Shown here piece by piece: positions 1 through 57,637 of a stretch of DNA of 57,637 bases. Source of the DNA: an uncultured Candidatus Saccharibacteria bacterium (GTDB taxonomy: Bacteria > Patescibacteriota > Minisyncoccia > Phycocordibacterales > UBA918); NCBI GenBank assembly GCA_964469295.1, contig CAYXYJ010000007.1, positions 14,465 through 72,101 on the forward strand. The letters run 5' to 3'. Position numbers and translations under genes: made by a program. Numbering within the stretch: the stretch's first letter is position 1; each line of letters begins with the position of its first letter. The notes below the pieces were generated by a model. It saw only the letters and a program-made list of their open reading frames with translations, did no database searches and had not been told where the DNA came from.

Positions 1-17
1 GGATCTTTTCTCATGTT

Positions 18-929
18 TTACCGAGTCTTTAGCCAGACGTAGATATCTTCGATAGCGCGGACGCCGTCGCCGGCTGAGATGTTGTTTTGGTGATATTTAA
101 TATTAGTACAATCACCAGCGGCCCAGACGCCAAGGACATTGGTTTGCTGCGTCCAGGGGTCAATCTTGATACGATTCATATCATCACGCTCTACCACTCC
201 GTTTACAAAATCAGTGGCCGGAATCATACCAATTTCCACAAATATGCCACCTACGGCCAGTGAATCGGTTTTGCCATCAACGACATACTCAAGAGTTGTT
301 ACAAAAGTTTCTCCGGCCACACCAGTGGGAACGGCGTTTTTTATCGCGCGCATATTCGGATGGGTGAGTACTTTTTCAACGGTAATGGCGTCGGCCTTAA
401 AATCTCCTCGCGACAACAAGGTAACGCTTCTGGCATAGGCGAGCAGTTGAGCTGCGGTTTCAAACCCAGCGTTGCCCCCGCCAACTACCGCGACATCTTG
501 TCCAGCAAACATCGGTCCGTCGCATGATGCGCAGTACGTGAGTCCTTTGTGTTCGTATTGGTCGGCGCCGGGTACGTCTAATCGGCGTCGTGATGATCCG
601 GTGGCAATCAGGAGCGCTTTGCTTTCGTAAGTAGTGGTACCCACAGTTACCGTAATGGTATCGTTGTTTTTATGAATGGACGTGACCGGTTTGCCGGCTA
701 CCACCGTGACATAATCGCCAGCGTACGATAGCAAATGACCTTTTAAATCAGCGGCCAACTTATCGCCACTAATTGATGGTGTCCCAATCCAGTTTTGGAT
801 ATCTGGTGAGACAATACTTTGTCCGCCCCAATCAGTCGTAATAAAACAGGTAGAAAGTCGTTTGCGCGCTGCGTAGACACCAGCAGCGACGCCAGCCGGT
901 CCTCCGCCAATAATAATCAAATCAAACAT
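18..929 (-). CDS. trxB: Thioredoxin-disulfide reductase (TrxB/AhpF C-terminal-like)
   Basis: GGGPAG FAD motif, CASC redox motif, GGGNAG NADPH motif, C-terminal AAGD motif. Confidence 0.9.
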   Translation of the reverse strand: MFDLIIIGGGPAGVAAGVYAARKRLSTCFITTDWGGQSIVSPDIQNWIGTPSISGDKLAADLKGHLLSYAGDYVTVVAGKPVTSIHKNNDTITVTVGTTTYESKALLIATGSSRRRLDVPGADQYEHKGLTYCASCDGPMFAGQDVAVVGGGNAGFETAAQLLAYARSVTLLSRGDFKADAITVEKVLTHPNMRAIKNAVPTGVAGETFVTTLEYVVDGKTDSLAVGGIFVEIGMIPATDFVNGVVERDDMNRIKIDPWTQQTNVLGVWAAGDCTNIKYHQNNISAGDGVRAIEDIYVWLKTR

Positions 930-1017
930 ACAGGCATCATGACGTTAATGAATCAGGTGCTCTAGTGTACCACAACTACCCTTGACCCGTATACTAGAGA
1001 GGGGTATATTGCACCAT

Positions 1018-1251
1018 ATGAAAGCTATTGTTAATCGGTTAAAACGACTGGAAGGACAAATCGCTCGCGTCCGTCAAGAAATCGAAACTGAAGCTGTCTG
1101 TGCGGATTTAATTCCCCAGTTGCTGGCGACGAAAGGGGCATTGGATTCGGCTATTCGTGAATATGTCACTGAATCGCTTCGGGGATGTCCGGGCAAAGCT
1201 ACTGCCGAACAAACCCAATTATTGATAGAAACAATCATAAAAAAGTTGTAA
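1018..1251 (+). CDS. CsoR/RcnR-family metal-sensing repressor
   Basis: IVNRLKRLEGQI...C.DLIPQLLA.KGAL signature; start moved to ATG 1018. Confidence 0.85.
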   Translation: MKAIVNRLKRLEGQIARVRQEIETEAVCADLIPQLLATKGALDSAIREYVTESLRGCPGKATAEQTQLLIETIIKKL

Positions 1252-1285
1252 ACAAAAACACCCACGATCGGGTGTTTTTGTTTAC
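1248..1285. terminator. 16-bp inverted repeat, likely bidirectional terminator
   Basis: GTAAACAAAAACACCC-acgatc-GGGTGTTTTTGTTTAC overlapping the csoR stop. Confidence 0.7.
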
Positions 1286-1368
1286 TTCTGTACAGCCAAG
1301 GAGTGAGTTGTTGCTGAAATCGTGCAGTCCATTATTTTAATTTAGAACGACGCAAAAATGCAGGGACA

Positions 1369-1482
1369 GGTCACAAGTTACTAAGCATAATCATTCACTA
1401 CGTTCTGATTCTGCTAAGTACTTCTGACCACGGCTCGCTGGTTCGGCTCCTGCGGAGTCGCCTCATATCGCTGCGCCCGGCT
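1369..1482 (-). repeat. Structured dispersed element, subfamily B (ftsZ 3' trailer)
   Basis: Aligns by eye with 20677-20788; 12-nt loop TTCACTACGTTC at 1394-1405. Confidence 0.8.
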
Positions 1483-1488
1483 ATGCTG

Positions 1489-2763
1489 CTATTTCAGCTT
1501 GCTGCGCCGCAGAAATGCAGGCACAGCCCCCCAATCGTCCTCATCATCTTCATCCACGGGGTCAACTGGTTTTGGATCACGTCTTGGAAGTTCAGGTTTT
1601 GGTTCCGGCATGGTATCCACGCGTGGCGCCACTGGTGCTTCTTCAGGTTCTGCTTTGCGTGGATTTGTCAGTGAATTAAAAATCCGTCCGCGGATAGGTT
1701 CGGCTGGTTGTTCGCGTTCAATAGTCTCTTCACGGACTGGTGTTGAAACGGAAACTGGCGGAGCAATCGGCGCTCGTCTGGCAATCGGAGTATTATGAGA
1801 ACCACTTTCTTCAGGGAAACCAGTAGCAATCACGGTCACTTTTACTTCGTTCTTTTTTAGCTTGTCATCTTTAATTGCGCCAAAGATAACGCGAGCTTGT
1901 GGATCAATTGACTCAGTGATAACGCGAGCCGCATCTTGGATTTCGAGCATCCCTAAATCGTCGCCGCCAGCAATTGCAAAGAGTACACCCTTGGCTCCGG
2001 TGATAGATACTTCGAGTAATGGGGAATTGATTGCACTGCGCGCCGCTTCCTCGGCCCGCTTTTCACCAGTGGAAACACCAACGCCCATAAGTGCTGATCC
2101 AGCGTTTTCCATAACGCTACGAATATCAGCAAAGTCAACGTTAATGATACCAGGCATGGTAATCAAATCAGAGATACCTTCAACTGCTTGTTTGAGGACA
2201 TTGTCACATTGTTCAAAAGCACTTTTCACAGTGGTTTCTTTATCTACAATCGCGAGGAGTCGGTCGTTTGGAATGGTGATGAGCGCGTCTACTTCTTTTT
2301 TAAGTTCTTCAATGCCTTGCATCGCCAAACGCATACGTTCTTGTCCTTCGAACATGAATGGTTTGGTTACTACCCCAACAGTGAGGGCTCCACTTTCGCG
2401 AGCGATTTTTGCAACCACCGGAGCGGCCCCGGTACCGGTACCGCCACCCATACCACAGGTCACAAAAATCATGTCTGAGCCTTTGATAGCGTTAGCAATT
2501 TCTTCACGAGTTTCCTCAGCTGCGCGGCGGCCCATATCAGGATTTCCTCCAGCTCCCAGTCCGCGGGTGAGATTTTTTCCGACATGAATCTTACGCTTGG
2601 CAAGTGAGTGGTGTAAATCTTGCGCGTCACTGTTGATGGCAATAAACTCAACACCTTTTACTTTGGCACCAACCATATAGTTCACGGCGTTATTGCCTGA
2701 ACCGCCAACACCAACGACGCGGATTCGCGCAAATGATTCGACGTCTGTTTTAATTTGTTCCAT
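1489..2763 (-). CDS. ftsZ: Cell division protein FtsZ
   Basis: GGGTGTG tubulin signature; C-terminal VPAFLRR peptide. Confidence 0.99.
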
Positions 2764-2937
2764 GATAGTATGCGACTAGTGAATAAATTCCAAAACTGCA
2801 CCGAAAAGACACTGGTACCCAACGTCATTTCTAGATGCACACATCATACAGGGAATAAAAGTATCTGTCACGATATTGACTAATACCGGTTTCGTGTTTT
2901 TGACGGATTACAATAAATGTTATTTTATTAAAACGTA

Positions 2938-4107
2938 TCAAGGAAGAAATTGAGATAACCATTCAAGGAGTGTTCGTTTTGTTTGCTTTACTACACCAAG
3001 TGCGGTTGTTTCGGTGCCGTCACTCGCCCCCAGCATACATAGTCCGTACGCAACCGCCCAAGACGCGTCACGAACTTTAGTGTTCTTTCCAAATTCAAGT
3101 GTGGCTACACGAGCTGGCAAATTGAGAGTATTTCGAGCCAGGTCTTGGATACCAACCGTCGTTGATCCACCGCCAGTTAAAATGATGCCGGCTGGTAATA
3201 AGCCATCTTTCTTAATTTTTTTCAGATGTAATCCCACCAATTCAAATATGTCACTCAACCGAGCATTGATAATTTCTTCTAATTTCCGTTTTGGAAACGT
3301 TGCCGATGTCATGCCACCGCGCTTCACTTTCTCAGCTTCTTCAAGAGGGATACGTAACCCAAGGGCAATATCATTCGTAATATCATTGGCACCAATTGGG
3401 AAGACTTTTAGAGAGATGGGAGTGAGGTCTTCAAAGACGACGGTTGAGACTGTTTCTGCACCGATGTTCGCCAAGATACAACCGGCACGTCGTTGCGCTT
3501 TTGATAATATGACAAAACTGGCCGCCAGTGGGGAAGCCATCACATCCTCGACATAAATACCCGTATGTTCTACGGCGCCGATGAGATCGTTTAGATGTTG
3601 TTCGTAGGTAGTAATGAACAACGTGTCTACCTCAAGTTTCGTGCCACGCATACCTTGGGGTTTCCCGAGAACGGCTTCGCCGTCAATGCGGTACCGAAGG
3701 GGAATGGCGTGAATGATTTTTCGGTTGGGGATGTGATCAATAATGCGATCCTCACTATCTTGTGCCACTTTTTCGATGTCAATGGTAGTGATTTCGGAAT
3801 CAGCCCGTGAAGTGATTACTTCTCCCGTAGACACAATTTCGTCCAATCCGATACTTCCAATTGATACATACGCCTTTTTTACTTCCACCCCGGCTACCTT
3901 TTCGGCTTGAGCGACGGCACTGCGAATGCTTCGAACAACATCACTCTCGCTCGTGATATAGCCATTACGTAAACCGCGGCTTTCGGCAAAGCCAGTACCA
4001 ATGACTTGGGGTAATCCGCGTTCGTTTTTGCCTTTGGGGACGCGAACAATAGCTACCTTTACTTGGTAGGTGCCCACATCGATACCAGTGATAATATGAT
4101 CAGACAT
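2938..4107 (-). CDS. ftsA: Cell division protein FtsA
   Basis: GIDVGT actin-like motif, NIGAETV, LTGGGS; directly upstream of ftsZ. Confidence 0.95.
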   Translation of the reverse strand: MSDHIITGIDVGTYQVKVAIVRVPKGKNERGLPQVIGTGFAESRGLRNGYITSESDVVRSIRSAVAQAEKVAGVEVKKAYVSIGSIGLDEIVSTGEVITSRADSEITTIDIEKVAQDSEDRIIDHIPNRKIIHAIPLRYRIDGEAVLGKPQGMRGTKLEVDTLFITTYEQHLNDLIGAVEHTGIYVEDVMASPLAASFVILSKAQRRAGCILANIGAETVSTVVFEDLTPISLKVFPIGANDITNDIALGLRIPLEEAEKVKRGGMTSATFPKRKLEEIINARLSDIFELVGLHLKKIKKDGLLPAGIILTGGGSTTVGIQDLARNTLNLPARVATLEFGKNTKVRDASWAVAYGLCMLGASDGTETTALGVVKQTKRTLLEWLSQFLP

Positions 4108-4124
4108 AGAAGAGTATAGACATA

Positions 4125-4505
4125 TTACACGATTCCGTATTTACGGAGATATCGTTGTTCTTGGGCATCCATGGCGTCACTGTGGTCAAAACCTTTTAAA
4201 TGGAGTAGTCCATGGATAAATAAATAAGCGACGTATCCTTTGACGGTGAGGTTAAATTTTTTTGCTTCCCTCACTGCTACTGTCGGACAGATGTATATTT
4301 CTCCCGTATCCGGCGTCAAAGGAAAAGACAGTACATTGGGTGTGTACGTTTTTTGTCGATACTGTTCATTCAATTGTTGTGCTCTGCGGGCGCCAACAAA
4401 TTGTACGGTCAATGTGTAGCGTTTTCCAATGATGTCATTTTTAATCGTCTCGTATGGCCAATGAGGATACGTTTTGACGGTGCTGTGGAGTGAGAACGTA
4501 GACAT
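4125..4505 (-). CDS. ybeY: rRNA maturation RNase YbeY
   Basis: NVLSF and HGLLHLKGFDH metal-binding motif. Confidence 0.95.
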   Translation of the reverse strand: MSTFSLHSTVKTYPHWPYETIKNDIIGKRYTLTVQFVGARRAQQLNEQYRQKTYTPNVLSFPLTPDTGEIYICPTVAVREAKKFNLTVKGYVAYLFIHGLLHLKGFDHSDAMDAQEQRYLRKYGIV

Positions 4506-4589
4506 GATATTTTAGTATGCCATATTTTTGCCCCAAAATTAAGATTTTGCCTGTGAGTCAGTTTGAATTGTGATGATGATAGGAAGGTG

Positions 4590-4648
4590 GCCGTCGCGGC
4601 TAAGAAAATCCCCCTCGCAGCGAGGGGGATTTTCTTAGCCGCGACGGC
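4590..4648. repeat. Perfect 29-bp-arm palindrome overlapping the rpsU stop
   Basis: GCCGTCGCGGCTAAGAAAATCCCCCTCGC-a-reverse complement. Confidence 0.95.
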
Positions 4649-4883
4649 TACGAGTTCGTTCTTGTACCTTACCAAGTTTCAAGAGAGTTTCGTAGGTTTC
4701 TTTCTTGATGAGCTTTTTAAGGCGAGCGGTTTTTTGCACGTTGCGACTTTTGACGCGAGTGCGATATCGACCGCTACGAACTTTGTTCATTATTCCGGCA
4801 CCTTGGACACGCTTTGTAAAGCGACGAATGACATTCGCACTGCTTTCATTGGTGTTTTTAGTGACTGCTACATTTGTTGCCAT
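4635..4883 (-). CDS. rpsU: 30S ribosomal protein bS21 (CPR-type)
   Basis: V.V.KN.NESSANVIRRFTKRVQ.AGI pattern; small basic protein; start MATNV. Confidence 0.75.
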   Translation of the reverse strand: MATNVAVTKNTNESSANVIRRFTKRVQGAGIMNKVRSGRYRTRVKSRNVQKTARLKKLIKKETYETLLKLGKVQERTRSRRG

Positions 4884-4941
4884 ATGTGGGCATGAGCATA
4901 TCATGGTATCTAGGGAACTGCAAGTAACCCTACAACCATAT

Positions 4942-6117
4942 TTATGCAGTAACTAGGATGCTCTTGCGTAGCCGTTTGGCAACGGTAGTGTGTGGGATTG
5001 ATTCTTGTTTACGGGCTTCCATATCGCGCAAAATCACTGTTCCGTCGACAAATTCCTTTTGACCGATGATGATGACGTGTTTGACACCTTTCATTTCAGC
5101 ATCGCGCAGTTGGGCAGACAGTGAATCATTGGCTAAATCTTGCATGACCGTAATGCCGGCTTTACGGAGCTCGTCAATGATTAATATACTGCGCACTTTT
5201 GGTCCAAAGCCAAGTTGAATGATGTAGACTGACGGTGTTTCTACCTTTATTCGAGGGACTCGCAGTGGAGCGGGGCGTTCACTCAGTAAAGCCACAGCAG
5301 CCACTCCGCCGGTTTTGCGCTTGGCTTTACGTTCAAGGAACGTATCAAATCGTCCGCCGCGCAATGTCAACAACCCACCGTTATTGGTCGTATCGCCAAT
5401 GGTTTCGATAGCAAAGAGAGCGTCACTATAACAATCGTGATGTCCAAGCATCTTTGGATCAATTTCGTATGGAGTGGCGCTCATATCGAGAAATTCGATA
5501 ATATCACGAAAATGTTTGCGACTTTGGTCGCTGAGATATTCAAGCGGGTTTGGTGATTTATAGGCGAGCTCATGATCTTCATCAATCAGGGTTTGTAGCG
5601 CCAAGAGAGAGTGAGATTTCAGCGCTTCGCGGGCAGTTTGTGGCATGGCATCAACACGTTTGCGCAAAAAATTAGTCAGTTCGCGACTATAGCGGGTGAC
5701 GGATTCAGTATCACCTAGTGAATTAATGCGTACGACATGATCAGTTTGGCCTAGTTCGTTGGCAATGGCGCGCATGGTTTGAATAAGAACCGCTTCAGCG
5801 ATACTTTTTTGAACATTAAAAATGTGAAGCGACAACGCGGTTTCATTTTCGTTGGCGGTCGTATCTATTGTATAGAGAAAGAGCGGTTTGCCATAGGCAT
5901 GCAAACCAGCTTCACAAAACGTCAACACACCACGAGCTAAATGTCCGTGCACCCCATCAGTAGCATAGTCACCAGCAGTAATCGTGTGTGACAAGGCGAT
6001 AACACAATCTTTACATTCTGGTATATTAGCGAGCGTGTCAATCGTTTGAAAGCCAAAGTGTTCTGCGGTATGAGCAGCGATCTTGATGAATTCAGTTGGA
6101 CTGTGGGTGATACGCAT
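4942..6117 (-). CDS. Degenerate histidyl-tRNA synthetase paralog with anticodon-binding domain
   Basis: HisRS-like INSLGD..S...Y, GGRFD and C-terminal anticodon domain (IIIGQKE..GTVILRDM); motif 2 absent. Confidence 0.8.
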   Translation of the reverse strand: MRITHSPTEFIKIAAHTAEHFGFQTIDTLANIPECKDCVIALSHTITAGDYATDGVHGHLARGVLTFCEAGLHAYGKPLFLYTIDTTANENETALSLHIFNVQKSIAEAVLIQTMRAIANELGQTDHVVRINSLGDTESVTRYSRELTNFLRKRVDAMPQTAREALKSHSLLALQTLIDEDHELAYKSPNPLEYLSDQSRKHFRDIIEFLDMSATPYEIDPKMLGHHDCYSDALFAIETIGDTTNNGGLLTLRGGRFDTFLERKAKRKTGGVAAVALLSERPAPLRVPRIKVETPSVYIIQLGFGPKVRSILIIDELRKAGITVMQDLANDSLSAQLRDAEMKGVKHVIIIGQKEFVDGTVILRDMEARKQESIPHTTVAKRLRKSILVTA

Positions 6118-6127
6118 AGCAATGTAA

Positions 6128-6763
6128 TTATTGAGTTTGGATAATAGCATCTATATCAACAGCGCCGGGAAGAAAATCCAATTCCTTAGGTGGGAACAAA
6201 CGCATATAAGCTCGTCCGACAATGCGTTCTTCTTGTAATACGCCCCAAATACGAGAATCAGAGCTTTGGTCACGATTATCACCCATCACAAAATATTCTC
6301 GATCACCAAGCTCTTCGGTGACATAGGATCCCTTATCCATGCTTTTAATATATGATTCGTCCCAAGTAAATCCGTTTGGATGACTTTCGTTCGTGATAGT
6401 GACGGTTGATCCATCGATAGTGACGGTATCACCGGGTAGTCCAATGATACGTTTAATGAAAAATTTCGACGGGTCTTTGGGATAGCGGAATATGACGACA
6501 TCACCACGTTTTGGTTCGTTAAATGTATAGGTGAGCTGGTCGACAATGAGGTACTCACCACTATGGAAGGTGTTTTCCATAGATGCTCCAGACACAATAA
6601 ATGGCTGAGCAATAAACATCCGAATCGGAATCACAATAATGAGCGCGAGAATGGTGAAGCGAATGATTTCAGTTAACGGATGTTCGGCTGGTGGAGGAAT
6701 GGGGGTTGCGTCATCAGGAGTTTCTATGACGACAGGAGACGATGTACGAGAGAACAATGACAT
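6128..6763 (-). CDS. lepB: Signal peptidase I
   Basis: SGASMENT catalytic Ser, FIKRIIG catalytic Lys, GDNRDQSSDSR. Confidence 0.95.
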   Translation of the reverse strand: MSLFSRTSSPVVIETPDDATPIPPPAEHPLTEIIRFTILALIIVIPIRMFIAQPFIVSGASMENTFHSGEYLIVDQLTYTFNEPKRGDVVIFRYPKDPSKFFIKRIIGLPGDTVTIDGSTVTITNESHPNGFTWDESYIKSMDKGSYVTEELGDREYFVMGDNRDQSSDSRIWGVLQEERIVGRAYMRLFPPKELDFLPGAVDIDAIIQTQ

Positions 6764-6871
6764 ACCGTAGATAATGATGACATCATTATACTTGATATAA
6801 AATGAAAAACAAATTTTCGTTGCTATATCATTACAAAAAATAAATATTTTTTGTAATGATATACTAAGTGC

Positions 6872-7471
6872 ATGTTTTATATTGTTGGTCTTGGTAATCC
6901 AGGTGCGCAGTACGCACAGACGCGACACAATATTGGCTTTGTGGTGCTTGATGCGTGTGTCGCGAGTTGGGGACTATCGTTACCAACTCTTAAAAAAAAG
7001 TATCAAGGCGACGTGAGCGAAGGAGAGTGTGGTGCTGCATCCGTGATGTTGTTGTATCCGCAGACATTTATGAATAACAGTGGGCTAGCGGTGGCATCAT
7101 TGTTGCCAAAAGATAGTCTGTCACGGCTGGTTCTTGTCTACGATGATGTCGATTTGCCAATCGGGACGGTAAAAGTTTCTTTTGGGAATGGCGCCGGCGG
7201 ACACAATGGAGTAGCGTCGGTGATTGAACGGTTGGGAAGTAAGGATTTTATCCGGGTGCGCATTGGCGTCGCAAAAGTAGGTGAGGAGACCGGTAAACCA
7301 ATCCGTCCCACTGGTGATGAGTTGGCGTCATATGTACTTGGTAAATTTTCACCAGCTGAACAAACGGTAGTGGAAGCGTTGTTACCTAAAATAGTTATCG
7401 TATTGGAAGATATTGTGCGTGACGGTTACGAGCGGGCGATGCAACGCTGGAATGGAGTATCGTTGGGATAA
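6872..7471 (+). CDS. pth: Peptidyl-tRNA hydrolase
   Basis: GLGNPG..YAQTRHNIGF, TFMNNSG, GGHNG motifs. Confidence 0.97.
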   Translation: MFYIVGLGNPGAQYAQTRHNIGFVVLDACVASWGLSLPTLKKKYQGDVSEGECGAASVMLLYPQTFMNNSGLAVASLLPKDSLSRLVLVYDDVDLPIGTVKVSFGNGAGGHNGVASVIERLGSKDFIRVRIGVAKVGEETGKPIRPTGDELASYVLGKFSPAEQTVVEALLPKIVIVLEDIVRDGYERAMQRWNGVSLG

Positions 7472-7494
7472 ATCAGCTCTATGGAAGAAACGCA

Positions 7495-7531
7495 AGAAAC
7501 CGCGGCGGGCCTTTGGCCCGCCGCGGTTTCT
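7495..7531. terminator. 17-bp GC-rich hairpin between convergent pth and rpsA
   Basis: AGAAACCGCGGCGGGCC-ttt-GGCCCGCCGCGGTTTCT. Confidence 0.75.
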
Positions 7532-7550
7532 GTTGTATCTCTTTACTCCC

Positions 7551-8636
7551 TTACTTTTGTTCGACGTCCTTAAACGTCAAGGTCATCCGTTGTTCAGTTG
7601 GCTCAAAGAGAGAAATCTTGAACTGGTAGACACTACCAAGCGATAACGTGGCTTTCATTTTTTCTTCTGATTCAAATTCAGAGATATGCACGAGTCCAGC
7701 GACGCCTTCTTGGATTGATGCTAACGCACCATGTTTGTTGTACTTGATGACCACGCCAGGAACGATTTGGTCTTTGGCAAATTTACCAGACGCTTCGGTC
7801 CATGGATTTTCACGAAGTTGTTTGATTGACAAAGAAATTTTATCATCTTTCACTTCGATGACTTTTACTTTTACTTTGTCGCCAACCTTGTAAAGGCTAC
7901 GCGTATTTTCTACGAGACCCCAATCCAGTTCTGAAATATGAACGAGACCTTCGAGTCCTTGTTCAATTTTAACGAATACTCCAAAGTCTACCGCACCGGT
8001 TACTTCACCATCGAGTACATCGCCGACTTCGTACTTACCGATTTTTTCACCCTTTTCTTCTTTTTCTTGGTGACCTTTTTCAGAGAAAATGAGCTTGTGT
8101 TCTTTTTGGTCGGCCGTAATCATCACGACTGACAAGTGGTTGCCAATCAGTGAATTAAGGGCCGTGAGGATTTTATCCTTGTCACCATTATCAACCCGTG
8201 GATAGTTGTCTGGACCAAGTTGAGATGCTGGAAGGAACCCTTGGATGCCTTGCCATTCCATAATCAGCCCACCCTTGTTCGCTTCTTTCACTTCGAGCGA
8301 CATGACCGTACCTTTCTTGACGGCTTCTTCGGCGTCTGCCCAAATAAGCGCTTGGCGAGCTTCTTTGAGAGAGAGTTCGATGTACCCGTCTTTGTTGTTG
8401 ATGTCTACTACCTTGGCAGCGATGGTGTCGCCGACACTGACTTTGCGGAGAATGTCACGCGCATTCATGTATTCACGGCCAAAGATGATACCGGTACCAA
8501 ATGGTGGTAAGTCAACGAAAACTCGTGCACGGCCGATGGCTGACACAGTTCCTTCAACTAACTGTCCTTCCTTTGGTGCTTCGGGAATAGTGGTGACGTA
8601 CTGTTGCATTACGCCGTTAGTTACTTCTTCTGACAT
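7551..8636 (-). CDS. rpsA: 30S ribosomal protein S1 (short form)
   Basis: Repeated S1 domains (GVFVKIE..LEGLVHISEL); start moved to MSEEV. Confidence 0.93.
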   Translation of the reverse strand: MSEEVTNGVMQQYVTTIPEAPKEGQLVEGTVSAIGRARVFVDLPPFGTGIIFGREYMNARDILRKVSVGDTIAAKVVDINNKDGYIELSLKEARQALIWADAEEAVKKGTVMSLEVKEANKGGLIMEWQGIQGFLPASQLGPDNYPRVDNGDKDKILTALNSLIGNHLSVVMITADQKEHKLIFSEKGHQEKEEKGEKIGKYEVGDVLDGEVTGAVDFGVFVKIEQGLEGLVHISELDWGLVENTRSLYKVGDKVKVKVIEVKDDKISLSIKQLRENPWTEASGKFAKDQIVPGVVIKYNKHGALASIQEGVAGLVHISEFESEEKMKATLSLGSVYQFKISLFEPTEQRMTLTFKDVEQK

Positions 8637-8798
8637 ATTACGTATATATATGTGTTTATTCCGACGACACGCGTCTGGGTTACCGTTGCTCATGGCCGTA
8701 GTCCATAAACCCAGGGTTAACGTGTGTCGCTAGAAACTGATAATTACCTTGCGGTACGCGCGACTATACCAGAAATGATTATGGTTGTAAATGATGAA

Positions 8799-8819
8799 CC
8801 GCCGGGCAAAGCCCGGCGG
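8799..8819 (-). terminator. Hairpin downstream of the small ORF
   Basis: CCGCCGGGC-aaa-GCCCGGCGG. Confidence 0.55.
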
Positions 8820-8836
8820 GGAATGGGGAAGTGCTA

Positions 8837-8923
8837 TTACTTCCAAAACAAGGGCAAGAAAGCGAGTGCGGTAAAGATGACCGCCGCCCCGCCCGCCATG
8901 CCGTAGGCCAGTATTTCAATCAT
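8837..8923 (-). CDS. Unannotated 28-aa hydrophobic small protein (MIEILAYGMAGGAAVIFTALAFLPLFWK)
   Basis: AGGAGG 8 nt before the ATG (alternative ATG at 8929); tandem TAA TAG stops; hairpin downstream; single TM-like segment. Confidence 0.6.
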   Translation of the reverse strand: MIEILAYGMAGGAAVIFTALAFLPLFWK

Positions 8924-9015
8924 GAACATTTCCTCCTACGCATATATAACAATCCATACAGTGTTTGAGTTACATTTTTGCAGAACTAGCCACAACGACG
9001 TATACTACTACCACT

Positions 9016-9636
9016 ATGGTAATCACACATCACGGCGGGCAGTGTTTTAAGGTGTCATTTGGCGATACTACCCTCGCCTTTGATCCAATTGCCAAGGCTT
9101 CAAAGCTGACCCCGGTCAAGTTTGGCGCTGATGTGGCTTTTGTATCTCTCAATCATCCGGATTTTAATGGTGTCGAAAACGCTTCACATGGCGCGAAAGC
9201 TCCATTTGTGGTGCAAGGTCCCGGCGAATACGAAATTGGGTCAGTGACGGCTCGGGGGTATGGAGTAAAAACCATGTACGCCAACAAAGAACATTACTCT
9301 ACTATCTATCAAGTCCGTCTCGAAGATATCAATATGGTTTTTTTGGGGGCGTTAAGTAATCCAGACATTGATCCAAAAATTCTCGGTGAATTGGGTGATG
9401 TGGATATTTTGTTTGTACCAATCGGTGGCGGTGATGTACTTGAAGTACCACAAGCAGCCAAATTAGGACTCAAGTTGGAGGCAAAATTGATTATTCCGAT
9501 GCATTATGACGCGACTGCACTGAAAGCGTTTTTGAAAGAGGCCGGTGCCGATGGGGTAACGCCGGTTGATAAACTGACGATCAAGAAAAAAGATGTAAAC
9601 GAAATGGAAGGAGAAATTGTCGTGTTATCTGTGTAA
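9016..9636 (+). CDS. MBL-fold metallo-hydrolase-like protein (degenerate metal motif)
   Basis: ITHHGGQCF, SLNHPDFN, DILFVPIGG, IIPMHY. Confidence 0.8.
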   Translation: MVITHHGGQCFKVSFGDTTLAFDPIAKASKLTPVKFGADVAFVSLNHPDFNGVENASHGAKAPFVVQGPGEYEIGSVTARGYGVKTMYANKEHYSTIYQVRLEDINMVFLGALSNPDIDPKILGELGDVDILFVPIGGGDVLEVPQAAKLGLKLEAKLIIPMHYDATALKAFLKEAGADGVTPVDKLTIKKKDVNEMEGEIVVLSV

Positions 9637-9652
9637 CCGCGTATTTTGCCGT

Positions 9653-10054
9653 ATGTTTTTTACCTCGATTGACGCCTTAAAGCGAAAGCCAAAAGCCATT
9701 CGTCAACAGTATGCCTTCGTTGGTGCTTTGTTAATTACAGGGGTGATATCCGGAGTGTGGACGCTAACCTTACCAGCGCGATTTTCTCCAACGGTAGAAT
9801 TGGCTGATACCCAGGCCGCGACTGGGCCATTTGCGGGAATGTGGCAATCATTTCGTGATCGTTGGCAGACGATGCAAGATTCGGTGGCGGCTCTGCCAAT
9901 TGCTGCCGTAGCGACCAGCACCAGTAGTAGTACGACTGATATTGATATGTCGGTCGTGACCCATCCGACGACAACCATTCCTAAACCAACAACACCTGAT
10001 CCCGCGCCGGTGATGATTTTGATTGCAACGACGACTGATGCGGTTGGTGAGTAA
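9653..10054 (+). CDS. Hypothetical single-pass membrane protein with Thr/Pro-rich tail
   Basis: One TM segment and a low-complexity C-terminus; fills the gap before gyrA. Confidence 0.7.
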   Translation: MFFTSIDALKRKPKAIRQQYAFVGALLITGVISGVWTLTLPARFSPTVELADTQAATGPFAGMWQSFRDRWQTMQDSVAALPIAAVATSTSSSTTDIDMSVVTHPTTTIPKPTTPDPAPVMILIATTTDAVGE

Positions 10055-10074
10055 TACGTCGATTCAGTAAAATG

Positions 10075-10117
10075 GAACACAGCGCGGGGCGGCCGTAGGC
10101 CGCCCCGCGCTGTGTTC
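10075..10117. repeat. 20-bp-arm palindrome with C(GTA)G triloop
   Basis: GAACACAGCGCGGGGCGGCC-GTA-reverse complement. Confidence 0.9.
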
Positions 10118-10188
10118 ACCTTAAGCAAACCTTTGTGGTATACTAATACCCGTTATTATTCGTATTATCCTAGCTTCAAACGAGTTAT

Positions 10189-12660
10189 ATGCCGAAAAAG
10201 ACTGACAGTACCGAAACGATTCCCACACCAGAACGCGGTATCATGACCGAAGAAATCACTGGCGAAATGGAGCGAGCGTATTTGGACTACGCGATGTCCG
10301 TCATTACCTCACGCGCGCTTCCCGATATTCGTGACGGCTTAAAGCCCGTGCATCGCCGTATTTTATATTCAATGCGCTTAAACGGTTTGACAGCGAGTGC
10401 TAAATTTAAAAAATCAGCGACGGTGGTGGGAGATGTGCTTGGTAGTTTTCATCCGCATGGTGATGGCGCGGTGTATGAATCAATGGTGAAATTGGCGCAA
10501 CCGTTCGCGACCCGCTATCCATTGGTCTTGGGGCAAGGAAACTTTGGTTCGATTGATGGCGACGGAGCAGCGGCCTATCGATATACCGAGGCTAAAATGT
10601 CACGCATTGCCGAAGAAATGTTGCGCGATCTCGAAAAAGATACGGTTGACTGGCGTCCAAACTTTGATGGTACCAAAAAGGAACCAACCGTGTTGCCGGC
10701 GGCGGTACCGAATCTCCTCCTGATGGGATCACTTGGCATCGCGGTGGGAATGGCCACCAATATTCCGCCACATAACCTGCGGGAAATTGCCAGTGCCGTC
10801 GAACATCTGATTGATAATCCTGAGGCCACAACCGAAGATTTATTGAAATACATTAAAGGTCCCGATTTCCCTATGGGTGCAGTCGCCTTTAACCAGAAAG
10901 ATATTGTCCATGCCTACACACATGGACGGGGTGGGGTAACCGTGCGTGGTGAAGCAGAAATTATCGAAGACAAAAAAGGTAATTTCGCTATTGTCATTAC
11001 GTCAATTCCATTTCGAGTCAACAAAGCGGACATGCAAGAAAAAATCGCTGACTTGGTGCGCGAGAAAAAAATCGAAGGCATTCGTGAAATGCGTGATGAG
11101 TCAACGAGCGACATCCGCGTGGTGATTGAATTAAAGTCTGGCGCACAACCACAAACGGTATTGAACAAACTGTACAAACACACCCAACTGGAAGAAACGT
11201 TCCACTACAACATGGTGGCGCTTGTTGATGGCGTGCCACAAACAGTGTCCCTAAAATTGATTTTACAAGAGTATGTCAAACACCGGGCTGAAGTCGTCCG
11301 TCGCCGAACGCAATATGATTTAAATAAGGCCCAAGACCGCGAACACATTTTGCTTGGTCTTAAAAAAGCCCTCGATCATATTGATGCCATTATCAAATTG
11401 ATTCGTGCGGCCAAGGACGTCCCAACCGCGCATGCGGGACTGATGAAAGAATTCAAGTTTTCAGCCATTCAGGCGCAAGCGATTCTGGACATGCGTCTCC
11501 AAAAATTGGCTGGACTGGAACGGAAGAAAATTGAAGACGAATTAAAGGAGGTGCAGAAACTGATTAAAGAACTCGAGGCGATTTTAAAGAGTAAAGCCAA
11601 GATGCTCGGGTTGGTAAAATCGGAGTTACTTGAAGTCGCTCTGAAATACGGTGACGATCGTCGGACTAAAATTGTGAAAGGTGGCGTTAAAATGATGAGT
11701 CAAGAAGACCTTATTGCCGAAGAAGAAAGTGTTCTTGTTCTCACTGCTGGTGGCTACGTTAAACGAACCAATCCCGAAGAATACCGCGTCCAAAAGCGCG
11801 GTGGAGTGGGGGTTGTTGATCTTAACACTAAAGAAGAAGATGTGGTGACGAGTCTTATTACCACTTCCACACACAGTGATCTCTTGTTCTTTACCGATAA
11901 AGGAAAAGTATACCAAAGCAAAATGTATGAAATTCCTGAAGGCCGTCGCGCTACCAAAGGTAAGTCGATTATGAACTTTTTGTCGATGGCTCAAGATGAA
12001 CGAGTTACCTCGGTCTTGCCGGTGCGTAAAGATGAATGGGCTGGAGAATGGGGACTCATGATGGTGACGAGAAATGGTGTTGCGAAAAAATCTGACGCAG
12101 CGGCTTTCAAAGATGTGCGTCGGAGTGGACTCATTGCGATTACACTCAAAGATGATGATTCGTTGATTGCGGCTAAATTTGTCGGCAAAGGCGACGAGAT
12201 GTCGCTTGTGACGCGAAAAGGCCAAGCAATCCGGTTTAAAGAATCTGACGTGCGTGAAATGGGTCGTACGGCGGCTGGGGTGACAGCGATGAAACTCGGC
12301 AAAGGTGATGTGATTGTATCGGCTGATGTAATCAAAAAGGGCGAAAATAAAGCCGAAATTTTGGTTGTGACTGAAAATGGTTACGGTAAAACCTCGCCGG
12401 TAAAAGAATTCAAGGTGCAAAATCGTGGCGGGTCGGGGATTAAAGTGGCCAAAGTGACCGATAAAACCGGTGTGGTGGTGGGTGCGTGCGTGATTTTGGC
12501 TGAAGAACGCGGCGATGGGGAATTGGTCATCATGAGTAAAAAGGGCCAAGTGATCAAGTTACCATTCAAAGATGTGCCAACCCTGGGACGGGATACACAG
12601 GGTGTGCGAGTAATGAAAATGCGGGCCGGGGATGCGATTGCTTCGATTGTCTTCGTGTAA
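10189..12660 (+). CDS. gyrA: DNA gyrase subunit A
   Basis: [13 protein letters not shown] catalytic Tyr, GyrA-box-like QKRGGVG, beta-pinwheel repeats. Confidence 0.98.
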
Positions 12661-12679
12661 AATATTGTATACAGAAACT

Positions 12680-12718
12680 GAAAGCGGGGGGGGCGGCCTA
12701 CGGCCGCCCCCCGCTTTC
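12680..12718. terminator. GC-rich hairpin after gyrA (GTA triloop on the minus strand)
   Basis: GAAAGC(G)8CGGCC-TAC-GGCCG(C)6GCTTTC followed by a T-rich run. Confidence 0.7.
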
Positions 12719-12775
12719 GTTTTTCATCCCCATCACGTTTACCAAAAGTCTATCTTAAACGATATACTTAGTACT

Positions 12776-13324
12776 ATGGAAACTGTTACGATTCCGCGTT
12801 TTCTCTCACCAAAATATGTGTCGTCACATATTCATGCCCGTCCGGGCGATGTGGTGGCTGATTATGGTGCTGGTGCTGGGGCGTTTCTTAAACCGCTTGC
12901 CGAAAAAGTTGGTACGACCGGGCGCCTGGTATGTTGTGATATTGATCAGGCGGCAGTTGAGCGGTTGGGTCGTATGGTGCGCCAACAAGGATTATCACAG
13001 GTAGATGTGCTATGGTGCGATCTTGAGACGCCACAGTCAATACGCATTCCGGACGAATCACTCGATATCGCATTGCTTGTTAATACGTTATATCAGTGTG
13101 CCGATCGCGAGACGGTGATTGAACAAGTGCATCGAACCGTGAGACCAGGAGCAGTGGTGTATGTTGTTGATTGGGCTGACTCTTTTTCTGGAGTTGGTCC
13201 GACAGCGGCTGATGTGGTATACAAAGACGTCATGGTTGATTTATTTGAATCACAGTGTTTTGTGCTGGAACGCGAATATCCAGCTGGGCATTTTCATTAC
13301 GGGTTAGCTTTTCGACGACTATGA
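12776..13324 (+). CDS. Class I SAM-dependent methyltransferase
   Basis: VADYGAGAG motif I; DI, SLDIALLVNTLY. Confidence 0.85.
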   Translation: METVTIPRFLSPKYVSSHIHARPGDVVADYGAGAGAFLKPLAEKVGTTGRLVCCDIDQAAVERLGRMVRQQGLSQVDVLWCDLETPQSIRIPDESLDIALLVNTLYQCADRETVIEQVHRTVRPGAVVYVVDWADSFSGVGPTAADVVYKDVMVDLFESQCFVLEREYPAGHFHYGLAFRRL

Positions 13325-14622
13325 TGAATCTTCGACCGTTTCAGCTCGCATTGCTTGTCGGTTTCGGGTTACTTGGTTTATTGGGGCTTGGTTTATTGGC
13401 TGGCTATCGACCAACGTCTGAAGACACCGGTCCTGCAATCGGGCAGGTGGATATTTGGGGTACGCTTGAGGCTGCGGCGTTCAATGCCACGTTACGACCA
13501 TACGTTGAATCTTCTTCGGCGTATGGCAATATTCGCTATACACAAGTCAAAGCAGAAACGTTTGAAAACGATTTGTTGAATGCCTTGGCCGAGAATCGTG
13601 GTCCGGATTTATTACTGATTCCACACGAAGAACTTGTGTTGTATCGCACGAAATTACAACCAATTTCCTATGATTCATTCTCGCAACGGGATTTCAAAAA
13701 TTTATATATTGATGGCGCTGAAATATTTGCCCTGCAAGATGGGCTCTATGCATTCCCAATTGCGATCGATCCGCTCGTCATGTATTGGAATCGTGATATT
13801 TTAGCCACGAAAAACATCATTACGGCTCCGTCGACGTGGGAAAGTGTTGTATCTACTATCGTGCCAACGTTTGTAGAGCGTGATTTTAATAGAAATGTCA
13901 GCCGTAGCCCAATTGCCTTTGGCGAATACCGAAATGTCAAAAATGCAGCTGCCATTTTATCTATGTTGACGATTCAGGGTGGCAGTCAATTGGTAACCGA
14001 AGGACGTGAAAATACTTATCAAGTAGCATTAAATACAAGCGCCAATAGCACTCGACCATTGGAATCAGCCCTGACTTTCTATACTAATTTTGCAAGTCCG
14101 AGCAACCCATTGTATACCTGGAACCGTTCCAAATCACTTGATCGTGATGGGTTCTTGGCTGGTGATGTAATCTTGTATTTTGGTAAAGGCAGTGAAGCCA
14201 CGTATTTGGCCCAACAAAATCCTAACCTCAATTTTGATATTGCCGAAGTACCACAAGGTGCCACCGCCACCACCCGTCGCACGTATGGATCGTTTTATGG
14301 GCTAGCCTTACTGCGGGCTTCTGATAACAAAAACGGTGCGTACACGGTAATGCAATTGGTGGGAAGTAGTGATTTTGTCAATGCGTATGCCACCCGATTA
14401 GGCATGGCGCCAACGTACCGTTCGTTATTGTTGGCCGGCAGCAACGATACCTATGGTAGAATAATATACAGAGCTGCTGTTGTGGCTCGTGGTTGGTTGT
14501 CGCCCAAACCGGCATCAGTTGACAGTATCTTTACCCAAATGGTAGAAGATGTACTTGCTAACCGGACTCGCCCGACTGGCGCAGCCAGTGATGCTGTTGG
14601 GCGATTAGGACAAGCGTATTAA
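13321..14622 (+). CDS. Membrane-anchored extracellular solute-binding protein (sugar ABC family 1-like)
   Basis: N-terminal TM, IWG, GPDL, YAFPIAIDPLVMYWNRD, FDIAEVPQ. Confidence 0.85.
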   Translation: MMNLRPFQLALLVGFGLLGLLGLGLLAGYRPTSEDTGPAIGQVDIWGTLEAAAFNATLRPYVESSSAYGNIRYTQVKAETFENDLLNALAENRGPDLLLIPHEELVLYRTKLQPISYDSFSQRDFKNLYIDGAEIFALQDGLYAFPIAIDPLVMYWNRDILATKNIITAPSTWESVVSTIVPTFVERDFNRNVSRSPIAFGEYRNVKNAAAILSMLTIQGGSQLVTEGRENTYQVALNTSANSTRPLESALTFYTNFASPSNPLYTWNRSKSLDRDGFLAGDVILYFGKGSEATYLAQQNPNLNFDIAEVPQGATATTRRTYGSFYGLALLRASDNKNGAYTVMQLVGSSDFVNAYATRLGMAPTYRSLLLAGSNDTYGRIIYRAAVVARGWLSPKPASVDSIFTQMVEDVLANRTRPTGAASDAVGRLGQAY

Positions 14623-14627
14623 TTTTT

Positions 14628-15020
14628 ATGAAAACTCTATTTTTTTACATGTTATTAAGTTTTGTCCTTTCTGTGAACGCTGTGTATGCGTTAGAGAATC
14701 CAGGAACTGGCGGGGGAGGTGTTGGTAGTGGCTATACTGGTCCCACAACCGAAACCGTCACCCTCGAAAACCCCCTCAACAACATCAATTCCCTCGAAGA
14801 ACTGTTGGTCGCCATGCTCGATATCTTTATGACACTGATGATTCCTATCATTGTGTTCTTTATTATCTACGCCGGGTTCCGCTATGTGACTGCCCAAGGT
14901 AATCCTGGCAAAATCGAAGAAGCGACCACCACTTTTATGTACGCGGTTATTGGAGGTGTCCTTATATTAGCTGCGGTCGCCATTGCCGAAATTATCAAAA
15001 ATACCGTCGCTGCATTTTAA
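14628..15020 (+). CDS. CPR pilin-like protein (TrbC/VirB2-like)
   Basis: Signal peptide, LENPL, IIYAGFRYVTAQGNPGKIEEA, YAVIG two-TM pattern. Confidence 0.8.
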   Translation: MKTLFFYMLLSFVLSVNAVYALENPGTGGGGVGSGYTGPTTETVTLENPLNNINSLEELLVAMLDIFMTLMIPIIVFFIIYAGFRYVTAQGNPGKIEEATTTFMYAVIGGVLILAAVAIAEIIKNTVAAF

Positions 15021-15023
15021 GGT

Positions 15024-15278
15024 ATGACTCCGCGTACTCCCACAGACTTTGCCGATTTGATGAATTTTTTTATTGAATTCATCAATCTCATTATTGGGGC
15101 AATTTTTGCGCTGACGTTTTTGGTACTCATTTGGAAGTTGATTGATGCGTGGATTTTACATGTTGACGATGCCGGAAAGCGTGAAGAAGGAAAAACCATT
15201 GCGATTACCGCAGTCATTGTCATGATGATTATGCTATCGATTTGGGGTATTCTCAGTCTCTTGCGGAATTCAATCTAA
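15024..15278 (+). CDS. CPR pilin-like protein
   Basis: Two TM segments with a DAGKREEGK loop. Confidence 0.75.
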   Translation: MTPRTPTDFADLMNFFIEFINLIIGAIFALTFLVLIWKLIDAWILHVDDAGKREEGKTIAITAVIVMMIMLSIWGILSLLRNSI

Positions 15279-15317
15279 GTAACAAAAGGGTAGGGTTCTC
15301 ATTAACTTATCAGTTCT

Positions 15318-15385
15318 TATCCCTTCACTACATATTCGTAATGTAGTCGCTTGGCAGGGAATGGAGAATATGTAGTGAAGGGATA
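15318..15385. repeat. 20-bp perfect inverted repeat around a 28-nt spacer
   Basis: TATCCCTTCACTACATATTC (15318-15337) and GAATATGTAGTGAAGGGATA (15366-15385). Confidence 0.9.
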
Positions 15386-15475
15386 GGTGTCATCTTATCC
15401 CCATATTTACTCGGTATATTGAAAAAAGTCTTATTTTACGGTATACTAGCATCATTGTTATAAATTTGAATAATT

Positions 15476-15865
15476 ATGAATAAAATCTTTTCTTTTCTGT
15501 TCGCTTTCGCAATCATGGTTCCGTTTGTAGCTGGCGCTGCAGGTCAAGGTATTTTGGGTGGTGAAACTGGTACAAATAATGATCTCGGTATGTTTTTGGA
15601 AAACGTACTGACGTTTGTTAATGAAATTATCATTCCATTTATCTTGGGTATCGGTTTCCTTTTCTTTGTCTGGGGAATGTTTCAGTACTTTATCCGTGGT
15701 GGTCATAGTGATGAAGCGAAAGAATCAGGAAAATCACTTATTGTGTATGCACTCGCTGGTTTTGTTCTGATTTTTGCTTTCTGGGGTATCATCAATCTGC
15801 TTGTTGGTGCCGTTGGTAATGAAGAGTTGAAAGAAACGATTCCATCTGCAAATCTCATTGAATAA
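15476..15865 (+). CDS. CPR pilin-like protein
   Basis: Signal peptide, FFVWGMFQYFIRGG.SDEAKESGKSLIVYALAG. Confidence 0.8.
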   Translation: MNKIFSFLFAFAIMVPFVAGAAGQGILGGETGTNNDLGMFLENVLTFVNEIIIPFILGIGFLFFVWGMFQYFIRGGHSDEAKESGKSLIVYALAGFVLIFAFWGIINLLVGAVGNEELKETIPSANLIE

Positions 15866-15870
15866 TCAAT

Positions 15871-15918
15871 TCACCAAAAACAAAAAACACCCTAACGGGT
15901 GTTTTTTGTTTTTGGTGA
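15871..15918. terminator. 22-bp hairpin, likely terminator
   Basis: TCACCAAAAACAAAAAACACCC-taac-reverse complement. Confidence 0.75.
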
Positions 15919-15936
15919 TGATATACTGGTACCATT

Positions 15937-16308
15937 ATGTCGTTTCTAAATGTGGCACATGCTCAAGTATCTCCGGGAGTGACAGAAGCGGCGGAATTTG
16001 TGGCGCGAGTGAACGAGACGTTTTTGTTTCCGTTAATTGCTTTTTTAACCGCATTGGCGTTGTTGTATTTTATGTACGGCGCTTTCCTCTATATCATTCA
16101 CGCTGATGATAGTCACGCTCGGGAAGAAGGACGACGCCATATCATGTGGAGCATCATTGGCATGCTCATTATGTTGATTGCCTATACGATTTTATCAATT
16201 GCCGCGGGAACTATTGGTGTTGAAGACGAATTAGATTGTGCTAATGATCCCACTGCTGCTAATTGTGCTGGACGGGCAAGTCGTGACCTTGGATCATTTA
16301 ATCCTTAG
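15937..16308 (+). CDS. CPR pilin-like protein
   Basis: YFMYGAFLYIIHADDSHAREEGRRHIMWSIIG; C-terminal Cys pair. Confidence 0.8.
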   Translation: MSFLNVAHAQVSPGVTEAAEFVARVNETFLFPLIAFLTALALLYFMYGAFLYIIHADDSHAREEGRRHIMWSIIGMLIMLIAYTILSIAAGTIGVEDELDCANDPTAANCAGRASRDLGSFNP

Positions 16309-16465
16309 TTGATATTGTTGGTACCAGAATTTTGGTGATTTTTTAATATTTTTAATAAAAGTATATAAAAGAAAACCCCCGCATAAAGGCGGAGGCTGGG
16401 GTGTTAACCTCAAAGAACAAGAGATTTGGTCGGGCGGGTGCATGAAGCATCCCGCCCGCAAACCA

Positions 16466-17209
16466 CTAGCACGTGGCTGGACGACGCCTTGCCTCAACGG
16501 TGAAGATGAGGGTGGTGTCGTCCGGATGAGGGACGAGATTGATGGTCTGCCAGGGGTTCGTCTCCGGACCGATAGGAATCAATCTCGGAGGAAGTCCTGA
16601 CGCTGGTGTCACATAGATGCACGTGTATTCGGTAGTGATTCGAAAATTCGTGCCGCCAGCCGAGATCTGTCCGGTCTTGATATCGCCAGCTCGTAGGTCA
16701 TAGGTCATGTACTGACCCCATCCCTCTGTTCTGGCTATTGGGGAGATTTGGTTCGGGATGACCTGCTCTAGCATGGCCCCCAGGCCTTCTTCCCGACCCA
16801 TGGCGATGGCTTCTGCCGCCCTTTCCGGCTTGTTGAAGGCCAGATAGACGAACGACACTACCATGATGGCGACGAGGAATCGCTTCCCCTTGCTGATAGC
16901 GAGTAGGAAGAGTCCCAAGAGCACCATCGTGACCGCCACCATCTGGTAGGCCCCGCCGATGGAGCTGATCCAGTTACGCCCCCAGATGATCATGAGGATC
17001 ATGATCCCCAGGATGGTCCCGTAGATGGTCAAGAGGCCCCAAGACAGCGGTGCCTTCAGGGTGTTGAGCACCGCTGTTGTCTTGCTCGTCGTGGTGGTGG
17101 TCGGCGGGACAGGAACCGTCCCGCCGACCCTCTTAACGGGCCGTTTCTTCATCAGTTGCGGTGTCGTAAACAACGCGACGACCGCCAGAAAAAGAAGAAT
17201 GTACCCCAT
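16466..17209 (-). CDS. Hypothetical multi-pass membrane protein with extracellular C-terminal domain
   Basis: Four hydrophobic segments; SD AAGGAG overlapping the upstream stop; GC-rich codons. Confidence 0.75.
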   Translation of the reverse strand: MGYILLFLAVVALFTTPQLMKKRPVKRVGGTVPVPPTTTTTSKTTAVLNTLKAPLSWGLLTIYGTILGIMILMIIWGRNWISSIGGAYQMVAVTMVLLGLFLLAISKGKRFLVAIMVVSFVYLAFNKPERAAEAIAMGREEGLGAMLEQVIPNQISPIARTEGWGQYMTYDLRAGDIKTGQISAGGTNFRITTEYTCIYVTPASGLPPRLIPIGPETNPWQTINLVPHPDDTTLIFTVEARRRPATC

Positions 17210-17215
17210 TCGTTG

Positions 17216-18403
17216 TTACTCCTTTTTGGGGGGGAGAGCGGCTTTGGCAAGACCGATCAGCTGGCTGATGCCGTCGGCACCAACCACGATGGTATTTCCT
17301 TTGTCGCCGATAGCACGGGCGGTTTCGGCCGCCAGTACCTGTTCACCAGCTTTCACTGCTTGGACGTCCTTGGCCATTTGTTTCAGACCAACTGCGCGGC
17401 CAACCAAGGTTTCTTGTTCCAGGGCGCGAGCGGCCGTAGCAGTACCGTCGCCCTCGAGAATCAGCTTCTGCTTCTCAGCTTCAGCGGTACGGATCTTGGC
17501 AGCCGCAGCGAAGGTCGCTTCTGCGACGCCGGTGATGGCGTCGTTGAGACCGCGATTGAAGGTAATCGGCTTGATTGCCGCTCCCTCGAGATCGATACCC
17601 CATTCTTCCGAGTGACCGTCGTCGTCTGCTTTGATGCGCAAACAGACTTTTCTGAAGAGAACAGCGTTGATCCAGGCGATATTACGTTGTGCCTGGGCCA
17701 CTGTGATCTGCGCCAAGATGGTATTCAAGGCAATGACCTGTTCGTCCTCAATTTGCCGAAAGACCTCGTCGATTCGATCGCCGTCCTCCGCGGGAGGAAT
17801 GGCGATGGTGAATCTGACGGCATCCATGATGCGGTAACGGCTGATGTGTGGAACCTCAGCCGTGACCCGTGAGTTGGCGAGACCGTCGTCGGTTTGCTCA
17901 ACATCGGCCACAAAAGTAGGCGAGGCCTTATTGACCGTGACCGAGAAAAAATCACCAAATACTTTCTTGGCATCAGCTTCGCTGATGGGATTGGCCGCAA
18001 AGGTGATCCGCAGCGGCGGCACCATGCCAGCCGGTGCCTCCTCCTTGTCCTCTTTGCGCGGACGGAAGATTTTTTCCGGTTCTGCGGGGAACTCCCGTTG
18101 CAGGGTCGCGGTCGAGTAGCGGATGATCTCCACTATGCCAAGTGGCGCGAAGACAGGACCGGAACCGACCGTATCGAACGGTCGACCGAGAATGACTCGC
18201 ACCCCCTGTTGGTCGGGTCCGACGGGATCCCAGATCCGAAATCCGGACAGGATGTACCCCGCCGCGAACACCACCCAGAGCCACTTCGGCTCCAGGCCGA
18301 AGATCGGTGCCAGGCCCATCAGAGCGATGGCCACGAACACCATCACACTGATACCGATGAACCATCCCAGGAGGATGGCAGTCTTCGATTTCATCTTTGC
18401 CAT
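17216..18403 (-). CDS. SPFH/band-7 (stomatin/HflC-like) membrane protein
   Basis: N-terminal TMs, GVRVILGR, WGIDL..AAIK, Ala-rich coiled coil AEAEKQKLILEG. Confidence 0.8.
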   Translation of the reverse strand: MAKMKSKTAILLGWFIGISVMVFVAIALMGLAPIFGLEPKWLWVVFAAGYILSGFRIWDPVGPDQQGVRVILGRPFDTVGSGPVFAPLGIVEIIRYSTATLQREFPAEPEKIFRPRKEDKEEAPAGMVPPLRITFAANPISEADAKKVFGDFFSVTVNKASPTFVADVEQTDDGLANSRVTAEVPHISRYRIMDAVRFTIAIPPAEDGDRIDEVFRQIEDEQVIALNTILAQITVAQAQRNIAWINAVLFRKVCLRIKADDDGHSEEWGIDLEGAAIKPITFNRGLNDAITGVAEATFAAAAKIRTAEAEKQKLILEGDGTATAARALEQETLVGRAVGLKQMAKDVQAVKAGEQVLAAETARAIGDKGNTIVVGADGISQLIGLAKAALPPKKE

Positions 18404-18679
18404 CTTTTTATCCTTTCGAGTTGTCAAAGTGGCTCGTTGCCGCTGCTGTTTTTATGGGGAGTATACCCCGGTTTGTCGATGGATGTTGTCCATGGAGAAG
18501 TCGACGCACACTGCCCCCATTCCATTTACTATCATATCATATTTAGTCAAAAAAGTCAAGTTTTTAACACTTCAAATAACCTTATTAAATAAGGTTAAAA
18601 TTGATATTTATTGTGATATTTACCGTGTTTTGACTGTTACTTTTTTGATTGTGTGGTAGGATAATGGACATCATTTTCT

Positions 18680-19726
18680 ATGAATCAAGCTATGAGTGCT
18701 CAGAAAAAGCCGGTGGTGTCTCGTGAAGATATGCGGGCAATTGTGGCAAATGACACACGTCCTCGAACGACGTTGTCGTTTTATCGATATGTGCATATCG
18801 CAGATCCCGTACTTTTTCGTCAGCGATTAATGGACGCATTTGGTCGATTTGAATGTTTGGGACGGATTTATATTGCGCATGAAGGTGTCAATGCGCAAAT
18901 GAATGTGCCAACAGAGCATTTTGCTGCACTCGATACGTGGATTCAGAATCAGTCAGAATTAAACGGGACTCCATATAAAATCGCAGTCGAAGAAAAAGGC
19001 TTTTCTTCATTTTACAAATTAACTGTGAAAGTAAAGCAAAAAATTGTGGCTGATGGACTTGATGACACCTCATTTGATGTGACGAATACTGGGGCCTATC
19101 TGACTGCTGAGGAAATGAATGCGTATATTGATGATCCTGATGCGGTGGTGGTGGATATGCGTAATGCCTACGAAAGTGAGGTCGGACATTTTGAAAAGGC
19201 GATTTTGCCACAAGTTGATACATTCCGTGAGGAGTTGGCTGTGTCGCCTGAATTATTGAAAGTCCATAAAAATAAAAAAATTGCCCTCTATTGTACCGGC
19301 GGTATTCGGTGTGAAAAAGCCAGCGCCTGGTTAAAACACAATGGCTTTACTGATGTCAGACACTTAAAGGGGGGTATTATTGACTATGCGCATCAAGTGA
19401 AAGAAAAGGGTCTCCCCAACAAATTCCACGGCACAAATTTTGTGTTTGATGAGCGATTGTCGGAACGAATTGGTGACGATATTATTTCCCGTTGTCATTT
19501 GTGTCGCGCGGCCAAAAGTGACACTCATTATCACTGTAAAAACCAAATTTGCCACGTGTTGTATATTGGCTGTGACGCGTGTGTAAAAAAGCGTGACGGC
19601 TATTGTTCAACCTGGTGTGCGGTGACAGATCGGTTGCCGGCCACTTATAAAAAAGCCTACGCTCGCTTTCATAATCGATATTTTCGCCCTGCGCAGTTTA
19701 AAAAGGCTCGTCTAAAAGCGTCGTAA
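18680..19726 (+). CDS. trhO: Rhodanese-domain tRNA uridine(34) hydroxylase TrhO/YceA-like
   Basis: GRIYIAHEGVN, DMRNAYESEVGHF, YCTGGIRCEKAS, FVFDER. Confidence 0.9.
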   Translation: MNQAMSAQKKPVVSREDMRAIVANDTRPRTTLSFYRYVHIADPVLFRQRLMDAFGRFECLGRIYIAHEGVNAQMNVPTEHFAALDTWIQNQSELNGTPYKIAVEEKGFSSFYKLTVKVKQKIVADGLDDTSFDVTNTGAYLTAEEMNAYIDDPDAVVVDMRNAYESEVGHFEKAILPQVDTFREELAVSPELLKVHKNKKIALYCTGGIRCEKASAWLKHNGFTDVRHLKGGIIDYAHQVKEKGLPNKFHGTNFVFDERLSERIGDDIISRCHLCRAAKSDTHYHCKNQICHVLYIGCDACVKKRDGYCSTWCAVTDRLPATYKKAYARFHNRYFRPAQFKKARLKAS

Positions 19727-19745
19727 ATTTGGTTGGAACAAATTG

Positions 19746-20165
19746 CTATTGCTTCGACATATGGTCGACAGCGATTTTCGTGGCGTCCTGGATGTGTTTA
19801 AAACGGTCGCCCATTAATTTAATGCCACCAAACCATCTGGTGACACAAATCACGCCATTGCGAACATCATGCTTTTGCATAAGACGGAGAATTACCATAC
19901 CGGCACCCGTTTCACCATCATCGCTTTTGGTTTCGTAAATAACGCCGTCGTGCTCGATCCGGGCTGCGTATGAATTGTGATCAGCACGGGCATACGCTTT
20001 GTCTTTTTTGAGGGTGACAAGGAAATTTTTGATATCGTCGCGGTTATGCACTAATCCATAACTGAGACTATACCGACTGCCGCGATCTTCGATAATGTGT
20101 TCGAGTTGTGTGAATGCTGTCGTTGGGACAAGGCCATCGCCAAACGCAAACGGAGAAGTGGACAT
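19746..20165 (-). CDS. YigZ/IMPACT family protein (N-terminal domain only)
   Basis: ADHNSYAARI, SDDGETGAG, VTRWFGGIKL. Confidence 0.9.
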   Translation of the reverse strand: MSTSPFAFGDGLVPTTAFTQLEHIIEDRGSRYSLSYGLVHNRDDIKNFLVTLKKDKAYARADHNSYAARIEHDGVIYETKSDDGETGAGMVILRLMQKHDVRNGVICVTRWFGGIKLMGDRFKHIQDATKIAVDHMSKQ

Positions 20166-20262
20166 GAAATGAGTATAGCAAACGATTACAGAGTCGTCCT
20201 ACCTATTCGGTAGGGCGGTTGTGCGCCATGCGTCCGTCGGTCAAAAGCCAACGAGTCAATTT

Positions 20263-20347
20263 TGGTGCGTGAGAGAGGACTTGAACCTCCACGGATTACT
20301 CCACTAGTTCCTAAGACTAGCGCGGCTACCAATTACGCCACTCACGC
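20263..20347 (-). tRNA. tRNA-Leu(TAG)
   Basis: Cloverleaf with long variable arm, loop CTTAGGA, encoded CCA. Confidence 0.95.
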
Positions 20348-20522
20348 AGTGTCTGTGAGTGTAGCATAAAATAGCGAGGAGGGAAATGTGCGGCGATTAT
20401 CGTTTGATAGTGGTGGTTTTTTGTATTCTTTCCGGCAGTACTTCATTCGTCAATAATGGTACCAAAATGGATATACTGCTCTTGAATTTTTTGTATAATT
20501 CTTGTACACTCGTCGCACAGAT

Positions 20523-20595
20523 GCCCTCTTAGCTCAGTTGGTAGAGCAGCTCCCTCTTAAGGAGACGGTCCAAGGTTCGAGCCCTTGAGGGGGCA
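20523..20595 (+). tRNA. tRNA-Lys(CTT)
   Basis: Cloverleaf, anticodon loop CTCTTAA, GTTCGAG T-loop; CCA not encoded. Confidence 0.93.
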
Positions 20596-20676
20596 CAGAC
20601 GCAAAACGAAATCACTCACTTTTTAAAGTGAGTGATTTCGTTTTAGCACCTGATTAGTATCAGGTGCGGCGTCTGT

Positions 20677-20788
20677 GCCGGCCGCAGCGATGTTTTCTTT
20701 TTATCTAAAATGAAAACCGCGAGGCGGGGTCGCAGGTACTTAGATTTTTATAAACGAAGTGAAATAAAAAGCTTAGTAACCTGTGACC
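20677..20788 (+). repeat. Structured dispersed element, subfamily B (tRNA-Lys trailer)
   Basis: Homologous to the reverse complement of 1369-1482; loop AAACGAAGTGAA at 20752-20763. Confidence 0.8.
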
Positions 20789-20809
20789 ACTAAATATCGT
20801 AAAGGACTT

Positions 20810-20930
20810 GGTCACTCTCGTGGCTTAATTATTTCACTTTGTTCATAATTGAGCTCACTCGTGCGGCCTCGACCGTTTCGGTCCTAAAGGGGACCCCGAA
20901 ACAGTCTTTCAAGTCCTGCCCCGGGCTACA
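20810..20930 (-). repeat. Structured dispersed element, subfamily A (tRNA-Leu(TAA) trailer)
   Basis: Colinear with 29150-29270; loop at 20833-20844; anti-tRNA segment at 20908-20926. Confidence 0.85.
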
Positions 20931-20976
20931 AAACAATAGCTTCACCATGCATTCGCATAGTGAAGCTTTGTTGTTG

Positions 20977-21060
20977 TGCCCGGGGCGGGACTTGAACCCG
21001 CACGACCTTGCGGTCACAAAATTTTAAGTCTTGCGTGGCTACCGATTACACCACCCGGGC
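20977..21060 (-). tRNA. tRNA-Leu(TAA)
   Basis: Cloverleaf with long variable arm, loop CTTAAAA. Confidence 0.95.
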
Positions 21061-21125
21061 ATTACTGAAACCAGTAATGCGTATGCACACGAGTACAACA
21101 TTTGCTTCCAAATGTTGTACTCGTG

Positions 21126-21197
21126 AGTCCTGGGCGGGAATCGAACCCGCGCATGGAGGATTTGCAGTCCCCAGCGTTACCTCTTCGCCACCAGGAC
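21126..21197 (-). tRNA. tRNA-Cys(GCA)
   Basis: Cloverleaf, loop CTGCAAA, U discriminator. Confidence 0.95.
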
Positions 21198-21316
21198 GGT
21201 AATGTGCCACCTACTGTACCATTGAAAAGCAACAAAACCAACTTCACTGTTGGTGGTAGTAATGGCGTAACGGGGGCCAGTTCCTATGGAACTGGCCCCC
21301 GTTACGCGTCCATATT

Positions 21317-21667
21317 TTATTTGGCAGTATCTATCTCACGAGCAATGTCATCGATATGTTGTCGATGTCTTTCTCCGTAATCGACGGAAAAATCAAGATG
21401 CGGAATAATTTTTAGGTTTGTGTGCTTTTTAACATACTCTCGCATTTCACTTGCAGATCGTTTTAAAAATATTTCGGCATCAGATTCACGACCATCAGGA
21501 ATAGTGGTAAAGAAAACAGTCACCCGTCGGTAGTCTGGTGAAATCGTGACATTGGTCACGGTGATAAGGGGATTGGCGTTAGCCTCGTGGCGGATGTACG
21601 TTGCTACGACTTCTTTGATGAGCGACGTAGCGCGGTCGTGCCGATCAAAATTTAAACTCTTGGCCAT
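21317..21667 (-). CDS. rbfA: Ribosome-binding factor A
   Basis: ITVTNVTISPDY...V.VF, IIPHLDF..D; follows infB. Confidence 0.9.
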   Translation of the reverse strand: MAKSLNFDRHDRATSLIKEVVATYIRHEANANPLITVTNVTISPDYRRVTVFFTTIPDGRESDAEIFLKRSASEMREYVKKHTNLKIIPHLDFSVDYGERHRQHIDDIAREIDTAK

Positions 21668-21669
21668 AG

Positions 21670-23166
21670 TCAGGTAATAATCACTTCAAACCCCTCAATG
21701 ATATCGCCGGGCGCTACTTCAAATTTGGCATCAACTTGCAAACCAAATTCTCCTTCACTAACTTGTTTGACGTCAGATTTTTGTTGCTGGAGATTTTTAA
21801 TGGTGCCGCGACCAACTTCAATATCGCGGCGAAGAATGCGGACGCCCGTACCAAATTTTAATAGTCCGGTTTCTACCCGAGCGCCCAGAACATGCGTGTT
21901 TTTTTGGGTACTAAAGTGCTTTAACACTTTGGCTTGACCAGTAACAATTTTTTCTTCCATCTTTGGGGTACGATTTTTAAGAGCGGTGTGTAACCATTCA
22001 GACAATTCATAAATGACCGAAAATGTATCAATTTCCACACCAAGTCTGTCGGCCAAGTCTTTGGCTTCTCGGTCAACTTTTACATTAAACCCAACAATGA
22101 TTGCGTCGCGAGTAGCACTCACTGCTTGCACGTCACTGACACTAATCGGGCCAACGCCGGTGTCAATGACGCGCACGGTAATACGTTCGGAAGCCAACCC
22201 AGCTAATTCGTGTTCAATGGCATCAATTGTACCAAGTGCATCCGCTTTGATGAGAATGGGAATGGTGGGGAGATTGGTTTTTTTGTGTATTGGTGGAGTG
22301 GGTGTCGTCATTTCGGCGATATGAGTCTCGGCTTCCTTTTTGTTAGCGACGGTGTAAAATCGACTCCCAACTTTGGGAATATTCGTCCACCCAACAATTC
22401 CCACTGGTTCGGCCAAACCCGCCGATTTTAAGGTTTTGCCGTTTGCGTCCTCCATAATTCGCACCGGGGCAAAACAGTTGCCCGATACCACAAATTGCCC
22501 AGTAGATAAGGTGCCGTCGGTAATAATGAGGGTCGCGGTATTACCGCGTTTGGGGTCAAGATTGCCTTCAATAATGGTACCGCTCGCCAGCGCACCAGAA
22601 TTTCCCTTCAACTCTAACAAATCGGCAGATAAAATAACTAAATCAAGCAAATCAGCAACTCCGGTGCCCGCTTTGGCAGAAATGGGCGCCCAGGGAATAT
22701 CGCCACCCATGCCTTCGATGTAAATTTCATTTTCGATGAGTGATGTCTGAGTTCTTACCAAATCCGCACCCGGTTTATCAATTTTGTTGATGGCAACAAC
22801 AAACGGAATATTTGCTTCTTTGATGGCTGCTAAGGCTTCTAGCGTTTGTGGTTTAACGCCGTCTTCGGCCGAAACAATGAGAATGGCAATATCAGCAACA
22901 TCAGCACCACGTAAGCGCATTTTCTGAAAGGCGGCGTGACCAGGTGTATCGAGAAAGGTGATTTTTTCTTCAGATCCTTCTTTGGTTTTGTGTGTGACGA
23001 CATACGCCGAAAGATGTTGGGTGATGCCACCGGCTTCTTTATCAACGACGTTTGAATGCCGAATGTAATCAAGCAAGGTTGATTTGCCGTGGTCAATATG
23101 ACCCATGACAACAACAATCGGCGGTCGTTTCTCGATACTTTCGGTAGGTTTTTTTGCTTTTGCCAT
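21670..23166 (-). CDS. infB: Translation initiation factor IF-2 (short form)
   Basis: RPPIVVVMGHIDHGKSTLLD, EAGGITQH, DTPGHAAF, NKID. Confidence 0.98.
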   Translation of the reverse strand: MAKAKKPTESIEKRPPIVVVMGHIDHGKSTLLDYIRHSNVVDKEAGGITQHLSAYVVTHKTKEGSEEKITFLDTPGHAAFQKMRLRGADVADIAILIVSAEDGVKPQTLEALAAIKEANIPFVVAINKIDKPGADLVRTQTSLIENEIYIEGMGGDIPWAPISAKAGTGVADLLDLVILSADLLELKGNSGALASGTIIEGNLDPKRGNTATLIITDGTLSTGQFVVSGNCFAPVRIMEDANGKTLKSAGLAEPVGIVGWTNIPKVGSRFYTVANKKEAETHIAEMTTPTPPIHKKTNLPTIPILIKADALGTIDAIEHELAGLASERITVRVIDTGVGPISVSDVQAVSATRDAIIVGFNVKVDREAKDLADRLGVEIDTFSVIYELSEWLHTALKNRTPKMEEKIVTGQAKVLKHFSTQKNTHVLGARVETGLLKFGTGVRILRRDIEVGRGTIKNLQQQKSDVKQVSEGEFGLQVDAKFEVAPGDIIEGFEVIIT

Positions 23167-23278
23167 ACATCGCTATTATATTAAAACGGAAAAAGCCGAT
23201 AGGCGGCTTACTGATAAAACAAGTGCTTATAGTATAGCAGATATTTACAGAAATGACAGCCCGTGTCATGATTTTTAC

Positions 23279-24508
23279 ATGTGGTCACTTTTTGAAAAAA
23301 AGTCCTCCCCGTACAGAGATTCATCGCTAGCAAAGCGAGTGTATTTAGACTATGCCGCAGCGACACCGCTGTTGCCGGAAGTGTTGTCGGCAATGTTGCC
23401 GTACTTCCATGATACGTTTGGTAACGCCGGCAGTATTCACCAAGAGGGTGTGGTGGCCAAACGATCACTGGAAGAGTGTCGCACGCGGGTGGCGCGGGTG
23501 CTCGGCGTACAAGATACCGGTATTGTATTTACGAGTGGGGGAACTGAAAGTAATAATCTTGCAATTACTGGGTATGTTGAACGGTTGGTGGCTGGCGGGC
23601 GAGCCTATGAGGGTATAGAAATTGTGACGACGCACATCGAGCACTCGGCAACGGGAGAAACAATGGCGAGGCTCGCCCGCCGTGGCGTACGAATTGTGTA
23701 TGTGCCGGTAACGGATGACGGCGTGATAGACGTGGACATCCTCGAGTCACTCTTGACCGACCAGACGGTACTCGTGACGGTGTCGTATGTAAACAGTGAA
23801 GTTGGCGCTATTACTCGCTGTCGGGATATTCGTCGGATCATTGACGGATACACCAAAAAATCACAAACAACAATTGCACTACATATTGATGCCGCTCAAG
23901 CGCCGTTATGGTTACCGTGTGACTTGCCACGTCTTGGTGCCGATCTGTTGTCACTTGATGCGGGAAAGATGAATGGTCCAAAAGGTTGTGGTGTTTTGGC
24001 AATGCGAAAAGGAATGCAGGTGTCGGCAATTGTTGGTGGTGGTGGCCAAGAGCGTGGGATGCGTCCCGGAACGGAACCATTGCCAAGTATTGTCGGATGT
24101 ACCGTGGCGCTTGAATTAGCGCAACACAATTGGCAAGAACGGGCGGCGCGTGTAAGCACTGTTCGTGATTATTTTTTAGCGCGGATTACTGATGAAGTGC
24201 CAAATGTCATCGTCAATGGTCCTCTTGGTAACGATCGGGTAGCCAACAACGTCCACATTTCAATTCCGGGTCTTGATGCCGAATTTGCAGTGATTACGCT
24301 TGATGCGCAGGGTATCGCTGCGAGTACCAAAAGCGCGTGTAGTAGCAAAGGTGGGGGAGCCAGTGCCGTTGTGCTCGCCATGACGGGTGACGAAGCACGG
24401 GCCACCAGTACGTTACGATTCACGCTTGGTCCAGACAATACGACAGCAGATATCGATGTGGCTATTTTGACATTGACACAACACCTCACCAACACTGCCC
24501 AGCTCTAA
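23279..24508 (+). CDS. Cysteine desulfurase (IscS/NifS type)
   Basis: YLDYAAATP, FTSGGTESNN, PLP Lys in DAGKMNGPKG, catalytic SACSS. Confidence 0.93.
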   Translation: MWSLFEKKSSPYRDSSLAKRVYLDYAAATPLLPEVLSAMLPYFHDTFGNAGSIHQEGVVAKRSLEECRTRVARVLGVQDTGIVFTSGGTESNNLAITGYVERLVAGGRAYEGIEIVTTHIEHSATGETMARLARRGVRIVYVPVTDDGVIDVDILESLLTDQTVLVTVSYVNSEVGAITRCRDIRRIIDGYTKKSQTTIALHIDAAQAPLWLPCDLPRLGADLLSLDAGKMNGPKGCGVLAMRKGMQVSAIVGGGGQERGMRPGTEPLPSIVGCTVALELAQHNWQERAARVSTVRDYFLARITDEVPNVIVNGPLGNDRVANNVHISIPGLDAEFAVITLDAQGIAASTKSACSSKGGGASAVVLAMTGDEARATSTLRFTLGPDNTTADIDVAILTLTQHLTNTAQL

Positions 24509-24628
24509 TTTACAAAACGAGTTTTTTATAGCATTATAAGATAACTTCCAGTCCGTTTGTTAGATATTCAGTAATGGTTGATTTGTCGGTTCGTCACTAT
24601 CAGGGAAGCTTCTATAATTTTGTACATC

Positions 24629-27343
24629 ATGCCTAGTTTTCACAATTTTACCTCAAAAGCCAAAGAGGCCATTCGTAAAGCGCATGAACTCGCTATCGAA
24701 CGTGGTCAAAACCACGTGAGCCCGATTCACCTTTTAACCGCTCTCGCGATGCAGGATGAGAGTATGGTTATTTCGGTGCTTGATCGACTCGATATTGATG
24801 TTATTGCGCTGACGGATTTGTTGCTTGAAGCGCTTGAAGGACCCGAAGGGAACGCCACTATTTCGCAATCATACCAACTATATCTCACCGCAGAGTTGGC
24901 CAAAGCGCTCGAATATTCTGGACAACTCGCCGAACAGTTGGGTGATTCATACGTTGGGGTGGAACATTTATTTGTTTCAATCTTGGAAAATCCCGGTCCG
25001 GCCGCCGAGATTATTATGCGTGCGCAAATTGATAAGACTCGCGTCATGAATGCCATCAAAGAAATTCGGGAGAACCGCGTGTCTGATGCTTCGGCCCCTA
25101 AAAAATTCCGTTCACTCGCAAAATACACACGTAACCTCACCAAGTTGGCACAAGAAAATAAGCTTGACCCGGTGATTGGTCGTGATGTGGAAGTGCAACG
25201 CGTCATTCAGATTTTGTCCCGACGCACCAAAAATAACCCCGTGTTAATTGGAGAAGCGGGTGTCGGTAAAACCGCCATCGCCGAAGGCTTGGCGCAACAA
25301 ATTGCGCAAGGCCAAGTGCCAGAATCTGTGAAAGAAAAAGAAATTCTATCACTTGATTTAGGATTGCTGGTAGCGGGTACCAAATTCCGCGGTGAATTTG
25401 AAGAGCGACTTAAGGCCGTCATGAAAGAAGTCGAAAGTTCGGCGGGTCGTATTATTTTATTTATTGATGAGTTGCACACCATTGTTGGTGCGGGACAAGC
25501 GGAAGGATCGATGGACGCGTCAAATATGCTTAAGCCTGCATTGGCTCGCGGTGAATTACGGGTCATTGGCGCCACCACTTTAAAGGAATACCAAAAGCAC
25601 ATTGAACGTGACCCTGCTTTAACGCGGCGATTCCAGCCAGTGTTTGTGAATGAACCCAGTCAAGAAGACGCCATTGCTATTTTGCGTGGCATTGCCGAAA
25701 AGTACGAGTTATTTCACGGTGTGCGTATTACGGATGATGCCATTGTCGGCGCGGTAGAATTGTCGTCACGGTATATCACAGACCGTTTCTTGCCTGACAA
25801 AGCCGTTGATTTGATTGATGAAGCGGCGTCGGCACTCCGGATTTCACTGGAAAATAAACCAGATGAGTTGGTCGTATCAGATCGACAAATTCGACGCTTA
25901 GAAATCGAAAAAGAAGCCTTGAAAAAGGAGTCTGAAGTATCCGAGTTAACCCCAGAGCGCAAAAAACGGATCAAAGATCGACTGAAAGAAATTGATGGCG
26001 AGATTGGTGAGTTACGCGAAACAACTTCGGCGCTGGAAACCAAATGGAACAATGAAAAGGAATCACTTGGCACGATTAGTAGCTTGAAAAAAGAACTCGA
26101 AGAGTTGCGACTCGAGGCTGAGGGAGCCGAAGCTTCGGCTGATTTGACGCGCGCGGCCGAAATCCGGTACGACAGTATTCCTTCGGTTGAAAGTGAATTA
26201 GAACAAGAACAAAAGCGTCTGAAAAAATTGCAACGGAGTCGTCGTTTATTAAAAGAAGAAGTGACCGAAGAAGATATTGCGGCAGTAGTATCGCGGTGGA
26301 CGGGTATTCCCGTGTCACGCATGCTTGAAGCGGAAGCAGAAAAATTAGCCCGTATTGAAGACGAGTTACGTAAGCGAGTGGTTGGTCAAGATCACGCTAT
26401 TCAGTTGGTGGCCAATGCTATTAAACGATCGCGCGCTGGTATTGCCGACCCAAATCGTCCTATCGGTTCGTTCTTATTCCTTGGACCGACCGGTGTTGGC
26501 AAGACTGAATTATCACGGGCCTTAGCCGAATTCATGTTCAATGATCCAGACGCGATGGTGCGGATTGACATGTCTGAGTTTATGGAAAAACACGCCGTCT
26601 CAAAAATTATTGGATCGCCACCAGGATATGTGGGGCATGAAGAGGGAGGAAATATTGCCGAACGAGTACGCCATCGACCGTATTCAGTGATTTTGCTTGA
26701 TGAGGTGGAAAAAGCCCATCCCGAGGTGTTTAATGTACTATTGCAAGTACTTGATTCTGGTCATTTGACCGACGCCAAAGGACGCAAGGTAAACTTCCGT
26801 AACACCGTCATTATTATGACGTCAAATATCGGAGCTGAACACATTGATCGAATGTCTAACTGGGGCTTTGTGCACGATCATGGTGAAAAGGCTCAGTATA
26901 CACAAGCAAAAGATAAGGTCATGGAAAGTCTCAAGGGATTTTTCCGGCCGGAATTTCTCAACCGACTAGATGAAATTATCATCTTTGATATTTTGTCGCC
27001 CGAGACTATCCGCAGTATCGTGTCGCTCCAAATTACTGATGTGACCCGGCGTTTGCAACAAAAAGAAATTGCTTTGACGGTAAGTGATGCTGTGCTCGAT
27101 TATTTGGCCAAAGAAGGCTATGATCCAAAATTTGGTGCTCGCCCATTAAAGCGAGTAATCCAAAACAAGATTTTGACCCCGGTCGCCAACATGATGATTA
27201 GAGAGGGAATGTTGCGTGGCGGGACGGTGCGCATTGACATGAAAAAAGACGAATTGTCATTTGATGTCAAAAAGAAGGCGTTATCACGTCGCAATACTGC
27301 CAAGAAAACAGTTGTGGCGAATCCAACACCGGTAACGCTCTAA
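24629..27343 (+). CDS. clpB: ATP-dependent chaperone ClpB
   Basis: Two AAA modules ([17 protein letters not shown]), long middle coiled coil, [13 protein letters not shown]. Confidence 0.93.
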
Positions 27344-27356
27344 ACTAATAGTGAAC

Positions 27357-27397
27357 CAATAACAACAGGCGGCGCGAAGTGCCGCCTGTTGTTATTG
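27357..27397. terminator. 19-bp hairpin with C(GAA)G loop between convergent genes
   Basis: CAATAACAACAGGCGGCGC-GAA-GTGCCGCCTGTTGTTATTG. Confidence 0.75.
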
Positions 27398-28936
27398 TCC
27401 ATGCAATCGAAATTGTTTCGCTATGAGGGGTTCAACCGGTTGCTTGTCGTCAGTAAAAATCACATCATCAACCAAGGCGCTCTCCGGAATAGTGATGTAT
27501 CGACTATTCGCTGAAAAACTGTAGCCCGCGATTGAATGGGTAATTGTGACGTCGGGGAAAATAATTTCCTGTCCTTCGTGTCGAGCAACGAACAAAATAT
27601 TTTGCATACCACTGTCGTGCGGATTGCTCACCGGAATGATGGCAAGATTAGGGAATACCGTCTTAATGGTCTTTATGAGTGAGCCGGTCATGCTCGTACC
27701 GTAGGTATCGAGACTGCCGATGTAGTTAAAGATAGCCACTCCCTCAGGTGATAAGCGATCTTTCACCGCCGCAAAAAATTCGCTGGTGGACAAGTGGGCG
27801 GGAATAAAATGTCCACTATTCATCACATCGGAAAAGATAACATCATATTGTGTGGTAGTACTTTGGAGAAATACTCGCGCATCCACGGTATAGTGGTGAA
27901 GATTTTCACTAACCGGTAACTCGAAATAATCGTACGCAATTGGCAATAATTGTGGTTCCATTTCGACGGTATCAATGGGAATATTGGGATAGAGCGCGTG
28001 GACGTATCGAGGGACGGTAAAGGCTCCGCCACCGAGAGCAAGATAATTACGGGGGGTTGGCACCATTTTTTCGGTCAAGACAGCATATTGGGCGTACGGA
28101 AAGACAATTTGATTACTGCCGGGAATAATGGCTGATGAATGGTTGGTATCATTTTTTAAAAAACGGTACGTGGTACCGTTAATGGTTCTTTCGAACACTT
28201 CGATGTGGCTATAGAGTCCGTCCGTGCTATAGAGTAAGGCTTTTCCTGTGCTTGATGAATGGTATGACACTACAAATATCGTGCTGACAAGAGCAATAAC
28301 CACACTAGTACCAGCGACAATCAATCGTTGTGTCGTTTGTTTTCCAGTGCGCCACCACAGCATGCTAGTCCAAACGGTAAGAAACAATGCGGTATAGGCC
28401 ATTCCAGCAATCAATCCAATATACGGAATAAGAAAAAAGCCAGTGCTCAAGCTGCCGGTAATACTGCCAATTGTGCTCCAAAAAAATACCGTCCCGACCA
28501 TCGCTCCAGCCGTGTCAGAAGTCTCGCGCATGGTCAATAACTTAATCACAAACGGTGAATCAATGCCCAGGAGAAGTGCTGGCAAAAAGTAAAACGCTAC
28601 CGCTAAGACCAGTGGACCAAATTGCAAACCGAGAGCCGGAGCAACCATTGGCAAAAGCATTACTGCCATCATGATGACTAACAGTAGCAATAATCCAGCA
28701 CTGGCCAACACTGCCATCAACGTTGTTGGTTTGGGGGAGTAATCGGCTAATCTGCCACCCCAGTAATAGCCGAGACTAAGGGCGAGTAAGACCACGGTAA
28801 TGACACTCGAAATGACCGGCAGTGAACTGCCGTAGTATGGTGCTAATAATCGCACGCCAGCAATTTCGATCACGAGTACCGCCGCCCCGGTGATAAACAC
28901 TGTCGCCAGTAAGAGATACTTTTGGTTGGGAAACAT
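27392..28936 (-). CDS. Fused membrane domain / spermidine-synthase-like protein
   Basis: Multi-TM N-terminus; LALGGGAFT, DTVEME, DARVFL, YDVIFSD, IFTDDKQPVE. Confidence 0.9.
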   Translation of the reverse strand: MFPNQKYLLLATVFITGAAVLVIEIAGVRLLAPYYGSSLPVISSVITVVLLALSLGYYWGGRLADYSPKPTTLMAVLASAGLLLLLVIMMAVMLLPMVAPALGLQFGPLVLAVAFYFLPALLLGIDSPFVIKLLTMRETSDTAGAMVGTVFFWSTIGSITGSLSTGFFLIPYIGLIAGMAYTALFLTVWTSMLWWRTGKQTTQRLIVAGTSVVIALVSTIFVVSYHSSSTGKALLYSTDGLYSHIEVFERTINGTTYRFLKNDTNHSSAIIPGSNQIVFPYAQYAVLTEKMVPTPRNYLALGGGAFTVPRYVHALYPNIPIDTVEMEPQLLPIAYDYFELPVSENLHHYTVDARVFLQSTTTQYDVIFSDVMNSGHFIPAHLSTSEFFAAVKDRLSPEGVAIFNYIGSLDTYGTSMTGSLIKTIKTVFPNLAIIPVSNPHDSGMQNILFVARHEGQEIIFPDVTITHSIAGYSFSANSRYITIPESALVDDVIFTDDKQPVEPLIAKQFRLHGQ

Positions 28937-29149
28937 GGTACCTAGTATAGCAGAATATAGTGGAGATAACGGGCGGCCCTACGGGCCGCTCGTATCAATA
29001 TAAGAAAACCGTCTGACCAATAAAAGTTGGCTCGTTCGTACTTCACTGTTCGAATCCCTCTAGTCAGTGACATTTAGTCACGTACTCCCGGCGCACGCAA
29101 TAAAAATCGCCTAGGCAAATGTCTGAGTAATTTTTTATATTTGAGATTC

Positions 29150-29270
29150 GGTCACTCTCGCGGTTAAATTAGTTCACTTCGTTCCTAATTTAACTCGCTC
29201 GTGCGACCTCACCAGTCTCGGCCCTAAAGGGGACCCCGAGACTGGTTTTCGAATCCCTCCGGCGCTACAA
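29150..29270 (-). repeat. Structured dispersed element, subfamily A (original tRNA-Tyr trailer)
   Basis: Colinear with 20810-20930; loop at 29173-29184; anti-tRNA-Tyr segment at 29248-29265. Confidence 0.85.
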
Positions 29271-29413
29271 ACAGCAACGACCCAAATGCGAATGCATTTG
29301 GGTCGGCTGATCTGTGCGCCGAAATGGAAGCGGTTCGACAAATGTGTGTAGTGTAAATAAGCCTGAAATCGTGAAAATCTTGTGAATCTACCGCAAAATA
29401 GTAGGATGTCTAT

Positions 29414-29857
29414 ATGTCTGAATATAGACTCTCGCAAGAAATAGTGGCTTTATCTGAATCAGATAAGTGGGACGAAGCTCGACTTGAGTGGGAGCTTTTT
29501 CGAATGTTTGATCAAGATGATCTTGATACTTGCTTGTGTGGTCATTATCCCATAAAAGAAATATGTGTCCTGAGAAACAAAAAGAACGATAACCAGGCCA
29601 TCGTGGGTAACTGCTGTGTTCAGAAGTTTATGGGTATTTCTTCAGACAAATTGTTTGCTGCCCTTAAAAGGGTGAAAAAGGACATTGGCAAACCATTTAA
29701 CGCTGATGTTATAGAGTTTTCGTTTGAGCGTGGATATATTAGTGATTGGGAAAAGGGTTTTTATCTTGATACCTGGCGAAAGAGGGACTTGAGTGAGAAA
29801 CAGACAAAAGAAAGAGTTAAAATCAATAAGAAGATTCTGCTTAAACTATCAAAGTAA
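29414..29857 (+). CDS. Hypothetical Cys-rich (putative Zn-binding) protein
   Basis: CLCGH...C...VGNCC; ends 4 nt before the OLD nuclease start. Confidence 0.8.
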   Translation: MSEYRLSQEIVALSESDKWDEARLEWELFRMFDQDDLDTCLCGHYPIKEICVLRNKKNDNQAIVGNCCVQKFMGISSDKLFAALKRVKKDIGKPFNADVIEFSFERGYISDWEKGFYLDTWRKRDLSEKQTKERVKINKKILLKLSK

Positions 29858-29861
29858 ATTT

Positions 29862-31961
29862 ATGTTTTTATCAGTCGTAAAATTATGGAATTTCAGACAG
29901 TTTGGTTCAGTAGGATCTGAAAAAAACAGAAAACCTGACTTGCATACAACATTTGGTCCAGGGCTTAACTTGTTTGTGGGAGAGAATGATTCAGGTAAGA
30001 CGACTGTTGTTGACGCGATAAATTACATCGTTATTCCGCAGAGCTACGAAAACATGCGAATCAGGCATGATGATTTTTTTGGTGATGAAGATTGGCTAAG
30101 AATTGAATGTGTCTTTACTGGATTCACTTCAAATCAGGCTAAAAACTTCATCGAGTACTTAACAATTGATGATAAAAAAGTTTCAGAAATTGCAGCTGAA
30201 GAATTAACTGAGGATGAGCTAATAGAGAAACAGATTGCAAATCTAGAGATGACACTATTTTTGGAAGCTGAAAAAAATAGTGGAGATAAGCCTTTGTGGC
30301 ATAGGGTCAAAGTAAAAGTTGGAGATGAGGTGGTCGACTTAAGTGGTGATGTTCGATTTCAGTTTCTCAGATCAATGTATCTCAAGCCTTTAAGAGATGC
30401 AGAGAGCGAACTCACTGCTAAGCCAAGGTCAAGATTGTCACAGATTCTTCTTAAACATGATTCTTTTGAAGAGGCAAAGGGAGAAAAACACCCTCTCACC
30501 AAGGTATTTTCTGTGGCGAATACTGACATCAGAGGCTTCTTCGAAGGCGAATTTGCAGACCCTGAATCGGTACTGGATATTTTGAGTAGATTATTTATCT
30601 TGTCATCGAAAAAGGTTGAGCAAGGTCTGAATGCTGCAGATGAGGCAGAGTTAAGTTCTTTGCTTGATGAATACCATGATATTAAAACCAATAAAAATGT
30701 CTCTGGTAAAAGAGTAAGTGAACAAATTGGAGAGCACCTAAACAGGTTTCTTTCAAAGAAAAAGAGTAAACAGGCAAAGTTTGATATTTCTGATCAGCAA
30801 TTGTCACAGGTTTTGCAAAAACTTAATCTGGCTCTTGATGAGAAGCGCTCTGGCTTAGGTGCATTAAATATTTTGTTTATGAGTGCTGAACTGCTTCTTT
30901 TGGCAAGAGAGAAGTCAGCAAGTTTACAGTTGGGCATTATTGAGGAGGCTGAGGCACATCTTCATACACAAGCACAGATGAGAGTTCTTGATTACCTACA
31001 ATCGTTAGCTGACAAGAGTGCAGATTCTATGCAGCTATTCGTTACAACACACAGCACTCATATTGCTTCAAAGGTTAAGCTCAAAAACTTAATCTTGTTT
31101 AGAAATGGTAAGGCTTTCAGTATGGCGCCCAACCACACGAAACTTGAACCTCAAGATTACTCATTTCTGGAAAGATTCCTTGACGCAACAAAAGCAAATT
31201 TGTTTTTTGCTGAGGGAGTTTTAATTGTTGAGGGAGATGCTGAGAATATTTTGCTTCCCAGTCTGGCAAAGTTGATTGGCAGAGATCTTGTTTCTTACGG
31301 AGTTTCAGTTGTAAATGTGGGACATTCAGGACTCACACGATTTTCTGATATTTTCATTCGTAAAGAAGGTGAAAGTGAGCTTGATGTGCCTGTCGCAAAT
31401 ATTAAGGATCTTGATGTAAATTACAAAGATTATCTTGTAGAAGGAAAGTTAACGCTTCCTGAAAATATTGCAGAACTGGAGTTATCAAATTGGGAGAAAA
31501 AGGTAGAAGGAGAAGATCAGTGTGTGAAAAATTTTATTTCACCTCACAAAACTCTTGAATACGACTTGGCTCTAGATCAAGAGTTGAGAACTTTGTTTGC
31601 TAGGGCTGTATTTAGGATGATTCATTCTAGGCGCAAACAAGGTGAAGGGATTTTTATACAGGATGAAGCTTCGTTAAAAGCTGCAGATGAAGAGGCGGAT
31701 AATTTCATAAAAGAATCAGTGGAGGCCGGTAAAACTGACCAGCAAACAGCTTACGATTTATATAGGAAATGTAAGAAACACAAGACTCTAACAGCTCAAT
31801 TTTTTGCTCAGATATTAGAGGAATTCACACCTTCTGAACACCTCGATCCTAAGGGGCAGTTAATGTGTCGTGCAGTACAGGCTTCATTGGTCGCTAAGTT
31901 AAAACGTGGGAATGCTGGTTATTTGTTGAATGCTATTGAATATGTGACTGAACCTTTATAA
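29862..31961 (+). CDS. gajA: OLD-family ABC-ATPase/TOPRIM nuclease (Gabija GajA-like)
   Basis: GENDSGKT Walker A, IIEEAEAHLH Walker B, VTTHS, TOPRIM IVEGDAE and DLD. Confidence 0.85.
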   Translation: MFLSVVKLWNFRQFGSVGSEKNRKPDLHTTFGPGLNLFVGENDSGKTTVVDAINYIVIPQSYENMRIRHDDFFGDEDWLRIECVFTGFTSNQAKNFIEYLTIDDKKVSEIAAEELTEDELIEKQIANLEMTLFLEAEKNSGDKPLWHRVKVKVGDEVVDLSGDVRFQFLRSMYLKPLRDAESELTAKPRSRLSQILLKHDSFEEAKGEKHPLTKVFSVANTDIRGFFEGEFADPESVLDILSRLFILSSKKVEQGLNAADEAELSSLLDEYHDIKTNKNVSGKRVSEQIGEHLNRFLSKKKSKQAKFDISDQQLSQVLQKLNLALDEKRSGLGALNILFMSAELLLLAREKSASLQLGIIEEAEAHLHTQAQMRVLDYLQSLADKSADSMQLFVTTHSTHIASKVKLKNLILFRNGKAFSMAPNHTKLEPQDYSFLERFLDATKANLFFAEGVLIVEGDAENILLPSLAKLIGRDLVSYGVSVVNVGHSGLTRFSDIFIRKEGESELDVPVANIKDLDVNYKDYLVEGKLTLPENIAELELSNWEKKVEGEDQCVKNFISPHKTLEYDLALDQELRTLFARAVFRMIHSRRKQGEGIFIQDEASLKAADEEADNFIKESVEAGKTDQQTAYDLYRKCKKHKTLTAQFFAQILEEFTPSEHLDPKGQLMCRAVQASLVAKLKRGNAGYLLNAIEYVTEPL

Positions 31962-31963
31962 AT

Positions 31964-33892
31964 ATGACCAGCGATGAGATTGATATTTTAGAAATTGAAA
32001 AGATTTTACTCCCAGCAGGAGCCAGCTTTAATGATGAGAGACGAAAATTTATATTTGAAAACTCAAAAAATGTTGACCTCATTGCTTGTGCTGGAAGTGG
32101 AAAGACAACAGCTTTGCTTGCAAAATTACTATTGCTTGAACGACAACATAAAGCTAAAGATGGCATATGTGTTCTAACTCATACTAATGTCGCAATAAAC
32201 GAAATCAAAGATAAGATTTCATCTGACTCCATTCTTCTTCAATTCCCTAGCAGTTTCAGTACCATACAACAGTTTGTTGATCGTTTTCTAACTATCCCTG
32301 CATATAGGCATTTAACAGGGCACAACCTTAAGCAAATTGATACTGAAGCAGCCAATAAACGCTTTGTGAACAACCTTTATGCTCTACCTAACTCTACTGA
32401 GAAAACTGCGCTGTTTGGTTATCAAAGTTTTGGAAGAGAATGGGAAGATCGTAAAAAGGTTCTTGAAAGAGGTGTTGAATATATTATTGAAGTGGGGTCC
32501 GGTCATTTTAAATTTACAGGCAATCACAATAACAGACCAATACCTCTGAAAAACCCTAATAGTAATTGCTATAAAGCGACCAAAAAAGCAAAAGATGCAG
32601 TTTTTCTTGAAGGGTACATTACATATGATGAGGCTTATTCGCTCGCTTTTTGGTATTTAGATAAGTTTCCGTTTATTGAAAAGTGTCTTTCGGAAAGATT
32701 CCGTTTTGTGTTTGTTGATGAGATGCAAGATTCGTCAAAAATCCAAATTGATCTGCTTAAAAGAATTTTCAGACATCCTGATAATGTGTTTCAAAGAATT
32801 GGCGATCCAAATCAAACTATCTATGACACAAACAATGATAACTTGTGCGAATGGGAGCCATCAGAAAATCTGCATAACCTGAAAGGGAGTTTGCGACTTT
32901 CTACATCTACCGTTAAGGCTATTTCAGGCATTAGAAATGATTGTACAGAGGAAATAGAGGGGAATGAAAATTTACCTACAATAAATCCTCACATCATTAC
33001 TTTTAAAGAAGGTGAAGAAAATAAAGCTATTCATGAGTACAAGAATTTGCTGATAAAGCATTGGTCCGAATTAGATTACAAGGAAGGTGATCAAATAAAG
33101 ATTGTGGGTTGGACAGGGAAAGACAATGGTGATTTATGTTTGCCTAGGTATAACCCATTATTTTCTAATTCTACTTCAAAGAAATATCTTCCAAATATTG
33201 AGAGCTACAAATCTCAGTTTGAATCACATATCAGAAAGCGGGGGTCATTAAAGGCCGCCAGGTCCTTGATTCTACAAACTGCCACTCAGCTACTATTTGA
33301 GTTGGGAGTAAAAAATGAAAATAAATATTACACCCAAGTAGATGTTGAAGAGAAAATTGAGTCTCACGTGGATTTGAATCGAAGATTATTGAATCTGTCT
33401 GTAAATCTGGCTTATTCAGAAAATGCTTGGGATAGAGTTAATGAATTCATTTCAAACAATGTTTTACCACTGTTTATTCAAGATGAAAAAAGTATTGATC
33501 ATGAAAAGCTTAATGAATTCCTAAACGGTGAATCAGTCGTTTCAATTACATCTGAAGAACCTAATGATGCAGAGGATTTCTTGGTGGTAGATGATTTTGA
33601 CACAAAGATTCCGATTACGACTTCGACCATTCACTCAGTCAAAGGGGAGACTCATAAATCTACCTTGTATGTAGAGACTAAGTACCATAAATATGATTTG
33701 GAACGATTATTAAAGGGTCTCTGTGGAGGTTTGGAAAAAGCAGATAACTTAGACGGAAAGAGAAAGATGATGGGCTATGTTGCTATGTCCAGAGCGTCTC
33801 ACCTACTTTGTTTAGCGGTCCGTGATGTTGTTATTGACCAAGATTTAGAAAAGCAATTACAAGGTATTGGTTGGGAAGTGGTAAGGGCTTAG
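31964..33892 (+). CDS. gajB: UvrD-like helicase (Gabija GajB-like)
   Basis: ACAGSGKT, LTHTN, VDEMQD, IGDPNQTIY, TIHSVKGE, YVAMSRA; 2 nt after the OLD nuclease. Confidence 0.85.
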   Translation: MTSDEIDILEIEKILLPAGASFNDERRKFIFENSKNVDLIACAGSGKTTALLAKLLLLERQHKAKDGICVLTHTNVAINEIKDKISSDSILLQFPSSFSTIQQFVDRFLTIPAYRHLTGHNLKQIDTEAANKRFVNNLYALPNSTEKTALFGYQSFGREWEDRKKVLERGVEYIIEVGSGHFKFTGNHNNRPIPLKNPNSNCYKATKKAKDAVFLEGYITYDEAYSLAFWYLDKFPFIEKCLSERFRFVFVDEMQDSSKIQIDLLKRIFRHPDNVFQRIGDPNQTIYDTNNDNLCEWEPSENLHNLKGSLRLSTSTVKAISGIRNDCTEEIEGNENLPTINPHIITFKEGEENKAIHEYKNLLIKHWSELDYKEGDQIKIVGWTGKDNGDLCLPRYNPLFSNSTSKKYLPNIESYKSQFESHIRKRGSLKAARSLILQTATQLLFELGVKNENKYYTQVDVEEKIESHVDLNRRLLNLSVNLAYSENAWDRVNEFISNNVLPLFIQDEKSIDHEKLNEFLNGESVVSITSEEPNDAEDFLVVDDFDTKIPITTSTIHSVKGETHKSTLYVETKYHKYDLERLLKGLCGGLEKADNLDGKRKMMGYVAMSRASHLLCLAVRDVVIDQDLEKQLQGIGWEVVRA

Positions 33893-33913
33893 ATTTGATA
33901 TATAAATTGTTGC

Positions 33914-34324
33914 ATGAGTAATTTACTTGATTTAATAACTAAAAACTACTGTACGCTTCTTAACGTGCCAACTTCAAAATCTGCCGAAGGGCAGGCTTGG
34001 CAAATAATTGCTAATTTTTGGTCCCAGCTCTGGCCCTACTTGTTAGGATTCCTGGTCGTGGTGGTGTTGGCCGAGTTGCTGACTCGCCATAAAAATGAAT
34101 ATAACTCTGCAAATGGATTTACGCCTCAATTTAATAGATTTGTGGGGAGTGGCACATACATGGGGCTTCAGATTGGTCTATATTTTCTGGTCCATTTAAT
34201 ATTTGGAAACATTGCTTATTGTTTCCCTTGGCCGTATCTAGCTCACATAGTGGTGTTTTCGCTGACATTTTACATTCTGCATTGGATAGGATTTTGGCCT
34301 AAAAAATATAAGAGAAAGTACTAA
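33914..34324 (+). CDS. Hypothetical membrane protein (about 3 TM)
   Basis: Hydrophobic segments; 21 nt after the helicase. Confidence 0.7.
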   Translation: MSNLLDLITKNYCTLLNVPTSKSAEGQAWQIIANFWSQLWPYLLGFLVVVVLAELLTRHKNEYNSANGFTPQFNRFVGSGTYMGLQIGLYFLVHLIFGNIAYCFPWPYLAHIVVFSLTFYILHWIGFWPKKYKRKY

Positions 34325-34397
34325 ATGGTTTTGACCAAAGCATAGGCTTGTGACTACAATAAGTTTGAATCTTTGATTCTTATCAAAAATCAAACTT

Positions 34398-34697
34398 ATG
34401 GCACGAGGAGGCAAAAGACCAGGCGCCGGTCGTAAAAAAGGATTTTCAGCAATCACCGCGGAAGAGAGTCGCAAAGTTATTGCTGATCTTGTAGCTAAAG
34501 ATATTGCTCCAATTACTAAGGCCTTAATTAAAAAAGCAAAACAGGGAGATGTAAAAGCAGCTAGCTTGCTGTTTGATCGTGCGTTTGGAAAGCTTGAGAC
34601 AAAAGCTCAAAAACCATCTTTTTTCTACAATGTAGCTGATGTTCGAGAGCGATATGGATCCGGGGCAATGGCGGAGGAGCGAAAGAAGTTCAGTTAG
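34398..34697 (+). CDS. Small phage-type protein, terminase-small-subunit-like
   Basis: MARGGKRPGAGRKKG N-terminus; KAKQGDVKAASLLFDRAFGK helix. Confidence 0.55.
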   Translation: MARGGKRPGAGRKKGFSAITAEESRKVIADLVAKDIAPITKALIKKAKQGDVKAASLLFDRAFGKLETKAQKPSFFYNVADVRERYGSGAMAEERKKFS

Positions 34698-34709
34698 TCA
34701 TTTTTAAGA

Positions 34710-35243
34710 TTAGAATCCAGTCTTGAGTCCGAGTATATCTTCTCTTAACTTTTTAATGAACATAGCTTCCTTTTCGCGTAGTTCGACTACCAAAAGAGCG
34801 TTCTCTAAATTAAGTTGCTCATCAGAACTATCGCTAAGGTGCTGAGCGAAAGCTGATCCGATGACTGGTTCATTATCGTCATTGAAAATATTGTCGTACT
34901 CTCTGTATCTATCGTTCAGTAAGTCACTAATACTAGATCTTTGCTCAAAGTTATAGCCATTTCTCTTATATGCTGAAAAATACTCCTCATGTACTAAATC
35001 TAGAAACAGATGATTAGTGAGTTTGTCTGTATAAATTGGATTAATTCTTAAGTACCAAAGAAGATATGCCATGGACTCAAATTTAAAGACTTCTTTAAAT
35101 TTGCCACTCCATGGATTTACCTCACTTTCATTTTCGAGTACAACATTGTGAGCAATTAAGGCAAGTTCACTTGATACAACTAATGCTACTTTTCTCAACG
35201 CTCTTTTAAAGCGCTTGAATTTTAAAAATTTAATTATTGACAT
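34710..35243 (-). CDS. Hypothetical protein
   Basis: 177-aa ORF preceded by a structured leader. Confidence 0.7.
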   Translation of the reverse strand: MSIIKFLKFKRFKRALRKVALVVSSELALIAHNVVLENESEVNPWSGKFKEVFKFESMAYLLWYLRINPIYTDKLTNHLFLDLVHEEYFSAYKRNGYNFEQRSSISDLLNDRYREYDNIFNDDNEPVIGSAFAQHLSDSSDEQLNLENALLVVELREKEAMFIKKLREDILGLKTGF

Positions 35244-35249
35244 ACAAAA

Positions 35250-35378
35250 AGCCCGCTACCAGGTAGGACCGAAGTCCATATCTAGAGTTTCCCCCAAATA
35301 GCACAAACAAGTGACCCCTGATAACGGGTTCTTTACTTGTTTGTGACTAACTTATTCGCACCATACCGCCAGCGGGCT
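35250..35378 (-). promoter_or_regulatory. Structured leader RNA / attenuator
   Basis: AGCCCGCT/AGCGGGCT closing helix plus U5 just before the ATG; 11-bp inner helix; cUUCGg hairpin. Confidence 0.65.
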
Positions 35379-35472
35379 GTCGGGTTAGGTGACTATATTG
35401 TGTTTGTAATATTACACTTAGTTTCTTGGTCCGCAAGCGTTACTTTTCACGGAAAAGAGCTAATATAAAATC

Positions 35473-36093
35473 ATGAAGGAGCTGGAGATTGAAGATACAT
35501 GTGGTGTATGTGAGAAAATTCAGAAAATTGCTGAGGGAAGTTCTTCTGGCCAGGTGTTAACTTACCTACTTGAGACAAGCTCCAACACTCGTTTAAAGAA
35601 AGAAAGAGCATGTCTTGAAGAACTCGCAAATGAGTACCATGCTATTACTTTTGTTGGTAGGGCTGAGACGCATCTAAATAAAATAAAATATAAATTCCGA
35701 ATAAACGAGAAGCGATTTCAAAAGCATTTAAACGACGAGTGTAATCCTGAACATTTCCCTAGAAAAATTGGTGACAGAGTTCAGATTATCGCAAGCATGA
35801 GGTGGGGTTTGTTTGTAAAAGGAAGGCCTGAGTACCGATGTAGATTGTCTCCGCGTAGAATGAAATTCATTTTTAACTTAATGTATGGATCTGATGATAT
35901 TCCAACGCGAAATGGTAAGAAAATGTCTACTTCAAACAAAACTAAAGCTGTGAATATTATCAACGACCAATTCATGAGTAGTCTGGGTTTTGATAAGAAG
36001 CTTGTTGAAGGGGATGGGGGTCGTGGTTATTACTTGAATGAGCTAGTTTATATTGTTACTCCAGACCAACAATATTCCACGGAAATGGAATAA
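35473..36093 (+). CDS. Hypothetical protein with possible C-terminal winged-helix DNA-binding domain
   Basis: C-terminal ...AVNIINDQF...LVEGDGGRGYYLN resembles an OmpR-type wing. Confidence 0.6.
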   Translation: MKELEIEDTCGVCEKIQKIAEGSSSGQVLTYLLETSSNTRLKKERACLEELANEYHAITFVGRAETHLNKIKYKFRINEKRFQKHLNDECNPEHFPRKIGDRVQIIASMRWGLFVKGRPEYRCRLSPRRMKFIFNLMYGSDDIPTRNGKKMSTSNKTKAVNIINDQFMSSLGFDKKLVEGDGGRGYYLNELVYIVTPDQQYSTEME

Positions 36094-36116
36094 AATGATA
36101 GTCGAATGATTTATGT

Positions 36117-36216
36117 CAGCTCTGTACTCTCGTAAGTACGGAGCTGGTTTTCGTTAAGACTCGTCACCAGTAAGGACTCTCCAAACCAGCTCCTTGGAGG
36201 GTCCTTACTGGTTTTT
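36117..36216 (+). promoter_or_regulatory. Two-hairpin RNA switch upstream of the rep/integrase gene run
   Basis: 12-bp and 19-bp stems each followed by T-runs; 11-nt cross-complementarity between 36140-36150 and 36183-36193. Confidence 0.65.
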
Positions 36217-36219
36217 ACT

Positions 36220-36378
36220 ATGCAACTTTCTGAACAACACGTTGAAGCGTTCATTGAACTATATAAAAAACATTATGGTGTTGTTCTTGATCGTGAAGTT
36301 GCAGTCGAGAAAGGTATTCAGCTTTGTAGATTAGTAGAACTTGTTGATTTTAGTCAAAGTGAATATGAAGAAGAATAA
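36220..36378 (+). CDS. Unannotated 52-aa protein (MQLSEQHVEAFIELYKKHYGVVLDREVAVEKGIQLCRLVELV...)
   Basis: Open frame ATG 36220 to TAA 36378, overlapping the next ORF; amphipathic helical pattern; below the ORF-track size cut-off. Confidence 0.7.
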   Translation: MQLSEQHVEAFIELYKKHYGVVLDREVAVEKGIQLCRLVELVDFSQSEYEEE

Positions 36379-36679
36379 AAAATTACTTGAAAGTGTTGTG
36401 GAAGTTTTTACCTTTAAAGAAGCGGTGGTTTTGCAATACACAGGTCACTCTCTTAGATCAATTGATAAAAATAATGACATTGATTGTCCGTATATCTATC
36501 GTTTCTTTCTTAGGAGCGACACATTAGCACTGCTTGATGATTTTGGAGAAGGTACGATTATGGTCGAACCGGGTTGTTTTATTGATGCTTTGGGAAACTT
36601 ATTGGAGCAAAAAGAACGCTTTGTGGGAGGGGGTAAGAATAAAAAAGATGACAATAAAGGGCTGGATCAAATTATTTAG
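36365..36679 (+). CDS. Hypothetical protein
   Basis: Overlapping ORF in the island operon. Confidence 0.55.
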   Translation: MKKNKKLLESVVEVFTFKEAVVLQYTGHSLRSIDKNNDIDCPYIYRFFLRSDTLALLDDFGEGTIMVEPGCFIDALGNLLEQKERFVGGGKNKKDDNKGLDQII

Positions 36680-37139
36680 GAGAGAATTTGAATGGTTCAA
36701 GGATCTTTCAAATCCAGAAATAGTGTATTTACTCGCTGCACGAGTCGTTGCAGAGTGGGATAATAAAAAGGAGCAATTTGGGACTTTTGATGCAAGAATC
36801 AAAGAAATGCAGAAGATTCTCGGATGGTCTGATGGTACTATAAGCAGAGTTGGCAAATTGCTTTTGAGCAAGGGTTATTTTCATAAAACTGATGACCATA
36901 GGCGCTGGAGGATAACAAATGCAGAATTATTTTTCTCTAAGGGTGGCAGTAGTAAAAAAGCTGAAAAAATTATTTTAGATACCGAAACTAATCTTCAAAC
37001 ACACGAACTTAATCTTCAGATATCTGAATATTTTCCAGATAAGATTAAGCAAGGAATCAAGGATTTAAAGGATAAAATGAGTGTGTCTGATGGCTCTAAG
37101 AAGAAGAATCAAGAAGATAAAGAAAATACAAATAAGTAA
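36648..37139 (+). CDS. Phage-type replication initiator / HTH protein
   Basis: N-terminal GWIKLFRR resembles the GWIKLHR motif of phage replisome organisers; HTH-like LGWSDGTISRVGKLL..KGY. Confidence 0.6.
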   Translation: MTIKGWIKLFRREFEWFKDLSNPEIVYLLAARVVAEWDNKKEQFGTFDARIKEMQKILGWSDGTISRVGKLLLSKGYFHKTDDHRRWRITNAELFFSKGGSSKKAEKIILDTETNLQTHELNLQISEYFPDKIKQGIKDLKDKMSVSDGSKKKNQEDKENTNK

Positions 37140-37142
37140 AAC

Positions 37143-38981
37143 ATGGACAGATATAAAGCAAGTAAATATTTCCTATACCTAAGACGGTCCCAAGACGCGG
37201 AAGATCGGCAGATGGCATCACTTGAAGACCAGGAGTCTGAGATGGTTGCTGTTGCTGAAAAACTAGGCCTAGAAATTGTTGACGTTATTGAGGAGTCTCA
37301 ATCAGCTAAAAAACCAGGAAGACCAAAATTTAATGACATGATTGCGAGAATCCATGCTGGAGAGGCAGATGGAATTGTTTGCTGGAAAATCAATCGCCTG
37401 GCTCGTAATCCAGTTGATGGTGGTCAGATCTCATGGCTTTTGCAGCAAGGGGTAATTAAACATATTCAAACGTACTCACGTGACTATCAGCCGTCAGACA
37501 ACGTGATTATGATGGCGGTTGAGCTTGGTATGGCGAACCAGTTTGTGAATGACTTGAGTGTCGATGTGAAGCGAGGAATGAGACAGAAGGCTGAACGTGG
37601 TTGGTATCCGCAGAGGTCTCTTCCTCCTGGCTACAAGCACAATAAGGGGTATGAAAAAGGTGAGGTTGAGATTGTGAGCACGAAGGAGCTCTCAATAGTG
37701 AAGAAGCTTTTCGAGGATATGCTGACCGGCAACTATTCTGCTTCGGATATTCAGAGAAAGTGTGGCACGTATGGAATAACCGGAAGGAAGGGGCAGCCAT
37801 TACCGCTTCAAACAGTCTTTAACATTCTCACCAATGAATTTTATTGTGGGTATTACTATTGGAAAGATTCTAATGGAGAAGAGGTAAGACACAAGGGCAA
37901 GCATAAGGCTATTTTGAGCGAGGATGAGTTTAATCGGGTCCAGAGGTTGTTGGGTAAGAAAGGGAGGCCAACACGCGTTAATAAGCTAGATTTTGCGTTT
38001 AGAGGCCCATTGAATTGTGGGGAGTGCGGGTGTGCTGTTACAGCTGAAGAAAAAGTGCGTTGTGTCTGTACTGGCTGCCGCTACAAATTCTCAGCCAAGA
38101 CTAGGACTGATTGTCCTAAGTGTGGTCTAGATCTATCAGAAATGAATGATCCAAAAATATACCGAAATGTCTACTACCACTGTACGAAAAAGAGAAAGGA
38201 CTATAAGTGCACTCAAAGTGTTATTGATGAAACGCAACTCAAGAAACAGGTGTATGGAGAATTAGGCAAAGTTGAGATTGATGAGGATTTCTACAACTGG
38301 GCAGTAGCGGCCCTTAAGCATACTCACGGTGATGAGATGCAGACTCAAGGTGACATCTTGAAGGGTCTTAATGATCGTTCTGTGGCTATTCAAGCACGTA
38401 TTGATAAGTTTGTACTGATGCGTGCAGATGGAGAGATTTCAAGTGATCAGCTTGCTCGTATGACAGCTGATGAAGAGAAAAGCTTAAAAGATATTGAAAA
38501 AGAGCAGAAGCGTCTTCATGCTCGTATGACAGAGTGGTCCGCTACTGCCGACAAGTATCTAACTTTTGCTGATCGGGTCCGCAGAAAATTCAATAAAGCT
38601 TCAAATGAAGAGAAAAGAGAGATGTTGACCATGTTAGGTTCGACACTCGAAATAACTGACAAAAAATTCAGAGTTATAGTCGCGAATGAGCTTTTAGGCT
38701 TCAAAAACGTCTATGTGAAATTGGGTAAGAAATTAGGAAGGTTCGACACTCAAAAAGCCCTTGATATACAAGGACTTTCTGAACAAAAACGCTTAGTTTT
38801 TGATGAACTGTGCGCCGGGAGGGATTCGAACCTTCGTAGGCTGATGCCAGCAGATTTACAGTCTGCCCTCGTTGACCGCTTGAGTACCGACGCAATTATG
38901 TGCATGAGGTGGTCAAACCTCATCTGTGTCGTACAACTTACCACAGATTGCCACTATTTTCAAAGGGGTCTTGTGTGGTAG
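37143..38981 (+). CDS. Large serine recombinase (integrase)
   Basis: YLRRSQ catalytic Ser, SAKKPGRPKF, INRLARN, recombinase domain, Zn-ribbon (CGECGC...YYHC), coiled coil. Confidence 0.96.
   Translation: MDRYKASKYFLYLRRSQDAEDRQMASLEDQESEMVAVAEKLGLEIVDVIEESQSAKKPGRPKFNDMIARIHAGEADGIVCWKINRLARNPVDGGQISWLLQQGVIKHIQTYSRDYQPSDNVIMMAVELGMANQFVNDLSVDVKRGMRQKAERGWYPQRSLPPGYKHNKGYEKGEVEIVSTKELSIVKKLFEDMLTGNYSASDIQRKCGTYGITGRKGQPLPLQTVFNILTNEFYCGYYYWKDSNGEEVRHKGKHKAILSEDEFNRVQRLLGKKGRPTRVNKLDFAFRGPLNCGECGCAVTAEEKVRCVCTGCRYKFSAKTRTDCPKCGLDLSEMNDPKIYRNVYYHCTKKRKDYKCTQSVIDETQLKKQVYGELGKVEIDEDFYNWAVAALKHTHGDEMQTQGDILKGLNDRSVAIQARIDKFVLMRADGEISSDQLARMTADEEKSLKDIEKEQKRLHARMTEWSATADKYLTFADRVRRKFNKASNEEKREMLTMLGSTLEITDKKFRVIVANELLGFKNVYVKLGKKLGRFDTQKALDIQGLSEQKRLVFDELCAGRDSNLRRLMPADLQSALVDRLSTDAIMCMRWSNLICVVQLTTDCHYFQRGLVW
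38811..38893 (-). tRNA. tRNA-Tyr(GTA)
   Basis: Cloverleaf, loop CTGTAAA, long variable arm; lies antisense inside the recombinase ORF tail. Confidence 0.95.
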
Positions 38982-39008
38982 AGTAAGGGTACTTTAATTT
39001 GATTTCTC

Positions 39009-40073
39009 ATGGTTTCGTACCTGTTTAGATTACTGGCCTTCACGTTTGTTTTTGTCAATATTTTATTTGTTCCGGCGGCATTGGCGGAGGAGCCGATGTA
39101 TCTTGGTGAAATTAATTTTAATAGCGGGTTGGTACCCTGTGGTGGGCAAGGGCAAGAACCGTGCCAAGCCTGTCATGTGATTGATCTAACCAACGGCGTC
39201 ATTGAGTGGTTGGTGATGGTGCTCGGTACCTTGGCCGCCATTATCATTGTCTATGCCGGATTCAAATTAGTAGTATCGGGCGGGAATCATCATGCTCGCG
39301 AAGAAGCCAAAAGCATGATTACAAATATGATTATTGGGTATGTGATTGTGCTGGCGGGGTGGTTGTTAATTGACACGGCGATGAAAGCGCTCTTGGATGA
39401 GGGTGAATTTGGTATTTGGAATCAAGTGCAGTGTGTAACGCAGCCAGACGTATTATGGACCGATCCCGCTACTTTTCTTAGTGGTACCAATGGTTGGAAT
39501 TCTACCGGAGTCACTGGCGTTGTGGGAGTAGAGTGTGGGTACGTGAGAGGTCCGGCCGGTATGCCAACGACCGAACGCGATTGTTCGGTTGCCATCGCGC
39601 AGTGTGAGGCGGTACCTGGAATAGCGACCGTTTCACCTGATGGTGCATCCGTTACTTGTGCACCGGCGCCAGTGCAAGGAAGTAGTGGCGGAGGAGTGCA
39701 GTGTAATCCTGGTAACACGGCGTGTAGTGTCAGTGCCTTGCAAGGGTATGGACTAAATGCGCAACAAGCGAATATTATGTCTTGTATTGCAATGACGGAA
39801 AGTTCTGGGATTCCGAGCATTCCGCCTTACAATCTTGCTCATCCCGAATCAAATTCGTCAGCATGTGGTACATTTCAGATTGTACGGACAACGTGGAATA
39901 GCTACGCTAGTCAAATATCGACTGATTGTCGTGACCATGCTTCCAGTTGTCAAAATGCTCGCTGTAACGCTCAACTAATGGTAGCGTTGGTGCGTGCCAG
40001 AGGATATAATGATTGGACCTGTCCAGGTTGTAATAGACGAGCGGCGGCCTGTGTTTCCCGGTATGGTGGCTAA
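39009..40073 (+). CDS. CPR pilin-like domain fused to a lytic-transglycosylase/lysozyme-like domain
   Basis: N-terminal IVYAGFKLVVSGGN...EEAKSMITNMIIG; C-terminal IAMTESSG, SACGTFQI..TTW, CN. Confidence 0.75.
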   Translation: MVSYLFRLLAFTFVFVNILFVPAALAEEPMYLGEINFNSGLVPCGGQGQEPCQACHVIDLTNGVIEWLVMVLGTLAAIIIVYAGFKLVVSGGNHHAREEAKSMITNMIIGYVIVLAGWLLIDTAMKALLDEGEFGIWNQVQCVTQPDVLWTDPATFLSGTNGWNSTGVTGVVGVECGYVRGPAGMPTTERDCSVAIAQCEAVPGIATVSPDGASVTCAPAPVQGSSGGGVQCNPGNTACSVSALQGYGLNAQQANIMSCIAMTESSGIPSIPPYNLAHPESNSSACGTFQIVRTTWNSYASQISTDCRDHASSCQNARCNAQLMVALVRARGYNDWTCPGCNRRAAACVSRYGG

Positions 40074-40085
40074 TAATTATCTGGC

Positions 40086-40574
40086 ATGAAAAAAATCATC
40101 ATTATTATTTTTGTCCTATTTATTCCTATTGGGGTTATGGTGGGGTATAAAAAATTTTCTAACCAATCTATTGTGGACGACACCAGTCCGGTGCAATATA
40201 CAGACCTTACCATTTCATTGACTCCAGCCCAATCAGATAAAGTGATTGTTGGCAATTTTCTGCAGCGACCCGATGTAACGGAAGATCGGCACAACAGCAT
40301 GTATTATTTTTTAGGAAATACTTTCGACAGTACTACCGCACCATATGTCGTTACCTTTGATGCTGTTGGTCGATATTTTACTGTTGCACTTTTACAATCG
40401 CCATTTGGTGAATCTCGTCGTGCTGCAGAGCAATATTTACTCGGTGTATTAGACATCAGTGAAGCAGAAATGTGCACGCTTTCCTATGCCGTAAGTGTCC
40501 CGGGGTACGTTTCAGAATCTGCTTCTGGTGAGGATTATCGATTTAGTTTCTGTTCAGACGCAAAGCAATTGTAA
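40086..40574 (+). CDS. Membrane-anchored extracellular hypothetical protein
   Basis: N-terminal TM; Cys pair; between two pilin-hydrolase fusions. Confidence 0.75.
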   Translation: MKKIIIIIFVLFIPIGVMVGYKKFSNQSIVDDTSPVQYTDLTISLTPAQSDKVIVGNFLQRPDVTEDRHNSMYYFLGNTFDSTTAPYVVTFDAVGRYFTVALLQSPFGESRRAAEQYLLGVLDISEAEMCTLSYAVSVPGYVSESASGEDYRFSFCSDAKQL

Positions 40575-40579
40575 TCAAT

Positions 40580-41506
40580 ATGAAATTATTATTTTGGACA
40601 GTGGGAGTGTTCGGACTACTATTTTTTATGAGTCCGGATGTGTCTCTCGCCCAAGGATTGGCGGATTTGGCACAATGTTCTGGAACCGATTGTTCGGCAT
40701 GTAATATTGTTTATTTGGCTAATGGTGGCATTAAATGGCTTGTGGGCTTTTTGTGTGTGTTGTGCGCGGCGCTCATTGCGTGGGCGGGATTTGGATTAGT
40801 GATGTCTGGTGGAAATCGACATGCGCTTGATGAGGCGAAAAATACTTTCACTAATGCCATCATTGGTCTGATCATTCTTTTGTCCGCTTGGTTGATTGTA
40901 GATACCATCATGCGGGCGCTGGTAGGTAACGACGAAAATCCAGGTTCAGTGCAAACTGTTAACGGCTGGCTTTTCTGGAGTGATGTGCAATGTCAGGTGC
41001 AAGAGGAACCAGAATATACACCGCACTCTAATGATGATATTAGTATGGTGCCAATGGTGCCTGGCCCAGCGGGTATGCCAGTTGCTGGTACCGGTGCAAA
41101 TTGTCCTGTTCCTGATGCTGGGGGCATGGTATCGATTCCCGGACAAGAAAGGTTTGTCGCGACACCTGATACGGTATCTCGTTTTGTACAAATGCGTACG
41201 GCAGCTGCGGCTGATGGTATTACATTAACTGTTACCAGTGCGTATCGTTCGGAAGCAGAACAAGTACAGATTTGGACCAGCCGAGGATGTCATAATAATC
41301 CTTCTCTATGTAGTGGAAGAGCAGCTATGCCTTGTAGCTACGGTGGAAACGGCTCCAATCATAACTCTGGTGTAGCACTTGATATTAGTGTTGGACAATC
41401 AGGCAGTGCTACATTTAATTGGTTAAAGAGAAATGGCGGAAGATATGGATTTTATAATAACCTAGATGCTCGAGATCCATTTCATTGGTCACCATCAGGA
41501 CGGTGA
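40580..41506 (+). CDS. CPR pilin-like domain fused to an M15B (VanY-like) D-Ala-D-Ala peptidase
   Basis: IAWAGFGLVMSGGN...DEAKNTFTNAIIG; SAYRS..EQ, SNHNSGVALD, PFHW. Confidence 0.85.
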   Translation: MKLLFWTVGVFGLLFFMSPDVSLAQGLADLAQCSGTDCSACNIVYLANGGIKWLVGFLCVLCAALIAWAGFGLVMSGGNRHALDEAKNTFTNAIIGLIILLSAWLIVDTIMRALVGNDENPGSVQTVNGWLFWSDVQCQVQEEPEYTPHSNDDISMVPMVPGPAGMPVAGTGANCPVPDAGGMVSIPGQERFVATPDTVSRFVQMRTAAAADGITLTVTSAYRSEAEQVQIWTSRGCHNNPSLCSGRAAMPCSYGGNGSNHNSGVALDISVGQSGSATFNWLKRNGGRYGFYNNLDARDPFHWSPSGR

Positions 41507-41513
41507 TTGGTGT

Positions 41514-41587
41514 TGGCGAGCCCACGAGGATTCGAACCTCGGTCAACGGTTTTGGAGACCGTTATTCTACCACTGAACTATAGGCCC
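41514..41587 (-). tRNA. tRNA-Trp(CCA)
   Basis: Cloverleaf, loop CTCCAAA, encoded CCA. Confidence 0.95.
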
Positions 41588-41633
41588 AATTTACAGTGCG
41601 CTCATAGTACGAAAAAATGGACGGAAAAGCAAA

Positions 41634-42551
41634 CTATGAGCGTGGGATAGGGTGCTGTGCCAAAAAAGTATCTATGCATTGTGTTATGTCATGCATATTT
41701 TCCGGATTAATCCATTGAATCGTTTTGTCACGTTTCAGCCAAGTGCATTGCCGTTTTGCAAATTGACGGATTTTTGTTTCAAGTATTGTGCACATGTCAT
41801 CGTATGTCATCTCTTTGCGTAGATACCGAGAAATGTATCGGCATTCAAGACCGAGTGATTCCAGTCGTTCATGGGTGATGCCTTGTTCAAGTAACGTTTC
41901 AATTTCTTTGACCATGCCGGCTGCCAACCGTTCGTGCAGTCGAGTGTGAATATTCTGCTGCAGCTGCACTGGAGCAATCGTGATGCCTATTTTCAGTACT
42001 TCATAGGGAATATCTGCTGGTGACGATTTTGGTACGTGTCCTAGAGCGGTGGCAATTTCAATAGCACGAATGATCCGTCGGGGGTTCTGGGTATCTATGG
42101 TACCTGCTCTCGCTTGGTCAAGAGTCGCTAATTTTTCCATCAATTCAGTAGTGGATAGAGTGTCTAATGTGTCACGGAGTGCAATATTGGGTGGAACGCT
42201 TGGTAATGTTGTATGTCCTAAAAAAGCGTCAATATAAAAGAAGGTACCGCCAGCGATAATGGGGAGATGTTGTCTGTGAATAATATCGGTCGTAGCTACA
42301 GTTGCATCATGTACGAAGTCATTTGCTGTATAGGTTTGTGTAGGATCGGCGATATTTAAAAGATGATGTTGAACACTCTGCATCTCTTGTGTAGTGACTT
42401 TGCCGCTGGCCAAATCAAGACCTCGATAGACTTGGCGCGAATCAGCTGAAATTACCTCGCCGGCAAATTGTTGCGCGAGTTTAATGGAAAGTGAGGTTTT
42501 GCCAGACGAGGTCGGTCCGACTATCACCATGATGGGTGGTTTTGTGGCCAT
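41634..42551 (-). CDS. miaA: tRNA dimethylallyltransferase
   Basis: GPTSSGKT, ISADSRQVY, GGTFFY, NPRRIIRA, AKRQ.TW. Confidence 0.97.
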   Translation of the reverse strand: MATKPPIMVIVGPTSSGKTSLSIKLAQQFAGEVISADSRQVYRGLDLASGKVTTQEMQSVQHHLLNIADPTQTYTANDFVHDATVATTDIIHRQHLPIIAGGTFFYIDAFLGHTTLPSVPPNIALRDTLDTLSTTELMEKLATLDQARAGTIDTQNPRRIIRAIEIATALGHVPKSSPADIPYEVLKIGITIAPVQLQQNIHTRLHERLAAGMVKEIETLLEQGITHERLESLGLECRYISRYLRKEMTYDDMCTILETKIRQFAKRQCTWLKRDKTIQWINPENMHDITQCIDTFLAQHPIPRS

Positions 42552-42606
42552 TTGGTCGAGTGTAGCAAGACTAGGAAAAATCGCAAAGTACCGTACGATA
42601 GTAGAT

Positions 42607-43227
42607 ATGGAGTATGGTGTTGACGTAGCCAGTATGCGCCTTGATGATCTGGATAAAAAGATCGTGGCGGCAGTGAGAGAGCGTACATTGGCCGGATTAT
42701 CGACCCGGGTAGTGGATGTTGGGTGTGGAAAAGGAGGGTTGTGTGTGGCGCTGTTGGCTGCTGGTGCCGAAGTGATTGGTATTGATATTGGAGCGTACGA
42801 AACTACGATTCGAGAATCTCTGATGAGTGCGGATGTAGACGCTACTCGCTTTAGCTATTATCAGCAAGATTTGCGACATGGTGACATTCCAGCCTGTGAT
42901 ATGTTGGTGCTGCAACGCGTACTCCACTATGTGCCGTATACCGATGCGCAGGCATGGCTGAAGCAGTGTCGTACACAGGCGACACAGCTATTCGTGTCAA
43001 TGACTGGTGTGGCAACCGCTATTGGTCAGCATTACGCCGCCGCTCAGTTGCCGGTGCATGAACGGTGGGGCAGACTTGATGAGGTTGGACAGCAGCTGTT
43101 TTCGATTACTGCACCGCTGTGTTTGTATACCGAGACTGAGTGTCTCCAGTTGCTACGTGACGCCGGTTGGGAGGTGGCTTGGTCGCGAGTGTCTGATTTT
43201 GGGAATATTAAAGTAGTGTGCGGCTGA
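42607..43227 (+). CDS. Class I SAM-dependent methyltransferase
   Basis: VVDVGCGKG, GIDI, QDLR, QRVLHYV. Confidence 0.85.
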   Translation: MEYGVDVASMRLDDLDKKIVAAVRERTLAGLSTRVVDVGCGKGGLCVALLAAGAEVIGIDIGAYETTIRESLMSADVDATRFSYYQQDLRHGDIPACDMLVLQRVLHYVPYTDAQAWLKQCRTQATQLFVSMTGVATAIGQHYAAAQLPVHERWGRLDEVGQQLFSITAPLCLYTETECLQLLRDAGWEVAWSRVSDFGNIKVVCG

Positions 43228-43244
43228 AAATACCTACTTTTGCT

Positions 43245-43421
43245 TTGTGCCTCGGGAGGGGGTCGAACATTACATGTTCAGTATAGGTTGTCACCCGTTC
43301 GTTTCCTGTCAGTCACAAACGGGTAGACAACCTTTTCGACCCACGCCACGCTTTTTATTAGAAGCTGCTCCTCCCTCACCACTCCTCACTTTGTTCGTTG
43401 TGCCTCGGGAGGGGGTCGAAC
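43245..43421. repeat. 24-bp direct repeat of the tRNA-Leu(CAA) 3' end enclosing a 129-bp structured spacer
   Basis: TTGTGCCTCGGGAGGGGGTCGAAC at 43245-43268 and 43398-43421. Confidence 0.92.
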
Positions 43422-43482
43422 CCTCACACCTTGCGATACACGATTTTGAGTCGTGCGCGTATACCAATTCCGCCACCGAGGC
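43401..43482 (-). tRNA. tRNA-Leu(CAA)
   Basis: Cloverleaf, loop CTCAAAA, long variable arm. Confidence 0.95.
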
Positions 43483-43644
43483 AATCTGTGTCTGTGACAG
43501 TGTGGGCATCATACCAGATAATTGAAAACTTATAAACACCTCGGCGTTGGGGAGTTATGATACACTACAGGAACGGGCACGCGTTGGCGTTTTGGAGGTC
43601 ATCTTTAGTCCGGTTTTTCCACGTTTTTATTCTCGTTATTTACT

Positions 43645-44979
43645 ATGGCATTTCAGCAAGATTCCATCTTTTGGGTAGAAGTAGAAAAGATTGTCCCGAA
43701 CCCCTATCAGCCACGGCGTGAATTTGATGAAATAAAATTAAAAGAATTATCCGAATCCGTTCGCATGTACGGCATTTTGCAGCCACTGACAGTGACGCGC
43801 AAGGAAATTCAAGGAGCTGACGGATCATTTCGTAGTGAGTATGAATTGATTGCTGGCGAGCGACGGTTACGGGCGAGTAAATTGGCTGGGTTGCAACTCG
43901 TTCCAGTCATCATTCGTGATGGTGAACAAACCGAACAGGAAAAACTCGAACTTGCTATTATTGAAAATTTGCAACGTGAGGATTTAAATGCGGTTGACCG
44001 AGCGCTCGCGTTTCGTCAATTGGCGGATGTTTTTGGGTTGTCGCATAGTCAGGTCGGGGTAAAGGTGGGCCGCAGTCGCGAATACGTATCAAATTCGATT
44101 CGCTTACTGGCGTTGCCAGACTACATGTTGTCGTCGCTTCGCACTAATGATATTACGGAAGGTCATGGCCGGACATTATTGATGCTAAATGATCGTCCGG
44201 AAGAACAAGACGTGGTGTACCGTGAAATTTTATTAAAGAAATTATCAGTGCGGGAAGTAGAACGGATTGCCCGCGGGATTGCCACCGAACGAGTGCGAAA
44301 AAAGGAATTAGTCGATAATGATTTATTACAAATTGAGAAAGAGTTTACTTCGGCACTCGGCACTCGAGTTAGTATTACCAAGACTGACTTTGGTGGTCGA
44401 CTGACGATTGATTATTTTTCAGTCGAAGATTTAGAAGAAATGTTAGCCAAAATGAAGGCAGAAGCGCGCGGAGAAATAGCGGTAGAATATCGTGATGAAT
44501 CAGAAGACACGGTGGTCAGTGACGCCGTGGATGAAGAATTGGCGACCCTGGCTGCGCTCGCTCATAGTACTGGTATCGAACCGGTTGCCGCGGAAGTATC
44601 TATGCCACAACCAAACACCAGTGCAATACTGACAGAAACGGAAATGGATACTATTACAAACGCGGGAGAAGATGTTGATCTTGATGTCGTACCTTCCTCT
44701 ATAATTTCTGACAGAGAAAGCATTACCGCGGCGTCTAGCAACGACCCAATTATAGAAACGGTCGTTACCACAGTCGTTACTCCAGCGACGACGCCCGTAA
44801 AAAATAGTCTGCGGGATCAACTCGCCGCCCTGTTAGGAAAACGACAAGATGCGCCCGTTGACACTATTGTTGCAGTCACTGCTCCATCGCAACCAGAACC
44901 AACAAATGCACCTGATGATGCGTCAAAAGGTAATGATGACGAGAGTGATTTGTATTCGACAAACCGTTTTACTATTTAG
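43645..44979 (+). CDS. parB: ParB/Spo0J partition protein with long acidic tail
   Basis: PNPYQPRR, GILQPL, YELIAGERRLRA, IIENLQREDL, HTH. Confidence 0.95.
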   Translation: MAFQQDSIFWVEVEKIVPNPYQPRREFDEIKLKELSESVRMYGILQPLTVTRKEIQGADGSFRSEYELIAGERRLRASKLAGLQLVPVIIRDGEQTEQEKLELAIIENLQREDLNAVDRALAFRQLADVFGLSHSQVGVKVGRSREYVSNSIRLLALPDYMLSSLRTNDITEGHGRTLLMLNDRPEEQDVVYREILLKKLSVREVERIARGIATERVRKKELVDNDLLQIEKEFTSALGTRVSITKTDFGGRLTIDYFSVEDLEEMLAKMKAEARGEIAVEYRDESEDTVVSDAVDEELATLAALAHSTGIEPVAAEVSMPQPNTSAILTETEMDTITNAGEDVDLDVVPSSIISDRESITAASSNDPIIETVVTTVVTPATTPVKNSLRDQLAALLGKRQDAPVDTIVAVTAPSQPEPTNAPDDASKGNDDESDLYSTNRFTI

Positions 44980-44999
44980 GATACAGTATCCAAGCAAGG

Positions 45000-46550
45000 C
45001 TATTTGCCGGTTGCGGGAATACCTAATTCGGCTCGAATGTGTTTACGCGCGATTGAGGTTTTGGCAATATCAAGCCACTTTTTGGTTGGTTTGGCAGAGT
45101 CTTTGGTGTCGATTTCGACAATGTCACCGTTCTTTAATTCAGTTTCCAGTTGCACTAACTTTTTGTTTACTTTGGCGCCAGCAATATGGTTGCCAATCTC
45201 TGAGTGAATAGCGTAGGCAAAATCAATGGGTGTGGCTCCAACCGGTAAATCAACCACGTCACCATTGGGGGTAAAGACAAAGATGCGATTCATAAAGAAA
45301 TCTTGTTGCATGTCAGCCAAAAATTGACCTTCACCGTTGTCGTCTTTGGTATACGTTTCACCAATTTGGCTGATCCACTGGGGAATCCGTGATTTATGAT
45401 CGGCGGTTAACGTCTCGGCTGGGGTAGTATTGGTACTTGATTTTCGACTAAACGGTCGAAACAGCATCGGAATGAGATTAGAAAATCGCCCTCCGGTCGT
45501 GGTAGCTTTTTCACCAGTAGCGCTGGTAGTGTCTTTGTATACCAAATGTGATGCAATACCGAATTCGGCTTCTTGGTGCATTGCCGCGGTTCGGATTTGA
45601 ATTTCCATAATGGTGCCGTTTTTGGTTGTGACGGTCGTATGAATTGATTTGTATCCGTTTGGTTTGGGAAATGCAATGTAGTCTTTTACGCGACCTGGTA
45701 ACGGTCGCCATAATTCATGAATGATGCCCAACGTGCGATAACAATCTTCAACGGTCGGTACGATAACGCGCATTGCTAATAGATCGTACACACTATCAAC
45801 ATTCCAATCTTTGCGCATCAATTTGTGGTACATCGAATACAATCCTTTCACTCGGTACGACGTATGAAAATTAAGCAATTTGGCATCAGCTAATCGCTTC
45901 TGCAACACTTTTCTTTCACGTTCGAGCATATCGTGACCAGCCCGGTTTTCCAAAATTTCTTTCACTCGTTCATGTTCGGTGGGGTATACATAATGAAAGG
46001 CAATGTCTTCGAGTTCTTTACGAATCTTACCCATTCCCAATCGGTGGGCGATGGGAACGTAAATTTCGAGTGTCTCGCGCGCAATTCGTAATTGCTTTTC
46101 CGGCGGCACGTATGACAGGGTTTCCATGTTGTGCAACCGGTCGGTTAATTTGATGATGAGGACACGAATATCCTGACTGGTGGCAACGAATAATTTACGA
46201 AGCGATTCATTGTGACGATCCTTGCCGTAATAACGCACCGAAGACAATTTGGTTACTCCTTCGACTAAAAAGAGTACTTCTTCACCAAACTTACTTTTAA
46301 TATCATCAGCCGTAATTTTGGTATCCTCGATAGTGTCGTGTAACAACCCGGCTGCGACCGTTCGGGGGCCCATGCCCATGGTAGCGAGCTTGTAGCCGAC
46401 CTCAGCGATATGGGCCATGTATGGTTCGCCAGAATAGCGTTTTTGTTCATGGTGGGCTGATTCAGCAAAATCATACGCGCTCTTAATAAGGTGCTCGTCG
46501 GCTTCAGTCATTTTGGCCATTTTGCCAATGATGTCAGCGGCGGTTTTCAT
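45000..46550 (-). CDS. rel: RelA/SpoT homolog (HD hydrolase, synthetase, TGS)
   Basis: LLHDTIED, KDYIAFPKPNGYKSIHT, EIQIRT, TGS FVFTPNG...DFAYAIHS. Confidence 0.93.
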   Translation of the reverse strand: MKTAADIIGKMAKMTEADEHLIKSAYDFAESAHHEQKRYSGEPYMAHIAEVGYKLATMGMGPRTVAAGLLHDTIEDTKITADDIKSKFGEEVLFLVEGVTKLSSVRYYGKDRHNESLRKLFVATSQDIRVLIIKLTDRLHNMETLSYVPPEKQLRIARETLEIYVPIAHRLGMGKIRKELEDIAFHYVYPTEHERVKEILENRAGHDMLERERKVLQKRLADAKLLNFHTSYRVKGLYSMYHKLMRKDWNVDSVYDLLAMRVIVPTVEDCYRTLGIIHELWRPLPGRVKDYIAFPKPNGYKSIHTTVTTKNGTIMEIQIRTAAMHQEAEFGIASHLVYKDTTSATGEKATTTGGRFSNLIPMLFRPFSRKSSTNTTPAETLTADHKSRIPQWISQIGETYTKDDNGEGQFLADMQQDFFMNRIFVFTPNGDVVDLPVGATPIDFAYAIHSEIGNHIAGAKVNKKLVQLETELKNGDIVEIDTKDSAKPTKKWLDIAKTSIARKHIRAELGIPATGK

Positions 46551-46580
46551 ATATTCATCGTAGCGGGGAAGTACTAAAGT

Positions 46581-46634
46581 TGCAAGCCACCAGCCGGAAG
46601 AGGGATGAATCCCTCTTCCGGCTGGTGGCTTGCA
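46581..46634. repeat. 25-bp-arm perfect palindrome upstream of rel
   Basis: TGCAAGCCACCAGCCGGAAGAGGGA-tgaa-reverse complement. Confidence 0.92.
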
Positions 46635-46729
46635 GAAACCATTCATCCGTGGTTAAATTTTTACCTGGGCCTACCAGATAAACTGGTGGGGTGAACCAGT
46701 CCCTCACAGGGGGAGAAGAGGATACGATA

Positions 46730-46915
46730 ATGAATAAAAAAGTTGAAATGTCGGAGAAGACCGTTCCGGCCTGGATGGTTGGGGTGCTGGCTCGCACGGC
46801 CCACCTGAATCGCGGGCCGAGGATGCCTGTCAATCGGCTGCCGCCTGCTCCCAGACAGGATGGGTACAGCGGCGGCCGGATCATGTCCGACGGTTCGATT
46901 TGGCGGGAGGACTGA
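46730..46915 (+). CDS. Putative 61-aa orphan protein
   Basis: GAGGA SD 7 nt before the ATG; occupies the rel-topA gap on the opposite strand; GC-rich codons. Confidence 0.5.
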   Translation: MNKKVEMSEKTVPAWMVGVLARTAHLNRGPRMPVNRLPPAPRQDGYSGGRIMSDGSIWRED

Positions 46916-47018
46916 GGCCAAGCAGGGCCGTGGGTAGGGCGTTCGCGCCCCACCCAACCACAGACGAGTTCTTACGTTAAGAAGTGAATTCAGACACCGT
47001 AACATGGCGTCTTTTGTT

Positions 47019-49373
47019 TTACTGCTTCAACAATTCAACCGCGACTTCCAAGGTGAGGTCGTCGGTTTTTATAGTGTCAGGAATACTGATCCGTTTGAAT
47101 CCTTTACGGAAATAGCGACCGGATTTTGACTCGTACAGATTTATCATCTTTTTAGTGCGGGGATGGAGACCGATTTGTTTTAATAACGTTTCCCCTTTGC
47201 GTCCTTGTTTTGGTTGCTTATAAATTTCCAACGCACGGTTGTATGTAATGGTGTATGGATCATCGTCACCCTTAAGTGAACGAAAATCACCAACGTGTGC
47301 GAGATATGGACCAAATTTTCCGGTATTGGCGACAATAGGTTCGTTGGTATCTGGATGAGTACCAAGCGTGCGGGGCAAGGTGAGATAGCGCACGGCCATA
47401 TCGAGGGTAACGTCTTCGGGATTAACGCCGGTGGGGATACTTGCACGTTTTGGTTTTTCTATTTTTTTACCCTTTATCTTTTCTGGGGTGGCTCCCAATT
47501 GGACATACGGACCAAATTTACCAGTTAACACGTAAATCGCTTCACCCGTTTCTGGGTGCTGACCGAGCGGTGCGTCGTCAGTGGTTTTCAATTCGCTCCC
47601 ATCAATCAATCGTGATCCTTCACAATCAGGAAAACGTTCACAAGACAAAAAAGTACCCGTACGACCAAGTTTAATCACCATCGCTGCGCCACAAATCGGA
47701 CAGGGAAATTGCTTTGGGCCAGCGCCGAGATTGGTTAATTTGGGAATATTTTCTTTACTCTGTACGTCCTTATGAAAAGGGGTGTAGAATTCTCCTAGCG
47801 TAGTTTGGTATTTCCGGGTACCAAGTGCAATATCATCAAGCTGATCTTCCATGTCACTCGTAAACGTATCGCTGATGTAGTCAGTAAAATATTGTTCCAG
47901 AAAAGTAGAAACCACATCCCCGGTATCCGTTGGGATAAGTGTCCGACCTTCTTTAGTGACGTACCCACGTTCGGTAATTGTGTTCATAATCGACGCATAC
48001 GTTGACGGTCGACCGATACCACGTTTTTCTAATTCTTTAATGAGTCCAGCTTCACTGTAACGGTGTGGCGGTTCGGTTTGTTTGGCTTCAACCATTACTG
48101 TTGGTACCGTAAAAGTGGTACCGGTTTTTAACGGCGGTACTTCGGTATCTTCACCACGAGAGGTGGTATCAACAGCCAGCCACCCATCAAAAGTGACACG
48201 AGCACCATTGACGGAAAAATCGGGAATAGTATTGTCGGCCTGTATATTGGCGATGATTTTGGTACGAGCGAGTATAGCGTCACTCATTTGTGAACTAACG
48301 GCGCGGCGCCAGATTAATTCGTACAATGCTTTTTGGTCGGCGGTCAAACCAGCGGTTGTCGTATTAATATTTGTTGGACGGATCGCTTCATGAGCTTCTT
48401 GGGCTGACTTACTTTTGGTTTTGTACTGGCGCGGTGATAGGTATTTGTCCCCAAATGCTTTGGTAATATGAGAAATAATTTGTTTTTGTGCGACCACACT
48501 AAGTGTGGTGCTGTCGGTACGCATATATGTAATATGACCATTTTCATACAATTTTTGGGCTGCGCCCATTGTACGCGATGGAGAAAATCCTAGTCGAGTA
48601 GAAGCTGCTTGTTGTAGTGTCGAGGTGGTGAAAGGGGCACGTGGTGAACGCCTTGCGTCAGTTTCTTTGATGGTTTTTATTTCCCAGAGATTTTTTTCAC
48701 CGATAGTTTTAATTCGATCGGCTTCAACTTTATCCGTTGGTTCAACCGTACAAAGAAAGGGAATCTGGTATTTGTCGATTGTAGTTGGTGCCGTTAAGAC
48801 AAAATAATCATTCGGAATAAACGCCCGAATTTCGCGTTCCCGTTCCATAATGATACGTAATGCTGGAGATTGTACTCGACCGGCCGATAACCCATAGCGG
48901 ACTTTTTTCCAAATTAAACCAGATAAATCGTATCCTACTAATCGATCAAGTACTCGTCTCGCTTCTTGAGCAGATTTAAGATTTTCGTCGATCTTTCGCG
49001 GGTGATTGATGGCTTCTTTTACAGCGCCTTCAGTAATTTCATGAAAAACTACTCGTTTGAGATTTTTGTTGGCATCTTTGATGAGCTCAGCGACGTGCCA
49101 CGCGATGGCTTCACCTTCGCGATCCGGGTCGGATGCCAGTAGTACCATGTCGGCTTTTTTGGCCGCTGATCGGAGTCCGGCGATGACTTTTTCTTTTCCG
49201 GGGGAAATGATGTAGCGGGGGACAAAACCACCTTCAATGTCAACGGCGTCTTTATTGGTTTTGGGCAAATCGCGGACGTGTCCGATCGAAGACATGACGG
49301 TATATCCAGGCCCGAGATATTTCTCGATAGTTTTGGCTTTGGCCGGAGATTCAACAATAACAAGGATGTTCAT
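47019..49373 (-). CDS. topA: DNA topoisomerase I
   Basis: IVESPAKAKTI, SIGHVRDL, DPDREGE, SAGRVQS, ITYMRTD, EAHEAIRPT. Confidence 0.98.
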   Translation of the reverse strand: MNILVIVESPAKAKTIEKYLGPGYTVMSSIGHVRDLPKTNKDAVDIEGGFVPRYIISPGKEKVIAGLRSAAKKADMVLLASDPDREGEAIAWHVAELIKDANKNLKRVVFHEITEGAVKEAINHPRKIDENLKSAQEARRVLDRLVGYDLSGLIWKKVRYGLSAGRVQSPALRIIMEREREIRAFIPNDYFVLTAPTTIDKYQIPFLCTVEPTDKVEADRIKTIGEKNLWEIKTIKETDARRSPRAPFTTSTLQQAASTRLGFSPSRTMGAAQKLYENGHITYMRTDSTTLSVVAQKQIISHITKAFGDKYLSPRQYKTKSKSAQEAHEAIRPTNINTTTAGLTADQKALYELIWRRAVSSQMSDAILARTKIIANIQADNTIPDFSVNGARVTFDGWLAVDTTSRGEDTEVPPLKTGTTFTVPTVMVEAKQTEPPHRYSEAGLIKELEKRGIGRPSTYASIMNTITERGYVTKEGRTLIPTDTGDVVSTFLEQYFTDYISDTFTSDMEDQLDDIALGTRKYQTTLGEFYTPFHKDVQSKENIPKLTNLGAGPKQFPCPICGAAMVIKLGRTGTFLSCERFPDCEGSRLIDGSELKTTDDAPLGQHPETGEAIYVLTGKFGPYVQLGATPEKIKGKKIEKPKRASIPTGVNPEDVTLDMAVRYLTLPRTLGTHPDTNEPIVANTGKFGPYLAHVGDFRSLKGDDDPYTITYNRALEIYKQPKQGRKGETLLKQIGLHPRTKKMINLYESKSGRYFRKGFKRISIPDTIKTDDLTLEVAVELLKQ

Positions 49374-49400
49374 ATGTATGTATATCGTGCGTAACAAATA

Positions 49401-50318
49401 CTAGGTTTTGTCGGTGCTGTCAAATGATGTGTTGGGAGTAGAGTGAGGAGACGGATGATGTAGTGTGGTGTAGGTGCCATTTACTTCCATAATAATTCCT
49501 TCAATTTCTAAACGCATTAATAAAGTGCTCGCTTCGGTAATAGGTAAATTCAGTAATCGAATAAGGGTGTCTCTCGGTTTTGGTTCATTTAGGTGTACAA
49601 GGACTGGTGTGGCATAGTCTGGTATGGAAATAGTGGTGTTAACAGTGTCAATGCGGGGTATAAGTGAAAGAGCGTCAACGATGTCAGTACTGGTGGTGAT
49701 GGGAGTGGCACCAAGCTTTAAAAATTGATGGGTGCCAAATGATGAGGAAGAAAAAATGCTGCCCGGCACCACCAATACTTCGCGATTGTAATCGGTTGCC
49801 AGGCGTGCCGTAATGAGTGTGCCTGATTTTTCACCGGCTTCTATTAGTAAGGTCGCTTGGCACATACCAGCCATGATGCGATTGCGCGCAGGAAATGTCC
49901 AATCGGCAGAGGGTGTCGTTGGTGGTAATTCTGATAATAGACCACCACCGCGGGCGACAATTTTTTCGGCTAACGCATAATGACGGCGCGGGTAGAGGAC
50001 TTTGTCGCCAAGGCCACTGCCGGGGACGGCGAGGGTATAGAGGCCAGCGGCCAGGGCCGCTTCGTGAGCGATACCATCAATACCAATAGCGAGTCCAGAG
50101 ACAATGCCAACGTGATAGGAGGTTAACCCGGCAATCAGATGTTCGGTCACTTGTCGACCATAGGTAGAATATTTGCGTGACCCAACAACCGCCAATAGAG
50201 GAAGATCAGGTGAGGGCATAGTGCCAACTGCCCAGAGCGATTTTGGCGGTTGGGGAATTTCTGCCAACAGTGGAGGGAATTCAGATGGGGATAGAGTGCG
50301 AATCGAAAAAGAACACAT
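49401..50318 (-). CDS. dprA: DNA-processing protein DprA
   Basis: AVVGSR, IVSGLAIGID.IAH, FPARNRIMAG, SGTLITA; C-terminal winged helix. Confidence 0.96.
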   Translation of the reverse strand: MCSFSIRTLSPSEFPPLLAEIPQPPKSLWAVGTMPSPDLPLLAVVGSRKYSTYGRQVTEHLIAGLTSYHVGIVSGLAIGIDGIAHEAALAAGLYTLAVPGSGLGDKVLYPRRHYALAEKIVARGGGLLSELPPTTPSADWTFPARNRIMAGMCQATLLIEAGEKSGTLITARLATDYNREVLVVPGSIFSSSSFGTHQFLKLGATPITTSTDIVDALSLIPRIDTVNTTISIPDYATPVLVHLNEPKPRDTLIRLLNLPITEASTLLMRLEIEGIIMEVNGTYTTLHHPSPHSTPNTSFDSTDKT

Positions 50319-50326
50319 AAACGTAG

Positions 50327-50371
50327 CATAACACAAGCGGGCGGGGCGAAGCCCCGCCCGCTTGTGTTATG
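50327..50371. repeat. 21-bp-arm palindrome with C(GAA)G triloop
   Basis: CATAACACAAGCGGGCGGGGC-GAA-reverse complement. Confidence 0.9.
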
Positions 50372-50460
50372 ACGTCCGCCTCAGACCATCATAACGTCAT
50401 GATTGATTTTTATGTAAAAATGTGGTATTATTGAAATAGACAAAGATATGAGGTGGTACT

Positions 50461-51141
50461 ATGTGGAGGATTGTATTCCTGCCATTGATGACGTTGATGG
50501 TGATGCTTTCGACGACTGTGGCGCGATCTGAGACTCCGTTTGCGGGGTTTCACCTATCGTACGGTCCGAATCAGCAACAAGGTCACAACGATTTGCGGTT
50601 GGGCCACAACGATTTCGGATCGGTCGAATTGTGGTCGATTCCGCTCTCGACAGCGGTTACTGGAGAATCATTCGCCATGGGCTATCGCTGGCCGCTTGGT
50701 GATTCACGGTGGCGGATTGGACCGACTGCTGCGTTGCTGGCTGGACCGTTGTTCGGTTCAATCGGCGCCACTACCGCAGACAACACCGGTGCTATTTCGC
50801 TTGGTTACTCAAGCGAGTTTGTAGCCACCATCGGCGGCGAAGTTGGCTATGTGGTCGGTGACCAATGGCTCGTGACGGCAGAAGCTGGAGTGGTGGCGTC
50901 ACCTGCGGCGTTGATGCTCTCGGCCTCATACGACCGCTACGGTGATTCGTGGTCTGCTACCGGTTACCTTGTCGGTTCTTACTATGCTCTCGGCGTCACC
51001 CACGCGTTTCCATCTGGTCTGACGCTTGGAGTCAAGGTGGGTCAGTACGACCTCCAGGTCACGGATCAGGCGGAGGATTGGTATGGTGTTTTGTCCACGG
51101 AGAGTGTCATCGCCACGGTGGCGGTCGGGTGGCAATTTTGA
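50461..51141 (+). CDS. Secreted protein resembling an outer-membrane beta-barrel
   Basis: Sec signal peptide; alternating Gly/aromatic beta-strand pattern; terminal ...VATVAVGWQF. Confidence 0.65.
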   Translation: MWRIVFLPLMTLMVMLSTTVARSETPFAGFHLSYGPNQQQGHNDLRLGHNDFGSVELWSIPLSTAVTGESFAMGYRWPLGDSRWRIGPTAALLAGPLFGSIGATTADNTGAISLGYSSEFVATIGGEVGYVVGDQWLVTAEAGVVASPAALMLSASYDRYGDSWSATGYLVGSYYALGVTHAFPSGLTLGVKVGQYDLQVTDQAEDWYGVLSTESVIATVAVGWQF

Positions 51142-51264
51142 AATGATACGGGCGGCGGGCTTTGGTCCGCCGCCCTCACCCAGCGCTATCCAGTGCTGGG
51201 CTTTTCTTTTACAATTTAGAAACTCATGTATACTTTTATGATTACTGTATAAACGGTGTGTTGT

Positions 51265-52527
51265 ATGCTCGACATTAAATTCATTCGCGACAATCTTGAT
51301 ATTGTTAAGTTGGCGGCCAAAAAGAAAAAAATTACGGTTGATCTTGATCGGTTGGTCGTGCTTGATGATACTCGTCGTTCGCTCATGACAACAATCGAAA
51401 CCAAAAAAGCTGAACAAAATCGCGTCTCTGATGAGATTGCCAAAACGGCGGATGCAGCGAAACGTCAAGATTTAATTGCCAGCATGCAACCACTGAAGGC
51501 CGCCATTCAAACTGAAGAAGAATCATTAAAACCGGTCTTGGAAGAATGGAAAGCTTTGATGCTCCAAGTTCCGAATGTTCCTGACATGACCGTTCCCGAT
51601 GGCGACAGTGATGCTGATAATGTCGAAATACGTTCTTGGGGCGAACAAACCAAATTCTCCTTTGATGCCAAGGATCATGTTGAACTCATGTTGTCTCATC
51701 ATATGGTTGATTTTGAACGTGGGGCGAAAGTGCATGGTTTTCGTGGCTACTACATGATTGGTGATGGTGCCCGTTTGATGTGGGCGATTTGGAATTACGC
51801 TAATGATTTTTTTGGCGCTCGGGATTTTGTGCCAATGTTACCGCCGACAATTGTTCGGAAAGCTAATTTGTATGGCACTGGTCATTTACCAAACGACGCT
51901 GACGATGTGTATCGCACGCAAGATGATGATTATTTGATTGGAACGAGTGAAGTATCCGGTATGGGATTTTATGCTGATGAAGTATTAGAAAAAAGTCAGC
52001 TGCCAGTAAAGTTTTTAGCTTTTTCGCCTTGTTATCGCCGAGAAGCCGGCAGTCATAGCAAAGACGTAAAAGGATTAATTCGTGTGCATGAGTTTTATAA
52101 AGTCGAACAAATTGTGTTATGCGAAGCGAGTCACGAAGAAAGTGTAAAATGGCACGAAGAAATTACTAAAAACACCGAAGATTTTATGCAATCATTAGGT
52201 ATTCCGTATCACGTTGTCTTAAACTGTGGTGCTGATATTGGTCAAGGTCAAGTCAAGAAATACGACATTGAAGCGTGGGTGCCAAAGGAACACAAGTATC
52301 GAGAAACGCACTCTGCCTCATACTTTCACGATTTTCAAACGCGACGATTTAATATTCGTTACAAAGACAGTGATGGCAGTGTTCGGTATGCACATTCGCT
52401 CAATAACACCGCGGTGGCTGCACCACGCATTTTGGTATCACTGGTAGAAAATTTCCAACAATCAGACGGTTCTATCATCATTCCTCCGGTGTTGGTACCA
52501 TATTTTGGTAAGACAAAAATTGGATAG
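51265..52527 (+). CDS. serS: Seryl-tRNA synthetase
   Basis: MLDIKFIR, PNVPD..VP.G, LIGTSEV, CYRREAG, GLIRVHEF, AHSLNNT. Confidence 0.98.
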   Translation: MLDIKFIRDNLDIVKLAAKKKKITVDLDRLVVLDDTRRSLMTTIETKKAEQNRVSDEIAKTADAAKRQDLIASMQPLKAAIQTEEESLKPVLEEWKALMLQVPNVPDMTVPDGDSDADNVEIRSWGEQTKFSFDAKDHVELMLSHHMVDFERGAKVHGFRGYYMIGDGARLMWAIWNYANDFFGARDFVPMLPPTIVRKANLYGTGHLPNDADDVYRTQDDDYLIGTSEVSGMGFYADEVLEKSQLPVKFLAFSPCYRREAGSHSKDVKGLIRVHEFYKVEQIVLCEASHEESVKWHEEITKNTEDFMQSLGIPYHVVLNCGADIGQGQVKKYDIEAWVPKEHKYRETHSASYFHDFQTRRFNIRYKDSDGSVRYAHSLNNTAVAAPRILVSLVENFQQSDGSIIIPPVLVPYFGKTKIG

Positions 52528-52541
52528 GGACAACAGCCACG

Positions 52542-52582
52542 AACACAAACGGGTGGGAGCTTCGCTCCCACCCGTTTGTGTT
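52542..52582. repeat. 19-bp-arm palindrome with GAA triloop on the minus strand
   Basis: AACACAAACGGGTGGGAGC-TTC-reverse complement. Confidence 0.9.
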
Positions 52583-52593
52583 ACTATAAGCAC

Positions 52594-53562
52594 ATGTTTA
52601 AACAAAAGTCTCCAGTTAAAAAGAAATTTGGGACTATTCCAGCGACCAAAAAACGGCGTCGACCACTTAATCCACGAACTCGGTTGCTCTTGCGACAAAT
52701 AGTTATTGGAACGGGATTGTGTGTGTGTATTGCGGTAATCATTACGGGTATTTGGTTTGGTACACGATTGACATTTTTTACTATCGCAACGGTAACCGTC
52801 GATGGTGGAGAAACGATTAATCATGACGAGGTTCGTGCCAAAGTTGAAGAGCAACTACAAGGTGAATACCTCGGCTTAGTTCCGCGCCGCTTTGTGTGGT
52901 TATATCCACAAGAGGCGATAACCACAGCGGTGCAATCGATACCACGGTTAAAGGAACCGATGGTTGAACGTGACGGAACTATTGTGTCAGTGACATTCAC
53001 AGAATACATTCCGCACGCTTTGTGGTGTGATGACAAAACGAGTGAACACTGTTTATTTATTGATGATGCGGGGTTTGCTTTTGCTGAGGCACCACAACTG
53101 AGTGGGGGAGCTTTCCCTCGGTTCCATGTTATCGGCTCTACTCCTGTCCTAAAAACATTCATGCTTCCGTCGGCAGATTTGGTGGCGATTGAAACGCTTC
53201 GAGAACAAGTGAGCGACACACTCGATTTGCCAATTTTATATGTTGAAACTGATATTATGCGTGATGTGTTTATGGGGGTGGCGGGTGGTGGTGAAATAAA
53301 AGCGACGTTACGGATGTCTCCGCTCGAAACGTTTGATAATTTGCAAACGGTGTTGTCCTCGCCGGCCTTTAAAAATCTTGCCCCTGGCAATTTTCAATAT
53401 ATTGATTTACGTTTTGGCAACAAGGTATTTGTCAATGAAGAATTACCCACGGTGGCCACAACATCAGCGTCGTCAACCGATAGTCATGCCGTCCCAGAAG
53501 ACACAACTCCCGCTACGTCTACGCACCAAGGGACTAATCCAATAGAAGAACCACCGGCGTAA
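52594..53562 (+). CDS. ftsQ: Cell division protein FtsQ/DivIB-like
   Basis: Basic N-terminus, TM, POTRA-like region, C-terminal YIDLRFGNKVF. Confidence 0.8.
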   Translation: MFKQKSPVKKKFGTIPATKKRRRPLNPRTRLLLRQIVIGTGLCVCIAVIITGIWFGTRLTFFTIATVTVDGGETINHDEVRAKVEEQLQGEYLGLVPRRFVWLYPQEAITTAVQSIPRLKEPMVERDGTIVSVTFTEYIPHALWCDDKTSEHCLFIDDAGFAFAEAPQLSGGAFPRFHVIGSTPVLKTFMLPSADLVAIETLREQVSDTLDLPILYVETDIMRDVFMGVAGGGEIKATLRMSPLETFDNLQTVLSSPAFKNLAPGNFQYIDLRFGNKVFVNEELPTVATTSASSTDSHAVPEDTTPATSTHQGTNPIEEPPA

Positions 53563-53615
53563 TTACTACCATATCCGTTGGATTATGGTATATTGCCACG
53601 CATTAAAACCGTCCC

Positions 53616-54701
53616 ATGTCTCATTTTTGGCAAAACCTTCCAGCAGCATTTTTGGCCGTCGCACCAATGGCTGATGTTACCGATGTGGCGTTTCGGCGCA
53701 TGATTGCAAAGTATTCTCGTCATACACGAGCCGATGGAACAGTTGGCGGTCCGGATGTGATGTGGACCGAATTTGTAGCGGCTGACGGACTACTATTGGC
53801 ACCAAAGGCCGGGAGAGATAAATTAATGGCTGATTTGTTGTACAGCGAAGCAGAACGACCAATTGTGGCGCAATTGTTTACCAGACATCCGGAACATATG
53901 GAAGCCGCCGCCCGTCTCTGTCTGGAATTAGGATTTGACGGCATTGATATCAATATGGGTTGTCCAGCAGGCACCATTATTGATCAAGGGTGCGGTGCGG
54001 CAATGATTAAAACACCAGATCTCGCTCGTGCTGTCATTCAAGCGGCGAAAAGAGGGGCAGACAGTGATGCTGGTGGTATCCCCGTATCGGTGAAAACTCG
54101 CCTTGGCTACCATACTGATCAAGTGGAAGAATGGCTACCGGTTATTTTGTCAGAACAACCAGCCGCGGTAACGGTCCATGCTCGTACTCGTAAAGATATG
54201 AGCAAGGTACCAGCCCGATGGGAACGCTTACGGCGAGTGGTGGAGTTACGAAATGAATTATCACCGACAACCAAAATAATTGGTAATGGAGACGTGCTCA
54301 CTCGATCCGATGCCTATAAAAAAATTGCGACCTATGGTGTTGATGGAGCGATGGTGGGGCGAGCGTTATTTGGGAACCCATGGTTTTTTCATCCGACAAG
54401 ACAATTGCCGACACAACTGACGGCTTTACCGACGCATGGGGTGAATCGAGAAACGATTATTACGACTGATACGAGTGACGATGCGGTGGATTACGTGTCA
54501 CTAGCGGAACGGTTTCAGGTTCTGGTTGAACATTCGTACTTGTTCTGTGAATTATTGCCACATAAAAACTTCGCGATAATGAAAAAACATTACAAAGCGT
54601 ACGTTAATGGTTTCCCGGGTGCTGGTGAACTACGGTTGCGATTAATGGCAGCACCATCACCAAGGGCGGTGGCCGAAATCATTGCTAAGTGGCAATGTTA
54701 A
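53616..54701 (+). CDS. tRNA-dihydrouridine synthase (DusB-like)
   Basis: APMADVTD, DINMGCP, PVSVKTRLG, VHART, GNGD, GRALFGNPW. Confidence 0.95.
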   Translation: MSHFWQNLPAAFLAVAPMADVTDVAFRRMIAKYSRHTRADGTVGGPDVMWTEFVAADGLLLAPKAGRDKLMADLLYSEAERPIVAQLFTRHPEHMEAAARLCLELGFDGIDINMGCPAGTIIDQGCGAAMIKTPDLARAVIQAAKRGADSDAGGIPVSVKTRLGYHTDQVEEWLPVILSEQPAAVTVHARTRKDMSKVPARWERLRRVVELRNELSPTTKIIGNGDVLTRSDAYKKIATYGVDGAMVGRALFGNPWFFHPTRQLPTQLTALPTHGVNRETIITTDTSDDAVDYVSLAERFQVLVEHSYLFCELLPHKNFAIMKKHYKAYVNGFPGAGELRLRLMAAPSPRAVAEIIAKWQC

Positions 54702-54841
54702 CGTTCTTGCCTGTCCCCATTTAGGGTACAAAAATAATTCGTTTACGGTACAATAGAAAGTGATAGGTCGTCGAGTTATTGTATTATAAGGACGACTTTA
54801 TCGCTCAATTTGGTTGGCGTGTTTAGGGAACTGTTTATTGT

Positions 54842-55132
54842 ATGAATGAAATATTACAAGCAAATATTTTCTTTGTCATCGCAAGTGTCGCAACGGTGAT
54901 TTTTCTCATTCTCGTATCGATTGCGTTATTTCAAGTGATAAAGATACTGATTGCGGTGCGTACCGTGACTGAACGTATTGCTTCAGGGAGTACACAACTG
55001 GCTGACAATGTGGCTGATATACGGGACTTTGTCGCTGGTGGTGGGTTGATTGCGTATATTATGTCATTCGTCACCAAGAGAAAATCAAAGTCCCGATCCA
55101 CAAAGACCAAAACGGCGCGTGACGATAACTAA
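54842..55132 (+). CDS. Hypothetical membrane protein
   Basis: N-terminal TM followed by a coiled region. Confidence 0.7.
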   Translation: MNEILQANIFFVIASVATVIFLILVSIALFQVIKILIAVRTVTERIASGSTQLADNVADIRDFVAGGGLIAYIMSFVTKRKSKSRSTKTKTARDDN

Positions 55133-55149
55133 ACTAATTATATTTACCT

Positions 55150-55587
55150 ATGGCAGATAAGAAAAAGACGCTCACTAATAATGACAAGTTTACCATCGGC
55201 ATTGGCATTACCGCAGCCGCGGTAGCAGCGGCCGGAGCTTATTTCCTCGCTGGAAGTAAAAATGCTGCCAAAAACCGAAAGACGGTAAAGAGCTGGGCGC
55301 TAAAGGCTAAAGCGGAAGTATTGGAAGGTCTGGAAAAAGCCCAGCAAATGTCCCAAAAGGAGTATGAGGATTTGATTGAAACAGTGGCCGGGGCTTATGC
55401 TGGTCTCCAGAGTGCTTCCAAAAGTGATTTGGCAGGATTCAAGAAAGAAATGAAAGAACACTGGCAAAAGATTGCTAAAACCGCTACCCCAAAGAAAAAG
55501 ACGGTCAAAAAGGTAGCCACCAAAGCCGCGGCCGCAGTAACCAAAACCGCGGTCAAAAAAGTAGCTAAAAAGATAACGGATAAATAA
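55150..55587 (+). CDS. YtxH-like protein with Lys/Ala-rich tail
   Basis: AAAVAAAGAYFL hydrophobic segment, helical body, KKTVKKVATKAAAA tail. Confidence 0.65.
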   Translation: MADKKKTLTNNDKFTIGIGITAAAVAAAGAYFLAGSKNAAKNRKTVKSWALKAKAEVLEGLEKAQQMSQKEYEDLIETVAGAYAGLQSASKSDLAGFKKEMKEHWQKIAKTATPKKKTVKKVATKAAAAVTKTAVKKVAKKITDK

Positions 55588-55602
55588 TAAAAGAAAACGG
55601 GG

Positions 55603-55633
55603 AAAGGAGCGAGGCATTTTGCCTCGCTCCTTT
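55603..55633. terminator. 14-bp hairpin
   Basis: AAAGGAGCGAGGCA-ttt-TGCCTCGCTCCTTT. Confidence 0.65.
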
Positions 55634-55647
55634 GTTATGATATGTCT

Positions 55648-56544
55648 ATGCGTCAGATGTATATTGTGCTGGTTCTACTGGCGAGCGGGGTACTATTTTT
55701 TTTGGCAATTTTTTTGTACCCGCTGGCGGCCGTTGATGCTGGCCGAACGACTCCTTCCACTCCGTATGTATTTGCTGTCACCAATTTGTCTTACACCATG
55801 TCAAATGTAGTCGCGTTCGCAGTGATTGATAAAGTCACGGGGGAAGTATTGGTATCACAAAACGGAGAAAAGCGGTTGCCGTTAGCATCAGTGACGAAAT
55901 TACTGGTCGCCGGTGCGATTATTGACGAACCGTGGTTATCGGACACTGCAACAATCACAGCGTCAGATGTTACTGTTCCAGGTATGACCGGAGGATTGGT
56001 AGTGGGTCAGGTGTATACTTATCGCGAGTTACTCTTCCCGTTTCTATTAGCGTCCGCCAATGATGCTGGGGCAGCGTTGTGGCGAAATAAAGAATCGGAA
56101 ATTACCAATGCGGTAACAACGATGTTGCAGGAAGCTGATGTGGCAACCGGTATTACTTTGACAGATTCCACCGGCTTAGCAACGACCGATCAAGGAACGG
56201 CAATAACAGTGGCTAGCTTGGTACGGTATTTGGCGATACATCGACCGACAGTATTTGATATTACGGAACTGCCTTTCTATGTTGGGCCGTATACCGCTTA
56301 TCAAAACAACATTCCAGTCGCATCAGATGTATCATACCGTGGCGGGAAACACGGGTATACGGATGCCGCCGGTCGAACCTTGACGGCGATATTTACGACG
56401 CCGTTTGCTGACGGTGAACGGGAATTGATATACGTTATCTTGGGAGCTGATAATGTGGTAAAAGCCCAAGCCGAGTTGGCTGATTTTGTGACGAACCACA
56501 TTACCCGTACCGCCACCACTTCTGTTATAATAAGCAATCCATGA
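55648..56544 (+). CDS. D-alanyl-D-alanine carboxypeptidase (peptidase S11)
   Basis: PLASVTK (SxxK), SAND (SxN), KHG (KTG variant); N-terminal TM. Confidence 0.88.
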   Translation: MRQMYIVLVLLASGVLFFLAIFLYPLAAVDAGRTTPSTPYVFAVTNLSYTMSNVVAFAVIDKVTGEVLVSQNGEKRLPLASVTKLLVAGAIIDEPWLSDTATITASDVTVPGMTGGLVVGQVYTYRELLFPFLLASANDAGAALWRNKESEITNAVTTMLQEADVATGITLTDSTGLATTDQGTAITVASLVRYLAIHRPTVFDITELPFYVGPYTAYQNNIPVASDVSYRGGKHGYTDAAGRTLTAIFTTPFADGERELIYVILGADNVVKAQAELADFVTNHITRTATTSVIISNP

Positions 56545-57578
56545 CCGAATCATCCGTGTTATATCGTAAATATCGTCCACAAACATTTTCTGAAGTGCGT
56601 GATCAAGAGCACATTATTTCTGTATTGGAAGGAGCCATCGCTAAAAATACTATTCCTCACGCCTTATTATTTTCGGGTACTCGGGGGACGGGGAAAACCA
56701 CGACGGCTCGACTATTTGCCAAAGCGATTGGGACCAACGATATTGATTTGTATGAAATTGATGCAGCGAGTAATCGTGGCATTGATGATATTCGTGAACT
56801 TCGTGAAGCGGTGCACACGTTGCCGTATGAATCACGGTTTAAAGTGTACATCATTGATGAGGTGCATATGCTGACGAAAGAAGCCTTCAATGCACTCCTC
56901 AAAACACTCGAAGAACCACCCGCGCATGTTGTGTTTATTTTGGCCACGACCGAAGAAGAACGATTGCTTGATACCATTTTATCTCGGTGTCAGGTATTTC
57001 GGTTTCGTTCACCATCACGATCGATTCTGGCCCTGACGGTCACTGATATTGCCCGTCAGGAAGGTTTTACGTTATCGCCGGAAGCAGCTGACCTAATCGC
57101 GATTGCGGCTGACGGTTCGTTTCGTGATGCACTGGGGGTGACGCAAAAGGTCATGTTGGCGTCCGGTGACACGATTGGGAATGTCGACGAAGTGGCTGCG
57201 ATTATTGGCGCACCAAAAACCGCTGTTATTTCGGCTCTCGTAACCGCTTTGCATGAGAAAAATATTCCCAATGGTCTACAGGCGGTACGTGATGCGGTAG
57301 AGGCACACGCTGATATGAAGCTTTTTTTACGGTTGCTCGTACAGCAAATTCGAGCGGTGATGTTGTTACGAAATGAACCTAATAATGAAGAAGCAATTCT
57401 TGCTTCTTTTGGCGCGGATACGCGTACGTATATATCCGCGTATGCCCAAGCTACTGCTACGCCGTTAAATTCACATCTCTTATCACGACTATTAAAAGTT
57501 ATTGACGAGTCATCGCGATCACCATTACCGGCCTTGCCGCTGGAAATCGCGATTATTGAGCATTGTGGTCTTACCTAA
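56541..57578 (+). CDS. dnaX: DNA polymerase III gamma/tau (short form)
   Basis: LYRKYRPQTF, GTRGTGKTT, EIDAASNRG, IIDEVHML, AFNALLKTLEEPP, SRC. Confidence 0.97.
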   Translation: MTESSVLYRKYRPQTFSEVRDQEHIISVLEGAIAKNTIPHALLFSGTRGTGKTTTARLFAKAIGTNDIDLYEIDAASNRGIDDIRELREAVHTLPYESRFKVYIIDEVHMLTKEAFNALLKTLEEPPAHVVFILATTEEERLLDTILSRCQVFRFRSPSRSILALTVTDIARQEGFTLSPEAADLIAIAADGSFRDALGVTQKVMLASGDTIGNVDEVAAIIGAPKTAVISALVTALHEKNIPNGLQAVRDAVEAHADMKLFLRLLVQQIRAVMLLRNEPNNEEAILASFGADTRTYISAYAQATATPLNSHLLSRLLKVIDESSRSPLPALPLEIAIIEHCGLT

Positions 57579-57593
57579 CTACTGACACATCAT

Positions 57594-57637
57594 ATGGCAA
57601 AACGTATTTACCTCGTCCGGCATGGTGAAACCACCAG
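57594..57637 (+). CDS. Histidine phosphatase family protein (5' partial)
   Basis: MAKRIYLVRHGETT with the RHG motif; runs off the window edge. Confidence 0.8.
   Translation, partial: MAKRIYLVRHGETT

Follow-up and report, generated by a model that had tools for sequence, protein, structure and literature searches.

What does a bacterium gain by joining a pilin-like membrane module to an enzyme that cuts peptidoglycan, and by doing so twice, with two different enzymes, in one operon? The question is raised by a three-gene operon, conserved in relatives, in the genome of an ultra-small wastewater bacterium, of which we analyzed a stretch of 57,637 nucleotides (the window). The original prediction placed two pilin-like hydrolases with an anchored partner gene between them at 39009-41506, and three co-directional open reading frames, A, B and C, are indeed found there, separated by 12 nt (A-B) and 5 nt (B-C); the gene in the middle encodes the expected N-terminal hydrophobic anchor (Table 1). 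We take the ATG at 39009 as the start of gene A because homologues align from residue 3-5. The public gene calls for A (P0001, 325 aa) and C (P0121, 292 aa) are both truncated at the N-terminus.

Table 1. Features of the three-gene cassette and its surroundings, in window positions.
Feature	Position	Strand	Description and basis
Gene A	39009-40073	+	354 aa ORF; signal peptide, T4SS_pilin hairpin, variable middle, lysozyme/lytic-transglycosylase-like domain
A signal peptide, residues 1-26	39009-39086	+	Predicted Sec-type, ends ...AALA/EEP; hydropathy peak 1-27; AlphaFold helix 2-24
A hairpin, residues 57-128	39177-39392	+	VirB2-like (PF18895); Pfam; AlphaFold helices 54-89 and 94-128; majority-residue conservation 0.59
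A variable middle, residues ~146-229 (earlier "linker")	39444-39695	+	Conservation 0.23; columns 46% gaps
A lysozyme-superfamily domain (SLT_3/SLT), residues 230-354	39696-40070	+	Glu264 at 39798-39800; ten invariant Cys
Gene B	40086-40574	+	162 aa ORF; N-terminal membrane anchor, variable spacer, conserved domain of ~110 aa
Gene C	40580-41506	+	308 aa ORF; signal peptide, T4SS_pilin hairpin, disordered linker, predicted M15B (VanY/LdcB-like) zinc peptidase
C hairpin, residues 43-115	40706-40924	+	VirB2-like (PF18895); Pfam; AlphaFold helices 40-75 and 80-115; conservation 0.67
C M15B peptidase domain, residues 173-308	41096-41503	+	Zn ligands H261 (41360), D268 (41381), H302 (41483); R223; D299
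Intergenic region 5' of gene A	38894-39008	+	Presumed promoter; mostly conserved with one relative
tRNA-Tyr (GTA)	38810-38893	-	ARAGORN; conserved upstream neighbor of the cassette
tRNA-Trp (CCA)	41514-41587	-	ARAGORN; downstream neighbor, kept in relatives
Four free-standing PF18895 pilin genes	14628-15020, 15024-15278, 15476-15865, 15937-16308	+	Pfam and local HMM

The N-termini of A and C share 45% identity over 110 residues (BLASTP, E 5e-27) and both carry the motif G..LV.SGGN...EAK....N.IIG, in agreement with the shared module that had been proposed. In both proteins this module consists of a signal peptide and a long two-helix hairpin. The leading segments, MVSYLFRLL...AALA/EEP in A and MKLLFWTV...VSLA/QGL in C, are Sec-type and are probably cleaved at the slash; that of A is poorly conserved in sequence (0.30) yet found in homologues. 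AlphaFold places a signal helix (residues 2-17 in C) before two helices of ~35 residues each, hydropathy peaks agree with the predicted helices in both proteins, and in A the hairpin is flanked by the conserved cysteines C44, C52, C55 and C142. The Pfam family T4SS_pilin (PF18895) recognizes A with 36.9 bits and C with 34.5 bits, both above the curated gathering cut-off of 26.6 bits, and on the basis of this family the module is predicted to be a VirB2/TrbC-like pilin of type IV secretion systems. The connection of PF18895 to experimentally proven VirB2 pilins is drawn from the naming of the family and from sub-threshold matches: TrbC (PF04956) matches gene C at E 0.053, below its cut-off, and 13 of 136 relatives at E <= 1e-3, and the NCBIfam model "Mbov_0395 family pilin-like conjugal transfer protein" likewise matches the module below threshold. 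A profile search of PDB sequences returned only designed helical proteins and no solved pilin, and full-length Foldseek searches of A and C were dominated by the enzyme domains. The proposal of a pilin-type module with two transmembrane segments stands with respect to the two-helix family, but not for the type IV pilus class. We rejected a type IV pilus pilin as a candidate, as the class III signal motif (G/[FM]xxxE) is missing and two helices follow a Sec signal peptide.

The conservation of the hairpins (0.59-0.67) is like that of the enzyme domains (0.64-0.66), with values of 0.30-0.35 for the signal peptides and 0.23-0.29 for the linkers. As the hairpin is as conserved as the catalytic domains, it is likely to be more than an anchor.

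The C-terminal part of A, which carries the sequences AMTESSG and ACGTFQI, had been described as a lytic-transglycosylase/lysozyme-like domain, and several lines of evidence favor this description. The SLT_3 family (PF18896) matches at E 9.5e-6, its 26.4 bits falling slightly short of the cut-off of 27; the family is precomputed on many A orthologues, while SLT (PF01464) reaches 14.7 bits against a cut-off of 21.3. Among 54 homologues of A, E264-S265 and G287-x-F289-Q290 are invariant, corresponding to the E-S motif of the catalytic glutamate and to the G-x-x-Q motif. In a PDB profile alignment E264 falls on Glu35 of C-type lysozyme, and the position of Asp52 is taken by Ala285, leaving no second acid. 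Lytic transglycosylases are the top three Foldseek matches and most of the top 21 (1qte, probability 0.93, E 0.17), with E-values that are weak, 0.17 or worse, and the AlphaFold block-mean pLDDT is ~90 or higher from residue 231. These comparisons point to a single-glutamate lysozyme/lytic-transglycosylase domain that would act on the glycan strand. Upstream of it, the supposed Cys/Gly/Pro-rich linker of A is not simply a spacer, since AlphaFold folds it partly into beta strands (block-mean pLDDT roughly 60-87); its four cysteines are kept in only 37-39% of homologues, and a local HMM of the region matched one relative only. A linker is the better term in C, where AlphaFold predicts disorder at residues ~141-172.

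Beyond this disordered stretch, C is matched by VanY (PF02557) at E 2e-12 with 47.5 bits against a cut-off of 25, by VanY-B (5hnm) in the PDB profile search at E 4e-12, and by the same structure in Foldseek at E 3.5e-6 and probability 1.0, followed by LdcB, VanXY and Ply500. In 54 homologues, residues R223, S259, H261 and D268 never vary, and D299 and H302 are at least 90% conserved. In both enzyme domains, then, the catalytic residues are kept across 54 homologues of each. C is a zinc-dependent M15B peptidase of the VanY/LdcB type that would act on the peptide stem. Of the M15B D,D-peptidase originally proposed, the family is borne out by Pfam, zinc site and fold, but the sequence does not reveal D,D-specificity: the L,D-carboxypeptidase LdcB and the L-Ala-D-Glu endopeptidase Ply500 match the structure just as well, and D,D-carboxypeptidases are found among the matches too. 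VanY-B, LdcB and the phage endolysin Ply500 share the fold and the zinc and catalytic residues of C and differ from it in being soluble or simply anchored.

Gene B is a constant of the locus. It lies directly 3' of the pilin-SLT gene in 40 of the 41 GTDB loci that could be assessed, and its conserved domain holds two invariant cysteines, C130 and C156, and the motif FSFC. Searches of Pfam, NCBIfam and PDB profiles returned no match to a known family or structure. B is thus a fixed membrane-anchored partner of A and most likely controls or positions it.

The cassette had also been suggested to be exchangeable, given its position between tRNA-Tyr and tRNA-Trp. Both tRNA genes flank it as described, but the comparison with relatives speaks against exchange. 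Dozens of Paceibacteria/Kaiserbacteria species have the same gene order, tRNA-Tyr, A, B, (C), tRNA-Trp, MiaA, ParB, with RelA and TopA also downstream, and this fixed place between the same tRNAs and housekeeping genes is kept in relatives down to 27% identity; in L001, L003 and many GTDB loci, too, gene A is preceded by tRNA-Tyr, and the G+C content of the cassette (0.43-0.49) is like that of the rest of the genome. The mobile DNA is instead a Gabija island of 9.7 kb (29112-38809), which in comparison with L001 ends exactly at the 3' end of tRNA-Tyr. Synteny with L001 breaks at 38810, making this tRNA end the insertion point of the island, and the adjoining segment 38810-38981 is 88% identical to L001 9820-9986. 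The recombinase belongs to the island and lies on the far side of tRNA-Tyr from the cassette. Direct repeats around the island or the cassette were limited to short ones at chance level, and a lack of longer island repeats is expected for a serine recombinase. We also asked whether the cassette belongs to a conjugative or integrated element and rejected this, since the island stops at 38809 and the cassette, on the other side, is syntenic everywhere. We read A, B and C as an operon that belongs to the core genome of a Paceibacteria/Kaiserbacteria-like patescibacterium and is inherited vertically, as one element of an overall explanation in which our confidence is slightly less than even. A weak sigma-70-like sequence, a consensus match only, occurs at 38872-38899. 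The A/B junction is covered by one cDNA contig, and metatranscriptome contigs that match exactly fall inside gene C, hinting at transcription of the cassette, though these are few contigs of low depth in which DNA carry-over is possible.

The fusion of this pilin module to wall hydrolases extends well beyond the window. A search with the N-terminal module collected 8394 clusters at 50% identity, and among the 136 closest relatives the recognizable C-terminal domains are nearly all wall hydrolases: SLT (14), SLT_3 (11), M15_3 (9), VanY (6), M15_2 (4), NlpC/P60 (4), Amidase_5 (1) and CHAP (1). The survey of C-terminal diversity that had been suggested therefore reveals many different wall hydrolases on one module across Patescibacteria. 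At the locus itself, the third gene keeps the pilin module while its enzyme varies among relatives (VanY, M15_3, M15_4, NlpC/P60 or CHAP); the gene is missing in the majority of distant relatives, and the enzyme class changes among close ones. The pilin-hydrolase architecture is common in the group and is named by databases. We found no description of such fusions in the literature covered, which excludes most subscription journals, although PF18895 pilins do have papers. New here are the constant adjacency of B to A, the swapping of enzymes in the third gene and a hairpin as conserved as the enzymes it carries. The window also holds pilins of the same family that stand free of any enzyme (Table 1), three of which score 39.9, 31.9 and 33.4 bits against PF18895 (same cut-off as above); TrbC (PF04956) matches the gene at 14628 at E 4.8e-4, below its cut-off. 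The four-Cys pattern shared by A and C is missing from these pilins, which could be the major subunits with which A and C co-assemble.

The explanation we favor, at a little short of an even chance, is that A and C are wall hydrolases which are tethered by a pilin module and work for the type IV secretion system, and its pilus, that these patescibacteria carry. Both would be exported by Sec, lose their signal peptide and be held in the membrane by the VirB2/TrbC-like two-helix hairpin, with both hairpin ends outward and probably stapled by a disulfide. Since the ends would face outward, the C-terminal enzyme would sit in the wall zone. There A would cut the glycan strand through a single catalytic glutamate, as lytic transglycosylases and g-type lysozymes do, and the zinc M15B peptidase C would trim or cut the peptide stem. 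The hairpin would most likely dock the enzymes to or into the secretion system and VirB2-like pilus, and the wall would then be cut only at sites where the apparatus must cross peptidoglycan, a role that would be that of VirB1, PrgK, TraG(pIP501), CwlT and TcpG. The original idea of modular enzymes, displayed on a pilus or anchored at the surface, that cut glycan and peptide of a host wall keeps its modular, membrane-anchored and outward-facing character and its division into one glycan-directed and one peptide-directed enzyme; pilus display and the host wall as target belong to a less probable alternative discussed below. To our knowledge, no pilus of the VirB2-like kind has been observed in Paceibacteria.

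Against this favored explanation, a Pfam scan of 47 ORFs of ~110 aa or more from the 57.6-kb window found no VirB4, VirB6, VirD4 or PrgI, and no secretion-system core genes lie within 10 kb of the cassette in L001, L003, L046 and L047. In its favor, two cassette-bearing genomes, L004 and L017, are listed as VirB4-positive (Table S1, PMC12102498). The only species put to the test is reported to need both its type IV secretion system and its VirB2-like pilins (PMC10633639), and the Tn-seq and structure tables of that study place lysozyme-like and M15B-fold proteins beside VirB4 and PF18895 pilins in the essential cluster of Southlakia epibionticum. The pair concerned, SEML1_0006 and SEML1_0007 of strain ML1, resembles A and C in combining a lysozyme-like with a Hedgehog/DD-peptidase (M15B-fold) protein in a secretion-system context, both essential for epibiotic growth (PMC10633639); it differs in size (643 and 1113 aa), in lying directly beside VirB4, in its class (Saccharimonadia), and in that those tables give no PF18895 module.

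Secretion-system hydrolases of Gram-positive bacteria pair a glycosidase with a variable peptidase (PMC12102498). VirB1 (Agrobacterium), PrgK (pCF10), TraG (pIP501), CwlT (ICEBs1) and TcpG (pCW3) are, like A and C, membrane-tethered and extracytoplasmic, and they combine lysozyme/SLT-type activity with a variable peptidase (CHAP, NlpC/P60 or LytM) for local opening of the wall (PMC12102498). In our cassette, by contrast, the two activities reside on two proteins, the tether is a pilin hairpin and not a plain N-terminal helix, the peptidase in this genome is M15B, the genes lie outside any secretion-system operon, and B has no counterpart. With the VirB2/TrbC/TraA conjugative pilins and the predicted pilin array SEML1_0014-0019 of S. 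epibionticum, the module shares a signal peptide, two long hydrophobic helices, a short conserved loop and, in the latter, PF18895; known pilins are enzyme-free and ~70-130 residues long, whereas A and C bear extensions of 190-225 residues and the four-Cys pattern. Alike in concept are modular type IV pilins such as the bimodular PilB and PilC of Streptococcus sanguinis, in which a globular domain on the pilin C-terminus is displayed by the filament. These belong to an unrelated pilin class and differ in their class III signal peptide, in the type IV pilus machinery they use and in that their grafted modules are adhesins, not wall hydrolases.

That parallel leads to the alternative that survives best, which we regard as unlikely: A and C would be minor pilins that co-polymerize with the free-standing pilins and display their enzymes on a conjugative-type pilus, either along its length or at its tip, to cut host peptidoglycan and open a port for feeding or transfer, with B keeping A inactive or protecting the producer. 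A signal peptide followed by two helices would put a C-terminal fusion to a VirB2-type pilin outside the membrane, the hairpin is strongly conserved, and a constantly adjacent membrane-anchored partner resembles an immunity or lock protein. Against co-polymerization, a globular domain of 130-220 residues is hard to fit into a VirB2-type helical lattice, as known from F- and T-pilus structures, unless it occupies the tip or is incorporated very rarely. The swapping of the peptidase domain among close relatives with the pilin module retained is also the pattern of enzymes tracking varied targets, but secretion-system hydrolases directed at the producer's own wall are just as varied; A and B, moreover, differ from typical arms-race effectors in their deep conservation and vertical inheritance. 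Reviews propose host exchange through the secretion system and pilus (PMC12857230), which counts for this alternative. Its boldest formulation, an "armed" type IV secretion pilus in Patescibacteria with A and C as minor subunits that present interchangeable wall-cutting heads to the host sacculus and so open the port through which the epibionts would feed, and with B as lock or immunity factor of the glycan-cutting head, is less likely again.

Somewhat less likely than the minor-pilin alternative, too, is a housekeeping role in which A and C remodel the cell's own sacculus during growth, division and turnover, with the hairpin as the preferred anchor of the lineage and B as a regulator. The deep core-genome conservation of the cassette fits such autolysins equally well: it has a fixed place by IF2, ClpB, MiaA, ParB, RelA and TopA in every relative examined, secretion-system genes are not nearby, the M15B family includes ordinary enzymes of wall maturation such as LdcB, and genomes this small need some autolysins. 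A generic anchor, however, would not be as conserved as a catalytic domain, with the loop residues S90, G92, K101, N106 and G110 and the four-Cys pattern kept across thousands of clusters, and the same module builds pilin arrays inside an essential secretion-system cluster. The absence of the third gene from the majority of distant relatives and its switching of class in close ones would likewise be odd for essential maturation.

A toxin-immunity pair, in which A (and C) would be antibacterial effectors against competitors or hosts and B the cognate immunity protein of A at the producer surface, is improbable: the strict A-B adjacency, the anchoring of B in the compartment of the A enzyme domain and the wall-hydrolase effectors with adjacent immunity genes described for type IV and type VI systems that kill bacteria (PMC6536674) speak for it, but B resembles none of the known families of inhibitors or immunity proteins, C lacks a dedicated partner, A remains anchored in the membrane and shows no recognizable secretion-system C-terminal signal or release site, and a single A-B pair sits at one conserved locus with neither orphan immunity genes nor polymorphic arrays.

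Much of bacterial diversity falls within the Patescibacteria, which seemingly live attached to other cells. A pilin module joined to many classes of hydrolase offers a handle on the role of the secretion system in these organisms. The pilin-hydrolases suggest where the "missing" VirB1 function may lie and provide defined proteins to localize; were the armed filament real, genes tallied as VirB2 would conceal the recognized "missing" VirB1 of this group. Where PF18895 was used to count "VirB2 homologues", the published totals are likely to include enzymes.

The three reading frames of the original prediction, with their quoted motifs, are all present in the window as co-directional, tightly spaced genes A, B and C, flanked by tRNA-Tyr and tRNA-Trp. 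A and C each join a pilin module to a wall hydrolase; identity between them is 45% across the first ~110 aligned residues (E 5e-27), beyond which they are unrelated, and B encodes a membrane-anchored partner. The public gene calls for A (P0001, 325 aa) and C (P0121, 292 aa) begin at internal methionines, with loss of the signal peptides; the longer frames are the real genes, because homologues align from residue 3-5. The organism derives from activated sludge or wastewater. One cDNA contig reaches across the boundary between A and B, and exactly matching metatranscriptome contigs fall within C, which hints at transcription and co-transcription of the cassette.

Features of the window discussed in the text
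Feature	Position	Strand	Remark
Free-standing PF18895 gene 1	14628-15020
Free-standing PF18895 gene 2	15024-15278
Free-standing PF18895 gene 3	15476-15865
Free-standing PF18895 gene 4	15937-16308
Polytopic membrane protein	27392-28936	minus	514 aa
GajA (Gabija)	29793-31961		E 7e-172
GajB (Gabija)	31964-33892		E 4e-149
Large serine recombinase	37143-38981
tRNA-Tyr	38810-38893	minus
Gene A	39009-40073		354 aa
Start of A omitted by public call	39009-39095
Conserved Cys of A	39138-39434		residues 44, 52, 55, 142
Gene B	40086-40574		162 aa
Gene C	40580-41506		308 aa
Start of C omitted by public call	40580-40627
Conserved Cys of C			residues 33, 38, 41, 138
tRNA-Trp	41514-41587	minus

By its profile matches, the module common to A and C, a signal peptide followed by a two-helix hairpin, belongs among the VirB2/TrbC-like pilins of type IV secretion systems (T4SS_pilin, PF18895; 36.9 bits for A and 34.5 bits for C, curated cut-off 26.6). 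Sub-threshold matches to TrbC (PF04956) and to the NCBIfam entry 'Mbov_0395 family pilin-like conjugal transfer protein' point less strongly in the same direction. AlphaFold models of A and C, built from 54-sequence alignments (mean pLDDT 82-83), place a signal helix ahead of two ~35-residue helices with a four-residue turn between them. The pilin-type two-helix module that had been predicted stands, with its class corrected to that of type IV secretion systems; identity as a type IV pilus pilin was ruled out, as the signal peptide is of the Sec type and the G|FxxxE motif is absent. A profile search with the module found no pilin among PDB sequences, so its tie to experimentally proven pilins stays indirect. 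The majority-residue fraction is 0.59-0.67 in the hairpin and 0.64-0.66 in the catalytic domains, and is low in the signal peptides (0.30-0.35) and linkers (0.23-0.29); constraint on the hairpin equal to that on the enzymes is beyond what a mere anchor would be expected to show. Three cysteines ahead of helix 1 and one past helix 2 are 81-100% conserved in the A and C families and in 136 representatives. Were all four of them oxidised, the two outer ends of the hairpin would have to be linked by one or more disulfides, and the conservation suggests such a staple. TrbC and VirB2 pilins cyclise head-to-tail, which the proposed staple recalls through different chemistry. Several metagenomic proteins (P0262, P0264, P0275, P0278 and P0281) contain 6 to 17 tandem hairpin modules per polypeptide, in up to 2761 aa, and may represent either concatenated pilins or artefacts of gene calling.

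The window also encodes four free-standing PF18895 pilins, arrays of which have been described for Patescibacteria (PMC12102498). Identity with the A module is 20-25% in the three of the four that were measured, the four-cysteine pattern of the A/C module is absent from this genome's free-standing pilins, and no secretion-system core gene lies beside the array (14628-16308).

The catalytic portion of A (residues 230-354) is a lysozyme-superfamily domain, whose model reaches block-mean pLDDT values of at least about 90 from residue 231 onward. E264-S265, G287-x-F-Q290 and ten cysteines are invariant across 54 homologues, and in the family profile E264 falls opposite Glu35 of C-type lysozyme, with an alanine at the Asp52 position. 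Lytic transglycosylases are the top 3 Foldseek matches and most of the top 21, at weak E-values. For a single-Glu enzyme of this type, a lytic transglycosylase or g-type-like muramidase is the likeliest identity. The C-terminal domain of C matches VanY (E 2e-12) and VanY-B (5hnm) by profile (E 4e-12) and by fold (E 3.5e-6), and H261, D268, H302, D299 and R223 are conserved; sequence and model clearly place it among the M15B zinc peptidases. LdcB and the endolysin Ply500 are matches of similar quality to VanY-B, so sequence does not fix which bond C cuts; of the M15B D,D-peptidase originally proposed, the family holds and D,D specificity is one of several that the matches would allow. Given a signal peptide that we infer to be cleaved and two predicted membrane helices, the enzyme domains of both A and C would lie outside the membrane.

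In the third gene, at the same chromosomal position, the pilin module is 50-60% identical among relatives and the enzyme varies: VanY in the window and in loci L008, L040 and L046, M15_4 in L001, L009, L010 and L018, M15_3 in L004, NlpC/P60 in L006, L007 and L047, a CHAP-like domain in L003 and an unrecognised one in L005 and L011. Because the NlpC/P60 and CHAP folds have no relation to that of M15, this is genuine in-place domain replacement. An exhaustive search with the module alone returned 8394 50%-identity clusters (E <= 1e-3). PF18895 is matched by 134 of the 136 closest single-module representatives; where a C-terminal domain could be recognised among the 136, it was nearly always a wall hydrolase (SLT 14, SLT_3 11, M15_3 9, VanY 6, M15_2 4, NlpC/P60 4, Amidase_5 1, CHAP 1). 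The predicted modularity of these fusions is thus borne out by the survey and by the same-locus swaps. Automated annotation names such fusions (e.g., 'Type IV secretion system pilin/Lysozyme like domain'), and the architecture therefore counts as already in databases. Full-text searches found no discussion of a pilin-hydrolase fusion, and the two most relevant papers class PF18895 hits simply as VirB2 homologues; as far as we found, the pilin hairpin-hydrolase combination, the obligate A-B pair and the third-gene enzyme swaps are undescribed in the literature.

B comprises a membrane anchor, a variable spacer and a conserved ~110-residue domain with two invariant cysteines, for which Pfam, NCBIfam and PDB profile searches detected no relative with known function. 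A scan of GTDB species genomes yielded 42 loci, with identity to A down to 26-27%, and local HMMs placed B as the next gene after the pilin-SLT gene in 40 of the 41 assessable loci. A third pilin-fusion gene comes immediately after B in 14 loci and, in one more (L021), ahead of A; in 28 loci, a tRNA-Tyr or tRNA-Trp gene is found no more than 600 nt upstream of A. On a 478-kb contig of a close relative (L001), IF2, an aminotransferase, ClpB and two genes precede tRNA-Tyr, followed by A-like, B-like and pilin-M15_4 genes, one further gene and tRNA-Trp, and then by MiaA, a methyltransferase, ParB, RelA/SpoT and TopA, the whole order being the window's own. The cassette and its neighbours are likewise arranged in a complete Kaiserbacteria genome (L003) and two further genomes (L046, L047). 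This conserved synteny and the genome-like G+C of the cassette (0.43-0.49) speak against the suggestion that it is exchangeable between its tRNA genes. A fourth, unannotated gene (151-239 aa) follows the third in L001 (12546-13142), L003 (12328-12783) and L047 (11023-11742); the window has no such gene, C and tRNA-Trp being 7 nt apart there.

The mobile DNA here is, judging from sequence comparison, a low-G+C island (0.36-0.40) adjoining the cassette and absent from L001. L001 9723-9787 corresponds to window 29046-29111 and L001 9820-9986 to 38810-38981; these matches define 29112-38809 as 9.7 kb of DNA inserted exactly at the tRNA-Tyr 3' end. The island encodes a Gabija defence system, a large serine recombinase and several genes without known identity. 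The recombinase frame crosses the island/host junction, its last ~57 codons (38810-38981) being host DNA that runs antisense through tRNA-Tyr into the conserved region upstream of A, and integration therefore fixes the recombinase C-terminus. At the left edge lie the 66-nt match to L001 and, on the plus strand, two GTTCGAATCC-like motifs (about 29240-29270) that resemble a tRNA T-arm; these may be remnants of earlier integrations. On its left the island is bordered by a polytopic membrane protein whose C-terminal domain weakly resembles spermidine synthase.

The reading first put forward, in which A and C are displayed on a pilus and attack a host wall, is allowed by the topology and compatible with the domain swapping and the fixed partner. 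However, a bulky domain on a VirB2-type subunit is difficult to accommodate in a filament unless it is rare or confined to the tip, and no observation in this analysis supports display on a filament; we consider this reading rather unlikely. The original observation is confirmed and its interpretation partly supported. Housekeeping autolysins with a lineage-specific anchor would suit the core-genome position, but the hairpin is strongly constrained and the third gene variable and dispensable, and we regard this explanation as improbable. We give very little credence to A and B being a toxin-immunity pair.

To our knowledge, Southlakia epibionticum is the only patescibacterium with genetic data; Saccharibacteria are amenable to transformation. 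The essential secretion-system cluster of S. epibionticum includes (PMC10633639) a lysozyme-like/Cys-peptidase protein (SEML1_0006) and a protein with an M15B-fold domain at its end (SEML1_0007), adjoining VirB4 and six PF18895 pilins. Secretion-system hydrolases of Gram-positive bacteria combine a glycosidase with a peptidase of changing class (PMC12102498), a parallel to A and the third gene, and two cassette-bearing genomes (L004, L017) are listed as VirB4-positive in Table S1 of that study. No secretion-system core gene was found among the 47 window ORFs of at least about 110 aa scanned with Pfam, nor in the 10 kb around the cassette of four relatives, which, together with the indirect tie to proven pilins, counts against an explanation through secretion. 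The wall on which A and C would act may be the cell's own or that of a host. The explanation we nevertheless favor, tentatively and a little short of even confidence, is that A and C are wall hydrolases tethered by a pilin module, which would act together with the type IV secretion system and pilus of the lineage in the role of VirB1/PrgK/CwlT, with B controlling or positioning A.
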